From positions 1-62,677 of the IMG/VR virus record IMGVR_UViG_3300021339_000001: a DNA stretch of 62,677 nucleotides, one strand, 5' to 3'. How positions within the stretch are numbered: position 1 is the first letter of the stretch; the number at the start of each line of letters is the position of its first letter. Shown piece after piece: positions 1 through 62,677 of this stretch. Made by a program: the position numbers and the translations under genes. The notes under the pieces are model-generated. The model was not told where the DNA came from. It did not search any database and was given only the letters and a program-made list of their open reading frames with translations. Origin of the DNA: a virus.

Positions 1-14
1 CCGGCTTCCCCCTG

Positions 15-44
15 TTGACGGTCCCCCACGAGGTCCCATAAACT
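15..44 (+). promoter_or_regulatory. Sigma-70/SigA-like promoter for the ncRNA locus (TTGACG-N18-TAAACT); second copy at 62565..62594
   Basis: -35 TTGACG at 15..20 and -10 TAAACT at 39..44. It lies in and after the loop of hairpin 62539..62583. No CDS follows until 461. Confidence 0.5.
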
Positions 45-64
45 TCCCGTCGTAGCACGGGAGG
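43..64 (+). other. 8-bp stem-loop at the predicted 5' end of the ncRNA transcript
   Basis: cttcccgt / acgggagg pair (one G-U) around the 6-nt loop cgtagc. Confidence 0.5.
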
Positions 65-113
65 AAAAAGGAGCACAAGTTGAATCTCAAGTCGGAAGCT
101 TAAACCTGGCGCC

Positions 114-183
114 GACGTTCAGTGCAGGTTCGAATCCTGCTCCCGCCACGCATGGCGGGGTAGCCCAAAGGTAGAGGCGCGTC
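114..183 (+). ncRNA. Circularly permuted tRNA-like domain 1 (YrlA/Y-RNA-like tRNA mimic)
   Basis: Element order is anticodon-stem 3' strand gacgt, variable loop tcagt, then T arm gcagg-TTCGAAT-cctgc. Next come acceptor 3' strand tcccgcc, capping loop acgcat and acceptor 5' strand ggcgggg. It ends with ta, a D arm gcc-aaaggtag-ggc containing GG, and anticodon-stem 5' strand gcgtc. The stem continues as 107..111/186..190 after a 2x2 internal loop. Confidence 0.7.
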
Positions 184-261
184 TACGTCACCGTCTAAGA
201 CTCTTGCTCCGAGGTTCAATCCCCATCCGTCGATATTAGGTCGAGTGGGCACGACAATGAA

Positions 262-331
262 TGCCGAGTCGTAGGTTCGAATCCTACTGAGGCCTCCACG
301 TGGCCTCATGGTGTAGCGGCAGCACGCGGCG
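262..331 (+). ncRNA. Circularly permuted tRNA-like domain 2 (YrlA/Y-RNA-like tRNA mimic)
   Basis: Element order is tgccg (pairs with cggcg at 327..331), variable loop agtc, then T arm gtagg-TTCGAAT-cctac. Next come acceptor 3' strand tgaggcc, loop tccacgt and acceptor 5' strand ggcctca (7/7 bp). It ends with tg, D arm gtgt-AGCGGCA-gcac, g, and cggcg. The flanks extend the helix (250..256 with 341..348). Confidence 0.7.
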
Positions 332-408
332 TCGTCAAGCTGATCGTGTTCTGAAGCGTACTAATGTCGAACTACCGGACGTGTCACCTGAACAGTGACC
401 AAAATGAA

Positions 409-450
409 GGCCCGGCGCGCTAGGGTAAGCGCGCCGGGCCGCTCCTTTTC
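409..450 (+). terminator. Rho-independent terminator closing the ncRNA locus
   Basis: Perfect 12-bp GC stem ggcccggcgcgc / gcgcgccgggcc with 8-nt loop, followed by gctcctttt. Confidence 0.8.
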
Positions 451-460
451 TGGAGAACCT

Positions 461-784
461 ATGCGCATCAACGGTCAACGGTTTAAGCTCGCTAAAGTCA
501 TCTTCGCCGTCGAGCTGGATAACGGTATGATCTACAGCATCGCCGGTCTGGCGACCGCTGAGATCGAGCATGTGGAGGAGTACCACCATGACTTTTATCC
601 ACGTGACAAGCTAACTCGAAAACTGCGAAACGAGACCATCGTGTCCGCAACGTTCTCGAGTATGTACGGAACTCGGATCTTTCGTCAGAACACGTCACCG
701 ACGTTTGACGACATCCCCGATCAGCCTGACGAATCGACGCCGCGATCACTGAGTCAAGTTCATGAGTTACCGTCAGGTTCCTGA
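461..784 (+). CDS. Hypothetical protein
   Basis: ORF 395..784 trimmed to ATG461, which has a ggaga RBS. ATG395 lies upstream of and runs through the terminator hairpin. Confidence 0.6.
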   Translation: MRINGQRFKLAKVIFAVELDNGMIYSIAGLATAEIEHVEEYHHDFYPRDKLTRKLRNETIVSATFSSMYGTRIFRQNTSPTFDDIPDQPDESTPRSLSQVHELPSGS

Positions 785-828
785 TAGTGTTGCATTGAAG
801 ACGAACGACTCCGACGAAAGGACGACTC

Positions 829-1221
829 GTGATACCCATCTTACGGATCATGGTCCCGGTGATGGCGTTGGCGCTGATCATCGTGGGTGTGGTGGTGGTA
901 CGCGCGCAGCACAACCGAACACTGGGCAGGCGAGCCAAGATGCGTGAGCTGGAACGACGCGCTGAGCACCTGCTGGAGAACCTGACCGCGTATCAGACGT
1001 GCGTCATCAACGTCCGAGGCGTTGTGGCGCCTGACGTGGACTGGGGCAGTCAGGAGCTGATGCGCGAGGCGGTTCACACGCATCTCACCAACCTCAGCGC
1101 GGAAGTGCGTGCGTTGATCAACAAGCGCAACGCCGACGAGTTCGAGGCCGACCACCCGACGAACTTCGACGAAATCTGGAGAGAGGCATCGCATGGCAAA
1201 CGACGACGCGATCGTCACTGA
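829..1221 (+). CDS. Membrane protein (single N-terminal TM helix)
   Basis: GTG start preceded by gaaagga. Hydrophobic stretch IMVPVMALALIIVGVVVV. Confidence 0.65.
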   Translation: MIPILRIMVPVMALALIIVGVVVVRAQHNRTLGRRAKMRELERRAEHLLENLTAYQTCVINVRGVVAPDVDWGSQELMREAVHTHLTNLSAEVRALINKRNADEFEADHPTNFDEIWREASHGKRRRDRH

Positions 1222-1534
1222 TCAGAAACCCATCGACGAACGATTCCCGATCGAACCACCGATCACTTCGGTTCTTCGATTCGAGCGTAAGTTGGGTGAA
1301 CGCACGTACACCTATGTGGCATTTCGCGCGACGAAGGACGTGTGGTACTACATCGGACGTCGTGCCTCCCCAACGCCCATGAATTGGTCCTCCGTTCGAT
1401 CAATGATCGAAGACGACGCCGTGTGCCAGATCGCCACGGACTGGTTCGACGTTCCGATGGTGTTCGACCCGCACGTCAACATGACCCCGGCCGAGTTCGT
1501 CGGCCAGGCTTATCCGAAGGGTGAACTACCGTGA
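1193..1534 (+). CDS. Hypothetical protein
   Basis: ORF with ggagag RBS upstream of ATG1193. Confidence 0.6.
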   Translation: MANDDAIVTDQKPIDERFPIEPPITSVLRFERKLGERTYTYVAFRATKDVWYYIGRRASPTPMNWSSVRSMIEDDAVCQIATDWFDVPMVFDPHVNMTPAEFVGQAYPKGELP

Positions 1535-2427
1535 ATCGAATTCGGCGCGTCGGTGCCGCGATCGTCGCCGTCGTCGCGATGCTGACGCTGGCAGCGTGCG
1601 GCACGCTGTCCAACCCATCGAGCGATCAGCTCGCGATCAACTACTCGGCGGGCAGCTACGAGGCGCAGAAGTTCCTCGACTGTCAGGACCCGTCGACGCG
1701 CGAACGCAAGGGCATCGGCGACCGCGTGTACTACTACCCCGCCGGTCAGCGCACGTTCAAGTTCTCGAACGACGAGGGCAGCGACAACGGCCCGCTCACG
1801 GTGTCGACGAAGAACGCCGAGTTGACCGTCTCTGGGACGGTCACGTTCACGTTGACCATTCCCTGCGACAAGTTCACGGACAAAGCCGGGAAGACGTGGG
1901 ATGGCGGCCTGCGACAGAAGTTCCACGAGACGATCGGTCGTAAGGACAGCGCGTTCACCGAGAAGTCGGACGAACAGCCCGGCAACGGCTGGGATACCAT
2001 GATCCGCACGTACGTCAAGGACGTCGTGGATCGTGCGGTCGACAACGAGGCGCTCGGTTACTCGTGGCAAGACCTCTACTCGAACCCGGAGAAGAAGACG
2101 GCGTGGGAGACGGCCGTCGTGGCCTCGATTCCGAGGCTGATCGAGACGCAGACGGGTGAGAAGTTCTTCACCGTCAACGCGATCTTGATTCAGAAGCCGA
2201 CGATCCCGGATGCGCTCAAGCGTGAGATCGAGAACGGGGAGGCCGCCACGCTGCGGGCGAACAACGCGGACATCGACAAGGGCGCGGCAGCGAACTGGCC
2301 CGGAGGTGTCGCCGCCTACATCGAGTACCAGCGACAGCTCGCGGTCAACAAGGCCATCGAGTCCGGGCAGGTCAAGGTGATCCCGATCCCGCAGGGATCG
2401 CCGATCCTGATTCAGGTTCCGCAGTGA
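1531..2427 (+). CDS. Putative lipoprotein, possibly SPFH/band-7-like
   Basis: GTGA start/stop overlap with the upstream gene. Signal peptide with lipobox LTLAAC. Confidence 0.7.
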   Translation: MNRIRRVGAAIVAVVAMLTLAACGTLSNPSSDQLAINYSAGSYEAQKFLDCQDPSTRERKGIGDRVYYYPAGQRTFKFSNDEGSDNGPLTVSTKNAELTVSGTVTFTLTIPCDKFTDKAGKTWDGGLRQKFHETIGRKDSAFTEKSDEQPGNGWDTMIRTYVKDVVDRAVDNEALGYSWQDLYSNPEKKTAWETAVVASIPRLIETQTGEKFFTVNAILIQKPTIPDALKREIENGEAATLRANNADIDKGAAANWPGGVAAYIEYQRQLAVNKAIESGQVKVIPIPQGSPILIQVPQ

Positions 2428-2591
2428 GTCGGCGGAGTCGCATACGATCCAACCGCGGTGAACACGTTGGAGTCGACGTTGGACTCGGATTCATCGTGTT
2501 CTGGATCTTCTGCTTTCTCTTCTCAGTTGGTTTTCTGGGCGTCATGGTTTGGGCGATCATCGAGCTCGTCCAGTGGGTCACGACGAAGTAG
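2424..2591 (+). CDS. Small membrane protein (55 aa, below the ORF-track cutoff)
   Basis: Hand translation: GTG2424 overlaps the stop of 1531..2427 (GTGA). Hydrophobic core GLGFIVFWIFCFLFSVGFLGVMVWAII. Confidence 0.45.
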   Translation: MSRRSRIRSNRGEHVGVDVGLGFIVFWIFCFLFSVGFLGVMVWAIIELVQWVTTK

Positions 2592-2715
2592 GGAGGTGAC
2601 TCCCATGCGACTCGGATTCGAGATCGGGTGAAGTACGGCACCCGGCGTCGCGGTAGCGGCGTCGGGTGTGTGCTGTGTCGACTACGATCGTCTCGTAACG
2701 CGAAAGGAGACGATC

Positions 2716-2934
2716 ATGCCAGCCGTTCGTGGAATGCTGAGGGTCACGACCGCTACCCAGCTTGCCGCCGTACTGCCGCTGACCGCCAAGCAGCGCGAGG
2801 CGACGCGCGAGCTGACCGAACGTTCGCAGCCGAAGCCAAACAAGGCGTTGACGCGCTCCAACGGGAGCGTTGGCGCTGCGATCGCCGGTCGGCGCGTCGC
2901 TGGCGGCGCGCGGGTGACGGGTGGCGCAAACTAA
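2716..2934 (+). CDS. Hypothetical protein; position compatible with a small terminase subunit
   Basis: ORF 2668..2934 trimmed to ATG2716 (aaaggaga RBS). Overlaps the terminase start. Confidence 0.5.
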   Translation: MPAVRGMLRVTTATQLAAVLPLTAKQREATRELTERSQPKPNKALTRSNGSVGAAIAGRRVAGGARVTGGAN

Positions 2935-4399
2935 GCGCTACGGCGTCGACCGCGAGGCGCTCTGGAAGAAGATCGGATACGTTCCACATCCCGGTCAACG
3001 CGACATCTTGGCGTCACGCGCGCGCTTCCAGGTCAGCGCCTGCGGTCGACGTTTCGGTAAGTCGAACATGGAAGGTCATCGGCTTACACCTGAGGCCTAC
3101 CGTGCGTACCCACTGCGACACCACCTCAAGGAGTCGGGGCAGCGCCATGAGTACTGGATCGTGGGGCCGGAGTACTCCGACGCGGAGAAAGAGTTCCGCG
3201 TGGTCTGGAATGACCTGGTTAAGCGAGGGTTCCCGTTCGACCGGCCAGGGTCTTACAACAATCCTCTCGGCGGGGACATGCATATCTCCCTCTTCGAGGG
3301 GACGTTCCAGATCAACGCGAAGTCGGCTCGCCACCCGGAGACGTTGGTAGGCGAGGGACTTCACGGAGTGATTCTCAGCGAGGCTGCTAAGCTCAAGCAG
3401 ATCGTCTGGGACAAGTATATTCGACCGACGCTGGCCGACTACAACGGCTGGGCGCGCATGACGTCGACGCCCGAAGGGCGGAACTGGTTCTACGACTGCT
3501 GGCGGATGGGTCAAAACCCAGCAGAGTGGGAGTGGGCGAGTTGGCGACGTCCGTCGTGGATGAACCCACACGTCTTCCCCATGGGCGCGACGCCAGCCGG
3601 TATCGACATGATCATGGAGGCGATCGACAAGCGCACGGCGCTGACGCCTGAGTTTCTCGATGACAGCGGGGTCGACCCCGAGATCGTCTCGTTCATTCGC
3701 AGCTTGACACCGGAGGCTTTCCAACAGGAGATCGCCGCTGAGTTCAACGAGTACGTCGGTCGTGTCTTTAAGGAGTGGGACGAAGAGTGGCACGTTCGTG
3801 ACCTGGAGTACAACCCAGCGTGGGAGACCTACGGCGCAGTCGACTACGGCTTCACTAATCCCAACGTATGGTTGCTTATTCAGGTCGGGCCGTTTGGCAC
3901 GGTTCACGTTCTAGATGAGGTGTACGAGCCGGGTCTAACGGCTCCTGAATTTGCCGCGCTGATTCGTCAACGCGGGTTGGCGCCAGCCTCTCTCCGAGGA
4001 TTCTACCCCGACCCAGCCAGTCCCGGCGACACCCGCATTCTCGAGCAGCGACTTCGGGTCAAGGGACGCGGTGGGACCGGTGGAGAGCGTAAACACCGGA
4101 TCGACGCCATTCGTCTCGCACTCAAGGATCGGAACGCGCACTTGCCATTCGGACACGTTGATCGCCAGCCACAGGTGCTGTTCGACAGACGGTGCGTGAA
4201 CACCATTCGAGACATGGGCGCGTACCGGTACCCGAAGAAGCGTGGTGAGATCGAGGCGAACACGCCGGAGGAACCGTTGAAGAAAGACGATCACGGACCC
4301 GAGGCCTTAGGTCGATTTTTCGGTGGACACTTCAACACGCCCCAGGCTGCAGCGTCGCGCACCGTTATCCGACGTAGTAACCTGGTTGGTCCACGCTAG
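2921..4399 (+). CDS. terL: Terminase large subunit
   Basis: 492 aa. Walker-A-like CGRRFGKS at the N-terminus, a nuclease-type C-terminal half (VDYGFTNPNVWLLIQV), and it sits immediately upstream of the portal gene. Confidence 0.9.
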   Translation: MAQTKRYGVDREALWKKIGYVPHPGQRDILASRARFQVSACGRRFGKSNMEGHRLTPEAYRAYPLRHHLKESGQRHEYWIVGPEYSDAEKEFRVVWNDLVKRGFPFDRPGSYNNPLGGDMHISLFEGTFQINAKSARHPETLVGEGLHGVILSEAAKLKQIVWDKYIRPTLADYNGWARMTSTPEGRNWFYDCWRMGQNPAEWEWASWRRPSWMNPHVFPMGATPAGIDMIMEAIDKRTALTPEFLDDSGVDPEIVSFIRSLTPEAFQQEIAAEFNEYVGRVFKEWDEEWHVRDLEYNPAWETYGAVDYGFTNPNVWLLIQVGPFGTVHVLDEVYEPGLTAPEFAALIRQRGLAPASLRGFYPDPASPGDTRILEQRLRVKGRGGTGGERKHRIDAIRLALKDRNAHLPFGHVDRQPQVLFDRRCVNTIRDMGAYRYPKKRGEIEANTPEEPLKKDDHGPEALGRFFGGHFNTPQAAASRTVIRRSNLVGPR

Positions 4400-4434
4400 T
4401 CTGACATCAACTCAACGCGTGAAAGGCGACGTCT

Positions 4435-5952
4435 GTGCTGGATACCTTCACGCAGTACACGACCACTCGGAAGTTCACAGGTCCGCTTCCGTCGTGGATG
4501 TCAGATGAAGACGGTGAACGCGTCCAGGCGTACTCGTTTTACGAGCAGATCTACCGCAACGTGCCGGAGGCGTTCAAGCTGACGCAGCGCGGTGCTGACT
4601 CCGATCCGGTATATCTGCCGAGCGCGCGTGGGATCGTCGAGTCGGTGAATCGATTCCTGGCCCGTGGTTGGAACTACGCCATCGACCCGGCGTTCGACAC
4701 ACCTGAGAATCAGGTGCTCGTTCGGCAGAAGTTGTCGGTGCTGTTCGCCCGTGAACGTATGCGCTCCAAGTTCAACATGCAGAAGCGGTGGGGCTTGATC
4801 CGCGGCGACTCGATCTGGCACGTCATCGCAGATCCGACGAGGCCTGAAAATCGACGCATCAGCATCTACGACGTCGATCCTGCCACGTATTTTCCCATTG
4901 AAGATCTGAACAACCCAGGTCGGCTACTGGGCGTGCACCTGGTGACGCAGACGGTTGACCCCAAGGATCCAACGAAGACCGTGATTCGCCGTCGAACGTA
5001 CCGAAAGCAGGACACCGGCGTGATCACGTCGGAGTTGTCGCTCTGGGAGATGGGCGGTTGGGACGACCGTGACGAGTCAACCGAGTTGAAGTTGGTTGCG
5101 GTGTTGGAGCCCGAGATCGCGCTTCCAGCGTTGATCACGACACTACCGGTCTATCATGTCACGAACTCACGCGCACCCGAGAGTCTCTTTGGCGTCAGTG
5201 AGCTCGCTGGCATCGAGAACGTTCTCGCCGCGGTTAACCAGACGATCAGTGACGAACACCTGACGCTGGTGATGCAAGGGCTCGGGATGTACGTCACAAA
5301 CGCGGGCCCGCCGGTTGACCCAACGACCGGCGAAGAACTGAACTGGGTTCTCGGACCGGGTCGCGTCGTCGAGATCGGCGACGAGAAGACGTTCGAGAAC
5401 GTCGCAGGCGTTCGCACCGTTTCACCTATGATCGAGCACATGAAGTTTATGCTCGAGCAGACGTACGAGGCGATCGGATTGCCTGACGTTGCACGCGGTC
5501 GCGTGGACGTCACAGCGGCTGAGTCGGGTATCGCGCTTCTGCTCCAACTGGGTCCGCTGCTGGCCGCGGCCGAGGAAAAAGAAGATGAGATGCTGGGTGT
5601 GTACGATCAGCTTCTCTATGACCTGGTGTATAAGTGGCTTCCCTCATATGAAGGACTGCCGATCACGGAGATCGTGATCGCGTCGACCGTCGACGACCCG
5701 CTCCCGGATAACCGCAAGCAGCGGATCGAAGAGATCATCATGCTGATGAGTTCGACACCGCCACTGATCTCGGCGGAGTACGCGCGTCAGGAGTTGACCA
5801 AGCTAGGCTACGACTTCCCGGCCGAGATGGGCGAGACGGTCGTGACCGAGCAGGCTGCGTATTCGTCAGCCGTAGGATTGGACCCATTCGCGAGTCGTGT
5901 TGCTGAAGATCTCGAGCGTGAAAGGGCGGCGACTGGTGGAACCGGAGCCTGA
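4435..5952 (+). CDS. Portal protein
   Basis: 505 aa directly after terminase. Size and synteny are typical. Confidence 0.85.
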   Translation: MLDTFTQYTTTRKFTGPLPSWMSDEDGERVQAYSFYEQIYRNVPEAFKLTQRGADSDPVYLPSARGIVESVNRFLARGWNYAIDPAFDTPENQVLVRQKLSVLFARERMRSKFNMQKRWGLIRGDSIWHVIADPTRPENRRISIYDVDPATYFPIEDLNNPGRLLGVHLVTQTVDPKDPTKTVIRRRTYRKQDTGVITSELSLWEMGGWDDRDESTELKLVAVLEPEIALPALITTLPVYHVTNSRAPESLFGVSELAGIENVLAAVNQTISDEHLTLVMQGLGMYVTNAGPPVDPTTGEELNWVLGPGRVVEIGDEKTFENVAGVRTVSPMIEHMKFMLEQTYEAIGLPDVARGRVDVTAAESGIALLLQLGPLLAAAEEKEDEMLGVYDQLLYDLVYKWLPSYEGLPITEIVIASTVDDPLPDNRKQRIEEIIMLMSSTPPLISAEYARQELTKLGYDFPAEMGETVVTEQAAYSSAVGLDPFASRVAEDLERERAATGGTGA

Positions 5953-6193
5953 GCAGGTCAACGTAGCGGACTGGATTCGACACCTTGATGTGCCGTTCAA
6001 TCCTGAGGATGGTGACATGATCACCGACGTCGTCATCTTAGGTCGAATCATGAACGCCAACCGCAACGAGTCGCAGTTCTACGTGGGCATGAATCCTACC
6101 ATTGACATCATCACTCGCATGGGTCTCATCGCGGCCGGTGGCATGTGGGAGGCTGGTCGTAAGTGGGAGAACGTCGACTCCGACGATGACTGA
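5897..6193 (+). CDS. Hypothetical protein (start uncertain: ATG5897 overlaps the portal gene by 56 nt; GTG5990 is an alternative)
   Basis: ORF track. No strong RBS at either start. Confidence 0.45.
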   Translation: MLLKISSVKGRRLVEPEPEQVNVADWIRHLDVPFNPEDGDMITDVVILGRIMNANRNESQFYVGMNPTIDIITRMGLIAAGGMWEAGRKWENVDSDDD

Positions 6194-6350
6194 GACATCG
6201 TGGTGGACGATTAGTGGCGCAGATTTCTTAGCTGCACTGCGAAGCGTTGAGACCGGTGTCAGTCCAGATATCGTGTATGCGGAGTACTACGCGAACAGCG
6301 ATGTTGTGCGCTATGACCAAGACGGTAGCGAGTTGAGTGATGGCGACTGA
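6186..6350 (+). CDS. Hypothetical protein
   Basis: ORF 6102..6350 trimmed to ATG6186, which overlaps the upstream stop (ATGACTGA). Confidence 0.5.
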   Translation: MTETSWWTISGADFLAALRSVETGVSPDIVYAEYYANSDVVRYDQDGSELSDGD

Positions 6351-7263
6351 AGATCGCAAGCCACTTATCTCCTATCTTAAACTTGAGAAGGAGTTTGAGC
6401 GCGATCTTCTGTTCACCTTGGATCGCGCCGCTAAGAAGGCCGAACGCGACGTGGCGCGACTGGTCGGGCGTTCCAACGTCGGTAGCGTCATCAGGGCGTC
6501 TCAGATGTCCATGGTGGCCCGCGCGCTGCGGTTTCGTGTGGCTGAACTGTGGATCGACGTAGGCTCGGAGGTTCGCGCCGGTCAGGTACGTGCTGGTGCT
6601 GAAGCTATGACCGTTATGGTGGAGGAATATGAAGCCGTTCTACTTCGCAGTGGGTTGAGCGCCGACAACATCTCCACGTTCACCAAGGCCGCCGTCGCAC
6701 AGGCTGAGCAGGGAGCGATCGCCGCCGCGACGCGAATGAGTCTTACTCAAGTGCCACTGTCGACGCGGGTTTATGAGTCGGCCATGTTGCAGTCAGGTCG
6801 CATAGATCGCATCGTGAACGAGGCTCTCGCGCGTGGCCTATCGGCGCGTGAACTGGCGTCCGAGGTCAGAGGGTTTATCAATCCTAAGACACCTGGTGGA
6901 GCGCGTTACGCGGCGATGCGACTGGCTCGCACTGAGATCAACAACGCGTTCCACGGTATTCAGGTGCAGGAGTCGATCGACTCACCGTTCATTGAGCGCG
7001 TCGAGTGGCATCTCTCAGGATCACATAAGGTACCCGACGCGTGTAACCGTTACGCAGAAGATGTGCATGAGCCTGGAGAAGAACCGGGAATCTGGCGTCC
7101 GACGCATGTTCCACGAAAACCGCATCCGCAATGTCTTTGCTTTACCACACCTGTCGTTATCGATGAAGAAGAGTTCTTTCAAGGAATGGCAGCAGGTCGT
7201 TTTGACGCACATCTTGAATCACGTGGTGTTAATCCGCACGATCAACCTGTGCCGCGAGCGTAA
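6337..7263 (+). CDS. MuF-like minor capsid / head morphogenesis protein
   Basis: Motif RLARTEINNAFH is typical of the phage Mu F / SPP1 gp7 family. Position after the portal gene fits. Confidence 0.8.
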   Translation: MMATEDRKPLISYLKLEKEFERDLLFTLDRAAKKAERDVARLVGRSNVGSVIRASQMSMVARALRFRVAELWIDVGSEVRAGQVRAGAEAMTVMVEEYEAVLLRSGLSADNISTFTKAAVAQAEQGAIAAATRMSLTQVPLSTRVYESAMLQSGRIDRIVNEALARGLSARELASEVRGFINPKTPGGARYAAMRLARTEINNAFHGIQVQESIDSPFIERVEWHLSGSHKVPDACNRYAEDVHEPGEEPGIWRPTHVPRKPHPQCLCFTTPVVIDEEEFFQGMAAGRFDAHLESRGVNPHDQPVPRA

Positions 7264-7353
7264 GACTCGTTGACCACGAGTAAGACTCGTTAGCAGCCTG
7301 CTAATCTGACATCGATGCGGCTCGAACCGAGCCGGCAGGATTCGGAGGTAGCG

Positions 7354-7989
7354 GTGCCCGCCACAACTCGGACAGACGTTGATGACGTTGACGATCTGGA
7401 CGACGTGGATGACGATGGCACCGGTACCGGCACCGATGACGGCGATGCTGGGAAGTCCAGCAAGGGAACCGACTCAACGTCCGATACGTCGGATGTGACC
7501 GCCGAGGTCAAGAGGCGTCGTCGTGAGGCACGTGAACTAAAGGCTGAGAACGCCACCCTGGCTGCGCGTCTCGAGGAGCTCGAAGGTAAGGACAAGAGCG
7601 AACTCGAGCAGGCGAACACCAAGGTGGTCAAGCTCGAACTTCAGGTCACGGAACTACAGGAGCGGCTCGAAGAGCAGCTCATCAAGAACACATTCCTCAC
7701 GGCGAACACGCATGAATGGCACAACACGAGTCGCGCGTGGCGCATGCTCGATCTGAGTGACGTGACGATCAACGATGACGGATCCGTTGACGGTCTCGAG
7801 GAGGCGATCGCGGCGCTCGCCGCCAGTGATCCCTACCTCATCAAGGTCACGAAGACCGATGACGACGATGACACGGAACGTGAAGCCAAGAATGCGGGCG
7901 CTACCGGTACACCTACCGACGGTCGCCGCCGTCGTACCCCGAGCAAGGGTGCTGACGAGGCGGCTCTTCGGGTGAAGTATCGGATCTGA
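7354..7989 (+). CDS. Scaffolding protein
   Basis: Acidic, coiled-coil-rich (ATLAARLEELEGKDKSELEQANTKVVKLELQVTELQERLEEQ) and located before the capsid gene. GTG7354 has a ggagg RBS; ATG7315 is an alternative start. Confidence 0.7.
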   Translation: MPATTRTDVDDVDDLDDVDDDGTGTGTDDGDAGKSSKGTDSTSDTSDVTAEVKRRRREARELKAENATLAARLEELEGKDKSELEQANTKVVKLELQVTELQERLEEQLIKNTFLTANTHEWHNTSRAWRMLDLSDVTINDDGSVDGLEEAIAALAASDPYLIKVTKTDDDDDTEREAKNAGATGTPTDGRRRRTPSKGADEAALRVKYRI

Positions 7990-8102
7990 CCTCGGAGGGC
8001 GGAATCATCGCCAGGTACGACAAGTACGACCCATATTCGGGCGGATTCCGCGCACCGCTCGAGAACGCCATCGTTCTCGCGAATGCCTTCGTTGCATACG
8101 CG

Positions 8103-8363
8103 GTGGGTCTCAACGGTAGTGGCCGAGTCGTTCTCGGCGCCGGTACGACCGGCATCAAGGGCATTCTCATCGCGCACAACGCTCGCGAGGTGGGCGAGAT
8201 CGTCGACGTCATGACCGGCGGTGAGATCGTCGAATTCGCGCTCGCCGCGGGCACGCCGTACTACGGTGTCGCCGCTGACGGGACGATCACGGCCACCGTG
8301 GGCTCCAACAAGGCACTCGGCTTCACGGTCGAAGCCTCGCGCATGATCGTGAGGGTCGTCTGA
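8103..8363 (+). CDS. Head decoration-like protein (DUF2190-like); true 5' end probably upstream
   Basis: GTG8103 is the first canonical start, but the frame is open and protein-like from 7989 onward. See findings. Confidence 0.6.
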   Translation: MGLNGSGRVVLGAGTTGIKGILIAHNAREVGEIVDVMTGGEIVEFALAAGTPYYGVAADGTITATVGSNKALGFTVEASRMIVRVV

Positions 8364-9484
8364 TGGGCAAGGGCTTCAACGTCGCAGCGGATATCGTCAA
8401 TAGGACCGCTGACGGGCGTGACATCAACGACATGTGGGCTGAATTTCAAGCCACCGTTGCGCTGCGCAACTCGCGTCGGCAGCCGTTGATCGACCTGCTG
8501 ACGTTCCCGGTTACCAACGTGATCGAGGATGTTCCACAGATCGGTCAGGAGGACTTCGAGGAGGCATCGGAGTTCGGTGTGCCGAAGGGGATTCGGCCGC
8601 AGCTCACCTACTTCTCGCTGGCATACACCTTCAAGTGGTACGACCTGGCGAAGCGGAACACGTGGCGATTCCTCGCCGACGCGACCGCCGCGCAGGTCGA
8701 AGCCAACCACCAGGTGGCGTTGGACGCGGACAATCGTCTCGTCTTCAAGACGGTCATGCACACGCTGTTCCGCAACACCAACCGATCGGCCACGATCAAC
8801 GGCCAGTCCTACAACGTGTACGCTCTCTACAACAACGATGGCACCGTGCCGCCGGAGTACGCGGGCAACACGTTCGACGGCACGCACACCCACTACCTGG
8901 TGAGCGGCGCGGCCGGTATCGACTCGGGTGACTTCGAGGCGATGATCGAGCACCTTCGGCACCACGGGTACTCACCAGCCAACGGTATGCAGCTCGTTGC
9001 GCTCGTGAATCCGGCACAGTCGGTCGCGATCCGCACGTGGAGGGCGAACACCGCCAACGCGAACGGCGCCGTCGCTCTCTACGACTTCATCCCCGCGTCG
9101 AATCAGCCGAGCCTGATCGTCCCGAACTCGGATGGTCTGCTTGGCACCATTCCGCCGTCGTCCTTCCAGGGCTTCAGCGTGATCGGCAGCTACGGGAGTG
9201 TGCTGATCATCGAAGAGGACTACTGCCCCGCTGGCTACGTGGCGATGATCGCGACTGGCGGCGCGGCCAACCTCCGCAACCCGGTCGGTATTCGGATGCA
9301 CCCGAACGCGTCGCTTCAGGGTCTCCTGCTGCTCGGCGGTAACCAGACGGGCTACCCGTTGATCGAGTCTTTTTACACCCGCGGACTCGGCACCGGCATT
9401 CGTCAGCGCGGCGGCACGGTCATCATGCAGATCAAGGCCTCCGGCAACTACGACATTCCGGCGCTCTACGCGAACGTGCCGTGA
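8363..9484 (+). CDS. Major capsid protein
   Basis: 373 aa. ATG overlaps the upstream stop (TGATG). Position after scaffold and decoration genes fits. Confidence 0.85.
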   Translation: MGKGFNVAADIVNRTADGRDINDMWAEFQATVALRNSRRQPLIDLLTFPVTNVIEDVPQIGQEDFEEASEFGVPKGIRPQLTYFSLAYTFKWYDLAKRNTWRFLADATAAQVEANHQVALDADNRLVFKTVMHTLFRNTNRSATINGQSYNVYALYNNDGTVPPEYAGNTFDGTHTHYLVSGAAGIDSGDFEAMIEHLRHHGYSPANGMQLVALVNPAQSVAIRTWRANTANANGAVALYDFIPASNQPSLIVPNSDGLLGTIPPSSFQGFSVIGSYGSVLIIEEDYCPAGYVAMIATGGAANLRNPVGIRMHPNASLQGLLLLGGNQTGYPLIESFYTRGLGTGIRQRGGTVIMQIKASGNYDIPALYANVP

Positions 9485-9497
9485 TAGGAGCAGACAC

Positions 9498-9860
9498 GTG
9501 AGCAAGCAGATCGACATGAGTAAGAACTCATTCACCGACGACGAGGTTCAGTACATGCGTGAGCGCATGATGTCGGTTCCCGGTGAAGACCCTGAGCCCG
9601 AGCCGGAGCCCAACTTCGACACCGTCCGCGACGTGACGTCGCCCACGCCACCGATCATCGGCGTGGATGCGCCACCGCCTCCCTCTGCGCCGACGGAGCC
9701 AGAGAACGCGCCGGAGACCGAATCGGTGGACGAGGGCGACGAGTTCGAGCGTCTTCCAGCCGAGTCACTTCGACAGATGCTGCGTGATCGCGAGCAGCCG
9801 ACGTCGGGCACCAAGCCGGAGCTCATCGAGCGGTTGCGTTCGCTTCCGCCGAAGGAGTAA
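9498..9860 (+). CDS. Hypothetical protein with Pro/Glu-rich linker and C-terminal SAP/HeH-like motif
   Basis: C-terminal motif LRQMLRDREQPTSGTKPELIERLRSL. RBS aggag. Confidence 0.65.
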   Translation: MSKQIDMSKNSFTDDEVQYMRERMMSVPGEDPEPEPEPNFDTVRDVTSPTPPIIGVDAPPPPSAPTEPENAPETESVDEGDEFERLPAESLRQMLRDREQPTSGTKPELIERLRSLPPKE

Positions 9861-9879
9861 CTAGTGGGAGGGGAACTCG

Positions 9880-10197
9880 GTGGCGACCGCGGCAGACATT
9901 GATCAACTGAGGTTGTTGATCGACGACCGCAACGCCGCCGAGTTCTCTGACGACTACCTCGCTGAACTGCTGGACGCGGGCTCTACGATGAACGCGACGG
10001 CCGCGACGTTGTGGCGCGTGAAGGCAGCGCGTTACGTCAAGCTCGTACACGTCAAGGAAGGTTCTAGCACCCGGAACCTGGGCGACATGCACGCGCACGC
10101 GTTGGCCATGGCCAAGGTGTACGGCGATGATCCGGGTGGCGATGAAGAAACGCCGATCACCGGGCGAGCTGGGACGCGGGAGATCACACGTGCCTGA
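9880..10197 (+). CDS. Head-to-tail adaptor
   Basis: Size, position and N-terminal ADIDQLRLLIDD...YLAELLD pattern. Confidence 0.6.
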   Translation: MATAADIDQLRLLIDDRNAAEFSDDYLAELLDAGSTMNATAATLWRVKAARYVKLVHVKEGSSTRNLGDMHAHALAMAKVYGDDPGGDEETPITGRAGTREITRA

Positions 10198-10576
10198 TCA
10201 GGATGTCGAGTTCGAACACGACGTGCAGCGTGAGCTGACGCGTTGGTTCATCGACACCGATCCGATCGAGATCGCACTCGTTCCATATGAGCGTATACGT
10301 GTCTCCAACGGTGGATTTCAGCTCGTGGCGCAGACGCCTCGAGCGATCCAACGTCTCCGGCTTTGCGAGGTTGACTCGGTATTCGCTGGCGAGCTGCGAC
10401 GGACCGACGACGGCATCCAACGCGATCTTACCTTGACGTTACTTGGCATGTGGGATGCGATCATTCAGCCCTACGATCGATTCACACATGATGATGCGCA
10501 GTGGGAAGTACTCTCTGACCTGCGCTACAACAACTGGGAACGACGCGCAACGGTGGTGCGACGTGGCACGCCGTAG
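10190..10576 (+). CDS. Head-tail connector protein
   Basis: ORF 10127..10576 trimmed to GTG10190, which overlaps the upstream stop. Confidence 0.55.
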   Translation: MPDQDVEFEHDVQRELTRWFIDTDPIEIALVPYERIRVSNGGFQLVAQTPRAIQRLRLCEVDSVFAGELRRTDDGIQRDLTLTLLGMWDAIIQPYDRFTHDDAQWEVLSDLRYNNWERRATVVRRGTP

Positions 10577-10934
10577 CATTAACTGGGACGACAAGGAACT
10601 TGCCCAGCGCATTGAGAAGATGCCCAACGAGGTTGATCGTGTTCTGTCGGGCGTCGTTCGCTACCACGCGCCGAAGTTCCAACGGCGCGCGCGCATCGAC
10701 GCTTCGTGGACGGATCGAACCGGCAACGCGCGCAACGGTCTATTCGCCAAGGCGGTCATCGAAAAGCAGCACAGCTACGCGATCGTGCTCCATCACACCA
10801 TGCCATATGGCTTCTGGCTTGAGGTCAGATTCGCCGGCCGGTACGCCGTGATCCTGCCGACGCTGGATGCGAGTGGGCCCGAGGTTATGCGCGACGTCGC
10901 GCGACTGTTCGTGGTGTTGAGCGGGAGTACGTGA
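10563..10934 (+). CDS. HK97 gp10-like neck protein
   Basis: ORF 10443..10934 trimmed to GTG10563. Contains the WTDRTGNARNGLFA motif. Confidence 0.6.
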   Translation: MARRSINWDDKELAQRIEKMPNEVDRVLSGVVRYHAPKFQRRARIDASWTDRTGNARNGLFAKAVIEKQHSYAIVLHHTMPYGFWLEVRFAGRYAVILPTLDASGPEVMRDVARLFVVLSGST

Positions 10935-11332
10935 TGAGTCGCGCGGCGGTGTACGGACTTATCAGTGCTGATCTTGATCTTCAACTACTGGGATTGGATC
11001 CCAACGCGACGTTCAGCGCGAACGCGACAGACTCCCCGACTTATCGGCCGTTTGTGATCATTCGGTGGGAAGATCACACGGCGACGTTCGCCGATCGCGG
11101 GCCGCAGAACCTCACGATCTGGGTTCACGATGATGGTCAGGATTACGCTCGAGTCAACGACATGCTCCAGCGTATTCGTGAGGTAATGGCGGACGCCGTC
11201 CATGTGGTAGGCAACGACGGTGACACGTTGACCGAGAGTAGGTGGCTTGGTTCCAGTTCTGATCTCTATGATGACGGTTATCGCACCATAACTCGAAATG
11301 CGACGTTTCGAGTCGTATCACGGAGGAGTTAG
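10931..11332 (+). CDS. Tail terminator-like protein
   Basis: Synteny between the neck genes and the major tail protein. Confidence 0.55.
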   Translation: MMSRAAVYGLISADLDLQLLGLDPNATFSANATDSPTYRPFVIIRWEDHTATFADRGPQNLTIWVHDDGQDYARVNDMLQRIREVMADAVHVVGNDGDTLTESRWLGSSSDLYDDGYRTITRNATFRVVSRRS

Positions 11333-11560
11333 ATGGCAGAGAAGGTAGTCGAATCTCCGAAGGTGGCGCGGTACATCGGAACCGCCGACGTTCGCGAGAT
11401 CGACAAGTCGAGTTGGGATAACGCGGGCGTCACCGATCAAACCAAGGTGACGTGGAACAAGCGCAACAAGTGGCAGGTTCCTCTCACCGAGCTGAGCGAC
11501 TCAGCGGTGGCGTATCTCGAAAATGATCCAGGATTCGTCGTGGCGGACTATCAGCCGTGA
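11333..11560 (+). CDS. Hypothetical protein
   Basis: ggaggag RBS upstream of ATG. Confidence 0.6.
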   Translation: MAEKVVESPKVARYIGTADVREIDKSSWDNAGVTDQTKVTWNKRNKWQVPLTELSDSAVAYLENDPGFVVADYQP

Positions 11561-11775
11561 CCGATCTGCGATGCGCGAGTAAGTTGCATGGAACTCTCGA
11601 TGATGGTGTTATCGAGATCAAGTGCAACTCGCGTTTTTGCGGTGCAGGTTCGGAGGTAGTCGTGCTTCATAAATTTAACGCGGTCACCGGCGAGTTGATC
11701 GAGACCGCACGGTTCAAGTCACCAGGAGGAACACGTGGCACTGACCACCGTGCCGCTGCCGTACGGACTGCGTGA
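11557..11775 (+). CDS. Hypothetical protein
   Basis: GTGA overlap with the upstream stop. Confidence 0.5.
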   Translation: MTDLRCASKLHGTLDDGVIEIKCNSRFCGAGSEVVVLHKFNAVTGELIETARFKSPGGTRGTDHRAAAVRTA

Positions 11776-12292
11776 ACTGTACGTCACCGGCTACACGACT
11801 GACGCGGCCACGGTGCTGGATACTCCCAGCGTCAAGTTGCCGTATGGGCGGACGCTGAGTTTCTCGGCTGCCGAGGAATTCCAGGAACTGCGCGGTGACG
11901 ACCGTGTTGTGACCACTCGTGGTCAGGGCGAAGGCGTCGAGTGGGATCTCGAGGCGGGCGGTCTGTCTTACGAGTCGACCCGCAAGATGTTCGGCGGATC
12001 GATCACCGAGACCGGCACGACTCCGAATCAGAAGAAGGTCTACTTGAAGAAGGTCACCGAGGCACGACCTTTCTTCCAGCTTCGCGGTCGTGCGATCTCC
12101 GACAGCGGCGGCGACGTCGTGTGCACGTTGTTCCGATGCCGCTCGACCGGCGAACTCGAAGGCGAGATGTCCGACGGCGAGTTCTGGTTGACGTCGGCAT
12201 CAGGTGTCGCGTTGCCGTGCTTGGTCGCGGGCACCACCCTTGACGGTCTCTACCAGTTCGAGCAGAACGAGACCGCGGCTGTCTTGACGTAA
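11735..12292 (+). CDS. Major tail protein
   Basis: aggagga RBS with GTG start. 185 aa, directly upstream of the chaperone and tape measure genes. Confidence 0.75.
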   Translation: MALTTVPLPYGLRELYVTGYTTDAATVLDTPSVKLPYGRTLSFSAAEEFQELRGDDRVVTTRGQGEGVEWDLEAGGLSYESTRKMFGGSITETGTTPNQKKVYLKKVTEARPFFQLRGRAISDSGGDVVCTLFRCRSTGELEGEMSDGEFWLTSASGVALPCLVAGTTLDGLYQFEQNETAAVLT

Positions 12293-12320
12293 TCCATCAA
12301 CTGGGAATAGGAGCACTAGG

Positions 12321-12971
12321 ATGCCACCCACGGACGAGGAACGACGCGAAAAGCGTCGGAAGAATCGCGAACGTCGTCGCGATCAGAGGGCACGTACGCG
12401 CGTAGACGAGTCGCAAACGTGGAATCCAACGACCACGACGACTACCAGGTCCAACGATGATCTCGCGGCTCGCTACGCGCCAACCGCGTGGTCTGGTAAC
12501 AGTGGCCAAGGCGAGTTCACCGAGCTAACCTGCCCTTCCGGCCAGATGTGTCTCGTTCGACGCCCGGGTGTTCGTGGATTGATGAAGGCAGGTGTTCTTC
12601 ACAGCGTGGACGCCCTGTCGGTCGCGATCGACAACGGCATTCGAAAAGGTACCGGTCAGCGACCACAGGACGAAGCGATCACCCTCAAGGCCATCACCGA
12701 GAATCCGTCGATGCTTGAGGATGCACTTCACATGAGCCATCGCATTCTCTGTTACGTCGTCGTGGCTCCCGTGCTGGAGATGCCACGCGACGATCCGACG
12801 AATCGCAAGCCGGGTGTGCTGTACGCGGATGACGTCGACGAGATGGACATGATGTTCATCATCAACTTCGTGATGGGGGGAAGTAAGGAGCTGGAGACGT
12901 TTCGTGAAAGATTCGAAGAAAATCTTCGAAGCCTGGACGCTCAGTCAGCGAATGGGAGTACGTCCGAGTGA
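12321..12971 (+). CDS. Tail assembly chaperone (short product)
   Basis: Position before the tape measure gene; basic N-terminus. Confidence 0.8.
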   Translation: MPPTDEERREKRRKNRERRRDQRARTRVDESQTWNPTTTTTTRSNDDLAARYAPTAWSGNSGQGEFTELTCPSGQMCLVRRPGVRGLMKAGVLHSVDALSVAIDNGIRKGTGQRPQDEAITLKAITENPSMLEDALHMSHRILCYVVVAPVLEMPRDDPTNRKPGVLYADDVDEMDMMFIINFVMGGSKELETFRERFEENLRSLDAQSANGSTSE

Positions 12972-13182
12972 GACGTATTTCATCGATGACGAACTCACCG
13001 CGTGGTGCTTCGACCGTGCTGTAGTCACGTGGGGAACGGCGCTCGAGAACAACCTTGAGAAAGAACTGAAGAAGGCAAAGACGGACGCGGCTGCGCAACG
13101 AATTCACGCACGTGTCATGGCACGGTGGCTCGATGACGGCGACACACACGGACGATTCCGTGACCCAGGTAAGACAAGCTAG
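12321..13182 (+). CDS. Tail assembly chaperone, frameshifted long product (shift into the +1 frame near 12875..12881)
   Basis: The +1 frame is open from 12874 to 13182. The slippery run is atGGGGGGAag. The -1 frame stops at 12884. Confidence 0.6.
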
Positions 13183-13197
13183 GCGGGAGGTGGGCTA

Positions 13198-16092
13198 GTG
13201 CCGAATTACGATCTTGGCACAGCCCGTGGCGTCGTCGAGATTCAGTACAAGTCGGATGGACCTGACAAGGCTCGTAAGGACCTAGACAGTCTTAGCAGCA
13301 CGGCTGACTCAACCGGTGCGGCGATGGATCGTACGTCGCGTACCATGGGTATCGCGGGATTGGCGATCGCGGCCGGTCTCGGTGTCGCCGCTAAGTCGGC
13401 GATCGACTTCGAGAAGCAACTCAGCGGTATTAAGGCTGTCTCGGGTGCCACCGCTGACGAGATGGAGAAGATTCGAGCCAAGGCTCTCCAGATCGGCAAG
13501 GATACCAAGTTCAGCGCATCTGAAGCTGCGTTGGCTATGGAAGAACTTGTCAAAGCAGGCTTGTCGACGACAGATGTCTTAAACGGTGCAGCGGACGCGA
13601 CGATCGCGCTCGCCGCCGCAGGCGGAGTGGACTTGCCGGTCGCGGCGGAGATCGCCGCAAACGCCATGAACCAATTCGGTCTCACGGCGAAAGAGATGCC
13701 ACGAATCGCCGACTTGATCGCGGGCGCGGCCAACGCATCGGCGATCGACGTCAACGACTTTGGGTTCTCGCTGAGTCAAGCTGGCGCGGTCGCCAACCTA
13801 GCCGGTCTGTCGTTCGACGACCTGGCCACCAGCATCGCCTTGATGGGCCAGGCGGGCATCAAGGGTAGTGACGCTGGTACGTCGCTTAAGACATTCTTGA
13901 GCAACCTGCAGCCCACCACGGTCAAGCAGACCGCCTTGTTCAAGGAACTTGGTCTTATGACCAAGGACGGGACAAACGCGTTCTACGATCAAGCCGGGTC
14001 GCTCAAGTCGATGGCGGAAGTCGCACAGCTCTTGAACACCGCGACCGCGCAGATGACGGACCAGCAGAAGCAGCTCACTCTCGAGACCTTGTTCGGCAGC
14101 GACGCCATTCGTGCCGCAGCCGTGATCACCGAGGGCGGCGCGGCTGGTTTCAATGAGATGGCCGCTGCCATGGGTAAGGTCAAGGCGGCTGACGTCGCGG
14201 CCGTTCGCATGGACAACCTGGCCGGCAAGATGGAGGAGCTTAAGGGCTCGGTTGAGACGGTGTCCATTCAAGTTGGAACCGTCTTGATCCCATTCTTGAC
14301 CACGCTGGTGAATCACGTCGCGTCCCTAGTTGGCTGGTTCAGCAGCCTCGATCAGGGAACGCAGAAGGTCATCATCGGCATCATAGGGATCTCAGGCGGG
14401 ACACTTCTCGCGATCGCTGGTATCCTCAAGCTGGTGACCACAGTGCAAACCATGGTCGCGACCATGCGCATTCTCATCCCGGCGCTGAAGGCCGCGGCGA
14501 TCGCCACTAAGGCGTTCAGCATCGCGCTGTTGACCAACCCGATCTTCTTGATCATCGCGGCGATCGTCCTACTCGTCGCCGGTCTGGTATGGCTCTACAA
14601 GAACAACGAGACCGCACGCCGCATCATGGACGCCGTGTGGAAGGCGATCAAGGTCGCGATCGCCGCGACCGTAGACTGGATCGTGAACGTTGCGTGGCCG
14701 TTCATAGTGAAAGCATGGGACGCGATCAGCGCCGGTGCGGTGTGGTTGTGGAACATCATGAAGACCGTGTGGAACGGCATTATGACAGCCGTTCGCGCGA
14801 CCGTTGACTTCATTCAAGGCGCGTGGAACCTGCTGACGCGCATCTGGGATCGAATCGCGAGTGACATCGCATTCTTGTGGGGCATCTTCAAGACCGTCTT
14901 CAACGCGATCAACTCGGTGATCGAGTCCGTTGTGTCTGCGATCGCCAGTGTGATCACGACAGCGGTGTCGATCTGGCTTGCCGTGTTCAAGGGATTCCTG
15001 GGTGTACTGGACGCGATCTGGAACGCGTTCTGGGGTGTGTTTGGTGGCTTGATCAAGGCTGTGTTCGGTCTGATCGTCGCGATCATTCAGCTCGGAATGG
15101 CGATCATCAAGCTGGCGATCACCGCCGCACTCACCGTGATCATGGCGATCTGGAACACGGTCTGGGGCGCGATCAAGGCCACAATCGGCGCGATCATCGA
15201 CTTCGTGTCAGCCTACATCAGCACGGGCTTCAACATCATGATGTCGGTTATCACGACGGTGATGAATGCGATCTGGGCCGTAGTGACGTCGATCTGGGAT
15301 GCCATCAAGGCGATATTCACCGCGGTCAACGACTTCATCGTGTCGGTGATCACCACGGCGTGGAATGCCATCAAGGGCCCAGTGCAGGCGACGATGGACT
15401 TCATCTGGTCCATCGTGAGTAGCGTCTTCAACAACGTAAAGAGCTTTATCACAAACGCCGTCAACGCCATCGTCAGCGTTATGTCCACCGCGTGGAACAC
15501 CGCTAAGAACGCTGTGTCAGGTCCGTTCAACGAGATCAAGAACATCGTCATGAACGCGATCAACGCACTCATCGACGTCGTCGGCGGCATCGGTGGTCGG
15601 ATTCTCAACACGTTGGGCGACTTTGGGCGATTGCTCTTCAACAAGGGTCGTGATCTCGTACAGGGCTTGATCGACGGTATCACGTCGATGATCAACGGCC
15701 TCACAAATAAGTTGAAGGCGTTGACCGATATGATCCCTGGTTCACCGGTCAAGGAAGGTCCGCTACGCGTGTTGAACCGCGCTGACACGCTGCTCAAGCC
15801 TCACGGCACAAAGGTCATCCAAGGTTTCTCTAACGCGATCGCCGACGAGATCCCACAACTTGACACGTTACTTGGAACGTTGGTGCGGAACAACCTCATG
15901 CGCAACATGGCGGCGACGACCGCTATGGCCGCGTCAGTGAACGCAGCGGCGCCTCATGCCACCAACAACAGCGCGACGTACGCCACAACGTTCAACCTCA
16001 ACGGCGTGTCTTCTGACACCGCAGACTCGGTGTCAGCCAAGGTCAATCGGAGATTCGGTCGTATGTTGGTTGATCGGGGGGTGCCCGCGTGA
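13198..16092 (+). CDS. Tape measure protein
   Basis: 964 aa, Ala/Gly/Ile-rich repetitive helical and TM-like segments, canonical position. Confidence 0.95.
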   Translation: MPNYDLGTARGVVEIQYKSDGPDKARKDLDSLSSTADSTGAAMDRTSRTMGIAGLAIAAGLGVAAKSAIDFEKQLSGIKAVSGATADEMEKIRAKALQIGKDTKFSASEAALAMEELVKAGLSTTDVLNGAADATIALAAAGGVDLPVAAEIAANAMNQFGLTAKEMPRIADLIAGAANASAIDVNDFGFSLSQAGAVANLAGLSFDDLATSIALMGQAGIKGSDAGTSLKTFLSNLQPTTVKQTALFKELGLMTKDGTNAFYDQAGSLKSMAEVAQLLNTATAQMTDQQKQLTLETLFGSDAIRAAAVITEGGAAGFNEMAAAMGKVKAADVAAVRMDNLAGKMEELKGSVETVSIQVGTVLIPFLTTLVNHVASLVGWFSSLDQGTQKVIIGIIGISGGTLLAIAGILKLVTTVQTMVATMRILIPALKAAAIATKAFSIALLTNPIFLIIAAIVLLVAGLVWLYKNNETARRIMDAVWKAIKVAIAATVDWIVNVAWPFIVKAWDAISAGAVWLWNIMKTVWNGIMTAVRATVDFIQGAWNLLTRIWDRIASDIAFLWGIFKTVFNAINSVIESVVSAIASVITTAVSIWLAVFKGFLGVLDAIWNAFWGVFGGLIKAVFGLIVAIIQLGMAIIKLAITAALTVIMAIWNTVWGAIKATIGAIIDFVSAYISTGFNIMMSVITTVMNAIWAVVTSIWDAIKAIFTAVNDFIVSVITTAWNAIKGPVQATMDFIWSIVSSVFNNVKSFITNAVNAIVSVMSTAWNTAKNAVSGPFNEIKNIVMNAINALIDVVGGIGGRILNTLGDFGRLLFNKGRDLVQGLIDGITSMINGLTNKLKALTDMIPGSPVKEGPLRVLNRADTLLKPHGTKVIQGFSNAIADEIPQLDTLLGTLVRNNLMRNMAATTAMAASVNAAAPHATNNSATYATTFNLNGVSSDTADSVSAKVNRRFGRMLVDRGVPA

Positions 16093-17003
16093 TCACCACC
16101 ACGCTCGATATCACGTGGATGTTGGACACCGTGGTGTTCAACACACCTTCACCTGGTGGTTGGACGCACGTCATCGACGAGCAGCGCGTAGAAGGTTGGC
16201 ACAGTTCAGCCGGTGTACGCTCAAATCGTGTTGATCGACTGCAGGACAACGGCTCGCTTCGTGGACCTAACTACCGATCCACCAAGATCATAGTGCTGAG
16301 CGGATGGACCGAAGGTCTTGATCGATTTGCCGTACAAGACGCACTAACCGAACTCGCTGCGTTATGCAGTGATCCCACTCAACTCTATCGACTCGAACGA
16401 AGTGACGCACGAAGTGACGCGAACTTCTACCTGATGGTCGAGTTGGACGACTCGATCGAGATTCGGTACAAGCAATCACGTGATCAAGATGGTGGCTACC
16501 TCGAGTGGGATATTCAACTTGCAGCACCTGACCCAACCAAGTACTGGATTCAGGATCTCGTCGATACCATGCTCGAGGTGGGTGCACCAGTTGCGCCGGT
16601 CGGCGGACTGAACTTCACCGGTGGACTGAACTTCACCGGTGGGTTGAACTTTGGTGTTTCAGGATCAAACGCAGTGTTCACGATCAACAATCCAGGGACA
16701 GCACCCTTGTTCTTGAACTTTGACGTCTACGGGCCGACCGACGGTTTTGAGATTCGACGTCTCGACAACGGTCGTAAGCTTCAGGTGAACCGCGAACTTT
16801 TCTCAGGTGATGTGTTTTTCCTCAACACCAAGAACAAGACAGCTCGACTAGGTGATCAGAACTACCGCGGTGAGATGGGCGAAGCGAGTTGGAGTAGCTT
16901 TGTCGTCTCACCTGGCGGATCGATTACCGCATACTTTGCGCCGTACACGAGTACACCCGGGCAAACCCGGCTGGTGGTTTCGTGGAACGTCGGAAACTAC
17001 TAG
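16089..17003 (+). CDS. Minor tail protein (distal-tail-like)
   Basis: Overlaps the tape measure stop. Contains a GGLNFT x3 repeat. Confidence 0.75.
   Translation: MITTTLDITWMLDTVVFNTPSPGGWTHVIDEQRVEGWHSSAGVRSNRVDRLQDNGSLRGPNYRSTKIIVLSGWTEGLDRFAVQDALTELAALCSDPTQLYRLERSDARSDANFYLMVELDDSIEIRYKQSRDQDGGYLEWDIQLAAPDPTKYWIQDLVDTMLEVGAPVAPVGGLNFTGGLNFTGGLNFGVSGSNAVFTINNPGTAPLFLNFDVYGPTDGFEIRRLDNGRKLQVNRELFSGDVFFLNTKNKTARLGDQNYRGEMGEASWSSFVVSPGGSITAYFAPYTSTPGQTRLVVSWNVGNY
16603..16656 (+). repeat. Three tandem 18-bp repeats encoding GGLNFT-GGLNFT-GGLNFG
   Basis: Sequence ggcggactgaacttcacc / ggtggactgaacttcacc / ggtgggttgaactttggt. Confidence 0.85.
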
Positions 17004-17015
17004 GAGGGAGCTGAC

Positions 17016-18149
17016 GTGCCTACCACGGTTGAAGGCGCCAAGCCTTGGGCGATCGACGACGCAATCGGGACGTTGGATGCCCGACTTTTCGCCGCATCCA
17101 TGCTCATGCCGATCTCGGTTGCATATCTGTCGACACCAAGCAACAAGGCGCGATCTGGTGTCTTGCCGGTTGGGACGGACGCGGGCGGTGTGCCGCTTGG
17201 CGGTAAGGTGCGCGCGAAGTCGTCGCCGAACATGCAGACCGAGATCGTAGCTGCGACGTATGTCATGGCTGTTACCGGTCAGGGTGTGTGGGTATGCCCG
17301 TTCGACGCGTTGGTGACCTTGGATCATCCCGCAGCCGATCCGGTGTTCAACCGATACGACCTCGTCGGCGTACGGATCTACGACGTGGACGCGGGCATTG
17401 GCGCGTCGCGCAAGGCGCAACTGGAGATCTTGCCGGGAACACCCTCGGGTAGTCCGGCTGAACCCTCGTTCAGCACCGACTTCATGCCGCTAGCGCGTGT
17501 CACCGTGAACGCCAGTCCTGACACGACGATCGTGACAGGTGACATCGTCGACCGCCGCGTGTTCACCAACACCCGAGGTGGCGTTATTCCGCATCAGCCT
17601 TTCTCGGCAGAGACAACTGGTGCGTACCCAGGTGTGCAAAAGTACGTCCACGGTGACGCGTACCCGTGGAAGGGCTGGGACGGCCTGCAGTGGCTTGACG
17701 TGGGCAGCGACTCGGCGGCCATCGCGGCCATCAACGCGTTGGACACTGTGAATGGTGTTCAGAGTACGCTCGGTACGAGCGGATCTACGGTATACACCGC
17801 GACGCTGGCCAGCGGGACCACCGCGTCGGTGGCGTTCACCGCACCGCCGTCCGGTAAGGTGATCGTACACAACATGTGCGCGTCGTTCACCAGCACCACC
17901 GCGTTCATCCACATGGCATTCGAAGTTCGCACCGGTGCGTCCATCGGCAGCGGTTCGGTGTTCTTGGCGGCCGATGATTCGTTCAGCGCGCGACACCAGA
18001 CGAACGTGCAGACGTTTTCAGTGCAACGCAGTAAGCTGGTAACCGGTCTTACGCCCGGCTCGTCCTATCACGTTCGGCAGATGTTCAAGGTGAGCACTGG
18101 ATCGGGCTCGTGGTACGACAAGGAGATCATCGTGGAGCCGCAGTTGTGA
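17016..18149 (+). CDS. Minor tail protein
   Basis: Synteny; gggag RBS with GTG start. Confidence 0.7.
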   Translation: MPTTVEGAKPWAIDDAIGTLDARLFAASMLMPISVAYLSTPSNKARSGVLPVGTDAGGVPLGGKVRAKSSPNMQTEIVAATYVMAVTGQGVWVCPFDALVTLDHPAADPVFNRYDLVGVRIYDVDAGIGASRKAQLEILPGTPSGSPAEPSFSTDFMPLARVTVNASPDTTIVTGDIVDRRVFTNTRGGVIPHQPFSAETTGAYPGVQKYVHGDAYPWKGWDGLQWLDVGSDSAAIAAINALDTVNGVQSTLGTSGSTVYTATLASGTTASVAFTAPPSGKVIVHNMCASFTSTTAFIHMAFEVRTGASIGSGSVFLAADDSFSARHQTNVQTFSVQRSKLVTGLTPGSSYHVRQMFKVSTGSGSWYDKEIIVEPQL

Positions 18150-19297
18150 CGACGCCGCTGTTCTTTTCGGCACCACCAGATGACTTTCAGCCGACCACGT
18201 ACACGGTCTTGGTGGGTGAGGTTCGTTCGGGTAAGGTTTACACCGAGTTGCCGATATTTGACGGTGGCGCCAGTATGCAACTCAATCGCGGTGGCGACAT
18301 ATCGGTCCGCGTCAAGTGGGATGCTGATCTCGGCATTTCACTGCAAGATCTCAAATCCCGGTCGACGCCGGGTCGTATGTTCTTAGCTCTCGTGAACGAC
18401 TTTCACATCGTCGAAGCTGGCCCAATTTGGCGTAGGACGTGCACATCCGACGGCGTCCTGACGATTGGAGCGAATGGCTTATGGAGCCTGTTCTACCGCC
18501 GTGGAATGTGGAACACCGGCATCTTCAACCTGCAAGAAGCGGCCGCCGACGTCGACATGACGGGACTGTCCGATCACGGGATCATCAACGAGATGGTGTA
18601 CACCGCCTACAGTCACGGCGCGTTCCCGTACTCGTTCACGATCGCGGCCGCTGGTTCGTCCACCGAGGTGTATCCCGGATGGGAGTTGGCGTCGGTCGGC
18701 GAACGACTGGAGCAGTTCACGGCTCGTGGTCCTGACACGCTGATCACAGCGCAGTTCACCGACACGTCACGAGAGCAGATCAAGTGGGTCGTGAACGTAG
18801 GTGATCCGTACCTGGAGCAGGTCGGTATCGATCACGTGTGGGACATTCCAGGCCCAGATGTTCTCGATGTGTCGATCGAGGAAGAGGGAACGAACCTGGC
18901 GTCAACCGTGTTCGTCAAGGGTGACGGTCAGGAACGCGGAACAATCATTGGGCGCGCGACCAACACGAGTTTGACCGACAACGGATATCCAGTTCTCCAT
19001 AAGGTCATCAGCGATCACATGTCCGTTCGTGACCCAAACACGGCCACAGAGTACGCACAGGCGTACGTGAACGACTACGCGTACGGTAAGGCGAATGAGC
19101 TGTGGACCGTACGCGTTCGCGCCAACGGTGAGGTTCCCCTGTACTCGATTCGGCCAGGTAACCGGGTGCGATTCGCCGTGGGTCCGAATCACTGGATCTC
19201 GGAAGGTGAGTACGTTCGTCGGATTACCGGTTACACACTTCAATGCCGTGACGATACGTTGGACCTCGACATCGCACCGCATTGGAGTGAGCAATGA
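18146..19297 (+). CDS. Minor tail protein
   Basis: ORF 18110..19297 trimmed to GTG18146 (GTGA overlap). Confidence 0.7.
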   Translation: MTTPLFFSAPPDDFQPTTYTVLVGEVRSGKVYTELPIFDGGASMQLNRGGDISVRVKWDADLGISLQDLKSRSTPGRMFLALVNDFHIVEAGPIWRRTCTSDGVLTIGANGLWSLFYRRGMWNTGIFNLQEAAADVDMTGLSDHGIINEMVYTAYSHGAFPYSFTIAAAGSSTEVYPGWELASVGERLEQFTARGPDTLITAQFTDTSREQIKWVVNVGDPYLEQVGIDHVWDIPGPDVLDVSIEEEGTNLASTVFVKGDGQERGTIIGRATNTSLTDNGYPVLHKVISDHMSVRDPNTATEYAQAYVNDYAYGKANELWTVRVRANGEVPLYSIRPGNRVRFAVGPNHWISEGEYVRRITGYTLQCRDDTLDLDIAPHWSEQ

Positions 19298-20055
19298 AAT
19301 ACCCAGGAACCGCTGGCGAGGTGGTCGAGCTTATCGGATCGTTGGCCGGTCGGATCGCAGAGAGTGCGCGTAAGACTCTCTACTCCGCGATCATCGGTCG
19401 TGGTGGACTGGAGATCCGCGAGAATGGGTTCTTTCAGCTCGTCACCCCATCGGGCACGCGGGTGTTCTACGTGGGACCATATGGTCCCAACCGGCCGGAC
19501 GGTCAACCACAACAGTCGGTCGTGGTTCGTCGTGATGATGGAACGTTGGCGTTCGACATCCTGGACGGTGATCCGTTCGGCGGAAGTCCGCCCTACGCGC
19601 AATATTGGGCGTTCTACGACCGCACCGGTAACATCATCTTCGGCGACGATCGCGACTCGGGAGTAGGTCTCGCTCGTCCTTATCTGAGCACGCCGCTGTT
19701 TGCGTCAAGTTACACTCGGATGCCCGGTGCGACCGGCATCGTAGGTGACAACTTGATCTGTGACACTGGTTTCCAGTTCAAGCAACATCCGACGAACACA
19801 GTGTGGCTTCGTTGGATCACGAGCGACGTCGGAACCACCGGTAGCATCAGCATCTATCTCCACGAACCCGCCGTGGGAGGCGCTACGCTGATCGCGACAC
19901 GTTCAGCCGCGTACGCGTACGTGGACGAGTACTTCACGTTCAGTCTGGCCGGTCCGCATATGTCACAATACAAGATCTACGTCGAAGGCACTCGAACCGC
20001 AGGAACGGGTGCGATCTGCGCGACCGGATTTGTCGCGATGAAACAGAGTTTCTAG
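19294..20055 (+). CDS. Minor tail protein
   Basis: ATGA overlap with the upstream gene. Confidence 0.65.
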   Translation: MKYPGTAGEVVELIGSLAGRIAESARKTLYSAIIGRGGLEIRENGFFQLVTPSGTRVFYVGPYGPNRPDGQPQQSVVVRRDDGTLAFDILDGDPFGGSPPYAQYWAFYDRTGNIIFGDDRDSGVGLARPYLSTPLFASSYTRMPGATGIVGDNLICDTGFQFKQHPTNTVWLRWITSDVGTTGSISIYLHEPAVGGATLIATRSAAYAYVDEYFTFSLAGPHMSQYKIYVEGTRTAGTGAICATGFVAMKQSF

Positions 20056-20063
20056 GAGGCGCT

Positions 20064-20222
20064 ATGGCCCCGGATCCACCACCTATTCCGGCGCCGACGT
20101 TGCCCTATCCGGCATTTCCATGTCGGGGTGAGTCAGTTGACGAAGACGGACAGATCGTGATTCGAGAGCAACAGCCGTACCCAGTCGTCCATCCGACGAG
20201 TGAGGTGACACGTGGCCTATAA
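20064..20222 (+). CDS. Small Pro-rich hypothetical protein (52 aa)
   Basis: Hand translation MAPDPPPIPAPTLPYPAF.... Strong aggagg RBS 5 nt upstream. Confidence 0.45.
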   Translation: MAPDPPPIPAPTLPYPAFPCRGESVDEDGQIVIREQQPYPVVHPTSEVTRGL

Positions 20223-21135
20223 GTCGGATCCTCGTGGTGCAGCTCCGGTGCGACTGATCGCCGTCCACACGGGCGAAGGCGCACGCACCGCGGTCAATCT
20301 TGCCGCATTCTTTTCACGTGATGACGCTGAGGGCTCAGCGCACGCGGGAATCGACTACGCGACGACCCTTCTCATGGTCCCCTACAATCGTGCGTCGTGG
20401 ACACTACGCAGAGGCAACGCGATCTCGGACAACGTGGAGTTGTGTGCGTTCGCTGAGATGACACGGGCGCAGTGGTTGTCGGAAGAATCTGTCACGTGGC
20501 GTCATAGTACTCTCAAGCGAAATGTCACGGTTGATCGTCCACGTGATATGCTGCGTCGCACCTCGGCGTGGATAGCTGGACGGTGCTTAGCGCGAAACAT
20601 ACCGATCCGTAAGCTGACTCCAGCGCAGGTGAGCGCGGGTTGGGCTGGTGTTATCGGTCATGTCGACTGGACCGAAGGCATGAATGATGGGACCCACTGG
20701 GATCCGGGCCCAAACTTCCCCTGGGACATCGTACTTGCGGATGCTCGATCGATCGCACAAGGAGACGACATGCCGTTAACCAAGGAAGATCTTAGTGCCA
20801 TCGCTGGTGCGGTCTGGGGGATGCAACTTGGTAACGGTCATGCCCAGGCAAATATGACCGTGACCAACTCGAACACATGGGAGATCAAGGGTCAACTTTC
20901 GACTCTCAACGTCAAGATGGAATCGCTGGCCGGCAAGTTGGACGATCGCGAGGCGAAGTTCATCGTCGCTGTCCGTGAGATCGTCGCCGCCGACGCCGAC
21001 GATGACGTTGTCGTAGGCCCTGAGCATATCGCTGCGCTCGTCGACGCTATGACCGCTGCGCTGCCTGAGCATCTCCGACCGATCGTCGTCGCGGGTGTCG
21101 CAGAGGTCTTACGTCGAGGTGTCGACGAGGAGTGA
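20212..21135 (+). CDS. Endolysin, N-acetylmuramoyl-L-alanine amidase (Amidase_2/PGRP-like)
   Basis: Motifs IAVHTGEG, HAGID, GHVDWTEG and THWDPGPNFPWD. Confidence 0.85.
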   Translation: MAYKSDPRGAAPVRLIAVHTGEGARTAVNLAAFFSRDDAEGSAHAGIDYATTLLMVPYNRASWTLRRGNAISDNVELCAFAEMTRAQWLSEESVTWRHSTLKRNVTVDRPRDMLRRTSAWIAGRCLARNIPIRKLTPAQVSAGWAGVIGHVDWTEGMNDGTHWDPGPNFPWDIVLADARSIAQGDDMPLTKEDLSAIAGAVWGMQLGNGHAQANMTVTNSNTWEIKGQLSTLNVKMESLAGKLDDREAKFIVAVREIVAADADDDVVVGPEHIAALVDAMTAALPEHLRPIVVAGVAEVLRRGVDEE

Positions 21136-21425
21136 TCAATCTTCTCGTGGTCATGACATACGCACAAGAGTCGTCGTCCGCGCTACTGCCCTCCACCGAG
21201 CTAATCGGGACAGGCGGTTCGGTCGCACTCTTGGGCGCCGTTGTCATGATGATCTTTACCGGTCGACTAGTTCCACGAAGCGCGCTACTGGACGCGCAAG
21301 CGGAACGTGACAAGTGGGCCGAAGTGGCGCGAGCTGCCATAGCACAGAACAACCAGTTGCTAACCGCGACTCGGGTGACAAGTGACGTGCTACGGGCGTT
21401 GCCAGATTTGAATGAGACATCATGA
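21132..21425 (+). CDS. Membrane protein, holin candidate
   Basis: TM segment GGSVALLGAVVMMIFTG, then a helical tail. Adjacent to the endolysin. Confidence 0.6.
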   Translation: MINLLVVMTYAQESSSALLPSTELIGTGGSVALLGAVVMMIFTGRLVPRSALLDAQAERDKWAEVARAAIAQNNQLLTATRVTSDVLRALPDLNETS

Positions 21426-21610
21426 AATGGCCGTGGAGTCGTAACGACGGCGGTTGCAGTGAAACCGACGAAGCCGACGCGCACTTGGCTCGGATTCACA
21501 ATCAACAAAATGAGGTGAATAAGCTCACATCTGACCTAGAAGGTGCACAACGTCGCAATCACTTCTCTGAGATGGTCGAGATCGCGTTCATACGGAAGAG
21601 GGAAGTGTGA
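21422..21610 (+). CDS. Hypothetical protein
   Basis: ATGA overlap with the upstream gene. Confidence 0.5.
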   Translation: MKWPWSRNDGGCSETDEADAHLARIHNQQNEVNKLTSDLEGAQRRNHFSEMVEIAFIRKREV

Positions 21611-22062
21611 TGCAAGCCATTAGTAACCTGTTGCTCTATTGGGCAGCCCTGGTAGGCATTGCGTCTGCGATATTCCATATGACGGGTCCGTGGTGGACTT
21701 CGCCGATGGGTCGACATCTCGCGGCATATATGTGGGCACTCGCACTGGTATTGTGTCTGGTGGGGATCCGAAACCTTCTAGGTCCTTTTCCTGGTTATCA
21801 GGTGATGCGGATCGTGGTCTTTGCCGCAATACCCATTGTTATGACGAGACAGTTGTGGCTCCAGATCAAGTTTCGTTACTTGAATGTTCGGATCATTCAT
21901 GAAAGGATCGCATCAATGACGAACCCGGCCGACGACGCTGCGAGTGCGACCACGCATGCGCACGAAGGATTCGGCGAAGAGAGCGACGACGCCGACGTGC
22001 GCGAGGTCGTAGAAGCCAACACCAAGGAGGGCTCCGATGGAGACCTTGGTCACGATCGATGA
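21607..22062 (+). CDS. Multi-pass membrane protein
   Basis: About four hydrophobic segments and an acidic C-terminus. Confidence 0.65.
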   Translation: MMQAISNLLLYWAALVGIASAIFHMTGPWWTSPMGRHLAAYMWALALVLCLVGIRNLLGPFPGYQVMRIVVFAAIPIVMTRQLWLQIKFRYLNVRIIHERIASMTNPADDAASATTHAHEGFGEESDDADVREVVEANTKEGSDGDLGHDR

Positions 22063-22384
22063 GTTGTGGTTGACGTTCTTGGTCGCCACCGTGTTACCCA
22101 TGATCACCGCGTTGTTCAAGCAGCAGTTCGCGGCGAGCTGGTGGGGATCGTTGATCCTCCTCGCGTTGTCCGTCGTCAGCGGCTGGCTGACGTCGCTCTA
22201 TGCAACGGGCGGCGTGTTCGAACTACGCGCGACGCTGATCGCCGTGATGATCTCATTCATCACGGCTGTAGGTTTCCACTTCGGGCTGCTCAAGCCCGCC
22301 GGTCTGACCGGCGACAGCGGCGTGATCCAACGCGCTGTGCCCGTAGGCTTAGGATCTAACCAGCGAGGGCCAGACCCAGCATAA
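22037..22384 (+). CDS. Membrane protein (holin-like)
   Basis: aaggaggg RBS; three hydrophobic segments. Last gene of the plus-strand arm. Confidence 0.65.
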   Translation: METLVTIDELWLTFLVATVLPMITALFKQQFAASWWGSLILLALSVVSGWLTSLYATGGVFELRATLIAVMISFITAVGFHFGLLKPAGLTGDSGVIQRAVPVGLGSNQRGPDPA

Positions 22385-22580
22385 ACCCACACAACAGACA
22401 CACGATGATGATTGTCACGATCGCGCAGACGACACGAAATCCAAGTGAGATCTCGTGATCCAACTCGTCGTAGGTGTCACGGATAGGTACCGCAGCGGCG
22501 CGTTCCTCCACCGTGAATCGACGTCGTGCGTTAGGACGCGATGGGTTGTCGTCGGTGCGCCCAGCGGACTCACCCAGCAT
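22356..22580 (-). CDS. Small membrane protein (74 aa)
   Basis: ORF 22356..22700 trimmed to ATG22580, coupled to the upstream stop (TGATG). C-terminal TM VVCAIVTIIIVCLLCGFMLGLALAG. Confidence 0.5.
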   Translation of the reverse strand: MLGESAGRTDDNPSRPNARRRFTVEERAAAVPIRDTYDELDHEISLGFRVVCAIVTIIIVCLLCGFMLGLALAG

Positions 22581-22867
22581 CAGCCAACACCAGCGACAAC
22601 GCCGAGACTGGCGAGCCACGCGGTGACGAGAGCTAGCACGATCCGCGCCTTGCGCTCCAGACCGGCGCGTACAGACGGGTTCGCTAGCGCCGCTGAGCAC
22701 CCAACGGCGCCTCCACTGGCCCGCCGACGCGCTGGCGGGTCAGTGGGTACTGCCATAGCGTTGACGAGGAACCAGATGACCACCACGTTGGCGAACGAAC
22801 GCGCGTGATCGCGCCAACGCGGGTCATCAACGTGACGTGAACGATGTGTGTAGTTTCTCATGATCAT
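22580..22867 (-). CDS. Hypothetical membrane protein
   Basis: ORF 22580..22939 trimmed to the MIMRNY start after the gaaagga RBS. Confidence 0.5.
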   Translation of the reverse strand: MIMRNYTHRSRHVDDPRWRDHARSFANVVVIWFLVNAMAVPTDPPARRRASGGAVGCSAALANPSVRAGLERKARIVLALVTAWLASLGVVAGVG

Positions 22868-22885
22868 CCTTTCGTTACGTGACAC

Positions 22886-22920
22886 GAAAACGACGCGGGT
22901 GCCGGTGGCGCCCGCGTCGT
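22886..22920 (-). terminator. Intrinsic terminator downstream of 22936..23649
   Basis: 10-bp stem acgacgcggg / cccgcgtcgt, followed on the minus strand by tttt. Confidence 0.65.
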
Positions 22921-22935
22921 TGGTTTTCGAATTGA

Positions 22936-23649
22936 TCATCGCACCGCCGCGCGAGTCGTGCTGCCAGCGCGCGGTGCGTTGACGTCGGCGTTACGGCCAG
23001 CCGCCTTGCCCTGCGCCACCGCGTCCGCGGCCATGCGCTGCGCCTTGCTCAGCTTGGTGCGCATATTCTCGCGCACCCACTGCTCGGCCAACTTCTTGCG
23101 GTCGAACAGGACCAACGCCGCACCCGGCGTGTCGTCCACGACGGTCTGACGCTGGATGCGAATGCGCTCCGCAGCGCCGACGCCGAAGGCGTTGATGAAC
23201 GAACGACGGGCGACGAACTTGTCCATCGCCGTGAGACCCGTCTTGTCGTAGGCCTTCCACCACGCCGACATCGCGTTGTCGCACTGGACCCGCAGCGAGT
23301 CGATGAGCTGTTTGGCGTCCAGCGCGTCGGTCTCGAACCCGACGATCGCGAGGCCCCATGAGGTCTTGCTGCCCATGTTCAACCGGATGCCGACGAGGTC
23401 GAACGCACCTGCGACGTAGGCGCCCATTCCAGCCCAGGACTCGGAGTAGATCGTGGTGAAGTGGACGTCGACACGAACGACGTTCTCGCCACTTGGTGCA
23501 GCGTCGTCGATCATCGCGCGGCTGATCGAGTGCTTGATCATCAGCTCCTGGGCGCGCTCGGTGTACGCCAGTCGCTCGACCTCGCTCGTGTTGGGGTGCT
23601 CGGCCTGCGCGAGCAGTCCGGCGATCCGCTGCCTCAGCTTGTCGTCCAT
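22936..23649 (-). CDS. DUF2786-like hypothetical protein
   Basis: N-terminal RIAGLLAQAEHPNTSEVERLAYTERAQELMIKH pattern. Confidence 0.7.
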   Translation of the reverse strand: MDDKLRQRIAGLLAQAEHPNTSEVERLAYTERAQELMIKHSISRAMIDDAAPSGENVVRVDVHFTTIYSESWAGMGAYVAGAFDLVGIRLNMGSKTSWGLAIVGFETDALDAKQLIDSLRVQCDNAMSAWWKAYDKTGLTAMDKFVARRSFINAFGVGAAERIRIQRQTVVDDTPGAALVLFDRKKLAEQWVRENMRTKLSKAQRMAADAVAQGKAAGRNADVNAPRAGSTTRAAVR

Positions 23650-23689
23650 CTTCGGTCCCTTCGTCGCTGCGTCGTTCGTTGCCAGGACG

Positions 23690-23718
23690 ACGTTAGCCTA
23701 GCTGCACGATCGTGTCAA
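23690..23718 (-). promoter_or_regulatory. Early promoter P1 (TTGACA-N17-TAACGT)
   Basis: Plus strand reads acgtta...tgtcaa. A 33-bp block is identical to the promoter at 28395..28423. Confidence 0.75.
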
Positions 23719-23951
23719 ATCGCCTCACGGGGAAACGTGACGTGTCGATCATCACCGTCGAACTCGCCCCAGACGTCGAGGTCGCACGCGAGGTTGGTGC
23801 ACGTCAGGTGGGGTCGCCGACGCATCGGTGTCTTGAGCTGCACGCCCGCCAGCGACCACGTGCCGAGCGGTGACGCCCACCAGTCGATCGTGACGACTAG
23901 TGATCCCGGCGGTGCGTGACATTTGGGACATGAGATATCGTGCGGTTTCAC
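23715..23951 (-). CDS. Hypothetical protein (Cys-rich, Zn-ribbon-like)
   Basis: CPKCH...C...C pattern. Confidence 0.6.
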   Translation of the reverse strand: MKPHDISCPKCHAPPGSLVVTIDWWASPLGTWSLAGVQLKTPMRRRPHLTCTNLACDLDVWGEFDGDDRHVTFPREAI

Positions 23952-24037
23952 CTGTCCCTTGACCGCACCATCGCGACGAACATGATCGTTGCGCAGATGG
24001 CGAACACGATGGCGAACGTCGCCTCAGGCCAACTCAT
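23948..24037 (-). CDS. Small membrane peptide (29 aa)
   Basis: ORF 23948..24133 trimmed to ATG24037, ATGA-coupled to the upstream stop. Confidence 0.4.
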   Translation of the reverse strand: MSWPEATFAIVFAICATIMFVAMVRSRDR

Positions 24038-24351
24038 GACCACTCCCGTTCGATCGTGTAGCCCGTGAGAAACGCGGTCCGAAACGTCAATCGCACGTCG
24101 CGACCGAGATTGCGGTAGTCGGTTGTCAGCCACTCGTGCTGTGCGAGCATGGCGAGGAAGTTCGCCTCGATCTCCTCCACCGTGTTACCCGGTACGACGA
24201 CCGGTATGCGATCTTCGCCCGCCGCACTGACGCGCAGCACGTAGCGAGGCCGTCGGATGTGTCCTGGTCGATCGCCGGATCGTGATCCGTTTCGACGCCT
24301 GGGCTTGAACATCATCTCGAAGAATGATGGACGTGGGTCAGAGATGTCCAC
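24034..24351 (-). CDS. Hypothetical protein
   Basis: aaggag RBS with GTG start. Confidence 0.6.
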   Translation of the reverse strand: MDISDPRPSFFEMMFKPRRRNGSRSGDRPGHIRRPRYVLRVSAAGEDRIPVVVPGNTVEEIEANFLAMLAQHEWLTTDYRNLGRDVRLTFRTAFLTGYTIEREWS

Positions 24352-24360
24352 GATAGCTCC

Positions 24361-24483
24361 TTAGGTCACGGTGATGAACACGAGAAGCAGACCGACGAAC
24401 GTTGACACGCGGGGGTACGCCGTTAGGGCAAGCCACGTAACGGTTACGAGAGATGCGGCCCAGTCGGTCGCGACGGTGTACAC
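24361..24483 (-). CDS. Small membrane protein (40 aa)
   Basis: Hand translation VYTVATDWAASLVTVTWLALTAYPRVSTFVGLLLVFITVT. Confidence 0.35.
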   Translation of the reverse strand: MYTVATDWAASLVTVTWLALTAYPRVSTFVGLLLVFITVT

Positions 24484-24527
24484 GGTGACTCCACTTTGTC
24501 GGTTCGTCGGTGAACGCGTTCAGCCTA

Positions 24528-24800
24528 TCAGGAAACGTCAGCTTCGTCGGCGAATTTCCCACGTGAATCACGACGACGACGCGTACCCGTCGGCCAGCCG
24601 CCGCGCGATGGTCGATACCGCGCACGCCAGTCCGTCAACGCCTCTGAGTCCCACACCAGTCCACGCGTCGGTTGCTTGTCGTCGCTGCCCTTCGGCTGGC
24701 CGTCGGGGAAGCCGTTGCGTGCTCTACGGGCGTGCCAAGTATGTACCTGTTGAACGGTGACACCGAGCAGTTCAGCAGCTTGTGTTAGGTTCACGCGCAT
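24528..24800 (-). CDS. Helix-turn-helix DNA-binding protein (excisionase/MerR-like)
   Basis: N-terminal LTQAAELLGVTVQQVHTWHAR; gaggaga RBS. Confidence 0.7.
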   Translation of the reverse strand: MRVNLTQAAELLGVTVQQVHTWHARRARNGFPDGQPKGSDDKQPTRGLVWDSEALTDWRARYRPSRGGWPTGTRRRRDSRGKFADEADVS

Positions 24801-24820
24801 GTCGTTCTCCTCTCAACGCC

Positions 24821-24855
24821 AAAACGCCCCGCCCCCTGGGAGCGAGGGCGGGACG
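24821..24855 (-). terminator. Intrinsic terminator downstream of the DUF932 gene
   Basis: Stem cccgccc / gggcggg plus flanking pairs, followed on the minus strand by ttttgg. Confidence 0.65.
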
Positions 24856-24873
24856 TTCGGTCGACGTCGACGA

Positions 24874-25791
24874 TCACGCGGCGAGTAGGTGACGGGTCGC
24901 GCGATCGCGGATCCGCATCATCTCACCGTCGAAAAGGTTGATCAGCATGGTCTGCTGCGAGCGGGTCTCGCGACCGTGCTGGTAGTACTCGGTGAGCGCG
25001 TTCAGCGCGCCCCACGCGGTGCCGTTGAAGCCGACGGTCGGGGACTCGCGGTAGATGGTCTCGATCTGCTCGATCACGGTGTCCGTCGTCGGCTTGACGG
25101 GGACAACCGACGTGAGGAGTCGGTGGACGCCCTCGTCGGAGATCGGCGTGGCCATGAGTTGCGCCACCTCGGCGTCGAACGCCGCCGCGTAGTTCTGCGA
25201 CAAACGCAGCGTCTCCGCAGCCTCCATGAGACGGGTCCGGGCGTGAAGGGTGTGCGCGATGTTCCACTTGAGCTGCGCGGTCCGAGCGACGAGCGGCATG
25301 GCGTTCGTGCAGGCGATGCGGACCGGTGTCACGTAGGCGCCGATCGACTTCGCACCGTTGTGCCCGGCACGGAGCAGGAGGTACATGTCGTGCTGGTCCG
25401 CGCCGCCGACGTTGACCGTCTCCGGGAACTTCATGACCGCGAACACGATCTTGCCGTCGTTGTACGACCCGGCGTCGACGAACTTCGCGGAGCCGTCGGC
25501 CACCAGGCTGTCGGCGAACGCGAACACCTCGCGGTTCTGGAACGGCTCGTACCTGCCGCCGACGGTCCCGAACACGGTGTCGGTGTCGACGCGGACGACG
25601 GCCTTGCGGTCGCTGATCTTGATCTTGGTCTTGCCCGAGTCCTTCGTGGTGTACAGGTTGCGGAGCTCGACGTTCCAGTCGAGGTCGGCCATCTGGATCG
25701 CCTGCTCGGCGGTGACCGCCTCGTTGACGCTGGAACCCAGGCCCGCCCAGGGGAGCTTCCGGTTGGCGTTGATGTCGGTGATCGTGCTCAT
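24874..25791 (-). CDS. DUF932 (phage/plasmid-like) protein
   Basis: ORF trimmed to MSTITDINAN after the gaaggag RBS. Contains family-typical motifs (GGRYEPFQNREVF, DGKIVFAV). Confidence 0.75.
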   Translation of the reverse strand: MSTITDINANRKLPWAGLGSSVNEAVTAEQAIQMADLDWNVELRNLYTTKDSGKTKIKISDRKAVVRVDTDTVFGTVGGRYEPFQNREVFAFADSLVADGSAKFVDAGSYNDGKIVFAVMKFPETVNVGGADQHDMYLLLRAGHNGAKSIGAYVTPVRIACTNAMPLVARTAQLKWNIAHTLHARTRLMEAAETLRLSQNYAAAFDAEVAQLMATPISDEGVHRLLTSVVPVKPTTDTVIEQIETIYRESPTVGFNGTAWGALNALTEYYQHGRETRSQQTMLINLFDGEMMRIRDRATRHLLAA

Positions 25792-25829
25792 GATGTCTCC
25801 TTCGTCGGTTCGTCTGCGGTACGAGTAGA

Positions 25830-25858
25830 ACACTAGCCTAGCTAGTGAATCCTGTCAA
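25830..25858 (-). promoter_or_regulatory. Early promoter P2 (TTGACA-N17-TAGTGT)
   Basis: Plus strand reads acacta-N17-tgtcaa. Near-identical to P3. Confidence 0.75.
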
Positions 25859-25859
25859 A

Positions 25860-26030
25860 TCAGAAACGCGCGGCGAGCCAGTCGCTGCCGAAGTCGTCGC
25901 TGCCCTGGGCCAGCAGCGCAAGCCACTGGGCGTTCGACTCCCGGGCGGAGTCGGACAGTCCCTGGCTCAACTGCGCGTCGCGCAGGGCGGCGAGGTTGTC
26001 GGCGTTCTGGGCGGCGTCGCTGGCGTTCAT
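25860..26030 (-). CDS. Hypothetical protein (56 aa)
   Basis: ORF 25860..26072 trimmed to MNASDAA after the acggaga RBS. The longer start would lie upstream of the predicted TSS. Confidence 0.55.
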   Translation of the reverse strand: MNASDAAQNADNLAALRDAQLSQGLSDSARESNAQWLALLAQGSDDFGSDWLAARF

Positions 26031-26068
26031 CTGAGTCTCCGTCGGTTCGTCGTTGTGGTACGAGACAG

Positions 26069-26097
26069 ACACTAGCCTAGCTAGTGAATCCTGTCAA
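26069..26097 (-). promoter_or_regulatory. Early promoter P3 (TTGACA-N17-TAGTGT)
   Basis: Same 34-bp block as P2. Confidence 0.75.
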
Positions 26098-26098
26098 A

Positions 26099-26296
26099 TC
26101 AGTTGAAAGTAACGGCCGTCTTGGTCGCCTGATCGATCACGTGCTGGGCCATCCACTCGGAGTTGCGACCGTCGCTGCGAACCGACAGCGTGTACTCGGT
26201 GCCGTCGGTGATCAGCATCGCGACGCGCTCGATGGCGATGTTGGCGCGAGTGGTGAACGAGAGCTTGTTGCCAGTGGTGATCTCATAAGCGAACAT
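26099..26296 (-). CDS. Hypothetical protein
   Basis: gaggagc RBS upstream of ATG. Confidence 0.6.
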   Translation of the reverse strand: MFAYEITTGNKLSFTTRANIAIERVAMLITDGTEYTLSVRSDGRNSEWMAQHVIDQATKTAVTFN

Positions 26297-26338
26297 TTCG
26301 GGCTCCTCGCGTCGGTTCGTCGTCGTGCTGTAGCGCAG

Positions 26339-26367
26339 ACTCTAGCCTGCTTCGTGAACGGTGTCAA
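26339..26367 (-). promoter_or_regulatory. Early promoter P4 (TTGACA-N17-TAGAGT)
   Basis: Plus strand reads actcta-N17-tgtcaa. Confidence 0.7.
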
Positions 26368-26594
26368 ATCGCTCGCTTCGGGATCGCGACGACGCGGTCT
26401 CGGTGGACGGCTAGCAGCCGTTCGCGTCCGTAGTAGCCACCCCACACCTCGAGCCACTCAGCGCCCGTCACGGTGTTCGTCGCGCTGCATCGAAACTCGT
26501 AGACGGCGCGACGAGATCGGACACGTCGCGCCCAGTCGGCGCGAACGACGATCACGGAATCTCCGTGCGTGATCGTCTGGCCGGCGGGCGTCAC
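26364..26594 (-). CDS. Hypothetical protein
   Basis: ORF track; GTG start. Confidence 0.5.
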   Translation of the reverse strand: MTPAGQTITHGDSVIVVRADWARRVRSRRAVYEFRCSATNTVTGAEWLEVWGGYYGRERLLAVHRDRVVAIPKRAI

Positions 26595-26649
26595 GTAGGT
26601 GCCAGATCGAACGATATGGTGTCCAACGCGTCCGTTCAGCCGAACGTCA

Positions 26650-26681
26650 AAGGACGCCGCTGTGGACTCAGCGGCGTCCTT
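26650..26681 (-). terminator. 13-bp hairpin 18 nt downstream of 26699..27295 (weak U-tract)
   Basis: Stem aaggacgccgctg / cagcggcgtcctt. Confidence 0.5.
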
Positions 26682-26698
26682 GGTGTCACGACGTTCGG

Positions 26699-27295
26699 CT
26701 AGCTGGGGTCCGACGCGTCCGGCGTCGGCGCGGGCACTGGCGTCGCCGCGATCAGTTCGCGAAGAGCGACGTTGTAGGCCTCGCGCTCTTCGTCGGTCGT
26801 TCGCTTGCCGCCACGTTCGATTCGATACACCTTCGACGTGGTACTGCCCATCGCGGTCGCCAGCGCGGCGCGTGAGATGTTGGCGTTGGTGCGCGTTCGC
26901 TCCAGGTCGCTCAGCTCGTCGGGCGCCTCGGTCGTGGCGTTCTGATTCCTTGCCATGGTTGATCCTTCCGGTTGATTTGGGTCAACGCTATCAGGACCCG
27001 GGATATTGTCGTTGTGAATCCAAACACGAGCCTGCTCGCCAGTTCGCTCGCTTGTGACGAACGTCGGTGTCCACTTGTAGCTCGTAACCGGTAGTGAAAG
27101 ACCAGCTTGGGTACACAATGTGACGGTGTCGTACGCGTGACCATTCAGTGGTCCACCCTGGAAGAAGTTCAGCATCGGGTATGCTCCTTGGAACCAGTCA
27201 TGCGTCGGACGGAGACAGACGCTACACACCCACCACTCATGTTCACTCGTACCAACGTTTCGGAAGCCTTGGCGTTGACTGCATGTGCAATACAT
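26699..27295 (-). CDS. Protein with Cys-rich N-terminal half and C-terminal XRE-type HTH
   Basis: HTH segment ISRAALATAMGSTTSKVYRIERG. Start MYCTCS follows the upstream stop by 2 nt (TGAtcATG). An internal RBS plus ATG (MARNQN) could also yield a short HTH-only product. Confidence 0.65.
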   Translation of the reverse strand: MYCTCSQRQGFRNVGTSEHEWWVCSVCLRPTHDWFQGAYPMLNFFQGGPLNGHAYDTVTLCTQAGLSLPVTSYKWTPTFVTSERTGEQARVWIHNDNIPGPDSVDPNQPEGSTMARNQNATTEAPDELSDLERTRTNANISRAALATAMGSTTSKVYRIERGGKRTTDEEREAYNVALRELIAATPVPAPTPDASDPS

Positions 27296-27297
27296 GA

Positions 27298-27507
27298 TCA
27301 CACCTTCAACTTCCGAAGATGCATCGCTGCCATCCATCGATCAAGTGTGTCCTTTCCGGTGCGATATGCCTTCTGATAGTCGTTCATGCACGACTTGCAC
27401 CAGGCCTGATATCCAGCGCCGCGTCGGTAAAACGATGCACGAGGTTTATCTTCGCAGCACAAGTTACACTTCTTGACGCTCGCGACGAGCGGAATTCCGT
27501 CCATCAC
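27298..27507 (-). CDS. Hypothetical Cys-rich protein
   Basis: CNLCC...CKSC pattern. Confidence 0.55.
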   Translation of the reverse strand: MMDGIPLVASVKKCNLCCEDKPRASFYRRGAGYQAWCKSCMNDYQKAYRTGKDTLDRWMAAMHLRKLKV

Positions 27508-27515
27508 ATCACTCC

Positions 27516-27737
27516 CTACAAGCTTCTGATGAGAATGCCCAGTCCGATCACGCCCAGCAGCATCACGACCAAACCTGCCGTGAGTCCGCCCATGTCGAAT
27601 GCGGTCTTGATCGTCTCCGGGTCGAATGGATTGATCGGCGGCCGTTGATCCGCGGGCACACGACTCTCGAGGACGATCATTCCGCCTCCGATCGTCGCGC
27701 TCAAGGTAAGCAGGAAAAATGCGAACTTGATCAGCAT
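27516..27737 (-). CDS. Membrane protein (two TM segments)
   Basis: Hydrophobic profile. Confidence 0.6.
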   Translation of the reverse strand: MLIKFAFFLLTLSATIGGGMIVLESRVPADQRPPINPFDPETIKTAFDMGGLTAGLVVMLLGVIGLGILIRSL

Positions 27738-27762
27738 CGCGGTCCTTTCGTCGGTTGTGACA

Positions 27763-27792
27763 AATCTAGCCGAGGAATTTGTCGATTGTCAA
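27763..27792 (-). promoter_or_regulatory. Early promoter P5 (TTGACA-N18-TAGATT)
   Basis: Plus strand reads aatcta-N18-tgtcaa. Confidence 0.6.
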
Positions 27793-27793
27793 A

Positions 27794-27946
27794 TCAAACT
27801 TGCACTGTGATAAGCTCGTCCAGTGCGTATGATCTGCGCCATCCGCCGGAGTAGATCACGTACCACGACTCGCGACCGTGCGTTTCCTTTTCGGAGTAAC
27901 TGACCGCACGCCAACGACCGTCGAGCCACGCGGTGTGACCGCGCAT
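27794..27946 (-). CDS. Hypothetical protein (50 aa)
   Basis: ORF 27794..28111 trimmed to MRGHTAW. The upstream part overlaps gene 27976..28200. Confidence 0.4.
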   Translation of the reverse strand: MRGHTAWLDGRWRAVSYSEKETHGRESWYVIYSGGWRRSYALDELITVQV

Positions 27947-27975
27947 CACCAGATGCGCGGCCAGCCGTCGCGTGC

Positions 27976-28200
27976 TCACTGGTTTGTCCGTCGGCAGTAG
28001 TGCGCGACGATCGCGGAGATCGCCTGCGTCTGCGTCACACCACGAGCGACGACGTACACACCCGGGTTGGCCGTCGCGTCGTAGTTGCCCTGCCACTGAC
28101 GGTCGTACCACCCGATGGTCTCCTCGTCACGAACGACGAACGTGCGATCGTTGCGGTCGGTGAACGTGTACTTGGGCTGCTCGAGCTTGACGTCGTCCAT
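27976..28200 (-). CDS. Hypothetical protein
   Basis: ORF track; closely follows 28205..28354. Confidence 0.6.
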   Translation of the reverse strand: MDDVKLEQPKYTFTDRNDRTFVVRDEETIGWYDRQWQGNYDATANPGVYVVARGVTQTQAISAIVAHYCRRTNQ

Positions 28201-28204
28201 GATG

Positions 28205-28354
28205 TCAGATCTCGCACTCGTGCTCGGTGTCGCAGTCGATCACGTTCTGCCCGAATTCGCCACCGACGAGCACGTCGACGGCGAGACCGTCGCGGTAGAT
28301 CACGTCACCGCCGCAGTTGCCGCACCGGGTGTGTTCCTGGGTGATGATGTCCAT
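28205..28354 (-). CDS. Zn-ribbon-like small protein (49 aa)
   Basis: Hand translation MDIITQEHTRCGNCGGDVIYRDG...CDTEHECEI; ggagg RBS. Confidence 0.5.
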   Translation of the reverse strand: MDIITQEHTRCGNCGGDVIYRDGLAVDVLVGGEFGQNVIDCDTEHECEI

Positions 28355-28394
28355 GATGTCCTCCGCGTCGCTTCGTCGTCGCCTAACGAGACGA

Positions 28395-28423
28395 ACGTTA
28401 GCCTAGCTGCACGATCGTGTCAA
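28395..28423 (-). promoter_or_regulatory. Early promoter P6 (TTGACA-N17-TAACGT)
   Basis: Identical 33-bp block to P1. Embedded in the 3' end of the methyltransferase gene. Confidence 0.75.
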
Positions 28424-29772
28424 ATCGTCGTCCAGTGGTGCGTGACGTCGACTACGGTCTCGCGCTCAGCGTCTCCGTACTTGCGCGCTAGCAGTCGATC
28501 GGTCAACGCCAGCGACACGCCAACGTCGCCGTCTGGCGTCCCGTTCAGCGCCCGCAACGCCGCACCGGCGATCCAACGTCCAGCCTGGACGGGTACGCCC
28601 TTGCCCCAGCCTGGTCCGAGATCAGGCGCACTACGAACAGGCCAGATCTTCCACGCATCGGGAAAGCCTTGGATCCTGGCAACCTCACGATGTGTCAACG
28701 TTCGCGGCAACGTCGGGTGAACGATCAAGTGCACACCACCGCCGGTGACCACACGCGCTGGACGATCCCAGTGCCAACGGATCGGCTGATTGCCGGGTCG
28801 TCCCATCCAGAAGTCATTCTCAATGAGGCGCTTCCACTTCGGAATGCGCTCCACCGTTCCGTCGTCGCGTATCACCTTGGTGTCGTAGTCCCAACCGCGG
28901 GGAAACGTACCGGTTCGTGCGTACAGATCGCGCATAACCGAGTTGATCGTCTCACCTTCTGCCCACGGCGCGACGTTGAACACGTCACGAATACGTTCGA
29001 GCGTCGGCGAGTAGTAGATGTCGTGTCCGTCGACCGAACCAGTACCATCATGCGCTTCGCGTCGTGCCCATCGCGAGCTGTTGACGACCTCCACATGAGT
29101 GCAGTCGCAGGCCCGTGGCGGGCTGATCCGCGTTGAGCAAGCACATCGTGTTCCGACGTAGGGTTGCTCCACCATCGTCATACTGGCCGGTAACAGATCC
29201 CGCAGTGCATCCCCAAGAACTGGGATGTAATCCAGTGTCGGCGGGCTGGCCCCAAACGGAATACGTGATGCTACGAAAAAGTAACGTTTCCGCATCGAAC
29301 AGCCGCCGACCGACAGGTTGTTGTGCAACACGTGATAGAGGTGGTAGTCCAGTCCAGTTTCTTTTTCGAGATGACTACGGAGCGCGCGCATCAACGGAAG
29401 ACCTTGCCGGAACGCCTGTTGCACCGACTCAAAGATCACGATCTCAGGTGACACCAGGCTGGCGTATCTGATCACCTCCCACATACACTCGTTGATCGCG
29501 GCGTCCTGACCGCGAAAGTGCTTGGGAGACAGTGTGCTGAAACCGGAGCAGGGCGGGTTGCCGAACACGAGTTGCACATCGTCGATCGCGTGCCACTGCG
29601 TCGGATCGACCGCGATGCTATCCCAATCATCGCCTAGGAGTCGACGATTGGCCAGGCAGTTGTACACGCCGAATCCGAGTGAACGTGAGAACTTGGCGAC
29701 GAGCTCGAACCCAGCTTGCACCGCACCGAGAGTGAACCCGCCGCCGAAGCCGTGAACGTCAACTGCTCTCAT
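28420..29772 (-). CDS. DNA (cytosine-5)-methyltransferase
   Basis: Motif I FGGGFTLG, motif IV GNPPCSGFS, FESVQ (ENV-like) and the late QGFP motif. Confidence 0.85.
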   Translation of the reverse strand: MRAVDVHGFGGGFTLGAVQAGFELVAKFSRSLGFGVYNCLANRRLLGDDWDSIAVDPTQWHAIDDVQLVFGNPPCSGFSTLSPKHFRGQDAAINECMWEVIRYASLVSPEIVIFESVQQAFRQGLPLMRALRSHLEKETGLDYHLYHVLHNNLSVGGCSMRKRYFFVASRIPFGASPPTLDYIPVLGDALRDLLPASMTMVEQPYVGTRCACSTRISPPRACDCTHVEVVNSSRWARREAHDGTGSVDGHDIYYSPTLERIRDVFNVAPWAEGETINSVMRDLYARTGTFPRGWDYDTKVIRDDGTVERIPKWKRLIENDFWMGRPGNQPIRWHWDRPARVVTGGGVHLIVHPTLPRTLTHREVARIQGFPDAWKIWPVRSAPDLGPGWGKGVPVQAGRWIAGAALRALNGTPDGDVGVSLALTDRLLARKYGDAERETVVDVTHHWTTI

Positions 29773-30199
29773 CGTACTCGTCTCGAACGTTTCGCCAACC
29801 CCACGCGCGTAGGATGGCGGCGATCGCGGGAGGACGCCAGCCGGTCGGTTTCACGACGTCATGCGGTGAACTGCGCTTGGAGTCCGATCCGTCGCTGGAT
29901 GCACGCTGCTTGGTCATGTTGGCACGGTGGACCTCATCCCAGAGATGTTGCCAAGGCAATCCCATCAGGTGCGCCGTACCCATCGCGACGTACACGATGT
30001 CGATCAACGCGTCGGCCATCTTGACGGGATCGTTCTCGTCGCAACCTTCGATGAATTCCTTGAGTTCTTCCCTAAGAAACTCAATTCGAAACTCGACTAC
30101 GTCGTCGGACAATTCACGTGATCGTGGTCCGGGATACGATGATTCGGGTAAACCAAACTTAGTGTGGAATCGACCAACGTCGTCGAAGTTACTTGACAT
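29759..30199 (-). CDS. MazG-like (all-alpha) nucleoside triphosphate pyrophosphohydrolase
   Basis: EFRIEFLREELKEFIEG plus DALIDIVYVAMG acidic-helix motifs. Confidence 0.7.
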   Translation of the reverse strand: MSSNFDDVGRFHTKFGLPESSYPGPRSRELSDDVVEFRIEFLREELKEFIEGCDENDPVKMADALIDIVYVAMGTAHLMGLPWQHLWDEVHRANMTKQRASSDGSDSKRSSPHDVVKPTGWRPPAIAAILRAWGWRNVRDEYDESS

Positions 30200-31190
30200 T
30201 TTGAGTCACCTGATCATAGACCCACGCATACGTCTTGGCGAGACCATCCGTCAAGTTGGTATTGACCGGTTCGTAACCGTACGTCTCGGCGAACAACGTG
30301 TTGTCACTGGATCGACCGCGCACGCCTTCAGGACCGTGAACATGTTTGATCGTGAGGTGCCTCATGTCGGCAATGTCCATGATCAACGCTGCGAGCTGAT
30401 TCACCGTGATCAACTCCGACGATCCGATGTTGACCGGTCCGGGATAGTACGCACTGGTCATGACGCTGAGCGTCGCGTCGACGCAGTCATCCACGTACAA
30501 GAACGTTCGCGTCTGCTCGCCATCGCCCCAGATGTCGATCTCGGTATGACCGTGAATTTTTGCCTCGGCCACCTTTCTGCACAAGGCAGCAGGTGCCTTC
30601 TCGCGACCGCCTTGCCATGATCCGAAGGGCCCGTAGACGTTGTGGTAACGCGCGGCGCGAGCGTCGAGCGCACCTTTTTGTCGATAGGCCTCACAAAGAC
30701 GCTCGGTGTACAACTTCTCCCACCCATATCCATCCTCAGGATCGGCCGGATACGCCTCGTCTTCACGGAGCGCTGGCCCGTTTTCTGAGATCTGACGGTA
30801 AGACGGATATACGCACGCGCTGGATGAGAAGAAGAATCGCTCGACGTCGGCGAACTTTGCTGCCTCTAATGCGGTAACACTGAGTCGAACGTTTCGTAGG
30901 CAATCCAGGTCGTGGTCGGCGATAAACCCCATACCACCCATATCTGCGGCGAGGTCGAACACCATGTCCGTACCGTGCATCATGGACGCCAGGGTTCGTG
31001 ATGCGAACGCCGCACTGATGTCATACAGTGGCACGTTATGCGCGCTTGGTACCGTGTACCACCAGTCGGATTGACTCTTGACGTCGATCGCGATGACCTC
31101 ATCAAAGATACGAGCGAGTCGTTTTGTCAGGTGTCCGCCAATGAATCCGCCCGCACCGAGTACCATAGCTTTTGAGAAAACCTTGATCAC
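30189..31190 (-). CDS. NAD-dependent sugar-nucleotide epimerase, GDP-mannose 3,5-epimerase-like
   Basis: GAGGFIGGHL Rossmann motif. LAADMGGMGFI, SSACVYP, YGWEKL (YxxxK), GREKAPAALCRK and GPEGVRGRSSDN closely match the plant GME signature blocks as recalled from memory. Confidence 0.75.
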   Translation of the reverse strand: MIKVFSKAMVLGAGGFIGGHLTKRLARIFDEVIAIDVKSQSDWWYTVPSAHNVPLYDISAAFASRTLASMMHGTDMVFDLAADMGGMGFIADHDLDCLRNVRLSVTALEAAKFADVERFFFSSSACVYPSYRQISENGPALREDEAYPADPEDGYGWEKLYTERLCEAYRQKGALDARAARYHNVYGPFGSWQGGREKAPAALCRKVAEAKIHGHTEIDIWGDGEQTRTFLYVDDCVDATLSVMTSAYYPGPVNIGSSELITVNQLAALIMDIADMRHLTIKHVHGPEGVRGRSSDNTLFAETYGYEPVNTNLTDGLAKTYAWVYDQVTQNVK

Positions 31191-32215
31191 GTGATCATCA
31201 CCTCAAACCACCTCGGGAAGAATGCCGCCGTTACCTCAGGAATGAAATTGACGTGATCGAACAGTGCGCGAATTGTCTCGTAGTACAGGGAGTCGACGTC
31301 GCGTCGATCACTATGCTCGATATCGCGGAGGGCGCTCAAGAACCGACCGGTATGACGGTAGCCGTGCAGCTCGGCTTCGACGTCGTTCCAAGGATCGTGG
31401 TCGTTACGCTTTTGGTGCACCATGGCACCACCAAATTGGACGTACTGGTTCTCCATCTGAGCCAACACATGTTCGGCGACGTAGCCCGCCCAGATGTCGT
31501 CGTACCGTCCAATACCAGGCCAGACTCCCATCAGGATCGCGAGGTCGCCGCGATAGGCCGTCGACTGGCTGTTCAGTGGCGCGAAGATGTGCGGATCGAT
31601 GATCGCCTGACGCGCGTTGCAGACGTGTCGATCACCGCCGGTAACACGGGTGATCGCGTCGACATCGGGATCACCTGTCCACAGGGCTGCGACGACGGCG
31701 ATATCCGACGGCGTCGGAACGTCGAAATCGCGTGTTCCAAACGTGGAGTCGTACTGATCGTATGGCAATCCACGGGCACGTACCGCGGGAGCGCAGAGCA
31801 TGCCGGGGTTGAACAGTCCGCCTCCTCCGCCGATGGGATAGGTCACAGGAAATTGGTGCGGGCCCGACATCGCGTTCTTCACGTGTGTGAAGAAGTCAGC
31901 AGCGGGGACGTTGTCGTCGTCCACGGTGACAATGATACCGGGCCGTAACTCGTGGGCCGCTGCGATCGCGAGATTTCGACGTTGGATCGAGCGCCAACCG
32001 ATCGCCTCGCTGAGCTTGGGCCATCGGTCGTGTTGTTCCTCGGCGGTCAGAAAATCACCACCGAGAGCTTCGACGTACTCCTTAAGCTCGGGATTGGATT
32101 CCTGATCGGCGGCGACGATCAGGTGACCGTGTTGTGCCCACTCCGCGTACGCGGTTGGACGCTTGTTGATGGACGTACTGACGATTATCACATCTGGCCG
32201 TACGTTCTCATCCAC
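31187..32215 (-). CDS. RGP / GT75-like protein (UDP-arabinopyranose-mutase / reversibly glycosylated polypeptide family)
   Basis: DVIIVST...HLIVAADQESNP, IIVTVDDDNVP (DxD) and IGRYDDIWAGYV, compared with plant RGP DIVIPT, YHLIIVQDGDP, TIDDDCF and IGRYDDMWAGW. Confidence 0.65.
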   Translation of the reverse strand: MDENVRPDVIIVSTSINKRPTAYAEWAQHGHLIVAADQESNPELKEYVEALGGDFLTAEEQHDRWPKLSEAIGWRSIQRRNLAIAAAHELRPGIIVTVDDDNVPAADFFTHVKNAMSGPHQFPVTYPIGGGGGLFNPGMLCAPAVRARGLPYDQYDSTFGTRDFDVPTPSDIAVVAALWTGDPDVDAITRVTGGDRHVCNARQAIIDPHIFAPLNSQSTAYRGDLAILMGVWPGIGRYDDIWAGYVAEHVLAQMENQYVQFGGAMVHQKRNDHDPWNDVEAELHGYRHTGRFLSALRDIEHSDRRDVDSLYYETIRALFDHVNFIPEVTAAFFPRWFEVMIT

Positions 32216-33527
32216 TGCGGCCGATCCTTTCGTCGATCATGCGCAGGTGGCGCGCCTCAGCGACGGCCATGTCGTAGTGTGCGCGTTGCGCGCGAACGAG
32301 CCAGAGCCACGTGTCACGGTTCTGACTCAGGTAGTCGACGCGTGACCTGAGATCATCCGGCGACGTGACCCGCAGCCAGTCGCGTAGCTCGCTTGGCGCG
32401 TCGCCAAGAATGTGGTTCTGCGTGTCGTACAGCGGGTGAAAGAAGCAAACGGTTCCGACCGCAAACGCCTGCCAAGGCTTGGTGGTTGCCCATCCTGAGC
32501 CACTGCTCGGCGTGGTGAGCGTCGTCTTGACTGATCTGAGCTTGTCGTAGTACTCGTTCCACGGCGCCGACGTGATCGTCCGACCGATCGCGAGCTGCGA
32601 GCTGTCCGACCATCGACCGTGAATGAATGCGGGATCAAGTGGTAGGACGTATTCGGTCAGTGCTTGAAGACGCGAGACCGACGTCTTCTTGATGATGGTC
32701 CCAGCTTCGTTGATGAAGAGACCAAACGCGTCACGATCTTCCCAGTTCTCGAAGAACCACGGGTGAATGTGTTGAGGCATGATTCCACAGATCTCGAGAC
32801 GCGAGTACACGTACTTCTGTTCGTAGTACCACGTCTCAGTGTTCCACGTCGCAACGTCGCCGAAACCTCGATCTGCGGGATCACTGGGGTCCCCGTAACG
32901 CTCGCAGCGTTGACGTTTGGTCAAGTCGTACTGACCAAGGATCGGGTGACGTAACGGCCACTTCAGATCCCGTGTCTTGATCGTGTTGCGTGGATCTGTG
33001 ATCAACCAGATCTCTTCCCGGTTGATCGGGTCGGTCATCCTGAACCGATTGATACCTCGGATCACGTGCGCACCATACTTGACGCAGTTCACATACGGCT
33101 TGCTGTACGCGTCACGAGCGCGAACCTGCGGAATCGGATAGTGGCTCGTGCAGTGTTGACCGATCCACACGATCATGGCGTCCAGATCGGTGTAATGTGG
33201 CATCACGTGTTCGTCGAAGATCTCGACTGTTCGCACGAGCGCCTCATGCGTATAAGTCTCAGGACGAGCGCTGTAGAACTCCTTCTTGTACTTTGTCAGA
33301 GTAGGTGCGATCTGCGTCCACGGATTCTCGACGTTTGGTGGCAACCCCACCTCGCTGGGAACCTCGCCCTTGCTTGATCCGACGAGTACGAACGTGTCGT
33401 CAGGTCGACGTGTCGCGAGGTCGATAAGTGTGTTGGTCGGTTCGTCGTCGCCACCTGTCATAGCCCAGGTGCCATCGGTGAACCGGAACGCGCGACCAAG
33501 TCGCGCGTACCCGATCCTCTTTCCCAT
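32208..33527 (-). CDS. GT-B glycosyltransferase resembling phage T4 DNA beta-glucosyltransferase
   Basis: Remote, by-eye colinear matches to T4 BGT. KRIGYARLG matches KIAIINMG, and EIWLITDPRNT matches IYYLFTDIRLP. ATTKPWQAFAVGTVCFF matches ITLRVWETMASDAVMLI, and the C-terminal helix also aligns. Confidence 0.5.
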   Translation of the reverse strand: MGKRIGYARLGRAFRFTDGTWAMTGGDDEPTNTLIDLATRRPDDTFVLVGSSKGEVPSEVGLPPNVENPWTQIAPTLTKYKKEFYSARPETYTHEALVRTVEIFDEHVMPHYTDLDAMIVWIGQHCTSHYPIPQVRARDAYSKPYVNCVKYGAHVIRGINRFRMTDPINREEIWLITDPRNTIKTRDLKWPLRHPILGQYDLTKRQRCERYGDPSDPADRGFGDVATWNTETWYYEQKYVYSRLEICGIMPQHIHPWFFENWEDRDAFGLFINEAGTIIKKTSVSRLQALTEYVLPLDPAFIHGRWSDSSQLAIGRTITSAPWNEYYDKLRSVKTTLTTPSSGSGWATTKPWQAFAVGTVCFFHPLYDTQNHILGDAPSELRDWLRVTSPDDLRSRVDYLSQNRDTWLWLVRAQRAHYDMAVAEARHLRMIDERIGRSG

Positions 33528-33539
33528 GTGTTTCCTGAC

Positions 33540-34472
33540 TCAGAATGGAACAGGCGGTGGCGGCGGGATGTTCGCCAGCGGTGGCGTTGCTGGTGCGGCA
33601 GGCTGCTCAGGTGCCGCGTAGACCGGCGCAGCGGCGGGAGCCTGAGCGGGAGCTGGAGCCTCAGGCTGCGGAGTTGGCTGGACGTACGCGGGTTGCGCCG
33701 GTGCGGGCGGAGGCGGTGGAACTGGCGGCGCAGCGGGTGGTGCTGGCGGCTGCGGCTGCGGCGCCGGTGCTGGCTGTTGCGGCGCTGGTGCGGGCGGCGG
33801 AGGCGGTGGCGTTGGCATGGCCGCCGGTGTCGGCACGTTGTACTGCGGCGCCGGTGCTGGCTGTTGCGGCGCTGGTGCGGGCGGCGGAGGCGGTGGCGTT
33901 GGCATGGCCGCCGGTGTCGGCACGTTGTACTGCGCCTGAACGTGGGCAGCCGCAGCGTCGCCAACCTGCGCGACCGGTGGCGCTGGCGGCGCTGGTGGCG
34001 GAGGCGGTGCGACGGGCGGCGGACCCGTCGGCGGCGCGATCGGAGGCGGTGACATTCCTGGTACGCCTGGGACGGTGTTCGACTGAATTGCGGTCACATT
34101 CTCGCGATTCTCACCGGCCCACACACGGTGATCCACCGTCACACTGACGCGACGACCGAACATGAGTCCCGCGACCGACGCAGGATCCGGGCCAGCTTTG
34201 AAGTACTCCTCGGTGAAACCGAGTGCCTTCATGTTCTTGAAGAACATGCGCAGCGCGTTTGGGTTTTCCGCGCTGATCACGAACTGAGTGTAAACGTGTC
34301 GGCCCATGTGCGGACCCTCGTCCACAGACAGCTTGATCTTGTACATGGGCTTACCCGTACCCGACGTCGTGTACTCGGCCGATGCGACCGTCATGTTGTA
34401 CACGCCCTTGGGGATCGGCGTGAGAGTGCCGCCTGCGGCGTTCAGCAGATCGGCGAAACTGAAGTTGGTCAC
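33540..34472 (-). CDS. DUF669-like phage ssDNA-binding protein with long Pro/Ala-rich tail ending VPF
   Basis: ORF trimmed to GTG34472 (GTGA overlap with the Sak4-like gene). N-terminal TNFSFADLLN...GVYNMTVASAEYTTSGTGKPMYKIKLSV. Confidence 0.65.
   Translation of the reverse strand: MTNFSFADLLNAAGGTLTPIPKGVYNMTVASAEYTTSGTGKPMYKIKLSVDEGPHMGRHVYTQFVISAENPNALRMFFKNMKALGFTEEYFKAGPDPASVAGLMFGRRVSVTVDHRVWAGENRENVTAIQSNTVPGVPGMSPPPIAPPTGPPPVAPPPPPAPPAPPVAQVGDAAAAHVQAQYNVPTPAAMPTPPPPPPAPAPQQPAPAPQYNVPTPAAMPTPPPPPPAPAPQQPAPAPQPQPPAPPAAPPVPPPPPAPAQPAYVQPTPQPEAPAPAQAPAAAPVYAAPEQPAAPATPPLANIPPPPPVPF
33760..33933. repeat. Perfect 87-bp tandem duplication (2 copies) inside the Pro-rich tail
   Basis: 33760..33846 equals 33847..33933. 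It encodes 29 aa twice (YNVPTPAAMPTPPPPPPAPAPQQPAPAPQ). Confidence 0.9.
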
Positions 34473-35233
34473 GCGATTCCTTCCGTTGGTGGTGCGGGAA
34501 GAGGACCGAACACGTCGTCGAGCATCTGTGTCACGGTCGGATGATAGATCATGGCAGGCAGCCGACCTTGAACTCGTTCTCCTGCCTCGTATTGCTGACT
34601 CGGAACGACTGCCATCTGTCGGACCGCATAGTGCGGTTGTGTTGGATCTTCCTGCGCGTAACTCACGACGTGAAGATAACCGATCACGTCCATAAAGTAA
34701 GGCATCTTCACCGAGAGTTGACCTTGAACGTAGGGTCGCCACTTACCGTCGCGCATCTGCGTCATGGCGGTGATCACCACCGCTTCGAGTGGTTTCGTCG
34801 GGTGTTCGGTCAGGTCACGGAACCGACGGCAGGTGCGCTCCATGTGTGTGAGAAGATCACCCCACAATCGTTGATCCATTCGACCGTCTGCGCTGAGATC
34901 ATCCTTGCATCGAGTCTGCACCTCGGTGATCGAGTCGATCGACACCGAACGGAACGGATGATAGCCCGAATCGAGCCACTCCATAACACGTGTCAACGTG
35001 CTGTACTCGCGGATCAAGACCACGCACGTTTCCCACGTGCCGTTATACTCCGGCGGCGAGTCGCGCATCGGATCCCAGAACACCTTGGTGCCAGGTAAGA
35101 ATCGATACGCCATCTCGGCGTCGATCAACAGACGTGGCGCAGGAGTCGAGTTCGCGAACGTCGACTTTCCTGCCTTGGAGTCGGCGTGAACGAGCACCGA
35201 GATAGCACGGCCACGAATGACCGGATGTGTCAC
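34469..35233 (-). CDS. RecA-like AAA ATPase (Sak4-type recombination protein)
   Basis: Walker A HADSKAGKST. Size and pairing with a DUF669 gene fit. Confidence 0.7.
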   Translation of the reverse strand: MTHPVIRGRAISVLVHADSKAGKSTFANSTPAPRLLIDAEMAYRFLPGTKVFWDPMRDSPPEYNGTWETCVVLIREYSTLTRVMEWLDSGYHPFRSVSIDSITEVQTRCKDDLSADGRMDQRLWGDLLTHMERTCRRFRDLTEHPTKPLEAVVITAMTQMRDGKWRPYVQGQLSVKMPYFMDVIGYLHVVSYAQEDPTQPHYAVRQMAVVPSQQYEAGERVQGRLPAMIYHPTVTQMLDDVFGPLPAPPTEGIA

Positions 35234-35427
35234 GTCTTATTCGCCTCCACCTCAGCGTCGTACAGGTCGCAGCACTCGTCGCACGCGACACCATCTTCGA
35301 CGTACCCGGCTTCGTCGCCGTCGAGAACGGAATCGCCGCAGACGGTACACGTGCCGTTGAACGCCGCCACAAACCGATTTGACAACGTCTGGTGTGTCGG
35401 AGTCGTCTCATCGACCGGCTCGGCCAT
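35230..35427 (-). CDS. Zn-ribbon-like hypothetical protein
   Basis: ORF trimmed to ATG35427 (gggag RBS). CTVCGD...CDEC pattern. Confidence 0.5.
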   Translation of the reverse strand: MAEPVDETTPTHQTLSNRFVAAFNGTCTVCGDSVLDGDEAGYVEDGVACDECCDLYDAEVEANKT

Positions 35428-35428
35428 C

Positions 35429-36400
35429 TTAGCTCCCAACGTAGTTTCTGTTCACGGTATCATCGTCTTGATACCGAGCCTGCGGATCAACGTGCACATA
35501 GTATTCGTTAAGCAGCCCCTGCGAGTTCGATCCATCATCCATCATAGGACAGACCGGCAGGAAGTCGCATGACCACGTGCAATCACGCGATGGTCGAGGA
35601 GGACAGACGTAGTGGTGATCACCACCTGCGTCGAGTTCGTTACGCGTCTGAACGATCTCGGCGATCACACGATGAACGCGTTGCCACATCGATCGCAACT
35701 CGTGTGAATTGTGTCCGACCTCAAGTTGCATGTAGAACGGCGGGTTGGCCTTCGCCGTTCGACGAACCTTACGGAGCATAGTGTAGAGACCACCAGTCGT
35801 GCGCCACGCGGGTCCTCCGCCGGTCTGACCTAACGAGTCCAAGTACTCGAGCAGGTGATAGAACTTCATCTGTTCGTCGAGTGGCAGCATGGTCGGCGGC
35901 GTGGACAGATCGCCGACGGTCTTGAAGTCACGGAAGAGACGCGCGCCGTCGCGTTCACGTTCCCAGCGTTGATCCAGTCGACCTCTGAGTGTCACGTTGG
36001 GTACACCGGACGGTACCTCCAACGTCGTTTCAGCGGCGACCAGATGCAGCCCTTCGTCGATGCCTTCGTCGGATCGCCACGCCATGTAACCTTCGAGCAT
36101 GGCGGACGCCAGTTCTGACTCAGCTCGAATCTTCCGAACCAACTCGGCGTCGTGCGTGTGCTCGGTCTCTGTCTCGCGGTACAACTCACGCACCACCGTG
36201 ACGGGATTGGCACCTTCGACGTACAGGGCGTGGAGTGCGACGTGCACACGTGTTCCGAGTTGTCGCGCGCCGATCGGTGATTCCTTTTGACGATTGAGAC
36301 CAAGTTCGCGGTAGTACGCCAGATACCACTTCCGACGACAGGACTTGAACGTCTGAATCTCAGAGTTGGTGACGGTCAGGGGAAGCAGCGTCTTAGTCAT
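35429..36400 (-). CDS. Cas4/RecB-family PD-(D/E)XK exonuclease
   Basis: N-terminal FKSCRRKWYLAYY and a C-terminal Cys cluster CPPRPSRDCTWSCDFLPVC. Confidence 0.7.
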   Translation of the reverse strand: MTKTLLPLTVTNSEIQTFKSCRRKWYLAYYRELGLNRQKESPIGARQLGTRVHVALHALYVEGANPVTVVRELYRETETEHTHDAELVRKIRAESELASAMLEGYMAWRSDEGIDEGLHLVAAETTLEVPSGVPNVTLRGRLDQRWERERDGARLFRDFKTVGDLSTPPTMLPLDEQMKFYHLLEYLDSLGQTGGGPAWRTTGGLYTMLRKVRRTAKANPPFYMQLEVGHNSHELRSMWQRVHRVIAEIVQTRNELDAGGDHHYVCPPRPSRDCTWSCDFLPVCPMMDDGSNSQGLLNEYYVHVDPQARYQDDDTVNRNYVGS

Positions 36401-38283
36401 ACGTCCTCTTCGTACGGCGTCAATACGTCGATGTCGATAGGTGTTACGGTCAGATCGACGCTATGGTGTTGCGTGTAGAACTCGTGGATATCCTCTCCAG
36501 ACAGTAGCTTAGCAAGCGTATCCTTGTCTCGCATTATCTCCTGAAGACGATCAGCTTTCTGTCCTAAGACAACTCGTTGACCTTCTTCGATCGTGCCGGA
36601 AGAGATCAAGTCAATGATCGTCACCGAATCGTGGATCTCGCTGCCAATTCGATGAATGCGATCTTCAGCCTGCGCGTTCTGAACAGCCGACCACGAACGC
36701 TGTAAGAACACCAACGCCGACGCGCGAGTCAAGGTGACGCCTTCGCCGCCAGCCGAGATGGTGCACAACATAATGGGAAGCTGACCGGCTTGAAATCGCT
36801 CGATCATATTCTCACGCTCGTATGGCTTCTGACCGCCTACGATGAGACCGTATGGAATCTTAGCCGCAGCTAACCGCTTCTCGGCTAAGGCGATCAACTG
36901 ACGTGCTTGCGCGAACACGACCAGAGATCGAGTTCCGATCTCCTCGATGATCTCCATCAAGGCGTCGATCTTATTCGACGGGTCGGCGAGAATGGTTCGA
37001 CCGGTTACGGGATCAACCGTCGCGCTCGAGCTGGCAAACTGCGTCATACGCGTTGCCTGTACGAGTGGATTGGCCGCCATGACGACGCCCTGTCCGCCGC
37101 CGGATGTGTCGACGATCGCGAGCAAACCTTTCTTCATCTGCGCGTAGGCGGTAGCTTGCTTAGCGTGCATCTCGACGTATCGAGTGTCGTAGACCTTAGG
37201 CGGCAAGAACGGTAGCACAGCCTCCTTAGGCATGCGCCGCATTCGTGGGTCAAGGATCTTGAAGAACTCATCTTTCGTCAACGGATTTAGGCTGACGATC
37301 TCAGCCGTTCCAAACAGATTGTATGAGGCAATGCAGTAACGGCCAACGTAGTCGCCGCGTGACGGCCACTCGTCTCGAGAGATGAGATGCATGGCTGGCC
37401 ACATGTCGCTTGGCGCATCAGCGACCGAGGTACCGGTCGCGCCGTAGACGTAGCGAGTTTGTGCGCGACGCAACGACCAAACGGCGCGGGTTTGCTTAGC
37501 CTTGGGATCTTTCATACGATGCGCCTCGTCTGCGATTACCGTTACCCAAGGGATCTGGTTGAGCTCCTTGTCGCACCACTCGCATCGTGATTGCGCGTTC
37601 TCCCTTGACTCCGGTAGTTGCGGGTCACACACGTGACATCGACGTAACCGAATACTCCCGTACGGTGCCAACCTCGAGTGCGCACGTACGCCCTCCCAGT
37701 TGACGACGTACACGTGATGTGGTGCAGCGATGATCGCGCGTCGTTTGGCCGCACTACCTGTGATGATCCCGATGCTTAATCCGGGAAACCACTTCTCAAA
37801 CTCTTTGCCCCACTTGATGATCATGTTGTTTGGGGCGACGACGATCGCGGGGAAGGGATTCTCACCTTGTCGAACAAGTTCGACCAGTGTGCGAATGATC
37901 TGGACGGTCTTACCCGTACCCATGTCGTCGCAGAGAATGGCACGTTGCGCGATCGATAAGAACTTGACTCCCGCACGTTGATACGGGTAGAGATCAGGAT
38001 CACCGGGCGCGTCCCACGCCTGACGTAGTTGAAGACCAGGCACGATGCGATTTTCATGCTCAGCGATCGACCAGTCAGCCAGGCTAGGTCCTACGTCCAG
38101 TCGGTCGCCAAACACACCGCGAAGCTGTTGACATGCGGCCCACGTCAGCGGCATGAACCACCGGTGGAGACTCGAGTCGTACGTCGAACCGGGCAGCGTT
38201 CGGAGCAACTCCTTATCACGAAAAGGCTCGGAGCTGACGACGAGCAACCGCTCGTCGTCAAAGACGTCAACCGCAACCGTCAC
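36397..38283 (-). CDS. SNF2-family helicase
   Basis: Motifs DDMGTGKT and DEAHRMK, plus C-terminal helicase motifs (QAEDRIHRIGS). Confidence 0.85.
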   Translation of the reverse strand: MTVAVDVFDDERLLVVSSEPFRDKELLRTLPGSTYDSSLHRWFMPLTWAACQQLRGVFGDRLDVGPSLADWSIAEHENRIVPGLQLRQAWDAPGDPDLYPYQRAGVKFLSIAQRAILCDDMGTGKTVQIIRTLVELVRQGENPFPAIVVAPNNMIIKWGKEFEKWFPGLSIGIITGSAAKRRAIIAAPHHVYVVNWEGVRAHSRLAPYGSIRLRRCHVCDPQLPESRENAQSRCEWCDKELNQIPWVTVIADEAHRMKDPKAKQTRAVWSLRRAQTRYVYGATGTSVADAPSDMWPAMHLISRDEWPSRGDYVGRYCIASYNLFGTAEIVSLNPLTKDEFFKILDPRMRRMPKEAVLPFLPPKVYDTRYVEMHAKQATAYAQMKKGLLAIVDTSGGGQGVVMAANPLVQATRMTQFASSSATVDPVTGRTILADPSNKIDALMEIIEEIGTRSLVVFAQARQLIALAEKRLAAAKIPYGLIVGGQKPYERENMIERFQAGQLPIMLCTISAGGEGVTLTRASALVFLQRSWSAVQNAQAEDRIHRIGSEIHDSVTIIDLISSGTIEEGQRVVLGQKADRLQEIMRDKDTLAKLLSGEDIHEFYTQHHSVDLTVTPIDIDVLTPYEEDV

Positions 38284-38332
38284 GTGTGTTTGTCCCTTCG
38301 ACGCGTCGTGTTAGCGATCGTATATCGATGGA

Positions 38333-38806
38333 TTACGTGAGTGCGAGTTCCATCATCGTCTCGACGTCAAGCCAGCCTCGACGCGCCATACCTGAGAGCA
38401 AGTGTCGCGCCGCGTCGTTCGCGTGCACCTTACCGCGCTTGTGCCAACCAAGCAACTTCAGTCGATCGTCGGTGCCAAGCAACTTACCCTCAGCTTGAGC
38501 CTGCATATGCAGTTCCGAGTTCGAATACACCGACGCGAAGTAGCGCAACACGCCGATCATCTCGAGCGACCACGGTGCCTGTGTGTTCTTAGCTGTGTTC
38601 ACCGTAATGATGAATCGCTCGGCGATCCACATGACACCAGAACCAGCACCGCAGATGCTGTGACACTTGGCGTAGGCGTCAGAGTAGTCACCTTGATCCG
38701 AGTCAAACTCGTTCGTGCTGACGTTCCACGTTGCCCAGCCGGTCGTCAAACCAGGGTCCCACGCGGTGACCAACAGAATGTGTGCAGGAACGTTTGACAC
38801 TCTCAT
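38333..38806 (-). CDS. RuvC-like Holliday junction resolvase
   Basis: N-terminal LLVTAWDPGLTTGWA. Size and position next to the polymerase fit. Confidence 0.6.
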   Translation of the reverse strand: MRVSNVPAHILLVTAWDPGLTTGWATWNVSTNEFDSDQGDYSDAYAKCHSICGAGSGVMWIAERFIITVNTAKNTQAPWSLEMIGVLRYFASVYSNSELHMQAQAEGKLLGTDDRLKLLGWHKRGKVHANDAARHLLSGMARRGWLDVETMMELALT

Positions 38807-38821
38807 GCGTCTGTCCTTTCG

Positions 38822-40660
38822 TCAGCGGTACTTGTCACCCCAGTTGTTCGTCAAGACGTCAGCCGACCACGTGATAGGCACCGCGTAGTTATCACGATCC
38901 GTGCACGTTTCAACGATCAATCGTGCGACCTCTTCGGCGTCTTCGATCGGAACGTCAGCCACGATCTCATCGTGCACCGGCAAGATCATGATACCCGGAC
39001 CAAGAACGGAATCACAGGCGATCAAGTTTTGCTTCAAGATCTCAGCGGCGTGCGACTGAATCTTGTAGTTGACGAGCGTATAGGGCTTGCCGGGCTCACA
39101 CGGCATGTACCGACCAAGAGGTGTGTAGATGAACGGCGGCAAGTTGTGTCGAGCCCCGTTCATGATGCCCTCAGATTCGATGTCGCGCTGCATCTGAAGA
39201 ATGCCGGGGTACGTCGCGTCGAACGCGTCGACGACCATCTTCATGATCTCAAAGCCCACACCCGCGGTGGTCGCCATCTTGCCGACACCAGCACCGAACA
39301 GCTTACCGTAGGTAGCGTTCTTCATAAGCTGCCGACGCGCATCCTTCTTGTCGATCGGAGTCTGGAACGCCTGAGCCGCGAGTCCACAGAAGAAGTCACC
39401 GCCCTGCTCGTCCGCATGTCGGAACGTACGGATCATGCCTTCATCACGTGAGAAGTGCGTCGCGAGGCGTGCTTCGATCTGATCTGCGTCGCACGTAACG
39501 AGCGCGTGATTCTCGCTTGGGATGAAACCGGTGCGGACCGTTGGGTCCTTACGCGGCAACGTTTGGAGAGCAGGATCGGTCATCGACATACGAGATGTTC
39601 GTGTTCCGCACGTCCAGATCGACGGATGGAGCCTGTGGTTGGCGTCCATCATCTCGAGGAAGTTGTCGAAGTAGGGACCGACCGTTTTCTCGAACTTACG
39701 AATCTTCAACAACACGCGACCGATATCGTGGTCGATCGACCCGAGAACTTCCTTGTCGAGTGATCGCGCGCCACCTTGCGTGTATTTTTCTTGATAGGGG
39801 ATCTCATGCGCGTTCAGAACCGCGATGACCTGCTGACTGCTGTTCGCGTTCTGGATTCCGTACGCGTCACGAAGCCACATCTTGGCGTCGCCGACCCACG
39901 CGTTAAGTTCACTACGCTTTCGAACGCAGTACGCGGGATCGATGCGCGCGCCGCGTCGTTCCATGTTGAAGACGGCCTGAAGCGCACCCATCTCGAGCTG
40001 ATAAGTAGCGGCGAACGAGTTCAGAACTGGTGCGTGAAATCGTTCGTAGAGGTGACACGTCAACACCGGATCAAGTGCCGCGTAGATCCAGTAGGCGGGG
40101 ACGTCGATCGGTACGGTGTCGAACGTCCAACGGTTGGTCTTCATGGCGTCGTCGAGCAGACGTTGCGCGGCCGACGCCTTGGGGTCGATCAGCATCGACG
40201 ACAGCGGCTTGAGACCCTTGAGTCGCTGCGGGTCGAGTAGATGTGCCATGGTCATAGTGTCGTGACTGCGGTCCCACGGCCACTTGAACCCAGTGAAGTG
40301 GTTGGTGATGAATCGTGCGTCGAACTTCAAGTTGTGTAACACGATCTCACCACGATACTTGGTGAGAACCTCGCGGGCCAGTCCGCCCCAACCGTCCCAC
40401 GGTAACGCCCAGCCGGTCGACAGGTCACCGAATTGGATCATACGAAGTCGATGCTGCTCAGGTCTAAGTCCTCCGGTCTCGGTGTCAACACCGAGAACAC
40501 GACGGTGCTCGCCGAGCCAGCGCATGAACTCGTTCGCGTCGTCTAGTGTCGTGATGAGATGAAGCTGAACGTCGGCGAGTGGACTCGTGGCAGGTGCTCG
40601 ATCGCCTGCCTTGACAAGTTCGGTCACCAGGCGTCGATGATCCAGAGAAAGATCGTCCAA
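38822..40660 (-). CDS. DNA polymerase I (family A) with 3'-5' exonuclease domain
   Basis: Exo motif VDTETGGL, motif B RRQLMKNATYGKLFG, motif C LPVHDEIV. Confidence 0.9.
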   Translation of the reverse strand: MDDLSLDHRRLVTELVKAGDRAPATSPLADVQLHLITTLDDANEFMRWLGEHRRVLGVDTETGGLRPEQHRLRMIQFGDLSTGWALPWDGWGGLAREVLTKYRGEIVLHNLKFDARFITNHFTGFKWPWDRSHDTMTMAHLLDPQRLKGLKPLSSMLIDPKASAAQRLLDDAMKTNRWTFDTVPIDVPAYWIYAALDPVLTCHLYERFHAPVLNSFAATYQLEMGALQAVFNMERRGARIDPAYCVRKRSELNAWVGDAKMWLRDAYGIQNANSSQQVIAVLNAHEIPYQEKYTQGGARSLDKEVLGSIDHDIGRVLLKIRKFEKTVGPYFDNFLEMMDANHRLHPSIWTCGTRTSRMSMTDPALQTLPRKDPTVRTGFIPSENHALVTCDADQIEARLATHFSRDEGMIRTFRHADEQGGDFFCGLAAQAFQTPIDKKDARRQLMKNATYGKLFGAGVGKMATTAGVGFEIMKMVVDAFDATYPGILQMQRDIESEGIMNGARHNLPPFIYTPLGRYMPCEPGKPYTLVNYKIQSHAAEILKQNLIACDSVLGPGIMILPVHDEIVADVPIEDAEEVARLIVETCTDRDNYAVPITWSADVLTNNWGDKYR

Positions 40661-40713
40661 AAGCCTGCGGCGATCAACATCATGAACATAACCACGAGTC
40701 CAATGCCGATCAC
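40624..40713 (-). CDS. Possible 29-aa membrane peptide overlapping the polymerase start
   Basis: Hand translation VIGIGLVVMFMMLIAAGFWTIFLWIIDAW. Speculative. Confidence 0.25.
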   Translation of the reverse strand: MIGIGLVVMFMMLIAAGFWTIFLWIIDAW

Positions 40714-40730
40714 CTTACCGATCGCGTCAG

Positions 40731-41315
40731 CTACTTGGTCTCGCTTACGGAGTTCAGGTTGTCCGGCGGATTCATCGTGTTGAATCGGTTCCACCTATAC
40801 TCCTCATAGTGATAGCGGGGCCACGACCCATCGTAGTCATTCATAGCATGGGCAACGGTAACACGCACACCGCTGTCGTTGAGGATCGTCCGACCTTCTT
40901 CAGGTCGAAGATGCGTCTCGTTCGGCGAGATCAACATCACAACGCGTGCGACACCAGAGTTCGCGGCTAGCTTAGCGCAGGTCAGACAGCACGACGTCGT
41001 GGTGTACAGCGTGCCGCCGACGTAGTCTCGTCGATCGGCGAATAGCATGGCGTTGGCCTCGGCGTGGATCGCGACGCAGTTATCGTGATCAGCCCTCAGC
41101 TCCTGCGTACGCCCGCGTTGGCAGAACGACGCGCAACCGGGCAACAACACCGAGACAGATGCGACCAGACCGGCCGGCGGGCCGTTGTAGCCCGTCGCTA
41201 CCGGTCGTTGACTGGCGTCGACGATCACGGCGCCTACCTGTCGGTTGGTGCAGCGCGAACGCAGCGCGATCGACGACGCGATGCTCAGCCAGGTGTCATC
41301 CCACGAAGGTCTCAT
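40731..41315 (-). CDS. dCMP deaminase
   Basis: Zinc motifs HAEANA and CCLTCAKL. Confidence 0.85.
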   Translation of the reverse strand: MRPSWDDTWLSIASSIALRSRCTNRQVGAVIVDASQRPVATGYNGPPAGLVASVSVLLPGCASFCQRGRTQELRADHDNCVAIHAEANAMLFADRRDYVGGTLYTTTSCCLTCAKLAANSGVARVVMLISPNETHLRPEEGRTILNDSGVRVTVAHAMNDYDGSWPRYHYEEYRWNRFNTMNPPDNLNSVSETK

Positions 41316-41464
41316 CCGAGTAACTCGTCGTTCATGATCTCGTCCACCAACTCCTGTTGCTCCGCTTTGGTTAAATACTTAGGCCAGATACATGGGTTCT
41401 GACAACTGTGCGGATACGTCACGCACTCTTTATGACACCCACATTCATCGCGTTTATCTTTCAC
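41312..41464 (-). CDS. Cys-rich small protein (50 aa)
   Basis: Hand translation VKDKRDECGCHKECVTYPHSCQNPCIWPKY.... GTGA overlap with the hydroxymethylase-like stop and ATGA overlap with the deaminase start. Confidence 0.5.
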   Translation of the reverse strand: MKDKRDECGCHKECVTYPHSCQNPCIWPKYLTKAEQQELVDEIMNDELLG

Positions 41465-42327
41465 GGATTAACCCACTCGCTGAGAAGTCCGTCGAAGTCG
41501 GGGACGACGACTTTCATAAGCTTTGGATTGTACGTAAGCTCGTGCGCACGATTCATGATCATGGTCCACCGCATACGCGGTGGAGTAGTTAACTGTCTAC
41601 GTATATCCGCACCAAGTCCGTTATTTGGCACGATCGGATAGTCGATTCGCGTCACGAAATCAGAGTTGACTCGCATAGCTGCTTCGACATCCTTGTCGTA
41701 CAGATGCAACGAGTCGACGACGTGCGTGTACTCACCCTGTTCGACGTTGAGCGCGTTTGCCATGCTGGCGTGCAACGTGGTGAACTGAAACGAGTCATAC
41801 GGCCAACCCATGTGTAGGTCGTTGCTCCGCATATGTGTCGTCATGTGGAGATGATAACGACGAAGATGCCACGACAGGTACACCGTGCACGGGTAGTCGT
41901 TTGCGTCGTCGTGAAACAGGTCCCACGACGGATCCCAGATCGTCGCGACGGCACGTCGTGTCTGGGGCGATTCGTCGAGACGAGTGATCACACGTGGGAT
42001 CTGCGCGCGAAGTCGTGGACCATACGCACCGTGGAACGTGCCGCCGTCCATGTAGGGACGTGTTGCTGGCGACAACGACTGCATTCGCGTCGGATCACTG
42101 AAGCCGCCTACGAGTTGAAGTGCCTCGATCGCGGCAAGCTTGACGTTCAACGACCGGCCTACGCCGACCATAAGCGAGTGCTGTGGATCGCTCAAGATGG
42201 TAGTGACGTTGCGCAGTTCGTACGTGCTCATACCGCGAGGCGAAACCTTCTCACCCTGCGTCAGAAGAAGCGACCGAAGTTTCTCGTACGCGTCGGCGGC
42301 TGTCGTCGCTTCGACCAGGTGTGCCAT
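41461..42327 (-). CDS. ThyA-fold deoxynucleotide C5-modifying enzyme with dCMP-hydroxymethylase signature
   Basis: ORF trimmed to MAHLVEA (gagagga RBS). Motifs SPRG, QTRRAVATIWDP, catalytic YPCT, and MRSNDLHMGWPYD with Asp at the ThyA-Asn177 / T4 gp42-Asp179 position. Confidence 0.7.
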   Translation of the reverse strand: MAHLVEATTAADAYEKLRSLLLTQGEKVSPRGMSTYELRNVTTILSDPQHSLMVGVGRSLNVKLAAIEALQLVGGFSDPTRMQSLSPATRPYMDGGTFHGAYGPRLRAQIPRVITRLDESPQTRRAVATIWDPSWDLFHDDANDYPCTVYLSWHLRRYHLHMTTHMRSNDLHMGWPYDSFQFTTLHASMANALNVEQGEYTHVVDSLHLYDKDVEAAMRVNSDFVTRIDYPIVPNNGLGADIRRQLTTPPRMRWTMIMNRAHELTYNPKLMKVVVPDFDGLLSEWVNP

Positions 42328-43207
42328 ATGCGATCCTCTCGGCGTACTCAATGCCCCTGTGGTGGGCAAATCGCCGAACCCACTGCGGGTGCGGTACGTG
42401 GTGATAAGGAATGTGGTTATCTCGTACGACACGCAGCGCCGACTGCCCCATGGCAACGACACGTGGTTTCCCTAACGCTCTCCACAGAGCACGGAGGTTG
42501 ATCTCCTCCAACGCGTTCGCGAGTCCGTAGTTGGTCGCCTGGATCGCCTCCAGACGATCCAGTAAGAACTCGCCGCTGGTGCCCCCGAAGGGCACGAACG
42601 CACTGGGGAAGTTCGCGTTGTTACGCCGTTCACCGAGCAACAGCAACTCAGGTTGTGTCGGACCGACGTACGTGGGCCACTCAGCGCTCAGATCTTTGAC
42701 CGCGTCGGCGCGACGTCGGGCGGCGTTGATCATCTTAGGGACGGTCTCAGACGTGACGGTGTCCACGAACGAGTAGCGTTCCGCGGCGCAGTGGAACCGG
42801 TAAAACCGCCACACCTGTTCGACGTGTGTTGGGTGAAGAAGGTCGTCACCGCGATCCCAGAGTCGCTTGCGGACGATGTGCAACGGCGTGTCCATAACGA
42901 CGCGTAACGCACCACGCGATCGAAGAAAGAGTTCCACGTGTCGATTCATCGCGGGAGTGAGTTTACTGAGTCCGCGGTAGAGTGGGCCGTACACAAGTTC
43001 GCCGACGTGCCAGCGATCGCAGATGATGTGGTGTCCGTTGTCTGGGTGATAACTGAGAAGTCGTGCCTCATATTCGACCAACGGATGATCGACCAGTGGA
43101 CCACTCGAGATGACCTGCACCGATCCCTGGCCGGTTAGCGCGTCGACGAGGGCGCGGATAAGTGTTGACTTACCCGCGCCGTCGATACCCTCAACGACGA
43201 TCAGCAT
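42251..43207 (-). CDS. Thymidylate-kinase-like P-loop dNMP kinase fused to a UDG-superfamily-like domain
   Basis: N-terminal VVEGIDGAGKST and ICDRWHVGELVY. C-terminal LLLGERRNN...FVPFGGTSGEFL and VPHPQW resemble the UDG family-4 GExPG...HPS motifs, with substitutions. Confidence 0.6.
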   Translation of the reverse strand: MLIVVEGIDGAGKSTLIRALVDALTGQGSVQVISSGPLVDHPLVEYEARLLSYHPDNGHHIICDRWHVGELVYGPLYRGLSKLTPAMNRHVELFLRSRGALRVVMDTPLHIVRKRLWDRGDDLLHPTHVEQVWRFYRFHCAAERYSFVDTVTSETVPKMINAARRRADAVKDLSAEWPTYVGPTQPELLLLGERRNNANFPSAFVPFGGTSGEFLLDRLEAIQATNYGLANALEEINLRALWRALGKPRVVAMGQSALRVVRDNHIPYHHVPHPQWVRRFAHHRGIEYAERIAYGTPGRSDDSRRRVRETSVASSDAG

Positions 43208-43658
43208 CGTTGTGATCTTCGATCTGCACCTCGAGAAGGAGTTCGCCGAACGCGGTGTGCCGAACGCGCGTCTGGTGGAACCCGTGCGCCACGATCGTCG
43301 ATTGAACGAGGTTGCTCCACCACTGATATGCGGTGGTCAACATGATCGCGGGTGTCGGACTGAACGCCGCGATCTGCGTCCACTGATGTTCCATCTCGAC
43401 GGTCTTGGTTTCGTCCCAGTATGCGCCCGCGGATGGCGCGGCGTGGTCGTAGAACATGGCACCATCGAGAATGCGATCGTGTCCCATCTCGAGTTCACAG
43501 AAGTGTGTAAGCGGGTTCTCTGGGTCGGCTGACATACACCGATTACCGCGCTCACCTGTTTCATGAATGTAAGGTGGTACCCGTGCGGCGTCGAGTTCGT
43601 CACTGAACTCGTCGGGCTGCGTTGTCTCCATCGTCATTTCGTCACCTTCTTGGATCAT
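43191..43658 (-). CDS. Hypothetical protein
   Basis: ATGA coupling to the upstream stop. Confidence 0.6.
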   Translation of the reverse strand: MIQEGDEMTMETTQPDEFSDELDAARVPPYIHETGERGNRCMSADPENPLTHFCELEMGHDRILDGAMFYDHAAPSAGAYWDETKTVEMEHQWTQIAAFSPTPAIMLTTAYQWWSNLVQSTIVAHGFHQTRVRHTAFGELLLEVQIEDHNDADRR

Positions 43659-44260
43659 TCGTCGTCGGCGTCGGGTCCTGGAATGTGAACGATCTGCGCC
43701 TGCTCGGCACCGGCGACCGTGGTGATCAACATGGGAATGAAGTAGGCGAGATCCGTGGGATCTGTGATGCTGTCGATGAACGCGTCGTACGTGGCGTCAC
43801 ACTCAGCGTGTTCGTGGTTCAACGCGTGCGTCACGCACTTCATCGCAGTGTCACGGATGTGATCGGGTACAGCGGCGTTGGCGTCGTAGTTGGCCAGAAC
43901 GAGGAGGGTGTCGGGTGCCATGTTTCCTCGTTCGATCATCATGTTGCCGATCATACAGCATCGGCTGAACCCGGCGCATACGAACGCGGTGTACCGTTCG
44001 GAGATCTCGTCGATGCCGAGTTCCTGTCCGCCTTTGGAGACGTAGGCGTCGAACGTATGCTGTGCCAACGGTGCGATGTTCTGCTGAACGCCGATGATGC
44101 ACATGTGCATCGCAGTGGTGGCCTCCTGCGAAAGTGCGGTCAGACGTTGCCGTTCGTCGGGAGTGAGATGCGCGAACGGCTCCGGCAGTTCGAGTGCTTG
44201 GCCATCGTCGCCGATCTTCTGGTCGATCGAGTGGAGGAGACGACTCAGTTCGTCGTCCAT
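43655..44260 (-). CDS. Hypothetical protein
   Basis: ORF trimmed to MDDELSRLL, TGATG-coupled to the stop of 44260..44556. Confidence 0.6.
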   Translation of the reverse strand: MDDELSRLLHSIDQKIGDDGQALELPEPFAHLTPDERQRLTALSQEATTAMHMCIIGVQQNIAPLAQHTFDAYVSKGGQELGIDEISERYTAFVCAGFSRCCMIGNMMIERGNMAPDTLLVLANYDANAAVPDHIRDTAMKCVTHALNHEHAECDATYDAFIDSITDPTDLAYFIPMLITTVAGAEQAQIVHIPGPDADDE

Positions 44261-44556
44261 CACACGTTGTCCGTCTGACTGGGCGCGTCCAGCGTCAACG
44301 TGACGCCGGGGTAGCGCGTCACCAACGCGTTGTGCGCGGCGTTCTGCGCCTGACTCAGCGCTCGCAGGATCGCCTCCAGGATCGTCGAGTCGTCGGCGTC
44401 GTCGGACAACGGTGTCGACTCGGTGACGTTCGTACCCCAGTGCTGATTCCACCCCCTGTCGGTGGAGATCGAGATGTTCACGTAGGCGTTGGCGTCGACT
44501 CGTTCACGCGTGGGTGCGGGTGGTTGCGGTTGCGCCATGTTCGTCTCGCCACTCAT
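44260..44556 (-). CDS. Hypothetical protein
   Basis: ORF track. Confidence 0.55.
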   Translation of the reverse strand: MSGETNMAQPQPPAPTRERVDANAYVNISISTDRGWNQHWGTNVTESTPLSDDADDSTILEAILRALSQAQNAAHNALVTRYPGVTLTLDAPSQTDNV

Positions 44557-44577
44557 GTTGTGCGTCCTTTCGTCAGT

Positions 44578-45084
44578 TCAGTTCACGTATTCGACCTGCG
44601 CCGCGGTGCGCAGGTCGACATCTTGCTGGATGGCCGTCGCGAGTGCGTCACGTGCCACCTTGATGAGGTACCGCGTGCCGTTCTCGTCGCGCCGGTACAA
44701 CGTGGCGATGGCACCGGACGCGGTGTCGGCGATGTGCGTCGAGTGGATGTCACGCTCCAAGCGAATGATACCGGATTCGCCTAGATCGGTCAGTGCGACG
44801 TCGGCGTCAGGCCAGCATAGGGGGCAGCCGACCAACTCGGCGTGCCGCGGGTCGCGCATTGCCTCGCTGATCGCGGTTTCGGCTCCACGAGTGCACGGTC
44901 CGTCGACGCGATGGAACACCACCGATCGACCGATCTTGGTCGTGAGATACGTGCCGGACTCGGTGCGGTAGATCGCGACCTCCGTCCAACGCAGCGCGTC
45001 GCCGTCGTCGCTTGTCGCTCGTCCGAGCTCCACGCCTATGAATTGGATCCTGCGATCACCGTCGATCAACTCGTGTTCAGGCAT
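44578..45084 (-). CDS. Hypothetical protein
   Basis: ORF trimmed to MPEHEL (ggag RBS). Confidence 0.55.
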   Translation of the reverse strand: MPEHELIDGDRRIQFIGVELGRATSDDGDALRWTEVAIYRTESGTYLTTKIGRSVVFHRVDGPCTRGAETAISEAMRDPRHAELVGCPLCWPDADVALTDLGESGIIRLERDIHSTHIADTASGAIATLYRRDENGTRYLIKVARDALATAIQQDVDLRTAAQVEYVN

Positions 45085-45121
45085 GGTCGCTCCGTCTCTG
45101 GTCGTTCGATCGATCACCAGT

Positions 45122-45955
45122 CTAGTTGACGACGCGAGGAAACTGCTCGCTTTCCTTGAGCACGAGAGTCTGGATCTCGCGATCAGAGACGTACGCGTTC
45201 CACGCCTTGATGATCAACCCGAGCTGGTGAAGACGGGCGTTGCTACGACGTCGGTTCTGGCCGAGGCCGATGCGAAGAACGTGTCGCCGAGGGTCGTGGA
45301 TGCTGAGACCGGCGCCACTCTCGACGCCACTCCAGAAGTCCATCCAGCGCTGACTACCGCGCGTGAGGTAGATCGCCGCGCAGACGACCGACTGGGCTAG
45401 CTGGCACTGCTTGCCGACGCGCATCGCCTGCGCGACGTAGTCACCAAGGTCGGGACGCTTCTCCAGCTCGTGAAGGACGGTGAGGTTCGTCATGCCGCCG
45501 CGAACGGCACGTGCCGTCTTGCCCGCGATTCGGTCTTCATACTGCACGATCATGCGAACGGCGGCGGTGATCGCGATGCTGTTCTCGCCGCCCGTCATGG
45601 TTAGGTAGTCGTTGATCGACCTGGGTCGTCCGGCGTCGATTGTCGGCACCATGTCCAACGGGACGTTGTATGCCACGGTGAACTCGATCGTGCAGCCCGA
45701 TGCGATCACCGCGTACAGGCGATGCTGTCCGTCGACGAGCTTGCCGTCGGGCGACATCTTGATGGTCTCGCCGTTGTTGACCCACCCGCCGGACAGCATG
45801 TCTTCGGTGTACGCCGTGACGCGCGCCTTGTTCACCCGACGATTCGCGATCATGTTCTCGAGCATGTACGTCGCGAGCTGCGGGTCGATCTTCTCGTTCC
45901 TAGTTTCCACCTCAGGCAGCAACTCCACCTTGGGTGACTTGGCTCTCGTTACCAT
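45122..45955 (-). CDS. ParB-like nuclease-domain protein
   Basis: KLVDGQHRLYAV motif. Trimmed to MVTRAK because the longer start lies upstream of the predicted TSS. Confidence 0.65.
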   Translation of the reverse strand: MVTRAKSPKVELLPEVETRNEKIDPQLATYMLENMIANRRVNKARVTAYTEDMLSGGWVNNGETIKMSPDGKLVDGQHRLYAVIASGCTIEFTVAYNVPLDMVPTIDAGRPRSINDYLTMTGGENSIAITAAVRMIVQYEDRIAGKTARAVRGGMTNLTVLHELEKRPDLGDYVAQAMRVGKQCQLAQSVVCAAIYLTRGSQRWMDFWSGVESGAGLSIHDPRRHVLRIGLGQNRRRSNARLHQLGLIIKAWNAYVSDREIQTLVLKESEQFPRVVN

Positions 45956-45998
45956 GTCATGTCCGTTCGTCGTAGTCAGTAGGCAGTTATGTCGATCG

Positions 45999-46029
45999 GG
46001 GTGCGGTGGCGTCGGTCGCGCCACCGCAC
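45999..46029. other. Perfect 12-bp GC hairpin in the leader of the ParB-like gene
   Basis: Stem ggtgcggtggcg / cgccaccgcacc with a 7-nt loop. Confidence 0.7.
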
Positions 46030-46043
46030 CTCGATCAACTGAC

Positions 46044-46073
46044 ACGCTAATCGTCGATGCCGACGATTGTCAA
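46044..46073 (-). promoter_or_regulatory. Early promoter P7 (TTGACA-N18-TAGCGT) with an 8-bp-arm palindrome in the spacer
   Basis: Plus strand reads acgcta...tgtcaa. Palindrome aatcgtcg-atgc-cgacgatt spans 46049..46068. Confidence 0.65.
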
Positions 46074-46082
46074 CAGCAGTTC

Positions 46083-46847
46083 TCAGGCCTGCGGATTGGT
46101 GACCTTGAGGGTCACCACCGCGTCGTCCCGCGAGTTGAACCGCCAGTCCGAATCGAGACCGACGTCGCTGAGGTACATCATCGAGTTGTTGAGCGTGTTC
46201 AGCAGGTCGGCGCCGCGGAGATCCTTGAGCCGACTCCGCCGGGCCGTCACTCCCCGGACCGTCCGGGTGACGGTCATCGTCAGGTCGAACGTGCCCTCGC
46301 CGTTCAGCTCGGCCACGGCCTCCCGCGGTCCGTTGATCATGGCGACGGCCTCGTCGACCACGGAGCAGTAGCCGTGCGCGTTCTTGAGCCCCATGGCGAT
46401 CAGGTCGACCTTGTGGGCGTAGTCGGTGGCGTTGCGCGCCACGAGCACGACGTCGCCGACGGGTACGGTGGTGACCTCACCGAGCGAGTCGACGATGGTG
46501 ATCGACTCGTTCGCCGGGTCGTCGTCCGGGACGATGGCGATGATCGTCTTCAGGCCGTCGTCGTGTCGGACGATCGCGGTGATCGGAAACCGCTCGGCCA
46601 GTTCGATGGGTTCCGCGGCGATCACCCGCGCGTCGGCGCTGTTGTCGATGTCGAGCATGGTGTTGTTGTCCCTTCGTCTGATGGTGTCACGTTCACGTAG
46701 GTAGTCCATCTCTTCTTCGGCAGAACGCCGTCGAGAGATGGCTTCTTGCTCGTGGCGATGGTTGGAGACGGCTCGCGTAACCGTGATCACGGCGATCACC
46801 CCGATCGCCCCGATCAAGATTATGATCGGTACGACGTAGTCGACCAT
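46083..46847 (-). CDS. Hypothetical protein with N-terminal TM helix
   Basis: ORF track; VVPIIILIGAIGVIAVITV. Confidence 0.55.
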   Translation of the reverse strand: MVDYVVPIIILIGAIGVIAVITVTRAVSNHRHEQEAISRRRSAEEEMDYLRERDTIRRRDNNTMLDIDNSADARVIAAEPIELAERFPITAIVRHDDGLKTIIAIVPDDDPANESITIVDSLGEVTTVPVGDVVLVARNATDYAHKVDLIAMGLKNAHGYCSVVDEAVAMINGPREAVAELNGEGTFDLTMTVTRTVRGVTARRSRLKDLRGADLLNTLNNSMMYLSDVGLDSDWRFNSRDDAVVTLKVTNPQA

Positions 46848-46853
46848 GAACGA

Positions 46854-47198
46854 CTACTCCGTGTCGGTGGTGTCCGAGTCGGTGTCGGTGTCGCCGACGG
46901 TCGTGGTGGCCGCGTCGTCCGCCTCCGACTTGACCGCAGCGGTCGTCACGAAGTCGCGCAGCGCCTGCACGGCGATCTCCTCGTCCGCGTCCAGGACGGA
47001 CTCCTGGACCCAGTGGTTCCGGGTACCGAAGTTGTTGACGAACTGCGCGACCTGCTCGAGCTGCCACCTGTCGGCCTTGGTGAGCAGGACGGTCAGTCCC
47101 TGCAGGACGGCCTCGCGCTGCTCGTCGGACGTGACGAGAACCTGCTCGCCGTCGGTGTCGAAGCCGGGTGCGGTGGTGGGAGCGTCGTTCTCCAACAT
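46854..47198 (-). CDS. Acidic hypothetical protein
   Basis: ORF trimmed to MLENDAP (aaggaga RBS). Confidence 0.6.
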   Translation of the reverse strand: MLENDAPTTAPGFDTDGEQVLVTSDEQREAVLQGLTVLLTKADRWQLEQVAQFVNNFGTRNHWVQESVLDADEEIAVQALRDFVTTAAVKSEADDAATTTVGDTDTDSDTTDTE

Positions 47199-47291
47199 GT
47201 GTTCTCCTTGATCGGTCTGGTCATCTTCAGGACGGGTTACCACCCGCCGACGCCTACGTCTCACGACGAGCGCGTTTCGACCTGGACGTCG

Positions 47292-47495
47292 TCATCTACC
47301 TTCGTTCAACTCACCGCGTATGTGATCACTGACGATCAACTTGCTGCCCGGAAATGTGACGATCTCGACCTCCTGACTTGTCTTGACACCACTGGGATAC
47401 GTCATGACCGTGATGTGGTACCCGGACTCACGCGAACCGTCGATCAAGACGACGTCGGCTTCGGGCCAGACGATCGACGCGTGGATGTCCGGCAT
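47292..47495 (-). CDS. Hypothetical protein
   Basis: ORF track; 1-nt overlap with the upstream stop. Confidence 0.55.
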   Translation of the reverse strand: MPDIHASIVWPEADVVLIDGSRESGYHITVMTYPSGVKTSQEVEIVTFPGSKLIVSDHIRGELNEGR

Positions 47496-47848
47496 CAGTC
47501 GGTCGGCCGATCGGTCGTGTCGAGCACGAGTCGGTACGCGGCGTCGAGTAGGACGCTCTTGGGGTCACTGGAGTCCAGGTTGGCGTCCAACATGTCAAAC
47601 GACGTGTGATTGTACGCGTACTCGATCGCCTCTTCGCCCGTCATACTGGGCCAACCTTCGCGAACGTCGGCGACCACCAGTTTCACCGCACGGTCGAACG
47701 GCATAAGGACGGTCGGCGCGGAGGACGACTCCTTGATCAGGGTGAGAAGATGTTCCCTGAACAGATCGCGAGCCATCTCCCACCAGACGCCGTCCGTCTG
47801 GTCGTCGGGCAGATTGGTGATCGCCCGGCGGAACTCCTTGAGGTCCAT
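47495..47848 (-). CDS. Hypothetical protein
   Basis: gaaggga RBS, with promoter P8 just upstream. Confidence 0.6.
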   Translation of the reverse strand: MDLKEFRRAITNLPDDQTDGVWWEMARDLFREHLLTLIKESSSAPTVLMPFDRAVKLVVADVREGWPSMTGEEAIEYAYNHTSFDMLDANLDSSDPKSVLLDAAYRLVLDTTDRPTD

Positions 47849-47883
47849 CGCGTCGCTGTCCCTTCGTCGTTCGTCCTAGTGAA

Positions 47884-47913
47884 ACGCTATCAGGTCATAT
47901 CAGGTTGGGTCAA
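47884..47913 (-). promoter_or_regulatory. Early promoter P8 (TTGACC-N18-TAGCGT, TG-extended)
   Basis: Plus strand reads acgcta-N18-ggtcaa. The motif cctgatagcgt is shared with the plus-strand promoter at 55737..55766. Confidence 0.6.
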
Positions 47914-48416
47914 ATCGCGTCACCAAGCAGTTCGCGGGCGACGTCCAGGTCGTGGGAGGTACACCCGCAGTCGCCCAGATAAGGCGTGACGACACTGCCC
48001 AGGAGGAAGCTCGCGCAGTCGGCGATGATCTCGCGGTCGAACTCGCGCGCTAAGCCAAGTGCGATCTGACGGCGGTGCGCGTACTCATGGTTCACCACGC
48101 TGGGTAGGACCTGACACGGGACCGACGTCGCGATCTCGACGGCGCCCGTTACGGTGTCGGTCGAGCCGAACCAGTTCGGCGGCAGATCGGACGACATCGT
48201 CCACATGGCGGGATCGTCGCCCAGTTCCACGACGCGTGCGTGCATCAGCGCCGACCGGTCGCAGCGCTCGGCCCAGTCGAACGCTGCGGCCTGCGCCTCG
48301 GGGTTGCTGGTATCCACCGGACAGTCCGCGCTGGTGGCCTGGAGAGGATTACAGAGCACGACGACGCCGATCGCGAGGGACGCCGCGACGCCAGCGAGGG
48401 AACGTTGAAGTAGCAT
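47910..48416 (-). CDS. Secreted HExxH metallopeptidase-like protein
   Basis: Signal peptide MLLQRSLAGVAASLAIGVVVLCNPLQATSA. Motif VNHEYAHRRQ. Confidence 0.6.
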   Translation of the reverse strand: MLLQRSLAGVAASLAIGVVVLCNPLQATSADCPVDTSNPEAQAAAFDWAERCDRSALMHARVVELGDDPAMWTMSSDLPPNWFGSTDTVTGAVEIATSVPCQVLPSVVNHEYAHRRQIALGLAREFDREIIADCASFLLGSVVTPYLGDCGCTSHDLDVARELLGDAI

Positions 48417-48429
48417 GACGTGTGTCCTA

Positions 48430-48534
48430 TCAGAGTATGAGACGAACGTAGTTGACGAGAACGATGGCCGAGAGGGTGATCGACAAGACCACGGTCATCC
48501 AGGGAAAGGGTTGACCGCGCGTCAACGGAGCCAT
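48430..48534 (-). CDS. Possible 34-aa membrane peptide
   Basis: Hand translation MAPLTRGQPFPWMTVVLSITLSAIVLVNYVRLIL. Confidence 0.3.
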   Translation of the reverse strand: MAPLTRGQPFPWMTVVLSITLSAIVLVNYVRLIL

Positions 48535-48923
48535 GAGAGGTACGATTCGGGGCAGCACTTGTCGCAGATGCAATCCCAACTACACCGCGCCTGGGTAGGT
48601 TCGTCCAGGTCGGCTCGCGCTGGCACGATTTCCACGTGTCCGTTCTGGTCGAGCAACACGTTCGCGCGTTGAATGGCTTCGGTCGTCCGCGAACGCCAAC
48701 CGTGACTGCTGGGTCGATAGTCGTCGGATAACTTGCTGTACTCGATCGCCACCGCCTTCGCCAACCTGAGCGTCCTGGTGATGCAGCCGATGTCCGAGAC
48801 CATGTTGATCGGCAACATTCGAATCACCAAGTGCCACTGACGGCCATCATGGAAGATCACGTAACTACGGGTGTCATCCTGCGTGGTGTAGTTGCCGACA
48901 TCCTTGTTGCGGGTGAACTTCAC
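48522..48923 (-). CDS. Hypothetical protein (C-terminal Cys cluster)
   Basis: ORF track; CSWDCICDKCC. Confidence 0.55.
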   Translation of the reverse strand: MKFTRNKDVGNYTTQDDTRSYVIFHDGRQWHLVIRMLPINMVSDIGCITRTLRLAKAVAIEYSKLSDDYRPSSHGWRSRTTEAIQRANVLLDQNGHVEIVPARADLDEPTQARCSWDCICDKCCPESYLSWLR

Positions 48924-48950
48924 GTCGATCTCCGTCGATTCATCGTCAAA

Positions 48951-49124
48951 TCAGGTGGTGGCAACCGACTCGACCTCAGCGACGTGGAACGTGCGCTGAA
49001 CGCCCGCGCCGTCGAGACCGACGAAGAACCCGTCGCCGTCGGGCGAGGTGGTGGCGGTGCAGCCGATGTCGTCCATCGTGCTGAAGACCGACAGCGCTTC
49101 GATAGTGTTCTCGTCCTCGTACAT
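48951..49124 (-). CDS. Hypothetical protein (57 aa)
   Basis: Hand translation MYEDENTIEALSVFSTMDDIGC...; acggagga RBS. The two track ORFs in other frames are Arg-rich artefacts. Confidence 0.5.
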   Translation of the reverse strand: MYEDENTIEALSVFSTMDDIGCTATTSPDGDGFFVGLDGAGVQRTFHVAEVESVATT

Positions 49125-49305
49125 GGTGTCCTCCGTCGATTTCGTCGTCGTTCATCAAAGGGTTCAACCAACGGGGAGCCTCTTGGTCACCCGATCTTCC
49201 TGACGGGAAGGGATCGAGCCCGACCTGGTCGGTGAGCCCCCGTGGGGACGCCTACCAAGAGGTACCTCGCTGGTCGAACGTTGTTGCGTTTGCCTGACGA
49301 GACGA
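49125..49305 (-). ncRNA. Unusually long (~175 nt) structured 5' leader or embedded small RNA
   Basis: All sister promoters have 26-45 nt leaders. This one contains a 9-bp long-range helix cctcttggt / accaagagg enclosing at least three hairpins. Confidence 0.45.
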
Positions 49306-49334
49306 ACGTTAGCCTGAGTTGTGAAACATGTCAA
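49306..49334 (-). promoter_or_regulatory. Early promoter P9 (TTGACA-N17-TAACGT)
   Basis: Plus strand reads acgtta-N17-tgtcaa. Confidence 0.7.
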
Positions 49335-49534
49335 ACCCGCAGATACAGGCCCGTGACGAGACGATCTGCGCGCGTCGCGAGCAGTCCGACTGACGCCAAC
49401 GCGTCGGCGTAGCTGTCGGCTTCCACGGTGATCCGGTGGTGAGCGGTCTGCGCGCCGTACAAACGCAGCGCGACGATTCCTAACTTCAAGTCATCATGCG
49501 TCGAGACGGTCACGTCGAAGATGAAGACAGTCAT
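49331..49534 (-). CDS. Hypothetical protein (67 aa)
   Basis: ORF trimmed to MTVFIFDV, ATGA-coupled to the upstream stop. Confidence 0.55.
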   Translation of the reverse strand: MTVFIFDVTVSTHDDLKLGIVALRLYGAQTAHHRITVEADSYADALASVGLLATRADRLVTGLYLRV

Positions 49535-49785
49535 ACTACGCGAGCGACGTCGAACGCAAGCAGCGGGCACGTCACGTAGCACGCGTTGAGATGTGAGTTT
49601 AACGTGACGCACGTCGGGCAGTCCTCGACCAGTCCTTCTTCGACGGTCTGAGCGTCCGACAAATCCACTCCGCAGAAGGCGAACCGAAACTGCTCGTTGA
49701 CGCAACATGTCAGGTGACAGGCGTCGTCGTCGATCTCCTCGGATTGCGCGGCATGAGTTTCAGCGTCGGCGCTGACCTCGAGCAC
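49531..49785 (-). CDS. Acidic Cys-rich hypothetical protein; first gene of the minus-strand arm
   Basis: ORF track; GTG start. Confidence 0.5.
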   Translation of the reverse strand: MLEVSADAETHAAQSEEIDDDACHLTCCVNEQFRFAFCGVDLSDAQTVEEGLVEDCPTCVTLNSHLNACYVTCPLLAFDVARVV

Positions 49786-49933
49786 ATGATCACCGTCACT
49801 TCGTCGTCGTGGTCGAAACTACGCTGGTGGAACGGATCGACGGCTGCGATTCCGTCGATCCGCCGCTCCACCAACCCACCTAGGTCAACCAAGAACCGGA
49901 GGCCAACGCTGTGAACGAAAACTCCCCGGTCGA

Positions 49934-52276
49934 ATGAGCGACCACCAGGATAATATCAGGTTAGGCGACGCACTTCCTGACCCGGCGCATTTCCTATCTT
50001 ACGCGCTGTATCACGCGTCTCGCGATATCGCGGTCTTCCCACTGACGCGCAACGGCCGACAGCCTGCGATCCGTCGCTACTTCGAGCGCGCAACGTCGGA
50101 CGCGGACGCCATCCACGGGTGGTGGGGACCCAGTGGCTCGCACGTCGGCTGCAACGTCGGGATCGCGACCGGCGCGGAGATCGCGACCGGTCAACCGGTC
50201 TGGTGCCTGGACGTCGACAACAAACACGGGCACAACGGCGACGCGGCGCTGCGTCAACTCGAGGACGAACTCGGTGCGCCGCTGCCTGCGACGTACGCCG
50301 AAGATACGCCGAACGGTGGTCGTCACCTGCTGTTCCGCTGGCCGGCCGGTCGGGAGGTCAAGTCCTCCGGCGGTGAACTCGGCGACGGACTGGACGTCCG
50401 CGGTTATCGCGGCGTCGTGTTCGCCGCCGGTTCGGTCGTCGATGGCCGCGCGTACGTCGTCAGCGCGAACCTGCCGATCGCCGACGCGCCGGACGCGCTC
50501 GTCGACCTGGTGGAGCGACGGACCCGCGAGTACGCCGTGGACGGCGTCGTACGCGAGCTCGCGGATGGCGAACACCGTCGCGTCGTCGCGTACGGCGAGA
50601 ACGCGCGTCGCGCGGCCTGCGAGCGACTGGCGAACGCGCAGCCCGGCGAGCAGAACAACGAGCTCTTCAAGTTCGCCCGGCAGATGTCCGAACTAGGTCA
50701 GCACGGTCTGTTCACTCGGTACGAGATCTGGTGCGACGCCACGGAGGCGATGACCGAGAACGGCTACCTGCTGGATGATCCCGGTGGCTCGTTTGAGCGC
50801 ACGTTCAACTCCGGTTGGGATAACGCCGAACCGCGCGCGCCGTGGCCGCCGTGGCCGTCCGATGCTGCACGAATCGAATCAGGTGAGATCGAGGTGTGGC
50901 CCCCACCGCAACGTCCGGTGCTCGTCGCTCGTGAGTTGATCGCACGCTGGAGCGATGCGACCGACTGGCTGCTCAGACGTCGGTGGCGGCAGTGGTGGCT
51001 GCGCTACGACGAGGTCGCGCATCGCTGGATCAAGGAAGAGAACGATAAGATCATCTCTAACTCGGTGTGGACGTCACTCGAGCACGCCGTGTACGGGCCG
51101 GAGCGTCGTGACTGGAACCCGTCCATTAAGAACGTCGCCAACGTCGTCAGCGCGTTCGAGTCGTTCGCGTCGTTGTCGTGGCATCAAGAGTCGCATACGT
51201 GGATCGAGCAACCCGACGGCTACCCACCAGCCGAGTCGATGATCGTCGTCAAGAACGGGCAGTTGCACCTGCCGAGTCGCTCGATCTGGCCGCACGATCC
51301 GCGACTCTTCAACCACGTGTCACTGCCGTTCGACTACGACCCGCAGGCACCCGCGCCGAGTCGGTGGTTGCGGTTCTTGAACGAACTCTGGCCCGACGAT
51401 CCCGTGCAGCAACTGATGCTTCAGGAGATGTTCGGCTACATCATCTCGGGGCGAACCGACCTGCAGAAGATCATGTTGTTGATCGGTCGACCACGATCGG
51501 GTAAGGGAACGATCTCGTGGGTCCTGCGGCAACTGCTCGGCTCCGCGGTCGCCGCACCGAGCATGGGCTCGCTCCGCACGCAGTTCGGCCTCCAGGATCT
51601 ACTTGATAAGTCGCTGGCCATCATCGGTGACGCGCGTATCTCAGGTGACACACAACCGCTGATCGAGCGACTGCTGACCATCTCGGGTGAGGACATCGTC
51701 ACGGTCGATCGTAAGAATAGGTCGCCTCTCAGCGTCGTGCTGACCGCGCGCTTCTTGATCTTGACCAACGAGGAGCCGGTGCTCCGCGACGCGTCGGGCG
51801 CGATGGCCAGTCGGTTCGTGCCGCTGCGGCTGCGTCAGTCCTTCCTGGGGCACGAGGATCTACGACTGAAGGCGACGCTGCGACCGGAGCTGCCCGGCAT
51901 CTTGACGTGGGCGCTGGACGGCCTGGATCGACTGCTCGCGCAGGGGTCGTTCACGTTGTCAGAGACGTCGAACGAGTTGATCGCCGACATGACCGATTCA
52001 GGAAGTCCGATCGGCGCGTTCGTCCGCGAGTGCTGCGTGCTGGGCGGTCAGCATGAGGTACCGCGAGACAAGTTGTACGACGCCTGGCGGAACTGGGCGA
52101 TCCGCAACGACGTTCCGCCCAGCGACAACGCGCGATTTGGGCGGAACCTGCGTACGGTCGCCGACGTGCGAACCCTCCGTCGGGGACCGGCCGGTTCTCA
52201 GGTTTACCACCATGGTGGGATCGACCTGACCGACGAGTATCAGGCACCCACCTGGAACTTCACAGTTCCCGGCTAA
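49934..52276 (+). CDS. Bifunctional primase-polymerase / D5-P4-type helicase
   Basis: 780 aa. N-terminal prim-pol motifs (CLDVDNKHG, GGRHLLF) and C-terminal Walker A GRPRSGKGT. Confidence 0.85.
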   Translation: MSDHQDNIRLGDALPDPAHFLSYALYHASRDIAVFPLTRNGRQPAIRRYFERATSDADAIHGWWGPSGSHVGCNVGIATGAEIATGQPVWCLDVDNKHGHNGDAALRQLEDELGAPLPATYAEDTPNGGRHLLFRWPAGREVKSSGGELGDGLDVRGYRGVVFAAGSVVDGRAYVVSANLPIADAPDALVDLVERRTREYAVDGVVRELADGEHRRVVAYGENARRAACERLANAQPGEQNNELFKFARQMSELGQHGLFTRYEIWCDATEAMTENGYLLDDPGGSFERTFNSGWDNAEPRAPWPPWPSDAARIESGEIEVWPPPQRPVLVARELIARWSDATDWLLRRRWRQWWLRYDEVAHRWIKEENDKIISNSVWTSLEHAVYGPERRDWNPSIKNVANVVSAFESFASLSWHQESHTWIEQPDGYPPAESMIVVKNGQLHLPSRSIWPHDPRLFNHVSLPFDYDPQAPAPSRWLRFLNELWPDDPVQQLMLQEMFGYIISGRTDLQKIMLLIGRPRSGKGTISWVLRQLLGSAVAAPSMGSLRTQFGLQDLLDKSLAIIGDARISGDTQPLIERLLTISGEDIVTVDRKNRSPLSVVLTARFLILTNEEPVLRDASGAMASRFVPLRLRQSFLGHEDLRLKATLRPELPGILTWALDGLDRLLAQGSFTLSETSNELIADMTDSGSPIGAFVRECCVLGGQHEVPRDKLYDAWRNWAIRNDVPPSDNARFGRNLRTVADVRTLRRGPAGSQVYHHGGIDLTDEYQAPTWNFTVPG

Positions 52277-52329
52277 CCTAGCGATTCCGCAGTTTTGCCT
52301 AGCAACGCTTGGTTGGCTATGGAGAATCA

Positions 52330-52562
52330 GGTAGTTCACGTGTAGTTAGGCGTTGCTATGCGGTAGTTAATATGTCAAATCGTTCACAGAGTGCTCTGAC
52401 CAGCGATGTAGTTTGGATAGTTTAGATAGTTAAGTAGTTTCGTAACTAGCTGCTAGAAAACCATCAATTGAGAACGTCAGAACTTGTATCGAAGAACAGC
52501 AACTTGTATCGAACGTCGTCAGCTCCAGTAGAATTGTCGCAACCACTAGCGGCGATATAGTT
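52330..52562. repeat. Iteron-like array: 8 copies of (G/A)TAGTT plus CTAGC motifs in an AT-richer spacer
   Basis: TAGTT at 52332, 52343, 52364, 52409, 52418, 52427, 52435 and 52558. Confidence 0.7.
52481..52513. repeat. Two 13-bp direct repeats aacttgtatcgaa, 20 bp apart
   Basis: 52481..52493 and 52501..52513. Confidence 0.85.
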
Positions 52563-52604
52563 GACTATCCTAACTATCCGAGTAATCCTAGAACTAAGGA
52601 CGTT

Positions 52605-52817
52605 ATGCGCATCGCCTGTCACGTCGCTGAAGTCGACGTCGAGGACGTACCTGGGGTGGTGGCGACGTGCACGATCTATCGTCACGAAGTTGAGTCGTTC
52701 GGGCAGACCGGTGCCAGCGTTCGGCGGTGTCTGGCGGTCATGCGAGCCGAGTGCCCGCGAGGTCGGTCGAACCTCTACACGATCGCACGTGGATCCGATC
52801 TGGGTACGCGTGATTAG
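52605..52817 (+). CDS. Hypothetical protein
   Basis: aagga RBS upstream of ATG. Confidence 0.5.
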   Translation: MRIACHVAEVDVEDVPGVVATCTIYRHEVESFGQTGASVRRCLAVMRAECPRGRSNLYTIARGSDLGTRD

Positions 52818-52832
52818 GCGTAGACTGACATC

Positions 52833-53081
52833 ATGACCACGCCGATTCCCGAGCCGGTGCCGGAGCCGTTCGCACCCGTCGACCAACGTGCGTCCGAGTT
52901 CGGCGGACGGCCGGGGTTGTACCCGCGTACGAGCGACACCGGGGTCGACTACGGACCGCTCAGCGCGGATCAGGCGCTGGCGCTGCTGCATCGCGGTTGG
53001 CGTGGTGAGACGGTGGACGTACCCGAGGACGCGTACGAGCCATACACCGTGGAGGGCCTAGGAGCGCAGCGGGTCCAGTGA
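52833..53081 (+). CDS. Hypothetical protein
   Basis: ORF track. Confidence 0.55.
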   Translation: MTTPIPEPVPEPFAPVDQRASEFGGRPGLYPRTSDTGVDYGPLSADQALALLHRGWRGETVDVPEDAYEPYTVEGLGAQRVQ

Positions 53082-53272
53082 AGACGCCGTCACAGCTACG
53101 CGAGTTGCACCTACGCGCGCATCCGGGGTGCACGTACGGCGATCAGCCGCACTACGTTCCGCCCGGTGCGGGAACGATCGGGTTCTTCCTCTGCGACCCG
53201 CCGGATGACGTCGTGAACCATACGCGCTGCGTTGGACCGTACGATCACGAACATGTTGATCACAGGTCTTAA
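53078..53272 (+). CDS. Hypothetical protein
   Basis: GTGA overlap with the upstream gene. Confidence 0.5.
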   Translation: MKTPSQLRELHLRAHPGCTYGDQPHYVPPGAGTIGFFLCDPPDDVVNHTRCVGPYDHEHVDHRS

Positions 53273-53301
53273 TGAGGGCTCACCTTCGGTGAGATCGGTG
53301 A

Positions 53302-53339
53302 TGTTCGCTAGGCGAACAGGAGTGTTCGATAGTCGAACA
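53302..53339. promoter_or_regulatory. Two tandem 17-bp palindromes TGTTCG(C/A)-TAG-(G/T)CGAACA, centres 21 bp apart (operator-like)
   Basis: 53302..53318 and 53323..53339, 21 nt upstream of ATG53360. Confidence 0.6.
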
Positions 53340-53359
53340 TCTGACGAAGGGACGCACGG

Positions 53360-53542
53360 ATGAGCGGCAGTAAGTGGAAGATCACGTTCATCGACGGGAC
53401 CGTCGAGTTCTTGGAATATGGTGAACTCAAGGTGAGCGTGAACGGCGCGTTCTTGCATTACTCGCATTCAGGGAGTTACTGGTCCGACCATAAGGCCACA
53501 TACGTGATCGCCAACGTCCAGAAATGGGAACCTGTTTCTTAG
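53360..53542 (+). CDS. Hypothetical protein
   Basis: gaaggga RBS. Confidence 0.55.
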   Translation: MSGSKWKITFIDGTVEFLEYGELKVSVNGAFLHYSHSGSYWSDHKATYVIANVQKWEPVS

Positions 53543-53544
53543 TA

Positions 53545-53560
53545 GGCTAAACTAGGATCG
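53545..53560 (+). promoter_or_regulatory. Conserved motif GGCTAaACTAGGATCG (possible -10 TAGGAT), copy 1
   Basis: 15/16 identical to 53762..53777. Both end 20-23 nt before an ATG. Confidence 0.45.
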
Positions 53561-53580
53561 ACGGACGAAGGGACGATGCG

Positions 53581-53772
53581 ATGCAGATTGAGATCAAGCT
53601 CAGCGTGATGAACGACCGCGACGAGGACGATGCGAAGGCCATAGGTCTTACGACCGAAGCCTACGAACGTCTCGATGCGGCATTGAATCAAGCTGGATTC
53701 ACTGTCCTACGTGTAACGAAGTGCGTGCACTACGACGTCCTATCTAGGCAATGGGGTGACCGGCTAGACTAG
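53581..53772 (+). CDS. Hypothetical protein
   Basis: gaaggga RBS. Confidence 0.55.
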   Translation: MQIEIKLSVMNDRDEDDAKAIGLTTEAYERLDAALNQAGFTVLRVTKCVHYDVLSRQWGDRLD

Positions 53773-53777
53773 GATCG
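53762..53777 (+). promoter_or_regulatory. Conserved motif GGCTAgACTAGGATCG, copy 2
   Basis: See copy 1. Confidence 0.45.
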
Positions 53778-53800
53778 GAACGCGACGAAAGGACTGGGAC

Positions 53801-54163
53801 ATGACATCACTTGTGATCTGGCGCTACGTGATTCCGATCGAGGATCAAGTCGACGTCGAGCTGCCCTACGAGGCCGAGGTGTTGTGGGTCTCGACCGATC
53901 GATCGGGGACGACGGTCGGCGAGCCGGGCGATCCCGTGTTCATCGAGATGTGGTGCTTGGTCGATCCCAACGCGGTGAAGGTCAGCACGCGGTTCTACGT
54001 CCGCGGTACGGGTGACACGTTGGAGACGGATGCTGACTCCTGGTACATGCACCTGGGGACGGTCATGACCCACCGTGGTCGGCTGGTGTGGCATGTGTTC
54101 CAACGCATAGGACACGTTGGCGACGAACTCGAGAACGCACTCGAAGCGGGTGACGCCGAGTGA
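53801..54163 (+). CDS. Hypothetical protein
   Basis: gaaagga RBS. Confidence 0.6.
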   Translation: MTSLVIWRYVIPIEDQVDVELPYEAEVLWVSTDRSGTTVGEPGDPVFIEMWCLVDPNAVKVSTRFYVRGTGDTLETDADSWYMHLGTVMTHRGRLVWHVFQRIGHVGDELENALEAGDAE

Positions 54164-54510
54164 GCGGCGACGTGCGCATTCGGTACTGCAACTACCGCGG
54201 CGAGATCAGTGATCGCACGGTCATTCCGATCGAGTTGTGGTGCGGGCGCACCGAACATCACACGGACAAGCAGTGGTTCTTGGAGGCCGTCGACGTCGAG
54301 CGCGGAGTCACTCGCTCGTTCGTCTTGGACATGATCATGTCGATGTCCGCGCCCATTCAGGTGAGCATGCGTGACTTCACACGCGACTCGCTCGACGGGG
54401 AAAAGCGCGAGGAACGATGCGTCTGCACCGGCCGAAACGGTATGGCAGTACGCTGCACGCGAATCGCCACCGTCGGCGACATCTGCGAGGGCTGCAGGGA
54501 TCACCGGTAG
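54160..54510 (+). CDS. WYL-domain-like protein with C-terminal Cys cluster
   Basis: Pattern YCNYRGEISDRTVIPIELWCG...WFLEAVDVERGVTRSFVLDMI. Confidence 0.55.
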   Translation: MSGDVRIRYCNYRGEISDRTVIPIELWCGRTEHHTDKQWFLEAVDVERGVTRSFVLDMIMSMSAPIQVSMRDFTRDSLDGEKREERCVCTGRNGMAVRCTRIATVGDICEGCRDHR

Positions 54511-54695
54511 TGGACGCGCTCATCGGGTTGGCCGCCTACCTCGGTGCGTGCGCGTTTTTCTTCTGCCTGGGCTACGGAATGGGCACCAACGCGCACGGCG
54601 TTACCCCTGGATTTAGGTGCCCACATTCGGGTGATCCACGGTGCGAGCGCTACGGTTGTCCAGACGATCCCGGTTGGGCAGGTGATAGTCGGTGA
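54510..54695 (+). CDS. Small membrane protein
   Basis: ORF 54417..54695 trimmed to GTG54510 (TAGTG overlap). Confidence 0.45.
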   Translation: MDALIGLAAYLGACAFFFCLGYGMGTNAHGVTPGFRCPHSGDPRCERYGCPDDPGWAGDSR

Positions 54696-55015
54696 AGTTG
54701 CATCTCTATCGGATGTTCTGCCCGGCGTGTGGACACCTGGGTATGACGATCGTCAATCGGGTGCGACAGACCAGGCACATCGCGTGGTCAGCCCGCGTCG
54801 AAGACGGTCCCATCGAGTCGAATCCTGATCTCCAGGGTCGCACCTACGAACGTGTCACCATGATCGCGTGTGCGAACTGCGGTTTCTCGCTCGAATGCGA
54901 GATCGACGACGGCGAGGCCGTCGTCATGATCGAGGTCGTGATTGATCAACCTACGTATGGAACGCGGGCAGTCCTATTTATTAAAGACGGTTCCAGTGGA
55001 CCTATCCCATTCTGA
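54692..55015 (+). CDS. Zn-ribbon hypothetical protein
   Basis: CPACG...CANCG pattern. Confidence 0.55.
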   Translation: MKLHLYRMFCPACGHLGMTIVNRVRQTRHIAWSARVEDGPIESNPDLQGRTYERVTMIACANCGFSLECEIDDGEAVVMIEVVIDQPTYGTRAVLFIKDGSSGPIPF

Positions 55016-55529
55016 CGGCGATGACGCCGAATACACACCGTTTGGCTGGTACATAGGGCCGGACGGCGTTCCGTACGAGCGCACGTGGACGAATATCCGA
55101 GCCGGTAAGATCCCGCTGGACGACCTGGACGACGAAGAACTGTCTCGGTGCGAGCTACGCGACGAGCAGGGAGAGTTCGGTCAGTCACGACGGGTCATGA
55201 GACGCGTGCCGATCGACTACCGCAAGTACGTCGTCGCTCGGCTGCGTATGAGGCTCCAGGAGGAGTTCGAGGAGGCCGCGATACGCGCGAGCCAGGTCTT
55301 CGTCGACGTCATGGAGGGCGCGAACAACGCGACCGCGTCCGAACAGCTTCGTGCGGCGACGTACGTCACCGAGCGCGTGATCGGTAAGGTGCCTGACCGG
55401 CTCGAGGTGAGCGCGGACATGGCCCCGTGGCAGGCTGACATTGCCGAGATCTTGATCGAGATCCCGAACCAGCAGGCCGACGTTCTCGACGCTGAGATCG
55501 TGGATGTCCGACGTGCCTTGGAGGCGTGA
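54996..55529 (+). CDS. Hypothetical protein (helical; small-terminase-like or regulator-like C-terminal pattern)
   Basis: ORF 54942..55529 trimmed to GTG54996. Confidence 0.5.
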   Translation: MDLSHSDGDDAEYTPFGWYIGPDGVPYERTWTNIRAGKIPLDDLDDEELSRCELRDEQGEFGQSRRVMRRVPIDYRKYVVARLRMRLQEEFEEAAIRASQVFVDVMEGANNATASEQLRAATYVTERVIGKVPDRLEVSADMAPWQADIAEILIEIPNQQADVLDAEIVDVRRALEA

Positions 55530-55618
55530 TGAGTTTTGACGCGATCGTCATCACGATCATGGTTGTGCTCATCGTGATCTACATCGTGGGGCTGATGGTG
55601 TTCTGGGATGGGACATGA
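55529..55618 (+). CDS. 29-aa membrane peptide
   Basis: TGATG coupling; MSFDAIVITIMVVLIVIYIVGLMVFWDGT. Confidence 0.35.
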   Translation: MSFDAIVITIMVVLIVIYIVGLMVFWDGT

Positions 55619-55776
55619 TCATTCGTCACGACATTAGGGCCGTGGAGTTGAGTCCGGGCGACGTGATCTGGGAATGCCGCCGGTGCGGCTGGCGGTGGTG
55701 CATCACTATTGGGTTACAGTTACTCCTGAGTCGGCCTTGTCGAATTCAAGGCATTCCTGATAGCGTTAACGGGTAA
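55615..55776 (+). CDS. Possible 53-aa protein
   Basis: ATGA coupling. It overlaps the promoter at 55737..55766. Confidence 0.3.
   Translation: MIIRHDIRAVELSPGDVIWECRRCGWRWCITIGLQLLLSRPCRIQGIPDSVNG
55737..55766 (+). promoter_or_regulatory. Plus-strand promoter (TTGTCG-N18-TAGCGT, TG-extended)
   Basis: The cctgaTAGCGT block is identical to promoter P8. Confidence 0.5.
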
Positions 55777-55804
55777 CGGACGACATGACGAAGGGACCAC
55801 GACG

Positions 55805-56170
55805 ATGCTGAGTAGCGAGTGGGAACGCCCGCTCGAGCGTACCCAACCTGGGGGCATTGAGGTGTGCGGTGAGGTACTACCCTCAGGTCATACCGTGTTC
55901 ATCCGCAGAGTCGTAGGATCGGGCACAAGTGCCGTCCTGACTGTCACGGGTCCGGAGTGGGACGACTTCGTCACGGCGATCAAGGCCGGACAATTCGACC
56001 GCGCGTTGACCGATCTCGAGAAGTACGAGCAACTCAAGAACCGTATGCTGACGTTGTCCGTCGACCTGGGACGACAGGTTCGTGATCACGAAGACGCAGG
56101 CATGTCGGCTATGTCTAGTAAGATCCGTGTCATCGCTGACCGGATCCGCGATCTCGCTGAGATGGAGTGA
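55805..56170 (+). CDS. Hypothetical protein
   Basis: gaaggga RBS. Confidence 0.6.
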   Translation: MLSSEWERPLERTQPGGIEVCGEVLPSGHTVFIRRVVGSGTSAVLTVTGPEWDDFVTAIKAGQFDRALTDLEKYEQLKNRMLTLSVDLGRQVRDHEDAGMSAMSSKIRVIADRIRDLAEME

Positions 56171-56565
56171 CCATGACGAACTCGACTAATCCCCCCAATG
56201 GTGACGTCTGTCGTGACGTCCGTCGGACGAGAACCGTTCGAACGAAGGGCCGGAAGGTCAAGTACGGTGACACGTTGATCCCCCGTGAGTTGCAGATCCT
56301 GCGTCTGATGGCGGAGGGTTTGAGCGACGAACGGATCGGTAAGATCCTCATGATCGCCAAGGACACCGTGAAGACCTACAACCGCTGGATCTTCATCAAG
56401 CTGGGCGTGAACAACCGCACTCAAGCCGTATCACGCGCGTTCGCACCGTGGGGTTTCTCGATCACGCTGCTGGGTCGACTCGTGCCCAACTCACCGCCCT
56501 CCACGCTGGACACATTCGGCGCGCGTTCCACCAGTGCCATGCGTGAGCGGGGTGTGGTCAGGTGA
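56167..56565 (+). CDS. LuxR/GerE-family HTH transcriptional regulator
   Basis: Motif LIPRELQILRLMAEGLSDERIGKILMIAKDTVKTYNRWIFIKLGVNNRTQAV. Confidence 0.8.
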   Translation: MTMTNSTNPPNGDVCRDVRRTRTVRTKGRKVKYGDTLIPRELQILRLMAEGLSDERIGKILMIAKDTVKTYNRWIFIKLGVNNRTQAVSRAFAPWGFSITLLGRLVPNSPPSTLDTFGARSTSAMRERGVVR

Positions 56566-56894
56566 GCGCGGATACCGATCATAAGCTGGGTGTGCTCGAG
56601 GTCCAACGCGGTAAGCTGCGGCACGCCGTGCGCGCGCAGCGCACGGCTGGTTTTGGGTTCGTCGTTGGGATGATCATGGGGATCGGCGGTATCCTGCTCG
56701 CGACCTTCTGCTCCATGATCGGTTTTCCGCTCAGCGGTGAAGTGGCATTCGGACTGATCTGTCCCGGTCTGGTCATGGTGATCGTCAGCGCATTCGCCTG
56801 GGTGGAATTCACCCACCACGTCGACTTGGTGCGCATGGATGTGCTGAACGCCGACACGGCGTGGAGTCGCGCGGTCGAGGAAGAGCACTCGTAG
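56562..56894 (+). CDS. Membrane protein (two TM segments)
   Basis: GTGA overlap; hydrophobic profile. Confidence 0.6.
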   Translation: MSADTDHKLGVLEVQRGKLRHAVRAQRTAGFGFVVGMIMGIGGILLATFCSMIGFPLSGEVAFGLICPGLVMVIVSAFAWVEFTHHVDLVRMDVLNADTAWSRAVEEEHS

Positions 56895-57193
56895 TGGTCA
56901 CCGACGATGGGACTGCATCTATGACCCGAGGAAAACTCACTTGGGAAATGGTGAACCAGAGCGCGATGCACAAGTACTGCAACGCTGATCCGAGGGTCTA
57001 CGACAACGTGACACAGATCGTCCCCAACGACCAGATCCCAGACGAAGACTGGCACGTCGTCGAGCGAGAGAGTGATCTCGCCGACCTCGAGGAGCAGTAC
57101 CGAACCCTGAAGCGCTGGAGCGAGACGGGCGATGAGCCCATCCGCAACGTCAGGCTCTACCGGTCTGAGGAGCCGCAGTGGGTTGAGATCTAG
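56894..57193 (+). CDS. Hypothetical protein
   Basis: ORF 56861..57193 trimmed to GTG56894 (TAGTG overlap). ATG56921 is an alternative start. Confidence 0.5.
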   Translation: MVTDDGTASMTRGKLTWEMVNQSAMHKYCNADPRVYDNVTQIVPNDQIPDEDWHVVERESDLADLEEQYRTLKRWSETGDEPIRNVRLYRSEEPQWVEI

Positions 57194-57265
57194 GCCTCCG
57201 ATAGTCTGGTTACGTGCCCGTTCCCTACTGGCCGTTCGAGAATCTTGATCATAATGTGATCAACC

Positions 57266-57296
57266 AAAACCGCACGACGCTTGATCGTGCGGTTTT
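57266..57296 (+). terminator. Rho-independent (bidirectional-type) terminator
   Basis: 12-bp stem aaaaccgcacga / tcgtgcggtttt, 7-nt loop, T-tract. Confidence 0.8.
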
Positions 57297-57357
57297 GCGT
57301 TATGCGCCGCGACCGGTCTCGTGGTCAACTTGCTACGATCGCCGTGGAGGTGATCGC

Positions 57358-57714
57358 GTGCCGTTGTTGACCGAACTCGTCATACCACAAGGCGAGGATT
57401 GGTCCACGTGGTGGGTGATTCGCGATCCCGATACTCAGGAGACGGTCGACCTGACCGATCCGGGTTTTGTCGCGTTCGGTCAGATCCGCGACGATCTACC
57501 CGAGGGCACCACGCTGCTCCACGAGTGGAGCGCCGAAGAGGACAACGTGTTGCTCGGCGTGGACGGCAAGCTGACGATCTTCGTATCCGCCGACGTCAGC
57601 GCGGAGTGGGAGTGGCGCGTCGCACGCTTCAGCGTGGAGCTGACGTATCCGGTGGATAAGACGTTGCGGGTTGACCAGGGGCGCGTCACCTTATCACGCG
57701 AGATCACCCACTAG
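57358..57714 (+). CDS. Hypothetical (structural?) protein
   Basis: ORF 57214..57714 trimmed to GTG57358 (ggaggtg RBS), because the terminator lies inside the longer ORF. Confidence 0.6.
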   Translation: MPLLTELVIPQGEDWSTWWVIRDPDTQETVDLTDPGFVAFGQIRDDLPEGTTLLHEWSAEEDNVLLGVDGKLTIFVSADVSAEWEWRVARFSVELTYPVDKTLRVDQGRVTLSREITH

Positions 57715-57723
57715 GGAGCCGAG

Positions 57724-57930
57724 ATGTCGTGCAGTAAGGGCTGCTGCGAGTCGCAGGCCGCGCACTACCGGTCGCTGCACGTAGCGGGCCCCGATCGGGG
57801 GTCGATGACCAAGGTGACGACCGACAAACACGACACCCACCAGGTGGACGTGACCGAACACTGGCACGATCAGCAGGACGTGCTGATTCGGCCCGAGACA
57901 TTGAAGTTGAAGATCCGAACGGAACAGTAG
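57724..57930 (+). CDS. Hypothetical protein
   Basis: gggag RBS. Confidence 0.5.
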   Translation: MSCSKGCCESQAAHYRSLHVAGPDRGSMTKVTTDKHDTHQVDVTEHWHDQQDVLIRPETLKLKIRTEQ

Positions 57931-57938
57931 GAGTCCGT

Positions 57939-58433
57939 ATGGCCATCACCGTGCACGGGATCTACGTCGACACGTACGTCCGACAACTCAAGCAACAGAC
58001 GTGGACCGGTACGGGCGGCCTGGATCACACGCTTGCCACGTGGAAGTGGGCGCTCTACACCGACTCACTCACCCCGAACTTCTCTGCGACGTCTCCCTCC
58101 TACTCGGCCACCAACGAGGTCAGTGGCACCGGTTGGGCAGCCGGTGGAGTGCTGTTGTCGGTCGCCGCCGCAGGTGGGACATCCGTCGTTCCGCTGCTTG
58201 CGGAGGGCACGGCGGGTTCCATTCGCTACGACTGGACGAATGACATGGCGGTAGCCGGTACCACGCTGACGAACGCCAAGGGTGGCATTCTCTACGCGGA
58301 CCCGATCACGGCGCCGTACGCCGACCCCCTGGTCTACCTGTGTAACTTCGGCGCGAACTACTCCACCGTGAACGGTGTGTTCGGCATCTCGCCGTCGGCG
58401 ACTGGGTTCTTCGAGATCGACATCGTCGGGTAG
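57939..58433 (+). CDS. Hypothetical structural-type protein
   Basis: aggag RBS; Gly/Thr/Ala-rich beta-type composition. Confidence 0.6.
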   Translation: MAITVHGIYVDTYVRQLKQQTWTGTGGLDHTLATWKWALYTDSLTPNFSATSPSYSATNEVSGTGWAAGGVLLSVAAAGGTSVVPLLAEGTAGSIRYDWTNDMAVAGTTLTNAKGGILYADPITAPYADPLVYLCNFGANYSTVNGVFGISPSATGFFEIDIVG

Positions 58434-59249
58434 GTGGCCAGTTCGCAAAGCGTGCTGTTGCGCGGACAGCCGGAGCCCGAATCTGGGATCATCACCCACG
58501 GAATTCAGCTCACTCCAGCGAACACCGGTTACCCGACCGATACCACGTTCACCGTGTGGAGCGGTGGGACATCTGATCAGACGAACGACTGGGATTTCAC
58601 CAACATGCGGTTCCCTGACCTCGGGGACTACTACACGTTTGGTGGCGACGACGACACGTTTACGAACTGCCACTTCCAGGCAGGCACGTTGTTCGCACTT
58701 GCGGACAACCTGACGCTCGTCAACTGCCTATTTGACGGCGGCGTCGCGTGGTCGTCGTGCAACACGGTCAGCATGACCGGTTGTCGGGTGATCAACGGCA
58801 GCGATCTTATGCACATTACAGGTGATCAACCGGGTCGAACGCAGTGCAACGACATCACGATCGTCGAGACGCTGGTTCACCTACCGTTGGCGGTTCCGGG
58901 CCACACCGACGGGCTTCAGATTCGTGGTGTTAACGGTTTCACATTGCTTCGCAGCGCGTTGGACATGGGCGAGTGGTTTCAGGTCGGCGGTGAAGACGTT
59001 CTCAACGCCGCATTTTTCCCGGAAGGTGGCAACGGCGGCAACCAGAACATGTTGCTTGATTCGTGCTACTTCAACGGCGGTGGTTACACCGTTCGAGTTC
59101 GCGCCGCGACGGGGACCTACGAGATCAAGGATTGCATCTTTGGCCCTGACGCGCAGTTTGGTCAGGTGACGCGCGAGGACGGTGGCGAGTCACAGATCGT
59201 CACGCAATCCGGTAACACGCTCTGGAACGGCACTCCCGTTACCATCTAG
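58434..59249 (+). CDS. Right-handed beta-helix (pectate-lyase-like) protein, depolymerase/tailspike candidate
   Basis: Periodic NCHFQAG / NCLFDGG / GCRVINGS rungs. Confidence 0.55.
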   Translation: MASSQSVLLRGQPEPESGIITHGIQLTPANTGYPTDTTFTVWSGGTSDQTNDWDFTNMRFPDLGDYYTFGGDDDTFTNCHFQAGTLFALADNLTLVNCLFDGGVAWSSCNTVSMTGCRVINGSDLMHITGDQPGRTQCNDITIVETLVHLPLAVPGHTDGLQIRGVNGFTLLRSALDMGEWFQVGGEDVLNAAFFPEGGNGGNQNMLLDSCYFNGGGYTVRVRAATGTYEIKDCIFGPDAQFGQVTREDGGESQIVTQSGNTLWNGTPVTI

Positions 59250-59258
59250 GAGGACGAC

Positions 59259-61079
59259 GTGGCAGCACCGACGTTCGTCGCCGAATATGGTGACGTGTGG
59301 AACAACGGAACGACACCTAAGACCGCGTCGGTGACGACCGCCGTAGGTGACGTTCTCGTTGTAGGTGCGGGTTCGGAGGCGTCCTCCGTCGTACTCGGTG
59401 CGCCGACCGGCGGAAGCGGGACGTACGTCCAACAAGAATCCCTCGGGCCCGCGAGTAACTGCCGTGGACTGGTGCACACCGCCGTTACGGGAGTCAGTGC
59501 GCAGACGTACACCCTGTCGCAGACGAGCGACAGTCCCGGTGTCTGGTGGGGCAACTCGTGCATTCGATTCAGCGGCTCGGATGGCGTCGGCGCCGCTGAG
59601 TCGGGTAGTGGCACGGGGGCTCCGTCGTTGAGTATCACGACGACGCAGGCGGACAGCGCGATCGTGGTGTACGTGTTCGACTGGAACGCGGTAGCGGGCG
59701 GTAGCCGCGCGTGGAGGGCTGTTAACGGGACGACGCCGACGTCGATCAACACGTTTGAGCGAACATACTTCACCGATGGCGCGCATTACACGTGTTACGC
59801 GGCCTACTACCCGAACGCGGGCGCGATCGGCGCTAAGACGGTCGGATTGACCGCGCCGACCGGCCAGACATACGTCATCTTCGCCGTTGAGGTCAAGGGC
59901 ACGTCCTCTGGCACGAGCGTGTCGATCACGCCGCCCGTGTTGAGCTGCGGTACGACGTTCTCGAGCGCGACGACGCGAGCGGGCATCACGATCTCGCCCA
60001 GTAAGCTGATGGGGAACACCACGTTTGGCAGTGCGGGCGTCATCATTGGGACGAACGCGACCGTGACGCCGAGCGTGTTCAACGCGAGTACCACCTTCAA
60101 CTCAACCACGCTCCAAGCTGGAAGTCGTGTCACTCCTGTGACGTTGACGACCATCACCAGCTTCAACTTGACCACGCCTCAGGCTGGAAGTCGCGTAAAT
60201 CCGACCACGCTCTCAGTGTCGACGAGCTTCAACTCAGCCACGACGCGAGCCGGATCTACCGTCACGCCCAGCACGCTGTCCACGTCGTCGACGTTTCCGA
60301 CGTTTGAGGCCACGGTCGGATCCACGATCGAACCCACCGTGTTTGCCAACGGCACGACGTTCAACTCCTCGACCGTCACCACCGGATCGAACGCCTCGAT
60401 CGCGCCCACGACGGGTAGTTTCGGCGCGACGTTCCACACCCCGAGTGGTCGTGCTGACCAACGGGTATCGCCGAGCACGTCGTCGACCGGTACGACCTTC
60501 TCGAGTGTCACGGTCTCAACCGGCTCAAGCGTGCAGATCGCGTCGACGACGCTGTCCACGGGTACGACGTTCGGCGGACTGACGTTCCGCGCTGACGCCC
60601 GACTCAGTGTCACGAAATTGGACGGTACGGCGGCGTTCTACGCACCGGGCATCACCAGTAGCTCGGGTATCGTGATCAACCCCACGACGTTGCACGTTGG
60701 CGTGCTGTTCACGGGTGCTTCGGTTCGAACCGGGTCAACGCTGGTGCCGCTGACGTTCACCGCTGGTACGTCGTTCAACCCCGTCACCTTGACGACCGGT
60801 ACGACGGTGGCACCGGTCGGTTTGGCGACCGGTACGACGTTCAGCGCGCCGACGATCACGACCGGCTCACACGTGTTGGTGCAACCGACGACGCACGCGG
60901 TCGGTATCTTGTTCGGATCGCCTACGTTGCGTACCGACGCGAGGGTGACGCCGCTCACCGCTGACTTCGGCGCGACGTTCTCACCAATCGTGCACGAATC
61001 AACGCCAACCGAGCCACCGATCGTCACGGGCCCATTCTCGCTTCGACGATTCGAGATCAGCGGTCCGTTTCACGAATGA
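59259..61079 (+). CDS. Fibre-like protein with about 16 tandem ~22-aa repeats
   Basis: Repeat consensus P-x-T-L-x-x-x-T-x-F-x-x-x-T-x-x-x-G-S-x-V-x from about aa 225 to 585. Confidence 0.7.
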   Translation: MAAPTFVAEYGDVWNNGTTPKTASVTTAVGDVLVVGAGSEASSVVLGAPTGGSGTYVQQESLGPASNCRGLVHTAVTGVSAQTYTLSQTSDSPGVWWGNSCIRFSGSDGVGAAESGSGTGAPSLSITTTQADSAIVVYVFDWNAVAGGSRAWRAVNGTTPTSINTFERTYFTDGAHYTCYAAYYPNAGAIGAKTVGLTAPTGQTYVIFAVEVKGTSSGTSVSITPPVLSCGTTFSSATTRAGITISPSKLMGNTTFGSAGVIIGTNATVTPSVFNASTTFNSTTLQAGSRVTPVTLTTITSFNLTTPQAGSRVNPTTLSVSTSFNSATTRAGSTVTPSTLSTSSTFPTFEATVGSTIEPTVFANGTTFNSSTVTTGSNASIAPTTGSFGATFHTPSGRADQRVSPSTSSTGTTFSSVTVSTGSSVQIASTTLSTGTTFGGLTFRADARLSVTKLDGTAAFYAPGITSSSGIVINPTTLHVGVLFTGASVRTGSTLVPLTFTAGTSFNPVTLTTGTTVAPVGLATGTTFSAPTITTGSHVLVQPTTHAVGILFGSPTLRTDARVTPLTADFGATFSPIVHESTPTEPPIVTGPFSLRRFEISGPFHE

Positions 61080-61099
61080 GTTGACTCTCGGGTTCCTAG

Positions 61100-61127
61100 T
61101 TGACAGCATGGACGAACCTGTTAACGT
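61100..61127 (+). promoter_or_regulatory. Plus-strand promoter upstream of the tRNA pair (TTGACA-N16-TAACGT)
   Basis: Consensus -35, and the same -10 hexamer as P1, P6 and P9. Confidence 0.55.
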
Positions 61128-61359
61128 TGTCATCGTCAGCCGAACGGAACTAACCAGCCGCTCAGCCTGAACGGTCCCTCCGAACGACTGGTAGATCGGA
61201 GCGCGAAATCTCATAAGCGATACGGTGAGACGGAGTCTTCACTGTCGAAACGTGTGAGGGGTTTTTCACCAGGTTTGACCTCATCCAAACCGGCGCCCCC
61301 GGGTGAATCGTCGTGGTAGCGATTTGCGTCGGGGGACCTAAACTTCCACCCGGGAGATA

Positions 61360-61395
61360 GGTGAACGGAGCAGCCGCGAGACTGCTCCGTTCACC
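61360..61395 (+). other. Perfect 14-bp hairpin 5 nt upstream of tRNA-Met
   Basis: Stem ggtgaacggagcag / ctgctccgttcacc, 8-nt loop, no T-tract. Confidence 0.8.
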
Positions 61396-61399
61396 GTAA

Positions 61400-61473
61400 C
61401 GCGGTGTAGGGCAGCTCGGCAGCCCGCCTGGCTCATAACCAGGAGGTCGTGGGTTCGAATCCCACCACCGCAA
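61400..61473 (+). tRNA. tRNA with CAU anticodon (Met, or Ile2 if lysidinylated); C1-A72 mismatch
   Basis: Manual cloverleaf: cgcggtg-ta-gggc..gccc-g-cctgg-CTCATAA-ccagg-aggtc-gtggg-TTCGAAT-cccac-caccgca-a. Confidence 0.85.
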
Positions 61474-61520
61474 CGGAACGGCGTGGGTTTCCATCGCTGG
61501 TCTACCACGTCGTTTCACCA

Positions 61521-61592
61521 CGGAATCGGGGAGGATGGTAATCCACTCGCTTTGGGAGCGAGTTACACCGGGTTCGATTCCCGGGGTTCCGA
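61521..61592 (+). tRNA. tRNA-Pro (UGG)
   Basis: Manual cloverleaf: acceptor cggaatc / ggttccg (one G-U), anticodon arm ctcgc-TTTGGGA-gcgag, T arm ccggg-TTCGATT-cccgg. It has G8 and a 3-bp D stem. Confidence 0.7.
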
Positions 61593-61744
61593 CGCCAGCT
61601 ATGGGATAGAAATCGTGCCTGAGATGTTGGGACAAGTTAGAAGACATCGCCGTAAGGTTCCCAAATGCTAATCCGCTGGCAGGCCGGGAGATAGTCTGCT
61701 GCTAAGCTGAAGCTGAACGACACGAGACGAAAGGACAGGGGATC

Positions 61745-62491
61745 GTGGGATCATTAGCTGCGGTCATTGCGGTACGCGATGACCTCAAGGCCAAGTCACT
61801 GCGTGAGTTCACCGACGTGCACCGACTGTCACAGCGGTCTGAGCCGATGACGGGCCTCATTCGGGTCTACACGCCGACCGACGACGACGGCGAGAAGCTG
61901 CCGCCTGAGTCGACCCGGGTGCAGACGAACTGCCACAACATCCTGGGGACGGTTCGCGACTCGCTCTCTCGTCTCATGGACGTGGAGCTGACGCAGGACG
62001 TGGCCAACACGTCGGCGAAGGCGGACGTGATCGTTCGCGACGTCACGTTGCTCCGCGACGTGCCGGTGACCTACCTGCTCTTCCTCGAGAAGAAGCTGGT
62101 GGACCTGCGGACGTTCGTCCTGAAGATGCTGGTTCTCGACCCGGCGTTCGAGTGGTCGTGGGATGCTGATCTCGGTGCGTACAAGACACCGGTCGTCGGC
62201 ACCACCCGTACGAAGAAGGTGCCGTTCGCGTTCGAGAAGGCGCCCGCCACCGATCGTCACCCAGCGCAGGTCGACGTCTACCAGACGGACGTGATCGTCG
62301 GCACCTGGTCGACCACTCGTCTCTCGGGCGCCATTCCCTCGAGCGATCGCGACGAGATCTTGTCGCGCATCGACATGCTGACCGTCGCCGTCAAGGAGGC
62401 GCGTTCGCGGGGCAACGCGATCGAGGCGACGCCTGTCACGGCGGCTGACACGCTGTTCGAGTTCCTCTGGGAGGGCTCACTGGTTGGATGA
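61745..62491 (+). CDS. Hypothetical protein (248 aa) lying between the tRNAs and the tRNA-mimic locus
   Basis: gaaagga RBS with GTG start. No family recognised by eye. Confidence 0.7.
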   Translation: MGSLAAVIAVRDDLKAKSLREFTDVHRLSQRSEPMTGLIRVYTPTDDDGEKLPPESTRVQTNCHNILGTVRDSLSRLMDVELTQDVANTSAKADVIVRDVTLLRDVPVTYLLFLEKKLVDLRTFVLKMLVLDPAFEWSWDADLGAYKTPVVGTTRTKKVPFAFEKAPATDRHPAQVDVYQTDVIVGTWSTTRLSGAIPSSDRDEILSRIDMLTVAVKEARSRGNAIEATPVTAADTLFEFLWEGSLVG

Positions 62492-62494
62492 CCC

Positions 62495-62534
62495 GTTCAG
62501 CGCTGGTGTTGCTAACGTTTTCCCGGCGCTGAAC
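62495..62534 (+). other. 12-bp stem-loop just after the 61745..62491 stop
   Basis: Stem gttcagcgctgg / ccggcgctgaac (one G-U), 16-nt loop, no T-tract. Confidence 0.6.
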
Positions 62535-62538
62535 GTAG

Positions 62539-62583
62539 CCTCGTGGGGGACCGGCTTCCCCCTGTTGACGGTCCCCCACGAGG
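62539..62583 (+). other. Perfect 12-bp stem-loop whose loop holds the -35 of the ncRNA promoter and the window junction
   Basis: Stem cctcgtggggga / tcccccacgagg, 21-nt loop. Confidence 0.7.
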
Positions 62584-62677
62584 TCCCATAAACTTCCCGT
62601 CGTAGCACGGGAGGAAAAAGGAGCACAAGTTGAATCTCAAGTCGGAAGCTTAAACCTGGCGCCGACGTTCAGTGCAG
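62551..62677. repeat. Right copy of the 127-bp terminal direct repeat
   Basis: Identical to 1..127. Confidence 0.97.

Follow-up and report, generated by a model that had tools for sequence, protein, structure and literature searches.

An uncultured siphovirus of ~60% GC, related to actinobacteriophages, likely encodes a pathway that puts 5-hydroxymethylcytosine (hmC) into its DNA and then decorates it. This reading draws on homology and gene context, and involves a gene block at 40731-43207 of the 62,677-nucleotide stretch analysed (positions 1 to 62,677 of IMG/VR record IMGVR_UViG_3300021339_000001, hereafter the window) together with genes located 8-14 kb downstream on the same strand. The decoration is probably an unusual sugar coating on the hydroxymethylcytosine of the phage DNA. 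The original prediction of a C5-modified cytosine, likely 5-hydroxymethyl-dC, holds and is supported by every sequence-level comparison run. The relevant features are the following:

28420..29772, minus strand: C5 cytosine DNA methyltransferase-like protein, motif IV PCS, motif VI ESV (Pfam DNA_methylase, 2e-19)
29759..30199, minus strand: MazG/PRA-PH-type nucleotide pyrophosphohydrolase, predicted dCTPase (Pfam and PHROG matches)
30189..31190, minus strand: GDP-mannose 3,5-epimerase homologue of the SDR type (PDB and Pfam matches)
31187..32215, minus strand: GT75-family NDP-pyranose mutase homologue, MtdL-like (PDB MtdL match, catalytic residues)
32208..33527, minus strand: putative GT-B-like DNA glycosyltransferase of 439 aa, GT439 family (weak Pfam match, hhalign, linkage to dCMP hydroxymethylase genes)
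38822..40660, minus strand: family-A DNA polymerase, directly downstream of the deaminase block (Kurnik homologue, PF00476 on homologues)
40731..41315, minus strand: dCMP deaminase, 194 aa (PF00383, phrog_174, zinc motifs)
41312..41464, minus strand: Cys-rich ORF of 50 aa with 6 Cys and a GTG start, coupled to both neighbours (GTGA and ATGA overlaps)
41461..42327, minus strand: predicted dCMP 5-hydroxymethylase, ThyA-fold (PF00303, phrog_5131, MilA match, diagnostic residues, Shine-Dalgarno)
42251..42307, minus strand: low-confidence C-terminal tail of the kinase/UDG-like protein, within the overlap with the hydroxymethylase gene
42308..42694, minus strand: uracil-DNA-glycosylase (UDG)-like domain, residues ~172-300 of the 318-aa protein (AF2, Foldseek, weak Pfam UDG match)
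42698..43207, minus strand: P-loop nucleotide-kinase domain, residues ~1-170 of the same protein (GIDGAGKST P-loop, Pfam, PHROG, AF2, Foldseek)

The four minus-strand ORFs of the 40731-43207 block are real and were placed exactly, as the ORF listing gives 194 aa (40731-41315), 50 aa (41312-41464), 333 aa for the longest ThyA-fold ORF (41461-42462) and 318 aa (42251-43207). Family matches of the deaminase, the ThyA-fold protein and the kinase all lie well beyond chance. They had all been described as translationally coupled; classic 4-nt couplings occur at two junctions only, those of the small ORF, which overlaps the ThyA-fold gene at GTGA and the deaminase gene at ATGA, while the kinase/ThyA-fold junction is a 77-nt overlap. 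The latter value assumes that the ThyA-fold gene starts at the ATG at 42327, giving 288 aa, which is likely because a GAGAGGA Shine-Dalgarno precedes this ATG and homologues align from residue ~4; the JGI gene call (P0001, 256 aa) begins at 42231, 32 codons too late by this reckoning. The order kinase, TS homologue, deaminase, polymerase is also found in DSL-LC01, Gordonia phage Phendrix, Micrococcus phage Kurnik and the loci L004 and L005.

The ThyA-fold protein matches Pfam Thymidylat_synt (PF00303, 4.8e-18) and the PHROG thymidylate synthase (TS) family (phrog_5131, 7.3e-47). Such Pfam and NCBIfam matches to TS models, like the annotation of homologues as thymidylate synthase and thymidylate kinase by JGI and GenBank, would fit an ordinary set of TS, dTMP kinase and dCMP deaminase raising dTTP supply, a reading that the diagnostic residues make extremely unlikely. 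The protein contains the motifs DYPCT, HMRSND and WPYD, and thus has PCT rather than PCH and MRSND rather than QRS(C/A)D, as first described. It possesses the catalytic Cys at E. coli position 146, Asp at 177 (Asn in E. coli), Thr at 147 (His in E. coli) and Asp at 143, three residues before the catalytic Cys (Leu in TS); the two Asp and the Thr are invariant in 119/119 close relatives examined. W80/W83, the RTGT feature and the TS C-terminal tail are all absent from the protein, which scores far under the cut-offs of all the NCBIfam TS models (e.g., 78 vs 174 bits).

Alignments with E. coli ThyA (identical in sequence to PDB 1aob), T4 gp42 and SPO1 gp29 place the WPYD Asp in the same column as E. 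coli Asn177 and T4 Asp179, a column occupied by Asn in both SPO1 gp29 and E. coli ThyA. The original prediction of Asp where E. coli ThyA has Asn177 was therefore right, and the local gp42 sequence it quoted, MRSNDVVFGFRND, is correct. The Ser in MRSND and an Arg-Arg pair match deoxyribose-type residues, given that a deoxyribo substrate is signalled by Ser in MR(S)ND and by Arg in place of Lys (PMC5175136). Asp three residues before Cys is common to all three characterised hydroxymethylases, T4 gp42, SPO1 gp29 and MilA. In the T4 enzyme, Asp/Glu at this position activates the substrate water and the D145N mutant is dead, whereas TS has Leu (PMC6400193). The ThyA-fold protein lacks the Ser/Thr proposed as a hydroxymethylase signature at the second position before the catalytic Tyr (Ser94 in T4), reading Gly-Ala-Tyr instead; this residue is missing from SPO1 gp29 too, and the S94A mutant of the T4 enzyme retains ~25% activity (PMC6400193). 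Because of Asp177, Thr147, Asp143, the MRSND Ser and the Arg-Arg pair, a cytosine-specific and deoxyribose-specific hydroxymethylase (dCMP hydroxymethylase), not a thymidylate synthase, is the best-supported call.

The close match to T4 gp42 noted originally is confined to local motifs (DFMCT/DYPCT and MRSND...D), with 25% identity over 114 aa, while the whole enzyme is nearer to SPO1 gp29 (31% identity over 265 aa, 117 bits) and to the CMP hydroxymethylase MilA from Streptomyces rimofaciens, its best PDB sequence match (4.2e-20). These nearest characterised relatives are both hydroxymethylases. Like the window enzyme, each has Asp at the position equivalent to 143 and a long C-terminal extension of non-TS type. 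MilA shares the cytosine-specifying Asp as well but carries Ala and Lys in place of the deoxyribose-type Ser and Arg (PMC5175136), whereas gp29, a dUMP hydroxymethylase, has Asn at the specificity position.

Asp at 177 by itself sets only cytosine specificity, and an N177D or N229D thymidylate synthase turns into a dCMP methylase (cited in PMC8670742). The window enzyme might accordingly be a dCMP methyltransferase, with C replaced by 5-methylcytosine (5mC) as in Xanthomonas phage Xp12, in whose DNA the replacement is reported to be complete (PMC8670742). Xp12 carries the same trio, namely a dCMP deaminase, an adjoining Asp177 TS homologue and a MazG-like domain homologous to the window's, and the C5-methylase-like gene in the window's module hints that the phage tolerates 5mC. 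Nonetheless, a methyltransferase is very unlikely. In the Xp12 enzyme the third residue before Cys is Asn, RTGT and W80 are retained as in TS, and the neighbouring gene encodes a DHFR, while neither DHFR nor a second TS was found in the window. The nearest characterised relatives of the window enzyme also argue for hydroxymethylation, and 5mC would provide no hydroxyl for the sugar-donor and transferase genes to act on; the Xp12 pathway has no sugar genes.

The dCMP hydroxymethylase reading agrees with MetaGPA (Yang et al., eLife 2021), in which Asp177/non-His147 TS homologues, PRA-PH domains and dCMP deaminases were linked to experimentally selected cytosine-modified phage DNA (PMC8670742), establishing that Asp177 TS-homologue modules mark modified-cytosine phage DNA in metagenomes. 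The window shares with these contigs the Asp177, non-His147 signature and the co-occurring PRA-PH and dCMP deaminase domains. MetaGPA followed a carbamoyltransferase branch (5-carbamoyloxymethylcytosine), whereas the window module lacks a carbamoyltransferase and has the epimerase, GT75 mutase, GT439, kinase-UDG fusion and C5-methylase-like genes. The MazG-like NTPase predicted in the region was recovered (Pfam PRA-PH 4.4e-16; phrog_671 3.1e-29). Homologues with 35-42% identity occur in Kurnik, marine contig L079 and Xp12 (QNN97215), all ~0-12 kb from an Asp177 TS homologue, and MazG homologues were detectable in only 2/66 related loci within the flanks examined.

The predicted dCMP deaminase with HAEANA and CxxC is equally well founded, its zinc motifs being AIHAEANA and SCCLTC (Pfam dCMP_cyt_deam_1, PF00383, 1.1e-18; PHROG dCMP deaminase, phrog_174, 2.9e-46). 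Deaminases of this type can take 5-substituted dCMP, and translational coupling joins the hydroxymethylase to the small ORF and the latter to the deaminase, in an order conserved in relatives. Together with the failure to find a phage thymidylate synthase, this would suit enzymes acting in series, with 5hm-dCMP deaminated to 5-hydroxymethyl-dUMP and thymine, not cytosine, being replaced. We consider this very unlikely. The deaminase likewise adjoins the TS homologue in DSL-LC01, Phendrix, Kurnik, marine contig L079 and Xp12, and since Xp12 has 5mC in its DNA the adjacency is undiagnostic. Moreover, in the known hmU phages the deaminase supplies a dUMP hydroxymethylase of the Asn type, e.g., SPO1 gp29 (PMC8989533), and the ORFs scanned included no recognisable dUTPase or thymine-excluding enzyme of the dTMPase type. 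The 50-aa ORF between hydroxymethylase and deaminase matches nothing in Pfam or PHROG nor, by tblastn, in 66 related loci; L004 and Phendrix have other small Cys-rich or CxxC ORFs in similar positions.

The protein described as a Tmk-like kinase does contain a kinase domain, but is a two-domain protein in which the kinase is followed by a family-4 UDG-like domain. The kinase domain matches the PHROG thymidylate kinase family (phrog_761, 1e-17) and Pfam Thymidylate_kin (3.2e-6, spanning only 26 N-terminal residues), and its AF2 model (pLDDT 93, pTM 0.90) retrieves SPbeta YorR (2axp, 3kb2) and thymidylate kinases as top Foldseek matches. It is predicted to be a 5hm-dCMP (dNMP) kinase. Modelled alone, the UDG-like domain also reaches pLDDT 93, and Foldseek matches in the PDB include family-4 UDG (1l9g, 5.7e-5; 1vk2, TMq 0.71), UdgX and the phiLo PolA-UDG fusion; Pfam UDG is weakly matched by 9/23 family members. 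The domain has no Cys and therefore no Fe-S cluster. The AF2 pLDDT falls to ~50 from residue ~301, and below 50 at residues 304-312. Across 739 cluster representatives (E<=1e-10), a kinase joined to the UDG-like domain is the standard arrangement. The nearest cultured relative of the polymerase is that of Kurnik (44% identity), and PF00476 is recorded on its homologues in L004 and L005; it presumably incorporates the modified dNTP.

Of the glycosyltransferases originally placed 10 kb away, one stands as a weakly supported transferase, while the other is a GT75 NDP-pyranose mutase adjacent to an SDR that is a GDP-mannose 3,5-epimerase. The epimerase aligns over its full length with PDB 8sg0 (5.9e-85) and 2c59 (4.8e-84) and matches Pfam Epimerase (2e-41). 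The GT75 homologue is related to MtdL (PDB 7yua/7xpr, 1.1e-24), which converts GDP-L-galactopyranose to GDP-L-galactofuranose (PMC9937993). It keeps DDDN, R159, D195, S228, Q229, R257, D260, R289 and H292, but D87, which contacts the C6-OH, is replaced by Ile and H287 by Gln, so that sugar specificity may differ from that of MtdL. An MtdL-like mutase paired with a GDP-mannose 3,5-epimerase homologue recalls the furanose-donor enzymes of A201A and hygromycin A (the GT75 mutases MtdL and Hyg20), the window's counterparts being located instead in a phage replication module. The 439-aa protein matches Pfam Glyco_trans_1_2 at 0.0037 (7/31 family members match, best 4.3e-5) and residues 264-333 of T4 beta-glucosyltransferase by hhalign (E 3e-4, 39% probability), a weak indication of a glycosyltransferase. 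Together, the three genes suggest an L-hexofuranose donor.

Actinobacteriophages are known for virion-protein glycosylation. The sugar genes might therefore be unrelated to DNA, serving to glycosylate virion proteins or the host envelope and leaving plain hmC in the DNA, a reading to which we give a real but minor chance, given that the transferase assignment is weak and co-occurrence across the 66 related loci is confounded by common ancestry. Against it, the sugar genes lie inside the replication/nucleotide-metabolism operon, between DUF669 SSB-like and MazG-like genes, and the GT439 family is linked to dCMP hydroxymethylase genes both in actinophage-like contigs and, independently, in the unrelated lineage of Pseudoalteromonas phage XG4 and marine T4-like contigs, where homologues lie a few kb from gp42-type hydroxymethylase genes and sugar-nucleotidyltransferases. 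Kurnik, whose gene order resembles the window's replication module with a gp42-type hydroxymethylase in the corresponding slot, has, at the corresponding place, two genes annotated as glycosyltransferases together with a MazG that shares 42% identity with that of the window.

In the pathway that we propose, the MazG-like enzyme would convert dCTP to dCMP, which the hydroxymethylase would turn, with methylene-THF and water, into 5hm-dCMP and THF, making DHFR unnecessary. The kinase domain would then yield 5hm-dCDP and host NDP kinase 5hm-dCTP, to be incorporated by the phage PolA in place of dCTP. The deaminase would channel part of the dCMP to dUMP, feeding host thymidylate synthesis, because the phage lacks its own TS. 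After replication, hmC would be glycosylated by the 439-aa transferase from a GDP-L-hexose, with host GDP-mannose converted to GDP-L-galactose by the epimerase and to its furanose form by the mutase.

A C5-methylase-like gene is present in 52/66 related loci, mostly just past the sugar cassette, and in XG4 and three marine contigs the GT439 homologues have a PF00145 gene beside them or nearby. If every C bore a C5 substituent, such an enzyme would be without substrate; its conservation argues for caution about complete C replacement. No T4-like nucleases or Alc-type functions enforcing complete replacement were recognised in the window.

This logic has precedents in T4 and the MetaGPA study (eLife 2021), while the parts here differ and are partly new. 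T4 relies on gp42 dCMP hydroxymethylase, gp1 dNMP kinase, gp56 dCTPase, the Cd deaminase and alpha/beta-glucosyltransferases. The original prediction of T4 logic with unrelated accessory enzymes fits as regards the predicted logic, i.e., dCTP exclusion, TS-fold dCMP hydroxymethylation, phosphorylation, incorporation and glycosylation on DNA, with a deaminase in both. The accessory enzymes are less isolated than foreseen, as the MazG-like protein has homologues in Xp12, Kurnik and a marine T4-like contig, near a modifying enzyme in each case. The window's hydroxymethylase is not a gp42 orthologue and has no Ser94 equivalent, its kinase is instead YorR/Tmk-like and fused to a UDG-fold domain, and its transferase is related only very distantly, if at all, to T4 beta-glucosyltransferase. 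Whereas T4 draws on host UDP-glucose, the donor predicted here is a GDP-L-hexose made by phage enzymes.

The window has a GC content of about 60% and contains a siphovirus-type structural module (large terminase, portal, major head protein, major tail protein and a 964-aa tape measure), after which comes a long minus-strand replication and nucleotide-metabolism block. The four minus-strand ORFs of the original prediction were all recovered in the ORF list at the coordinates given, and every sequence motif quoted for them is present:

40731-41315, minus strand, dCMP deaminase ORF (194 aa; Pfam 1.1e-18, PHROG 2.9e-46)
41312-41464, minus strand, small ORF (50 aa, six Cys; no family match)
41461-42462, minus strand, ThyA-fold ORF (333 aa as the longest ORF; Pfam PF00303 4.8e-18, PHROG 7.3e-47)
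42251-43207, minus strand, thymidylate-kinase-like ORF (318 aa; PHROG 1e-17)

The family matches of the deaminase, ThyA-fold and kinase ORFs are well beyond chance. At two of the junctions, start and stop codons overlap by 4 nt (GTGA and ATGA). The most likely start codon of the ThyA-fold gene is the ATG at 42327, since GAGAGGA precedes this codon and homologues align from about residue 4; the product is then 288 aa long, and a 77-nt overlap with the kinase gene upstream results. The public call P0001 (256 aa), which starts 32 codons downstream (window 42231-42327) and thereby removes a conserved N-terminal helix, is too short. With the 2.5-kb block as query, megablast returned no match among 50,697 phage genomes, and the clade of the window has no close cultured relative.

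To classify the ThyA-fold protein, we aligned it with E. coli ThyA (reference sequence identical to PDB 1aob), T4 gp42, SPO1 gp29 and the thymidylate synthase (TS) homologue of phage Xp12, the last located via published qPCR primers, and counted conservation over 119 close database relatives. In E. coli ThyA numbering (Ec), the catalytic Cys lies at Ec146 and is followed by Thr at Ec147, both residues being identical in 119/119 relatives. The alignment confirmed Asp and not Asn at the specificity position, Ec177: WPYD of the window aligns with FRND of T4 and LPFN of E. coli, and Asp is found in all 119 relatives, as in T4 (Asp179) and MilA, while SPO1 gp29 and E. coli ThyA carry Asn. A second Asp, at Ec143, precedes the catalytic Cys by three residues (NDYPC), again in every one of the 119 relatives; this residue is Asp in T4 gp42, SPO1 gp29 and MilA, Leu in E. 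coli and Asn in the Xp12 methylase. An Asp or Glu at this place (T4 Asp145) has been proposed to activate the substrate water and so lead to hydroxymethylation; the T4 D145N mutant is inactive, and thymidylate synthases carry Leu there (PMC6400193). Arg21, Glu58, Tyr94, Arg166, His207 and Tyr209 are likewise kept in the window protein and all 119 relatives. Preference for deoxyribose over ribose has been traced to the Ser of MR(S)ND and to an Arg in place of Lys where xRR contacts phosphate and ribose (PMC5175136), and the window protein has the deoxy-type Ser and Arg (MRSND, QTRRAV) as opposed to the Ala and Lys of MilA (MRAND, DSKRAV). A second proposed hydroxymethylase signature, Ser/Thr two residues before the catalytic Tyr (T4 Ser94; PMC6400193), is absent from the window protein, which reads H-G-A-Y-G and thus has Gly there, the residue directly before the Tyr (Ec93 column) being Ala in 108 relatives, Gly in 8 and Ser in 3. 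SPO1 gp29, a genuine hydroxymethylase, also lacks this signature (N-A-P-Y), and the T4 S94A mutant keeps about a quarter of its activity (PMC6400193).

Based on these residues, the ThyA-fold protein is predicted with high confidence to be a dCMP 5-hydroxymethylase; corrections aside, the earlier hydroxymethylase interpretation is supported by Asp at Ec177, Thr at Ec147, Asp at Ec143 and the Ser of MRSND. The resemblance to T4 gp42 noted with it is confined to motifs. By blastp, the window protein scored 117 bits with SPO1 gp29, 54.7 with the Xp12 enzyme, 45.4 with E. coli ThyA and 38.9 with gp42 (25% identity over 114 aa), MilA matched at 4e-20, and T4 gp42 was not among the best 60 PDB matches. 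Orthology with gp42, which scores below all three other references, was consequently rejected, and these gp29 and MilA matches place the protein, as judged by homology, on a gp29/MilA-like hydroxymethylase scaffold to which the cytosine switch has been added.

An ordinary thymidylate synthase, to which the PF00303 match alone could lead, is extremely unlikely. Canonical ThyA was rejected on Asn177, His147 and Leu143, which are replaced by Asp, Thr and Asp, respectively. Moreover, no Trp of the window protein aligns in the Trp80/Trp83 region (Phe, Tyr or Val in close relatives), its C-terminal region is unrelated to the ThyA tail that closes on folate, and its NCBIfam TS scores are far under the cut-off. 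A dCMP methylase would share the cytosine-specific Asp. The Xp12 enzyme, used as a negative control as the DNA of this phage carries 5-methylcytosine (5mC), indeed has Asp177, together with KNVPCP, a retained TS-like RTGT and Trp80, and an adjacent DHFR gene. In the window protein the motif reads NDYPCT, and no DHFR or additional TS was found in the window; an Xp12-type dCMP methyltransferase was rejected on the NDYPCT motif and the lack of DHFR, and we hold methylation of dCMP to be improbable. The second-best solved-structure match (9e-17), PDB 9iqu/9iqc, is a 234-238-aa protein deposited as a 'thymidylate synthase', for which our literature search found no paper; it apparently has Glu three residues before the Cys and Asp at the specificity position in the alignment, and is probably another dCMP hydroxymethylase.

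Genes for the kinase, TS homologue, deaminase and family-A polymerase follow one another in this order also in Actinomycetia phage DSL-LC01, in Gordonia phages Phendrix and GMA2, whose TS homologues have both Asp residues, and in the metagenomic contigs L004 and L005. The closest cultured relative of the window polymerase is that of Micrococcus phage Kurnik (OR756649), at 44% identity. The gene order of the Kurnik replication module (4133-18238) resembles that of the window, and its corresponding slot is occupied by a 249-aa enzyme with active-site strings almost identical to those of T4 gp42 (SNYG, DFICT, MRSND...ND), which argues for functional equivalence of the window enzyme. Kurnik further has genes for two annotated glycosyltransferases, for a deaminase and a Tmk-like kinase, and for a protein that shares 42% identity with the following MazG-like protein of the window:

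29759-30199, minus strand, MazG/PRA-PH protein (Pfam PF01503 4.4e-16, phrog_671 3.1e-29)

A homologue of this protein makes up part of the N-terminal half of an Xp12 protein annotated as 'hydrolase (HAD superfamily)', encoded beside the methylase (MT664984, 21208-21981), the two MazG-like sequences sharing 35-37% identity (E 1e-14 to 1e-17). Another homologue lies about 1.4 kb from the gp42-type enzyme of a marine T4-like contig. Xp12 cytosines were reported to be completely modified (PMC8670742). Since the homologue adjoins the methylase of a fully modified phage, it is a reasonable inference that the window MazG-like protein acts as a dCTPase. The HAD-annotated Xp12 protein is a plausible dCTPase candidate for Xp12, a 5mC phage. 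The MetaGPA study, in which cytosine-modified phage DNA was selected experimentally, reported Asp177 in most TS homologues of the modified contigs, position 147 (His in E. coli TS) as the other top discriminating position, and co-occurrence of these homologues with PRA-PH and dCMP-deaminase domains (PMC8670742). The window module, an Asp177 TS homologue with PRA-PH and dCMP deaminase, is the one found on those contigs, so the general phenomenon is already documented. The deaminase leaves room for a pathway in which 5hm-dCMP is deaminated and hmU made, which we regard as quite improbable.

The kinase gene proved to encode more than the Tmk-like enzyme announced by the original prediction. An AlphaFold model of the full 318-aa protein, built on 41 homologues (pLDDT 93, pTM 0.90), predicts two domains. 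The protein as a whole, which has the P-loop motif GIDGAGKST, matches SPbeta YorR and Tmk structures in Foldseek (E 1e-5 to 5e-4), in agreement with a kinase fold; Pfam PF02223 reaches 27.4 bits against a cut-off of 27 over residues 5-30 only, and the NCBIfam dTMP kinase model 31.5 against a cut-off of 83. The C-terminal 129 residues (172-300; about 42308-42694), modelled alone with a pLDDT of 93, match family-4 uracil-DNA glycosylases (UDGs; 1l9g, 1vk2, 1ui1) and UdgX with a Foldseek probability of 1.00 (TMq 0.58-0.71), as well as the UDG domain fused to the phiLo polymerase. The domain was identified by fold comparison alone: Pfam UDG was matched weakly, in 9 of 23 family members (best E 0.0016), and a profile search against PDB sequences gave noise only. 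Family-4 UDGs have the consensus GE(A/G)PG in motif A and HPS in motif B. The UDG-like domain has GERRN, in which the Glu of the GE-type motif is kept, an invariant Asn and HPQ; it is shorter than the solved UDGs matched (129 aa versus 188-215 aa) and contains no Cys in residues 172-300, compared with the four Cys ligands of the 4Fe-4S cluster in family-4 UDGs, and hence cannot hold an Fe-S cluster. A profile search covering 1.84 billion representatives retrieved 739 at E<=1e-10; of the top-scoring proteins listed, almost all have a length of 300-350 aa and carry the UDG-like domain at the C-terminus. Given these numbers and the recurring length and architecture, the kinase/UDG-like fusion is a large uncharacterised family. 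In Kurnik and in the marine T4-like contig L081, the kinase beside the hydroxymethylase lacks the UDG-like domain. An aGPT-Pplase, as in thymidine hypermodification, was rejected as the identity of the C-terminal domain, because aGPT-Pplases adopt a helix-hairpin-helix fold (PMC8989533) and the domain has a UDG fold. A 5-HMUDK-like DNA kinase activity of the fusion is conceivable but finds no support. Among other possible roles, the UDG-like domain might excise uracil or hmU, serve in replisome tethering or handle hmC within DNA.

We propose that the MazG-like enzyme would convert dCTP to dCMP, which the hydroxymethylase would turn into 5hm-dCMP, a step supported by residues and homology. The kinase domain would then give the diphosphate and a host NDP kinase the triphosphate, and the phage PolA (38822-40660, minus strand) would incorporate 5hm-dCTP. 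Part of the dCMP may be deaminated to dUMP for thymidylate synthesis by the host. Finally, hmC in DNA might be glycosylated from a phage-made GDP-L-hexose, which is the weakest step and would involve the following genes:

30189-31190, minus strand, GDP-mannose 3,5-epimerase (GME) homologue (plant GME 8sg0 5.9e-85, 2c59 4.8e-84; full length)
31187-32215, minus strand, GT75 NDP-pyranose mutase homologue (MtdL 1.1e-24, phmmer)
32208-33527, minus strand, 439-aa putative GT-B-like glycosyltransferase (Pfam PF13524, Glyco_trans_1_2, 0.0037)

The glycosyltransferases said to lie 10 kb from the nucleotide operon are thus reduced to one weakly matched transferase, the others being GME and GT75 mutase homologues according to their PDB matches. 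Its matches clearly identify the first protein as a putative GDP-mannose 3,5-epimerase, the match to GDP-fucose synthase (1e-21) being far weaker than those to GME. MtdL converts GDP-L-galactopyranose to GDP-L-galactofuranose, and the set of GT75 catalytic residues was taken from the work on this enzyme (PMC9937993). The DDD motif, the nucleophilic Arg159, Asp195, Ser228, Gln229, Arg257 and Asp260 are all kept in the window homologue. Asp87 of MtdL, which contacts the C6-OH, is replaced by Ile, and the Mn ligand His287 by Gln, with a His one residue earlier; given these two replacements, the sugar specificity may differ from L-galactose or L-fucose. The SDR encoded beside GT75 varies across related loci: about 7 of them have a GME-like protein, and others an SDR that shares 23-28% identity.

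PF13524 is matched by 7 of 31 members of the 439-aa family (hereafter GT439; best 4.3e-5), and hhalign aligned the family with residues 264-333 of T4 beta-glucosyltransferase, its nucleotide-sugar-binding end (E 3e-4, 39% probability). These matches weakly suggest that the 439-aa protein is a glycosyltransferase; single-sequence and profile searches against PDB sequences retrieved nothing, and NCBIfam gave no match for either this protein or the GT75 homologue. The GT439 family is carried by 66 IMG/VR loci, and the hydroxymethylase, deaminase and kinase-UDG genes are all present wherever the flank of the locus reaches far enough. A variable cassette of 0.5-3.6 kb, usually with GT75 and often with an SDR, separates the transferase gene from a C5-methylase-like gene. 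Co-occurrence counts within these 66 loci were rejected as independent functional evidence, as the loci form one syntenic viral clade, for which we found no cultured member carrying the transferase of the window. A distant GT439 branch, with 24% full-length identity, has members in Pseudoalteromonas phage XG4 and marine T4-like contigs, three of which were examined; with the XG4 transferase alone as query, no IMG/VR relatives were retrieved. In XG4 and two of the three contigs, only a few kb separate the GT439 gene from one for a gp42-type dCMP hydroxymethylase. A sugar-1-phosphate nucleotidyltransferase is also encoded in XG4 and two contigs, and a Tmk-like kinase in XG4 and one. The occurrence of GT439 beside hydroxymethylases in unrelated phages links the family to hmC and supports DNA glycosylation. 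On balance, we lean towards GT439 glycosylating hmC in DNA. More tentatively, the donor could be an L-hexofuranose, most parsimoniously L-galactofuranose, which the GME and GT75 enzymes of the phage would derive from GDP-mannose of the host, and the clade, comprising at least 66 IMG/VR contigs, might decorate hmC with such a sugar, though we would not count on it. To our knowledge, no furanose, GDP-sugar-derived modification of a DNA base is known, and L-hexofuranose on hmC would be the first. Alternatively, the sugar genes may be unrelated to DNA. This minority possibility, which we rate as rather unlikely, is compatible with hmC itself; the recurrence of GT439 near gp42-type enzymes speaks for a role on DNA.

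The conserved partner on the other side of the cassette is encoded as follows:

28420-29772, minus strand, C5-DNA-methylase-like gene (PF00145, Pfam 2e-19)

Its product has the motifs FGGGF, PPCS (motif IV; not PCQ), ESV (motif VI; not ENV), RKRY, REVARIQGFPD and GKGVPV. The gene is present in 52/66 related loci of the high-GC siphovirus clade, and a PF00145 gene adjoins or lies near the GT439 transferase gene in XG4 and all three marine contigs examined. The PF00145 genes near GT439 genes of other loci are:

L077, 5363-6580
L079 (marine T4-like contig), 9257-10480
L080, 7068-8000
L081 (marine T4-like contig), 10485-11471

Motif IV reads PC(S/A) in XG4 and L079, the gene calls of the other two marine contigs being N-terminally truncated. 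Where every cytosine is C5-substituted, a C5 methylase should find no substrate. Either the replacement of cytosine is partial, or the protein has another role. More speculatively, the GT439 transferase may work as a pair with the PC(S/A)-type C5-methylase-fold protein, a pairing that is also kept with gp42-type hydroxymethylases in marine T4-like phages. Equally speculatively, this protein and the kinase-fused UDG-fold domain may be base-flipping or activating partners on hmC-DNA and not a methylase and a uracil glycosylase. In L081 (9239-11471), a GIY-YIG (SegE-like) homing endonuclease gene lies between the transferase and methylase-like genes, and the methylase-like ORF is without its N-terminal motifs, suggesting that this gene has been split or disrupted.

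Already known were the T4 logic of cytosine replacement and, from MetaGPA, the link between Asp177 TS homologues and modified DNA. New are the predicted hydroxymethylase lineage, with its gp29/MilA scaffold and Asp switch, the kinase-UDG fusion, the putative genes for a GDP-mannose-derived furanose donor, the recurrent methylase-like partner, the candidate hmC-transferase family common to the window clade and marine T4-like phages, and the host range, that of an actinobacteriophage-related clade without cultured members carrying this transferase. A literature search found no experimental report of hmC DNA in actinobacteriophages, nor any paper on phage Kurnik. If confirmed, these predictions would mean that a large, uncultured clade of high-GC siphoviruses with actinobacteriophage relatives also replaces cytosine in the manner of T4, and would add a dCMP hydroxymethylase lineage of its own kind, a family of candidate hmC glycosyltransferases and possibly a GDP-L-hexofuranose DNA modification. 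As hmC-type DNA resists restriction enzymes and some sequencing chemistries, such modification bears on phage-host arms races, viromics biases and enzyme tools for hmC mapping. Micrococcus phage Kurnik provides a cultured proxy in which the predictions are partly testable directly.

Several minor features accompany these modules. The 50-aa Cys-rich ORF has no homologue in the 66 related loci and its sequence is not evidently conserved. Small Cys-rich or CxxC ORFs recur within kinase/hydroxymethylase/deaminase clusters (L004 1180-1395, L006 4783-4962 and window 41312-41464), at slightly different positions and with no sequence relation to one another. About a dozen ORFs without a Pfam family lie at 43191-49708 (minus strand) and 52464-62491 of the window, among them 43191-43658, with a 17-nt overlap at the start of the kinase gene. 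A LuxR-type regulator is encoded at 56167-56565 and a DUF7873 protein at 61745-62491, and a plus-strand primase-polymerase/D5-type helicase gene (49934-52276) faces the minus-strand replication block.

Follow-up and report, generated by a model that had tools for sequence, protein, structure and literature searches.

An active uracil-DNA glycosylase (UDG) fused to the family A DNA polymerase (PolA) removes dU originating from residual dUTP in phages with hypermodified thymine (bioRxiv 10.1101/2025.03.26.645540). In cytosine-modified metaviromes, deaminase genes co-localize with genes for thymidylate synthase (TS) homologues carrying Asp177, for PRA-PH, and for PolA, and one of these deaminases uses 5mdCTP as a substrate and shows background activity toward C (bioRxiv 10.1101/2024.12.05.627091). 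The family 4 UDG from T. thermophilus (Tth UDGa) holds uracil in a pocket comprising E41, G42, E47, F54, N80, and H155, in which Asn80 reads N3/O4 of the base. An H155S mutation lowers k2 by more than 3 orders of magnitude, G42D by itself leads to an approximately 100-fold loss, and E47 has been equated with Y66 of UNG (PMC5387724; for E47, Figure 4 therein). We followed up an observation on a viral sequence of 62,677 nucleotides (IMG/VR record IMGVR_UViG_3300021339_000001, the whole of which is called the window here), in which a first-pass annotation, made from the sequence alone, had pointed to a thymidylate-kinase-like domain fused to a UDG-like domain with altered motifs.

Architecture and distribution of the fusion

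The ORF at positions 42251..43207 encodes a dNMP kinase domain and a UDG-like domain in one protein of 318 amino acids; like all features of this gene and of its module partners given below, it lies on the minus strand. The ORF is uninterrupted and, as read from the sequence, starts with ATG. The full-length protein was modeled by AlphaFold2 with a pLDDT of 93.7 and a pTM of 0.90. All of the motifs quoted in the first-pass annotation were found, VEGIDGAGKST at residues 5 to 15, DRW at 64 to 66, GERRN at 192 to 196, and HPQWVRRF at 273 to 280. Its domain order, kinase N-terminal and UDG C-terminal, also stood, but the kinase was shorter than the approximately 190 amino acids assigned to it. The kinase covers residues 1 to 150 (42758..43207), a long linker helix at residues 155 to 176 (42680..42745; DSSP on the AlphaFold2 model) leads to the UDG-like domain at residues 177 to 295 (42323..42679), and residues 296 to 318 with the stop codon (42251..42322) form a disordered tail with pLDDT values below 50. 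The gene that follows, that of the TS homologue, begins within the ORF, so that the two share 77 nt.

A search at E ≤ 1e-3 yielded 382 full-length homologues, and a profile of the UDG domain matched 1,893 cluster representatives; the best 150 of these were nearly all 300 to 350 amino acids long with the UDG domain at the C terminus. A frameshift, or two separate genes, can be ruled out, since the two-domain length recurs in hundreds of homologues. The fusion is thus genuine and conserved and, far from being unexpected as had been supposed, is how the gene normally occurs in this lineage. It is standard in phages that are predicted to swap cytosine for a modified base. Our literature search found no earlier description of a Tmk-UDG fusion; a mention in Iyer et al. 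2013 is possible.

Against the 1,893 phage-side cluster representatives, the genomes of 185,579 species gave only 4 matches, all on MAG contigs. In databases, the proteins are named "thymidylate kinase," "cytidylate kinase," or "hypothetical," and none of the Pfam, NCBIfam, or PHROG models spans the C-terminal half, so that a big phage-restricted UDG-like family has gone unannotated. In a jumbo phage, the UDG-like domain occurs alone, as the 152-amino-acid protein Ralstonia phage RsoM2USA_394 with the motif HPQYWKRF, and the domain is therefore an autonomous unit.

Kinase domain

The N-terminal domain was assigned to the Tmk/YorR-like P-loop dNMP kinases from PHROG 761, a profile match to YorR, and Foldseek. 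The match to PHROG 761 ("thymidylate kinase") had an E value of 1e-17 across residues 1 to 139. When the family profile was compared with the PDB, SPbeta YorR (2axp/3kb2) was retrieved at 1e-20, followed by many Tmk structures, and Foldseek with the full-length model returned kinases only, YorR at the top and Tmks second. The nearest solved relative of the kinase half by profile search is YorR rather than Tmk. With the NCBIfam dTMP kinase equivalog TIGR00041, the score of 31.5 bits fell far short of the cutoff of 83.25, and Pfam PF02223 gave 27.4 against a cutoff of 27 while covering residues 5 to 30 only (26 residues).

Both of the Tmk signatures that were sought, the P-loop EGxDGxGK(S/T)T and the DR-aromatic motif, are present. 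The P-loop, EGIDGAGKST at residues 6 to 15 (43163..43192), follows the Tmk-type signature EGxDGxGK[ST]; among the 223 representatives whose alignment covers it, nearly all keep E6, G7, D9, G12, and K13. DRW at residues 64 to 66 (43010..43018) corresponds to DR(Y/H/F) of Tmk. Among the 228 representatives whose alignment extends over this motif, 227 have D64 and all 228 have R65. A LID-like segment, RLWDRGDDL at residues 115 to 123 (42839..42865), contains R115 and R119 and aligns with KKRLRVRGDEY of YorR; R119 is found in 211 of 239 representatives.

Predicted fold of the C-terminal domain

Sequence searches gave almost nothing for the C-terminal half. The Pfam UDG match was weak, reaching 8 of 47 family members with a best E value of 0.016, and a PDB profile search with the C-terminal alignment had no UDG among its matches. 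The hhalign comparison of the UDG half with family 4 gave a probability of 18% and an E value of 1.3e-3, in the expected register. The link to UDGs consequently rests on the comparison of folds and on the register of the motifs. Because Foldseek had returned only kinases with the full-length model, residues 150 to 318 were modeled a second time as the domain only (pLDDT of 89.2). With this model, the top 18 PDB matches all belonged to the UDG superfamily. They were UdgX (6iod; E value of 6.5e-5, probability of 1.00), the family 4 enzymes of T. maritima, S. tokodaii, and T. thermophilus, the phiLo PolA-UDG fusion, BdiUNG, and SMUG1. In the AlphaFold2 model, the domain has four parallel strands (residues 188 to 192, 227 to 231, 249 to 253, and 268 to 271), with GERRN after strand 1, N231 ending strand 2, and HPQ after strand 4, an arrangement that is characteristic of the superfamily. 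As judged from the models, the Foldseek search of the PDB, and a BFVD search, residues 177 to 295 are predicted to be a UDG-superfamily fold, and the family-4-like fold proposed for the C-terminal half is borne out by structure prediction.

Motifs and pocket

Conservation in the pocket was counted across 239 representatives. In the hhalign register, GERRN at residues 192 to 196 (42620..42634) aligns with the family 4 sequence GEGPG. The family consensus here is G-[DE]-x-R, with G192 in 237, D or E at position 193 in 234, and R195 in 212 representatives; the family 4 motif A, GE(A/G)PG, is absent, its Pro being replaced by Arg in those 212. The position of Gly42 of Tth UDGa is taken by bulky, variable residues. 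In AFVPFGGTSG at residues 203 to 212 (42572..42601), placed by register and conservation, P206 and G212 are spaced as P53 and G59 are in family 4, which makes F207 the equivalent of the stacking F54. Position 207 is Y or F in 160 representatives, and F204 is an additional, nearly invariant aromatic residue (234). GLANA at residues 228 to 232 (42512..42526) includes N231, which matches Asn80 of Tth UDGa in the hhalign register and is conserved in 237. The motif B variant HPQWVRRF at residues 273 to 280 (42368..42391) places H273 at the catalytic His155 of Tth UDGa. Its conserved residues are H273 (237), P274 (238), Q275 (232), R278 (228), R279 (235), and F280 (233); relative to the family 4 motif HPS(S/A)(L/V)(L/V)R, the His-Pro and the downstream Arg are retained, and Ser is replaced by Gln in 232.

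The family 4 pocket residues E41, F54, N80, and H155 therefore have counterparts in D/E193, Y/F207 (with F204), N231, and H273. No conserved counterpart of E47 or N89 of Tth UDGa was found in the family alignment, and the loop matching the one that bears E47 is 4 to 27 residues long and has no conserved acid. Residues 177 to 295 contain no Cys and the relatives mostly have 0 to 2, short of the four of a 4Fe-4S cluster, whereas the family 4 alignment shows no variation at C13, C16, and C100. With the Pro of motif A missing along with the cysteines for Fe-S, the UDG domain falls outside family 4. The motifs do deviate from family 4 in the way first noticed, with GERRN in place of GE(A/G)PG and HPQ in place of HPS, but to call the module degenerate was too strong, as D/E193, N231, H273, P274, Q275, R278, R279, and F280 are conserved in 95 to 99% of the 239 representatives. 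Such conservation suggests a working pocket.

Gene neighborhood

Synteny was sampled in 85 related phage loci with flanks of ±10 kb. The kinase gene lies immediately upstream of a TS homologue in 82 of the 85, a deaminase is present in 74, and PolA is present in 72; the dCMP-deaminase-family gene and PolA usually come after the TS homologue. In the window, the TS homologue (41461..42327), whose likely start is an ATG at 42327 preceded by GAGAGGA, has Asp at the position of E. coli Asn177 and Thr at that of His147 and is a predicted dCMP methylase or hydroxymethylase. The other conserved module partners are a dCMP-deaminase-family gene (40731..41315) and a family A DNA polymerase with a 3'-5' exonuclease and no UDG domain (38822..40660), a separate protein of 612 amino acids. 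Asp occupies the Asn177 position in the TS homologue of every one of the 82 loci, from which the TS homologue would be specific for dCMP. The kinase for a modified dNMP that the first-pass annotation expected here fits such a pathway, and the genomic context suggests 5m-dCMP or 5hm-dCMP as its main substrate. A sugar epimerase gene and a glycosyltransferase-like gene lie approximately 10 kb off in this phage, making a hydroxymethyl product the more likely one. A DpdA-like assignment of the ORF at 31187-32215, which came from a PDB entry named "Transglycosylse," was dropped, as the alignment has a DDDN motif, which we take to be typical of glycosyltransferases.

A cultured carrier is Stenotrophomonas phage AXL3, in which the same module is encoded by gp30 to gp27 and whose DNA withstands 35 of 37 restriction enzymes, G/C being part of all their recognition sites (PMC7504290). 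The annotation of AXL3 and DSL-LC01 would make this a canonical thymidylate synthesis module (deaminase, TS, and Tmk). We rejected that assignment in view of Asp177 in all 83 TS homologues and of the co-occurrence of ThyX in three of the sampled loci (L003, L008, and L056) and in AXL3.

Neither a dUTPase nor a canonical UDG was found in any fused locus within ±10 kb or elsewhere in the window. Among loci with a kinase-only gene, one (L081) has a canonical family 4 UDG gene overlapping the start of the kinase gene, and three (L082, L083, and L085) have a dUTPase within the module. This complementary distribution of the fused domain and dUTPase or UDG, seen within ±10 kb flanks, comprises two independent lineages only.

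Proposed role of the fusion

We tentatively favor a bifunctional protein, a modified-dCMP kinase joined to a putative uracil-type DNA glycosylase that would clear deaminase-derived dU. Judging from its conserved residues (Asp177 and Thr147), the TS homologue would turn dCMP into 5-methyl- or 5-hydroxymethyl-dCMP. The Tmk/YorR-like kinase would then convert the C5-substituted dCMP into the diphosphate, a product that would supply the phage PolA, and would probably accept dTMP too. We propose that the dUMP/dUTP pool grows through the action of the phage deaminase and of a permissive kinase, so that dU would enter phage DNA. The C-terminal domain, a compact UDG without an Fe-S cluster that appears to come from the family 4 lineage, has retained the motif A acid, an aromatic residue for stacking, the Asn that reads the base, and the leaving-group His, and its HPQxxRRF loop is basic, as would suit contact with DNA. 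The domain would most likely flip out and excise uracil from phage DNA, and other deamination-derived 4-oxo-pyrimidines are possible substrates. Uracil is the presumed target because the kinase-only relatives have a dUTPase or a uracil-specific family 4 UDG in the same place. Through the fusion, the functions of precursor synthesis and of DNA sanitation would always be expressed together, and the kinase may be brought to replicating DNA. Of the three roles first offered for the module, exclusion of uracil made by the neighboring deaminase agrees best with these findings.

Alternatively, the UDG-like domain could be a noncatalytic tether that binds DNA, leaving it uncut, or a replisome partner and so holds the kinase and the supply of modified dNTPs at the fork. 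The poxvirus UDG is a processivity subunit with a comparable tethering role, and the T4 dNTP-synthetase complex is coupled to replication. The replicative polymerases of phiLo and Mpox carry UDG domains, although the phiLo and poxvirus UDGs are also catalytically active. A tether would agree with the loss of the motif A Pro, the bulky residue at the Gly42 position, and the basic character of the UDG domain, which has a median pI across the family of 8.6 versus 6.1 for the kinase domain (9.7 versus 7.2 in the protein of this window). A conserved end peptide, "DL..WRP," follows a disordered linker in approximately 46% of relatives, though not in the protein of this window, and has the look of a docking motif. 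In one clade (L069, L073, L074, L080, and L084), the motif B His is gone (LPPPLYH) and the domain is retained, so that a noncatalytic role is possible. The conservation of N231 and H273 at approximately 99% would, however, be difficult to account for unless a base occupied the pocket, and the stand-alone 152-amino-acid version has no kinase to anchor. On balance, a tether seems rather unlikely.

A glycosylase of altered specificity, resembling TDG or SMUG, would act opposite G on T derived from 5mC or on 5hmU derived from 5hmC, as a repair activity in a genome that has no plain C. The retained Asn and His imply that a 4-oxo-pyrimidine is read, the variable counterpart of the loop with the C5-gating E47, having no conserved acid, may let the pocket take 5-substituents, and the module is predicted to produce a C5-modified cytosine. 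We nevertheless regard this specificity as unlikely. Without mismatch discrimination, the normal T of phage DNA would be attacked, spontaneous deamination is minor within a single lytic cycle, and the dUTPase or canonical family 4 UDG of the kinase-only relatives points to uracil. It is likewise improbable, in our estimation, that the domain represents a new phage-restricted UDG family, defined by the lack of Fe-S, G[DE]xR, HPQ[YFW]xRRF, and an opened C5 pocket, that excises T or 5hmU opposite G as deamination products of the modified cytosine of the phage, whether or not it also removes uracil. If it did, the kinase fusion would couple synthesis of a noncanonical base to repair of its decay product.

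We think it very unlikely that the domain acts on nucleotides, binding or hydrolyzing free dUMP or hm-dUMP as a regulator or for pool sanitation, or forming a composite site with the kinase. The pTM of the full-length model suggests a fixed two-domain arrangement, UdgX has been crystallized with dUMP bound (6ajp, one of the fold matches), and the neighboring genes all act on nucleotides. Against this, binding to DNA better suits the basic HPQxxRRF loop and the high pI, the stand-alone version sits outside any nucleotide module, and we know of no UDG-fold enzyme that works on free nucleotides. Thymidine hypermodification relies on a glycosylase-like transferase (aGPT-Pplase), a 5-hmdU DNA kinase (5-HMUDK), and a dUMP hydroxymethylase. 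A comparable system here, with hydroxymethyl groups in DNA phosphorylated by the P-loop domain and a substituent transferred by the UDG-like one, is hardly credible: the pairing of a P-loop kinase with a glycosylase-like protein in hypermodifying phages is a loose analogy only, aGPT-Pplases are predicted to be helix-hairpin-helix (HhH) glycosylase-like proteins and not UDG folds (PMC8989533), a difference on which we rejected a relationship and which leaves the "pyrophosphorylase-type base modifier" of the first-pass annotation without a structural basis, tblastn with the protein at E ≤ 1e-3 lists no records from the genera of the 5-HMUDK phages (Pseudomonas M6 and PaMx11, Salmonella ViI, Bacillus SP10, and phiW-14), the kinase has Tmk-type NMP motifs, and Asp177 marks the TS partner as one for cytosine and not for uracil.

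The favored reading, a modified-dCMP kinase joined to a uracil-type glycosylase, would exemplify precursor synthesis and DNA sanitation in a single polypeptide, and it is directly testable because AXL3 is cultured and its DNA is restriction resistant. Being tied almost one-to-one to Asp177 TS homologues, the fusion could be used to flag phages whose cytosine is C5-modified. A minimal UDG with no Fe-S cluster and a changed motif A would widen the UDG superfamily. It may also be useful as a reagent, be it for its small size or for a glycosylase activity that tolerates, or is directed at, 5-substituted pyrimidines, which would complement the 5mC-selective deaminases of the same gene neighborhoods.

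Comparison with known systems

The T4 pathway, with the dNMP kinase gp1 and the gp42 dCMP hydroxymethylase, and Xp12-type 5mC synthesis follow the same logic as the module described here, with a dCMP-specific TS homologue, a phage kinase for its product, a deaminase, and an NTP pyrophosphohydrolase. The searches run here detected no similarity to T4 gp1: the T-evens were not among the tblastn matches, and gp1 was not among the PDB sequence or fold matches. To our knowledge, neither the T4 nor the Xp12 kinase has a UDG domain. With YorR (2axp/3kb2) and the bacterial Tmks, the kinase domain has in common the P-loop kinase fold, EGxDGxGK[ST]T, the DR-aromatic motif, and an Arg-rich LID. It differs in its shorter core, of approximately 150 amino acids, and in a genomic partner that is predicted to make modified dCMP, not dTMP.

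For the UDG-like domain, the best structural matches are the family 4 UDGs (Tth UDGa 1ui0, Tma 1l9g, and Sto 4zby) and UdgX. Family 4 has the same strand order and the same motif positions on the strands, and the elements retained here are E41 (D/E193), the P53...G59 spacing, N80 (N231), the motif B His-Pro (H155, here H273), and the Arg that follows. Sequence profiles barely link the two, however, and the domain here has approximately 120 amino acids versus approximately 190 in family 4. The four-Cys Fe-S cluster of family 4 is missing (0 Cys), motif A is G[DE]xR instead of GE[AG]PG, and motif B is HPQ[YFW]x[RK]RF instead of HPS[SA][LV][LV]R. The R-loop of UdgX is absent, and the domain is fused to a kinase. 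The phage PolA-UDG fusions (phiLo, YerA41, and SP-15; PDB 9qhs) likewise join a family-4-like UDG to an enzyme of replication or nucleotide metabolism in phages whose pyrimidines are modified. In the phiLo-type fusion, the partner is a polymerase, motif A has E53 and P55, and activity has been demonstrated, whereas here the partner is a dNMP kinase and glycosylase activity is predicted.

A genuine two-domain phage protein

The kinase-UDG gene (42251-43207, minus strand) is an intact open reading frame (ORF) of 318 amino acids, and it contains every motif quoted in the first-pass annotation, with VEGIDGAGKST at residues 5 to 15, DRW at residues 64 to 66, GERRN at residues 192 to 196, and HPQWVRRF at residues 273 to 280. 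The window is a metagenomic contig (62.7 kb, G+C 59.8%) with phage replication genes; comparison with 50,697 deposited phage records showed no close relative at the DNA level. Related loci include tail and lysis genes of phages. A search of 5.8 billion proteins yielded 382 homologs at an E value of 1e-3 or below; all 120 matches listed were 281 to 340 amino acids long, nearly all covering at least 87% of the query. A profile of the C-terminal domain by itself recovered 1,893 cluster representatives (50% identity), 375 of them with an E value of 1e-30 or below, and nearly all of the best 150 were 300 to 350 amino acids long with the UDG-like domain at the C terminus. The fusion is present in about 70 of 85 related phage loci and, given this recurring two-domain length, is no artifact. 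Genomes of 185,579 species gave just four matches to the UDG-like family, each on a metagenome-assembled genome (MAG) contig, so that in essence the family is restricted to phages.

The fusion also occurs in Pseudoxanthomonas phage PW916 and in a cultured phage, Stenotrophomonas phage AXL3. In AXL3 the gene order is gp30 (NTP pyrophosphohydrolase), gp29, gp28 (a thymidylate synthase [TS] homolog reading GVPYD), and gp27 (deaminase). The 327-amino-acid gp29, annotated "thymidylate kinase," contains PHPQYWKRF and is recovered by the UDG-domain profile at 1.6e-16. AXL3 DNA resisted 35 of 37 restriction enzymes and was cut only by two with A/T-only sites; its authors interpreted the module as ordinary dTDP synthesis, with no mention of a second domain in gp29 (PMC7504290).

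The window's kinase-UDG ORF overlaps the start of the TS-homolog gene by 77 nt (42251-42327, minus strand), a region coding for a disordered tail; the likely TS-homolog ATG lies at 42327, with GAGAGGA 5' of it. About 46% of the family ends in a conserved "DL..WRP" peptide, possibly a docking motif, which is absent from the window protein.

The kinase half and its predicted modified-cytosine neighborhood

Residues 1 to 139 match PHROG 761, "thymidylate kinase" (1e-17). A 47-homolog profile gave its best match to YorR of the SPbeta prophage (2axp/3kb2; 1e-20, positions 2 to 163), followed by many thymidylate kinases, and Foldseek with the full-length model returned the same order. The Tmk-type P-loop residues E6, G7, D9, G12, and K13 are conserved among 239 aligned representatives, as are D64, R65, E70, Y73, and R119. 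The score fell far under curated dTMP-kinase cutoffs, and we therefore name this half a YorR/Tmk-like dNMP kinase rather than a Tmk ortholog.

Across the 85 loci, the kinase gene is accompanied by a TS homolog (82 loci), a dCMP-deaminase-family gene (74), PolA (72), an SNF2 helicase (64), and a PD-(D/E)XK nuclease (53), the TS homolog being directly downstream in fused loci. The window TS homolog (41461-42327, minus strand) carries Asp where E. coli TS has Asn177 and Thr where it has His147. Asp177 is found in all 83 TS homologs (82 from related loci plus that of the window), His147 is replaced in them (by Thr in 80), and Cys146, Arg166, Asp169, Glu58, Tyr94, His207, and Tyr209 are retained. 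An Asn-to-Asp change at position 177 switches the substrate of TS from dUMP to dCMP. Positions 147 and 177 are those that distinguish metavirome contigs with modified cytosine from those without (PMC8670742). Among solved structures, the window enzyme is closest to the CMP hydroxymethylase MilA. ThyX accompanies the TS homolog in several loci and in AXL3, which argues that this homolog is not the thymidylate synthase; we predict a dCMP methylase or hydroxymethylase. The same neighborhood of deaminase, Asp177 TS homolog, PRA-PH, and PolA is described in cytosine-modified contigs, where five of seven such TS homologs made 5mdCMP, one deaminase used 5mdCTP with background activity on C, and the kinase is not mentioned (preprint 10.1101/2024.12.05.627091).

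Adjacent minus-strand genes lying 10 to 12 kb from the kinase-UDG gene encode a MazG/PRA-PH pyrophosphohydrolase (29759-30199), a nucleotide-sugar epimerase (30189-31190), and a glycosyltransferase-like 342-amino-acid protein (31187-32215) matching PDB "Transglycosylse" chains 7yua/7xpr at 1e-24 and sharing their DDDN motif. These genes favor hydroxymethylation followed by glycosylation in this particular phage and suggest that hydroxymethylcytosine is hypermodified there with sugar.

Several further genes were seen in the window. The phage, in which a C5-modified base is predicted to take the place of C, also encodes a C5-cytosine DNA methyltransferase homolog (28420-29772, minus strand), and similar genes are found in three related loci (L061, L063, and L081). 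A 439-amino-acid ORF (32208-33527, minus strand) had no match in Pfam, PHROG, NCBIfam, or PDB; 11 of the 85 loci also have it, no more than 10 kb from the module. A DUF7873 protein (61745-62491, plus strand; 2.8e-84) belongs to a family that also occurs in another contig (the P0072 locus), where the gene for it lies beside a Thg1-like gene, some 1 kb upstream of the fusion.

Fold and pocket of the UDG-like half

AlphaFold2, run on a 47-sequence alignment, modeled the whole protein with a pLDDT of 93.7 and a pTM of 0.90 and residues 150 to 318 separately with a pLDDT of 89.2. The first 18 Foldseek matches of the domain model in the PDB were all members of the UDG superfamily, among them UdgX (6iod; E value 6.5e-5, probability 1.00, TM 0.55), the family-4 UDGs of T. 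maritima, S. tokodaii, and T. thermophilus, the phiLo PolA-UDG fusion (9qhs), BdiUNG, and SMUG1. The domain motifs sit on four strands at UDG-typical places, hhalign sets GERRN on the family-4 GEGPG and N231 on N80, and the fixed five-residue gap from P206 to G212 equals the family-4 gap from P53 to G59. The condition named in the first pass as refuting the claim, a C-terminal half without such a fold, therefore does not hold, and the UDG fold stands. BFVD gave phage UDGs, numerous PolA-UDG fusions, and a pair of roughly 330-residue proteins; one of this pair, gp315 of Bacillus phage G (G3MA56, 331 amino acids), is of fusion-like length, matches the UDG-like domain structurally, and was missed by tblastn.

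Conservation among the 239 representatives was high at G192 (237), D/E193 (234), R195 (212), F204 (234), P206 (239), N231 (237), G254 (239), H273 (237), P274 (238), Q275 (232), R278 (228), R279 (235), and F280 (233). In Tth UDGa the uracil pocket comprises E41, G42, E47, F54, N80, and H155; N80 reads uracil N3 and O4, and H155 stabilizes the leaving group, the H155S mutant losing more than 3 orders of magnitude in k2 (PMC5387724). Counterparts of E41, F54, N80, and H155 are all present in the phage domain, and the first-pass description of it as degenerate is not borne out. A stand-alone 152-amino-acid version, RsoM2USA_394 of a Ralstonia jumbo phage (3938-4396 of locus L091), has the motifs AEEH, RPF, WVN, and HPQYWKRF and lies among hypothetical genes, away from any TS or kinase module.

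Several features count against activity: the motif-A Pro of family 4 is Arg, a bulky, variable residue takes the place of Gly42, the family alignment holds no conserved replacement for E47 or N89, the Fe-S cluster is absent, and the motif-B His is lost in one clade. That clade (L069, L073, L074, L080, and L084; 311 to 314 amino acids) keeps a recognizably UDG-like domain (VPF, LYWxN, ALGNNA) with CDKGP as motif A and LPPPLYH in place of the motif-B His, changes with which catalysis has probably been lost.

Possible uracil exclusion and the proposed role of the fusion

In one kinase-only locus, L081 (IMGVR_UViG_3300044799_000031, 9369-10576), a canonical 207-amino-acid family-4 UDG with the Cys cluster, GEAPG, and HPAYVLR has a stop codon overlapping by 4 nt the start of a 195-amino-acid kinase-only gene, after which come an Asp177 TS homolog and a Dcd-like gene. 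This pair is an unfused counterpart of the fusion, with the genes in reverse order. Three other kinase-only loci (L082, L083, and L085) encode a trimeric dUTPase within the module. Neither a dUTPase nor a canonical UDG was found in any fused locus, over flanks of 10 kb on each side, or elsewhere in the window. This distribution, from two informative and independent kinase-only lineages, a small sample, links the module to uracil exclusion.

Our preferred explanation, a tentative one, pairs a putative modified-dCMP kinase with a uracil-type DNA glycosylase that is probably active. A noncatalytic tether, for which the altered motif A and the clade without the motif-B His might speak, is unlikely beside the conserved pocket. 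That the domain excises deaminated modified cytosine is less likely still, next to the uracil link. A nucleotide-level role is very improbable; the UDG-like domain is basic, whereas the kinase domain is not. The first-pass observation is confirmed, and its interpretation is partly right: the fusion, the fold, and uracil exclusion have support, the last also a direct precedent, but degeneracy and a pyrophosphorylase-type modifier do not.

That precedent comes from hypermodified-thymidine phages, which fuse an active UDG to PolA, removing dU arising from residual dUTP (bioRxiv 10.1101/2025.03.26.645540). Motif A and the Fe-S cluster, two defining features of family 4, both set the phage domain apart from it. 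The best description is a novel UDG-superfamily variant in a fusion setting that is itself new.

What the first reader, a model, noticed from the sequence alone, without database searches (positions are those of the whole stretch)
49125..49305. One early promoter drives a ~175-nt highly structured leader instead of the usual ~35-nt leader
Downstream of P9, the minus-strand RNA contains a 9-bp closing helix (cctcttggt/accaagagg). This helix encloses hairpins cccc-acg-gggg, ccgac-cag-gtcgg and cttcc-cgtca-ggaag. Then comes the conserved cgacgacgaa...ggagga RBS of a 57-aa ORF.

The element looks like a ~130-nt insertion into an otherwise standard promoter-leader cassette. It could be a riboswitch-like or attenuator element, a processed small RNA, or a miniature mobile element. 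I could not match it to any riboswitch class by eye.
Basis: seen in the sequence. Interest (0 to 1): 0.6.

Follow-up and report, generated by a model that had tools for sequence, protein, structure and literature searches.

The report
Orphan branched hairpin in phage leader
One early promoter of an uncultured actinobacteria-type phage is followed by a very stable, branched 118-base RNA fold before the ribosome site. The fold is real, but it matches nothing known and has no relatives, so its role (most likely an RNA cutting or stabilising signal) remains an inference.

Summary
Observation confirmed. Promoter P9 (-35 at 49334-49329, -10 at 49311-49306, minus strand) shares 23 bases with sister promoter P6. 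It then carries 142 extra bases (49291-49150) before the usual start-associated motif, the RBS and the ATG at 49124.

Inside this segment, 118 nt (49279-49162) fold into a 12+2+9 bp rod capped by a four-way junction with three hairpins. The fold has dG -65.5 and z -4.9. It is the best-folding 120-nt window on that strand, and its arms are the longest inverted repeat in the 62.7-kb genome.

P9 is not unique. The second-longest inverted repeat sits in the same place behind promoter P7.

No Rfam family, tRNA, terminator scan, second copy or homologue turned up in the phage, plasmid, viral, genome or metagenome collections, or with a covariance model. The phage has no close relatives (primase at most 47% identical; the downstream 57-aa ORF is an orphan), so covariation cannot be tested.

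The RBS is not sequestered and there is no competing terminator, which argues against a riboswitch.

My best guess (about 0.3) is a T7-style "promoter, then double-stranded processing/stability hairpin" module. Rivals are an attenuator, an antitermination RNA, a protein-binding site and an inert insertion. Interest is modest.

The parts
49329..49334 (-). -35 hexamer TTGACA of promoter P9. Its TGA is also the stop codon of the upstream 67-aa ORF.
49306..49311 (-). -10 hexamer TAACGT, 17-nt spacer. The inferred start site is near 49298 (not mapped).
   Evidence: start site inferred from the usual 6-8 nt distance
49292..49314 (-). 23-nt block shared with promoter P6 (28404-28381). BLAST aligned 24 nt with one mismatch, 96% identity.
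49150..49291 (-). 142-nt segment present in P9 and absent from the P6 cassette. It consists of a 12-nt A/C-rich single strand, the folded element and a 12-nt tail (CCTTTGATGAAC).
49162..49279 (-). 118-nt folded element: a rod plus a four-way junction.
49268..49279 (-). Outer helix, 5' strand (12 bp with 49162-49173, two G-U pairs). An A/C mismatch and a 2-bp step follow.
49254..49262 (-). 9-bp closing helix, 5' strand (CCTCTTGGT).
49236..49249 (-).
49220..49232 (-). Hairpin 2: 5 bp with a CAG loop.
49189..49219 (-). Hairpin 3: 8 bp, a CC bulge, 4 bp, and a CGTCA loop.
49179..49187 (-). 9-bp closing helix, 3' strand (ACCAAGAGG).
49162..49173 (-). Outer helix, 3' strand.
49129..49149 (-). Start-associated leader motif ending in the GGAGGA ribosome-binding site.
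48951..49124 (-). 57-aa ORF (GC3 0.89) with no homologue in 5.8 billion proteins.

Best explanation
The element is a self-contained, cis-acting RNA domain in the 5' leader of the P9 transcript. It would also be present in any read-through RNA from the two small genes upstream.

Its roughly 26-position, near-continuous double helix (12 bp, A/C mismatch, 2 bp, 2x2 loop, 9 bp) most likely acts as a double-strand processing and stability signal of the kind phage T7 places between a promoter and the next RBS. In this reading a host RNase III-type enzyme cuts the rod. The cut uncouples the downstream message from upstream RNA, gives transcripts from both sources the same 5' end, and leaves a protective hairpin on the upstream RNA. 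The branched cap may be released as a small stable by-product.

Shown here: the fold, its exceptional stability, its position, and the parallel rod behind P7. Inferred: transcription from P9, any cleavage, and any effect on expression.
For: - Position: the element lies between a consensus promoter and a free RBS, in an intergenic gap of a 27-kb leftward gene arm.
- Helix size: the helix spans more than two turns and carries small internal loops. These are the features named as the main reactivity epitopes of bacterial RNase III substrates, with single-strand cuts leaving protective 3' hairpins (PMC1540722).
- Independent domain: SD and AUG accessibility hardly change with or without the element.
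- Sense-strand bias: the fold is better on the sense strand (-65.5 vs -57.8 kcal/mol, five G-U pairs).
- Parallel case: the two longest inverted repeats of the genome both lie just after consensus promoters, P9 and P7, and just before the start-associated motif.
- From my own knowledge, not checked here: T7 pairs promoters with RNase III sites of the same name (1.1, 1.3, 3.8, 4.7, 6.5, 13).
Against: - There is no experimental or comparative evidence at all. The element is an orphan, so nothing shows selection on the fold.
- An RNase III site needs no four-way junction cap.
- Only two or three of the many intergenic gaps carry such rods.
- The host, and therefore its RNase III specificity, is unknown.
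- Stability plus position fit several other roles equally well.
Confidence: 0.3

Rival explanations
1. Attenuator or leaky intrinsic terminator. The rod followed by a short U run stops part of the transcription arriving from upstream and from P9, setting or gating expression of the genes below. A phage factor might relieve this later.
For: A very stable helix is followed directly by CCUUUGAU. It sits at the end of the upstream two-gene unit. A terminator-like hairpin elsewhere in the arm has a similar CCUUUGA tail.
Against: It lies downstream of P9's own start, so it would abort the transcripts the promoter makes. There are only 3 U's after the stem, and the terminator scan did not flag it. 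A branched 118-nt fold is unlike the simple GC hairpins at 26650-26681 and 22889-22921. From my own knowledge, mycobacterial RNA polymerase is reported to need a U-tract.
Confidence: 0.15
2. Binding site for a phage- or host-encoded protein. This could be an RNA-level translational or stability operator, or a DNA-level operator or roadblock on the inverted repeat. A related site would lie behind P7.
For: The two longest inverted repeats lie in equivalent positions behind P9 and P7. Both rods contain the same local motif: CGAGGU opposite CCCCG, with an A/C mismatch.
Against: CGAGGT is a common hexamer in this genome, with 61 copies, so the shared motif is probably chance. No RNA-binding or regulator domain was recognised in the neighbouring genes. 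The 66-nt spacing of the arms is unlike any usual operator.
Confidence: 0.15
3. Functionless insertion. This would be a remnant of a small mobile element or a recombination or duplication scar that landed between the promoter and the RBS and is tolerated.
For: It looks like a clean 142-nt addition to the P6-type cassette. It has 26-nt imperfect terminal inverted repeats, and AACG is present at both borders. Its GC content (0.64-0.65) is above the genome mean of 0.598.
Against: It is single-copy in the genome. There is no copy in phages, plasmids, IMG/VR, 185k species genomes (one 18-mer) or JGI metagenomes (terminal-repeat pattern), nor in 151 Mycobacteriales genomes searched by covariance model. 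A 4-nt direct repeat is not evidence in this repeat-rich leader. Sense-strand G-U pairs favour an RNA-level fold, but only weakly (5 against 2).
Confidence: 0.15
4. Cis-acting processive antitermination RNA (HK022 put-like, or a nut/boxA-type site). It would make polymerase starting at the first consensus promoter of the 27-kb leftward arm resistant to downstream terminators.
For: It sits immediately downstream of the first consensus promoter of the arm. The arm contains at least one terminator-like hairpin. The tail after the rod loosely resembles the actinobacterial rrn boxA that I extracted from five genomes.
Against: The boxA resemblance needs two indels. An ungapped search for the actinobacterial boxA finds nothing here and only chance-level hits genome-wide. 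Part of the resemblance lies inside the helix. Eight more promoters punctuate the arm, so read-through is not obviously needed. The architecture is unlike the two-hairpin put RNA (from my own knowledge).
Confidence: 0.08
5. Riboswitch or other ligand-sensing aptamer controlling the 57-aa gene.
For: It is a compact multi-helix junction in a 5' leader.
Against: There is no Rfam match at E<=10. There is no expression platform: the RBS is not sequestered and no competing terminator exists. The junction strands are 4, 3, 0 and 1 nt and the loops 3-5 nt, leaving little room for a pocket. The downstream genes are orphans with no metabolic link.
Confidence: 0.04

Closest known systems
RNase III processing sites of phage T7 transcripts (R1.1, R1.3 and others), several of which lie just after a promoter and before the next gene
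   Same: Order of promoter, long interrupted double helix, free RBS, gene within a polycistronic arm. The helix spans about two turns or more with small internal loops. A second such rod lies behind another promoter (P7).
   Different: T7 sites are simple hairpins of about 50-60 nt, whereas this one is capped by a four-way junction with three hairpins. There is no sequence similarity and no cleavage data. The host is an unknown actinobacterium, not E. coli.
Extended start-associated sequences (ESAS) of Cluster K mycobacteriophages (PMC3203893)
   Same: An actinophage with a conserved start-associated motif at many genes (11 sites here). A subset of these sites have an imperfect inverted repeat directly upstream. 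Function is unknown in both cases.
   Different: ESAS are 17-bp arms with a 4-13 bp spacer, present in many copies with a consensus. Here there are two unrelated rods, and P9's arms are 26 nt with 66 nt between them. There is no sequence similarity to the Cluster K motifs.
Antitermination RNAs in phage early leaders (lambda nut boxA/boxB; HK022 put)
   Same: Position just downstream of the first early promoter of a long transcription unit.
   Different: There is no acceptable boxA and no put-like two-hairpin layout. Many internal promoters make read-through unnecessary.
   Same: A four-way junction standing on a long stem.
   Different: ARAGORN and Rfam find no tRNA or YrlA here. The loops are 3-5 nt, so there is no T-loop or D-loop, and the arm lengths (5, 5 and 12 bp) do not fit a cloverleaf.

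Membership tests
Any Rfam family (riboswitches, ribozymes, leaders, sRNAs) | Covariance-model score at or near the family's gathering threshold | tested here: not met
   Over the whole window at gathering threshold, only two tRNAs at 61.4-61.6 kb were found. At 49050-49400 with E<=10, there was one chance hammerhead hit of 13 bits on the wrong strand.
Riboswitch (generic) | An expression platform: alternative pairing that hides the RBS or forms a terminator | tested here: not met
   SD and AUG unpaired probabilities are similar with the element and in an in-silico deletion. The rod helices have pairing probability about 1, and no competing fold was found.
tRNA / tRNA-like element | Cloverleaf with 7-nt T and anticodon loops and a D-loop, detectable by ARAGORN or RF00005 | tested here: not met
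   Searches found no hit. The loops are 3-5 nt.
Intrinsic terminator | GC-rich hairpin followed directly by a U-rich tract | tested here: inconclusive
   The consensus scan did not flag it. The helix is very stable, but only 3 U's occur in the 8 nt after it.
RNase III processing site (T7 R-site type) | Quasi-continuous double helix of about two turns, often with an internal loop | tested here: met
   The predicted helix is 12 bp + 1x1 mismatch + 2 bp + 2x2 loop + 9 bp. The criteria are from PMC1540722.
RNase III processing site (T7 R-site type) | Actual site-specific cleavage by RNase III | not testable with these tools
   No transcript data exist for this uncultured phage.
MITE-like mobile element | Terminal inverted repeats | tested here: met
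   26-nt arms, 81% complementary.
MITE-like mobile element | Multiple copies in the same or other genomes | tested here: not met
   window; phages; plasmids; IMG/VR; species genomes, one 18-mer only; metagenomes, terminal-repeat pattern; covariance model.
MITE-like mobile element | Target-site duplication | tested here: inconclusive
   AACG occurs at both borders, but the motif is common in these leaders.
boxA/Nus antitermination site | Single-stranded boxA matching the host rrn boxA | tested here: not met
   The actinobacterial rrn boxA core was extracted from five genomes. The ungapped search with up to 3 mismatches gives chance-level counts and no hit in the P9 leader.
Cluster K ESAS | Repeated 17-bp inverted-repeat consensus with a 4-13 bp spacer upstream of the start-associated sequence | tested here: not met
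   The P9 and P7 rods do not share a consensus. The P9 spacer is 66 nt. The definition is from PMC3203893.

The most novel reading that the evidence does not exclude
The branched rod is the founding example of an undescribed class of cis-regulatory RNA in actinophage early leaders. One form would be an RNA that acts on the transcribing polymerase (put-like). Another would be an RNA recognised by an early phage protein, gating expression of the 27-kb leftward arm. The simpler rod behind P7 would be a second site of the same system.
Probability: 0.1. Interest if true: 0.6.

Novelty: new variant of a known kind. Interest (0 to 1): 0.25.

Why it matters
If the rod is a processing or stability signal, a T7-like 'start here, cut here' layout would exist in high-GC actinophages, where mRNA processing signals are almost unstudied. 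It would also give a compact part for tuning expression in actinobacteria.

As it stands, this is a single, unconserved, uncharacterised element in one metagenomic phage. Its main value is as a well-delimited candidate for a simple reporter test.

Tried and rejected
**RNA families and tRNA**
- Rfam at gathering threshold and at E<=10 found nothing. ARAGORN found nothing here.

**Second copy in the window**
- blastn-short and covariance model R1 with filters off found only the element itself, at 143 bits. The next hits are generic hairpins of 19 bits or less.

**DNA similarity searches**
- Phage collection: none.
- Plasmids: only chance fragments.

**Exact-pattern scans**
- IMG/VR with three different 21-26-mers of the element: 0 hits.
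- IMG/VR with the promoter pattern: 15 single, unrelated hits.
- 185k species genomes with one 18-mer: 17 hits, equal to my rough chance estimate, and mostly unrelated GC-rich palindromic hairpins.
- JGI metagenomes with the terminal-repeat pattern: 14 hits, all unrelated coding sequence or long palindromes.

**Covariance model R1 on other genomes**
- 151 Mycobacteriales genomes: best hit 32 bits, a plain hairpin lacking two of the three arms.
- The five nearest cultured phages (Gordonia Suzy, GOATification and LittleFella; Mycobacterium MrMiyagi; Micrococcus Kurnik; about 55% capsid/terminase identity) have no match and lack the promoter motif.

**Relatives through neighbouring proteins**
- 57-aa ORF: orphan.
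- 133-aa ORF: at most 51% identity to any hit; the top-scoring hit is 44%.
- Primase: at most 47% identity.

**Ideas considered and dropped**
- CRISPR-repeat mimic: no array was found with the hairpin-1 18-mer.
- boxA.
- Shared CGAGGU motif as a protein site: it is a common hexamer.
- Leader peptide: only a 23-codon TTG frame inside the helix, without coding bias (my own reading). The codon-position GC plot also shows no coding signal across the element.

Full report
**What the window is.**
The window is a complete IMG/VR virus record of 62,677 bp with direct terminal repeats of about 127 bp and 59.8% GC. Capsid and terminase are about 55% identical to Gordonia (Terapinvirus, Lambovirus), Mycobacterium (Fowlmouthvirus) and Micrococcus phages, so an actinobacterial host is likely. 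Codon-position GC shows three arms: a rightward structural arm (0.8-22.4 kb), a leftward arm of about 27 kb (49.8 down to 22.9 kb), and a rightward replication arm starting with a primase-helicase at 49934.

**The observation.**
A family of promoters with TTGACA, a 17-nt spacer and a TANNGT -10 element recurs nine times on the minus strand, at 49334, 47913, 46073, 28423, 27792, 26367, 26097, 25858 and 23718. Six of them have 29-35 nt between the inferred start site and the start codon, and one has 19 nt.

P9 (49334) shares a 23-nt block (49314-49292) with P6; BLAST aligns 24 nt with one mismatch. In P6 the start-associated motif follows at once. In P9, 142 nt (49291-49150) intervene.

Within these 142 nt, the stretch 49279-49162 folds as follows:
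- a 12-bp helix with two G-U pairs;
- an A/C mismatch, then 2 bp;
- a 2x2 internal loop;
- a four-way junction bearing hairpins of 5 bp (4-nt loop), 5 bp (3-nt loop) and 8+4 bp (CC bulge, 5-nt loop).

The junction strands are 4, 3, 0 and 1 nt long.

**Is it more than chance?**
Yes, on four counts:
- The 118-nt element folds at -65.5 kcal/mol against -45.4 +/- 4.1 for dinucleotide shuffles (z -4.95, 0 of 300 as good). The antisense strand reaches only -57.8.
- In a genome-wide sliding-window scan corrected for GC, it is the top window on the minus strand.
- Its arms are the longest inverted repeat in the genome (26 nt, 81% complementary, 66 nt apart).
- Helix pairing probabilities are about 1.

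The region shows no coding periodicity.

First, P9 is not unique. The second-longest inverted repeat (45991-46039, an 8+12 bp rod with an A/C mismatch) lies in the same position behind P7. It sits in a leader of about 83 nt before ATG 45955. A third rod (about 49823-49875) lies in the divergent gap at the head of the arm.

Second, the 'standard leader' is a start-associated motif (GACGAA, 1-3 nt, GACG, then the SD). It occurs at 11 sites, including sites without a consensus promoter from the family above (48944, 43643, 24508 and 61726 on the plus strand). Promoter and leader motif are therefore separate modules. 'Insertion into a cassette' is one reading; 'promoter placed ahead of an older intergenic structure' is another.

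**What it is not.**
- No Rfam family matches, even at E<=10, and there is no tRNA.
- The terminator scan does not flag it, and only three U's follow the stem.
- It has no riboswitch-type expression platform. SD and AUG accessibility are similar with and without the element, and nothing competes with the rod.
- There is no second copy in the genome by BLAST or by a covariance model built from the fold.
- There is no canonical boxA. I extracted the actinobacterial rrn boxA from five genomes. The tail after the rod resembles it only with two indels, and an ungapped search gives chance-level counts and no hit here.

**Search for relatives.**
Nothing was found.
- DNA similarity: phages and plasmids gave no real match.
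- Exact scans: IMG/VR with three element 21-26-mers gave 0 hits. Species genomes with an 18-mer gave 17 hits, equal to my rough chance estimate, and mostly unrelated GC-rich palindromes. Metagenomes with the terminal-repeat pattern gave 14 unrelated hits.
- Covariance model: 151 Mycobacteriales genomes gave a best hit of 32 bits, a plain hairpin. The five nearest cultured phages gave no match, and they also lack the promoter motif.
- Neighbouring proteins: the phage itself is isolated. The 57-aa ORF is an orphan among 5.8 billion proteins, the 133-aa ORF has at most 51% identity to any hit (the top-scoring hit is 44%), and the primase has at most 47%.

The covariation test is therefore impossible at present.

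**How it most likely works.**
The data show a rigid, independently folding RNA domain between a promoter and a free RBS, in an intergenic gap of a long polycistronic arm. A simpler counterpart sits behind a second promoter.

The closest known arrangement is T7's pairing of promoters with RNase III sites (my own knowledge). The rod meets the published structural criteria for bacterial RNase III substrates: about two helical turns, possibly by coaxial stacking, with internal loops that restrict cleavage and leave protective 3' hairpins (PMC1540722).

I therefore rank a processing and stability module first, at about 0.3. The rivals are:
- a leaky attenuator (0.15);
- a protein-binding site shared with P7 (0.15), although the shared CGAGGU motif is a common hexamer;
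- an inert insertion (0.15);
- a put- or nut-like antitermination RNA (0.08);
- a riboswitch (0.04).

The remainder is unassigned. All functional statements are inference, since no transcript data exist.

**Comparison and novelty.**
By layout the element works like a T7 R-site. It also recalls the inverted repeats upstream of start-associated sequences in Cluster K mycobacteriophages, whose function is likewise unknown (PMC3203893). It is a member of neither group, because there is no sequence relation, the cap is branched, and the repeat has no consensus.

Earlier notes of this scan describe promoter-plus-helix 'cut here' leaders and cloverleaf modules in other phages. These are parallels I could not test.

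My verdict is a real, unusually stable, orphan structured leader: a new variant of a known theme, of modest interest until a relative or an experiment appears.

Noticed in passing
window 45955-46073 (-): Promoter P7 has a leader of about 83 nt holding the genome's second-longest inverted repeat (45991-46039, an 8+12 bp rod with an A/C mismatch). The rod starts at about the inferred transcription start. The gene probably begins at ATG 45955, after the start-associated motif.
   Followed up: partly
window 49790-49935 (-): The divergent gap between the primase gene and the first leftward gene folds into a rod of about 30 bp (z -3.9). The rod overlaps a weak promoter-like -10 (TAGTTT) and a start-associated motif ahead of an 84-aa Cys-rich ORF (49785-49531). 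That ORF overlaps by ATGA a 67-aa ORF (49534-49331), whose stop lies inside P9's -35.
   Followed up: partly
window 26638-26700 (-): A two-tier hairpin (perfect 13-bp GC-rich inner stem plus a 13-bp outer stem) lies directly after a TAG stop and is followed by UUUGACGUU. It looks like a genuine terminator inside the leftward arm, just upstream of promoters P4 to P2.
   Followed up: partly
window, 11 sites (e.g. 48944, 43643, 28377, 26321, 24508 on the minus strand; 61726 on the plus strand): A start-associated motif (GACGAA, 1-3 nt, GACG, then the SD) precedes many early genes, with or without a promoter. It is comparable in concept to the SAS of Cluster K mycobacteriophages.
   Followed up: partly
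window 62539-62583 (+), repeated in the left terminal repeat (promoter at 15): A perfect 15-bp inverted repeat straddles the promoter-like site in the terminal repeat that heads the YrlA-like RNA region.
   Followed up: no
L061-L068 (rrn leaders of five Actinomycetes genomes): The rrn boxA/boxC stretch (UUUGAGAACUCAA core) is nearly invariant across Mycolicibacterium, Nesterenkonia, Actinoplanes and one further genome (G054). The phage has no canonical copy.
   Followed up: yes
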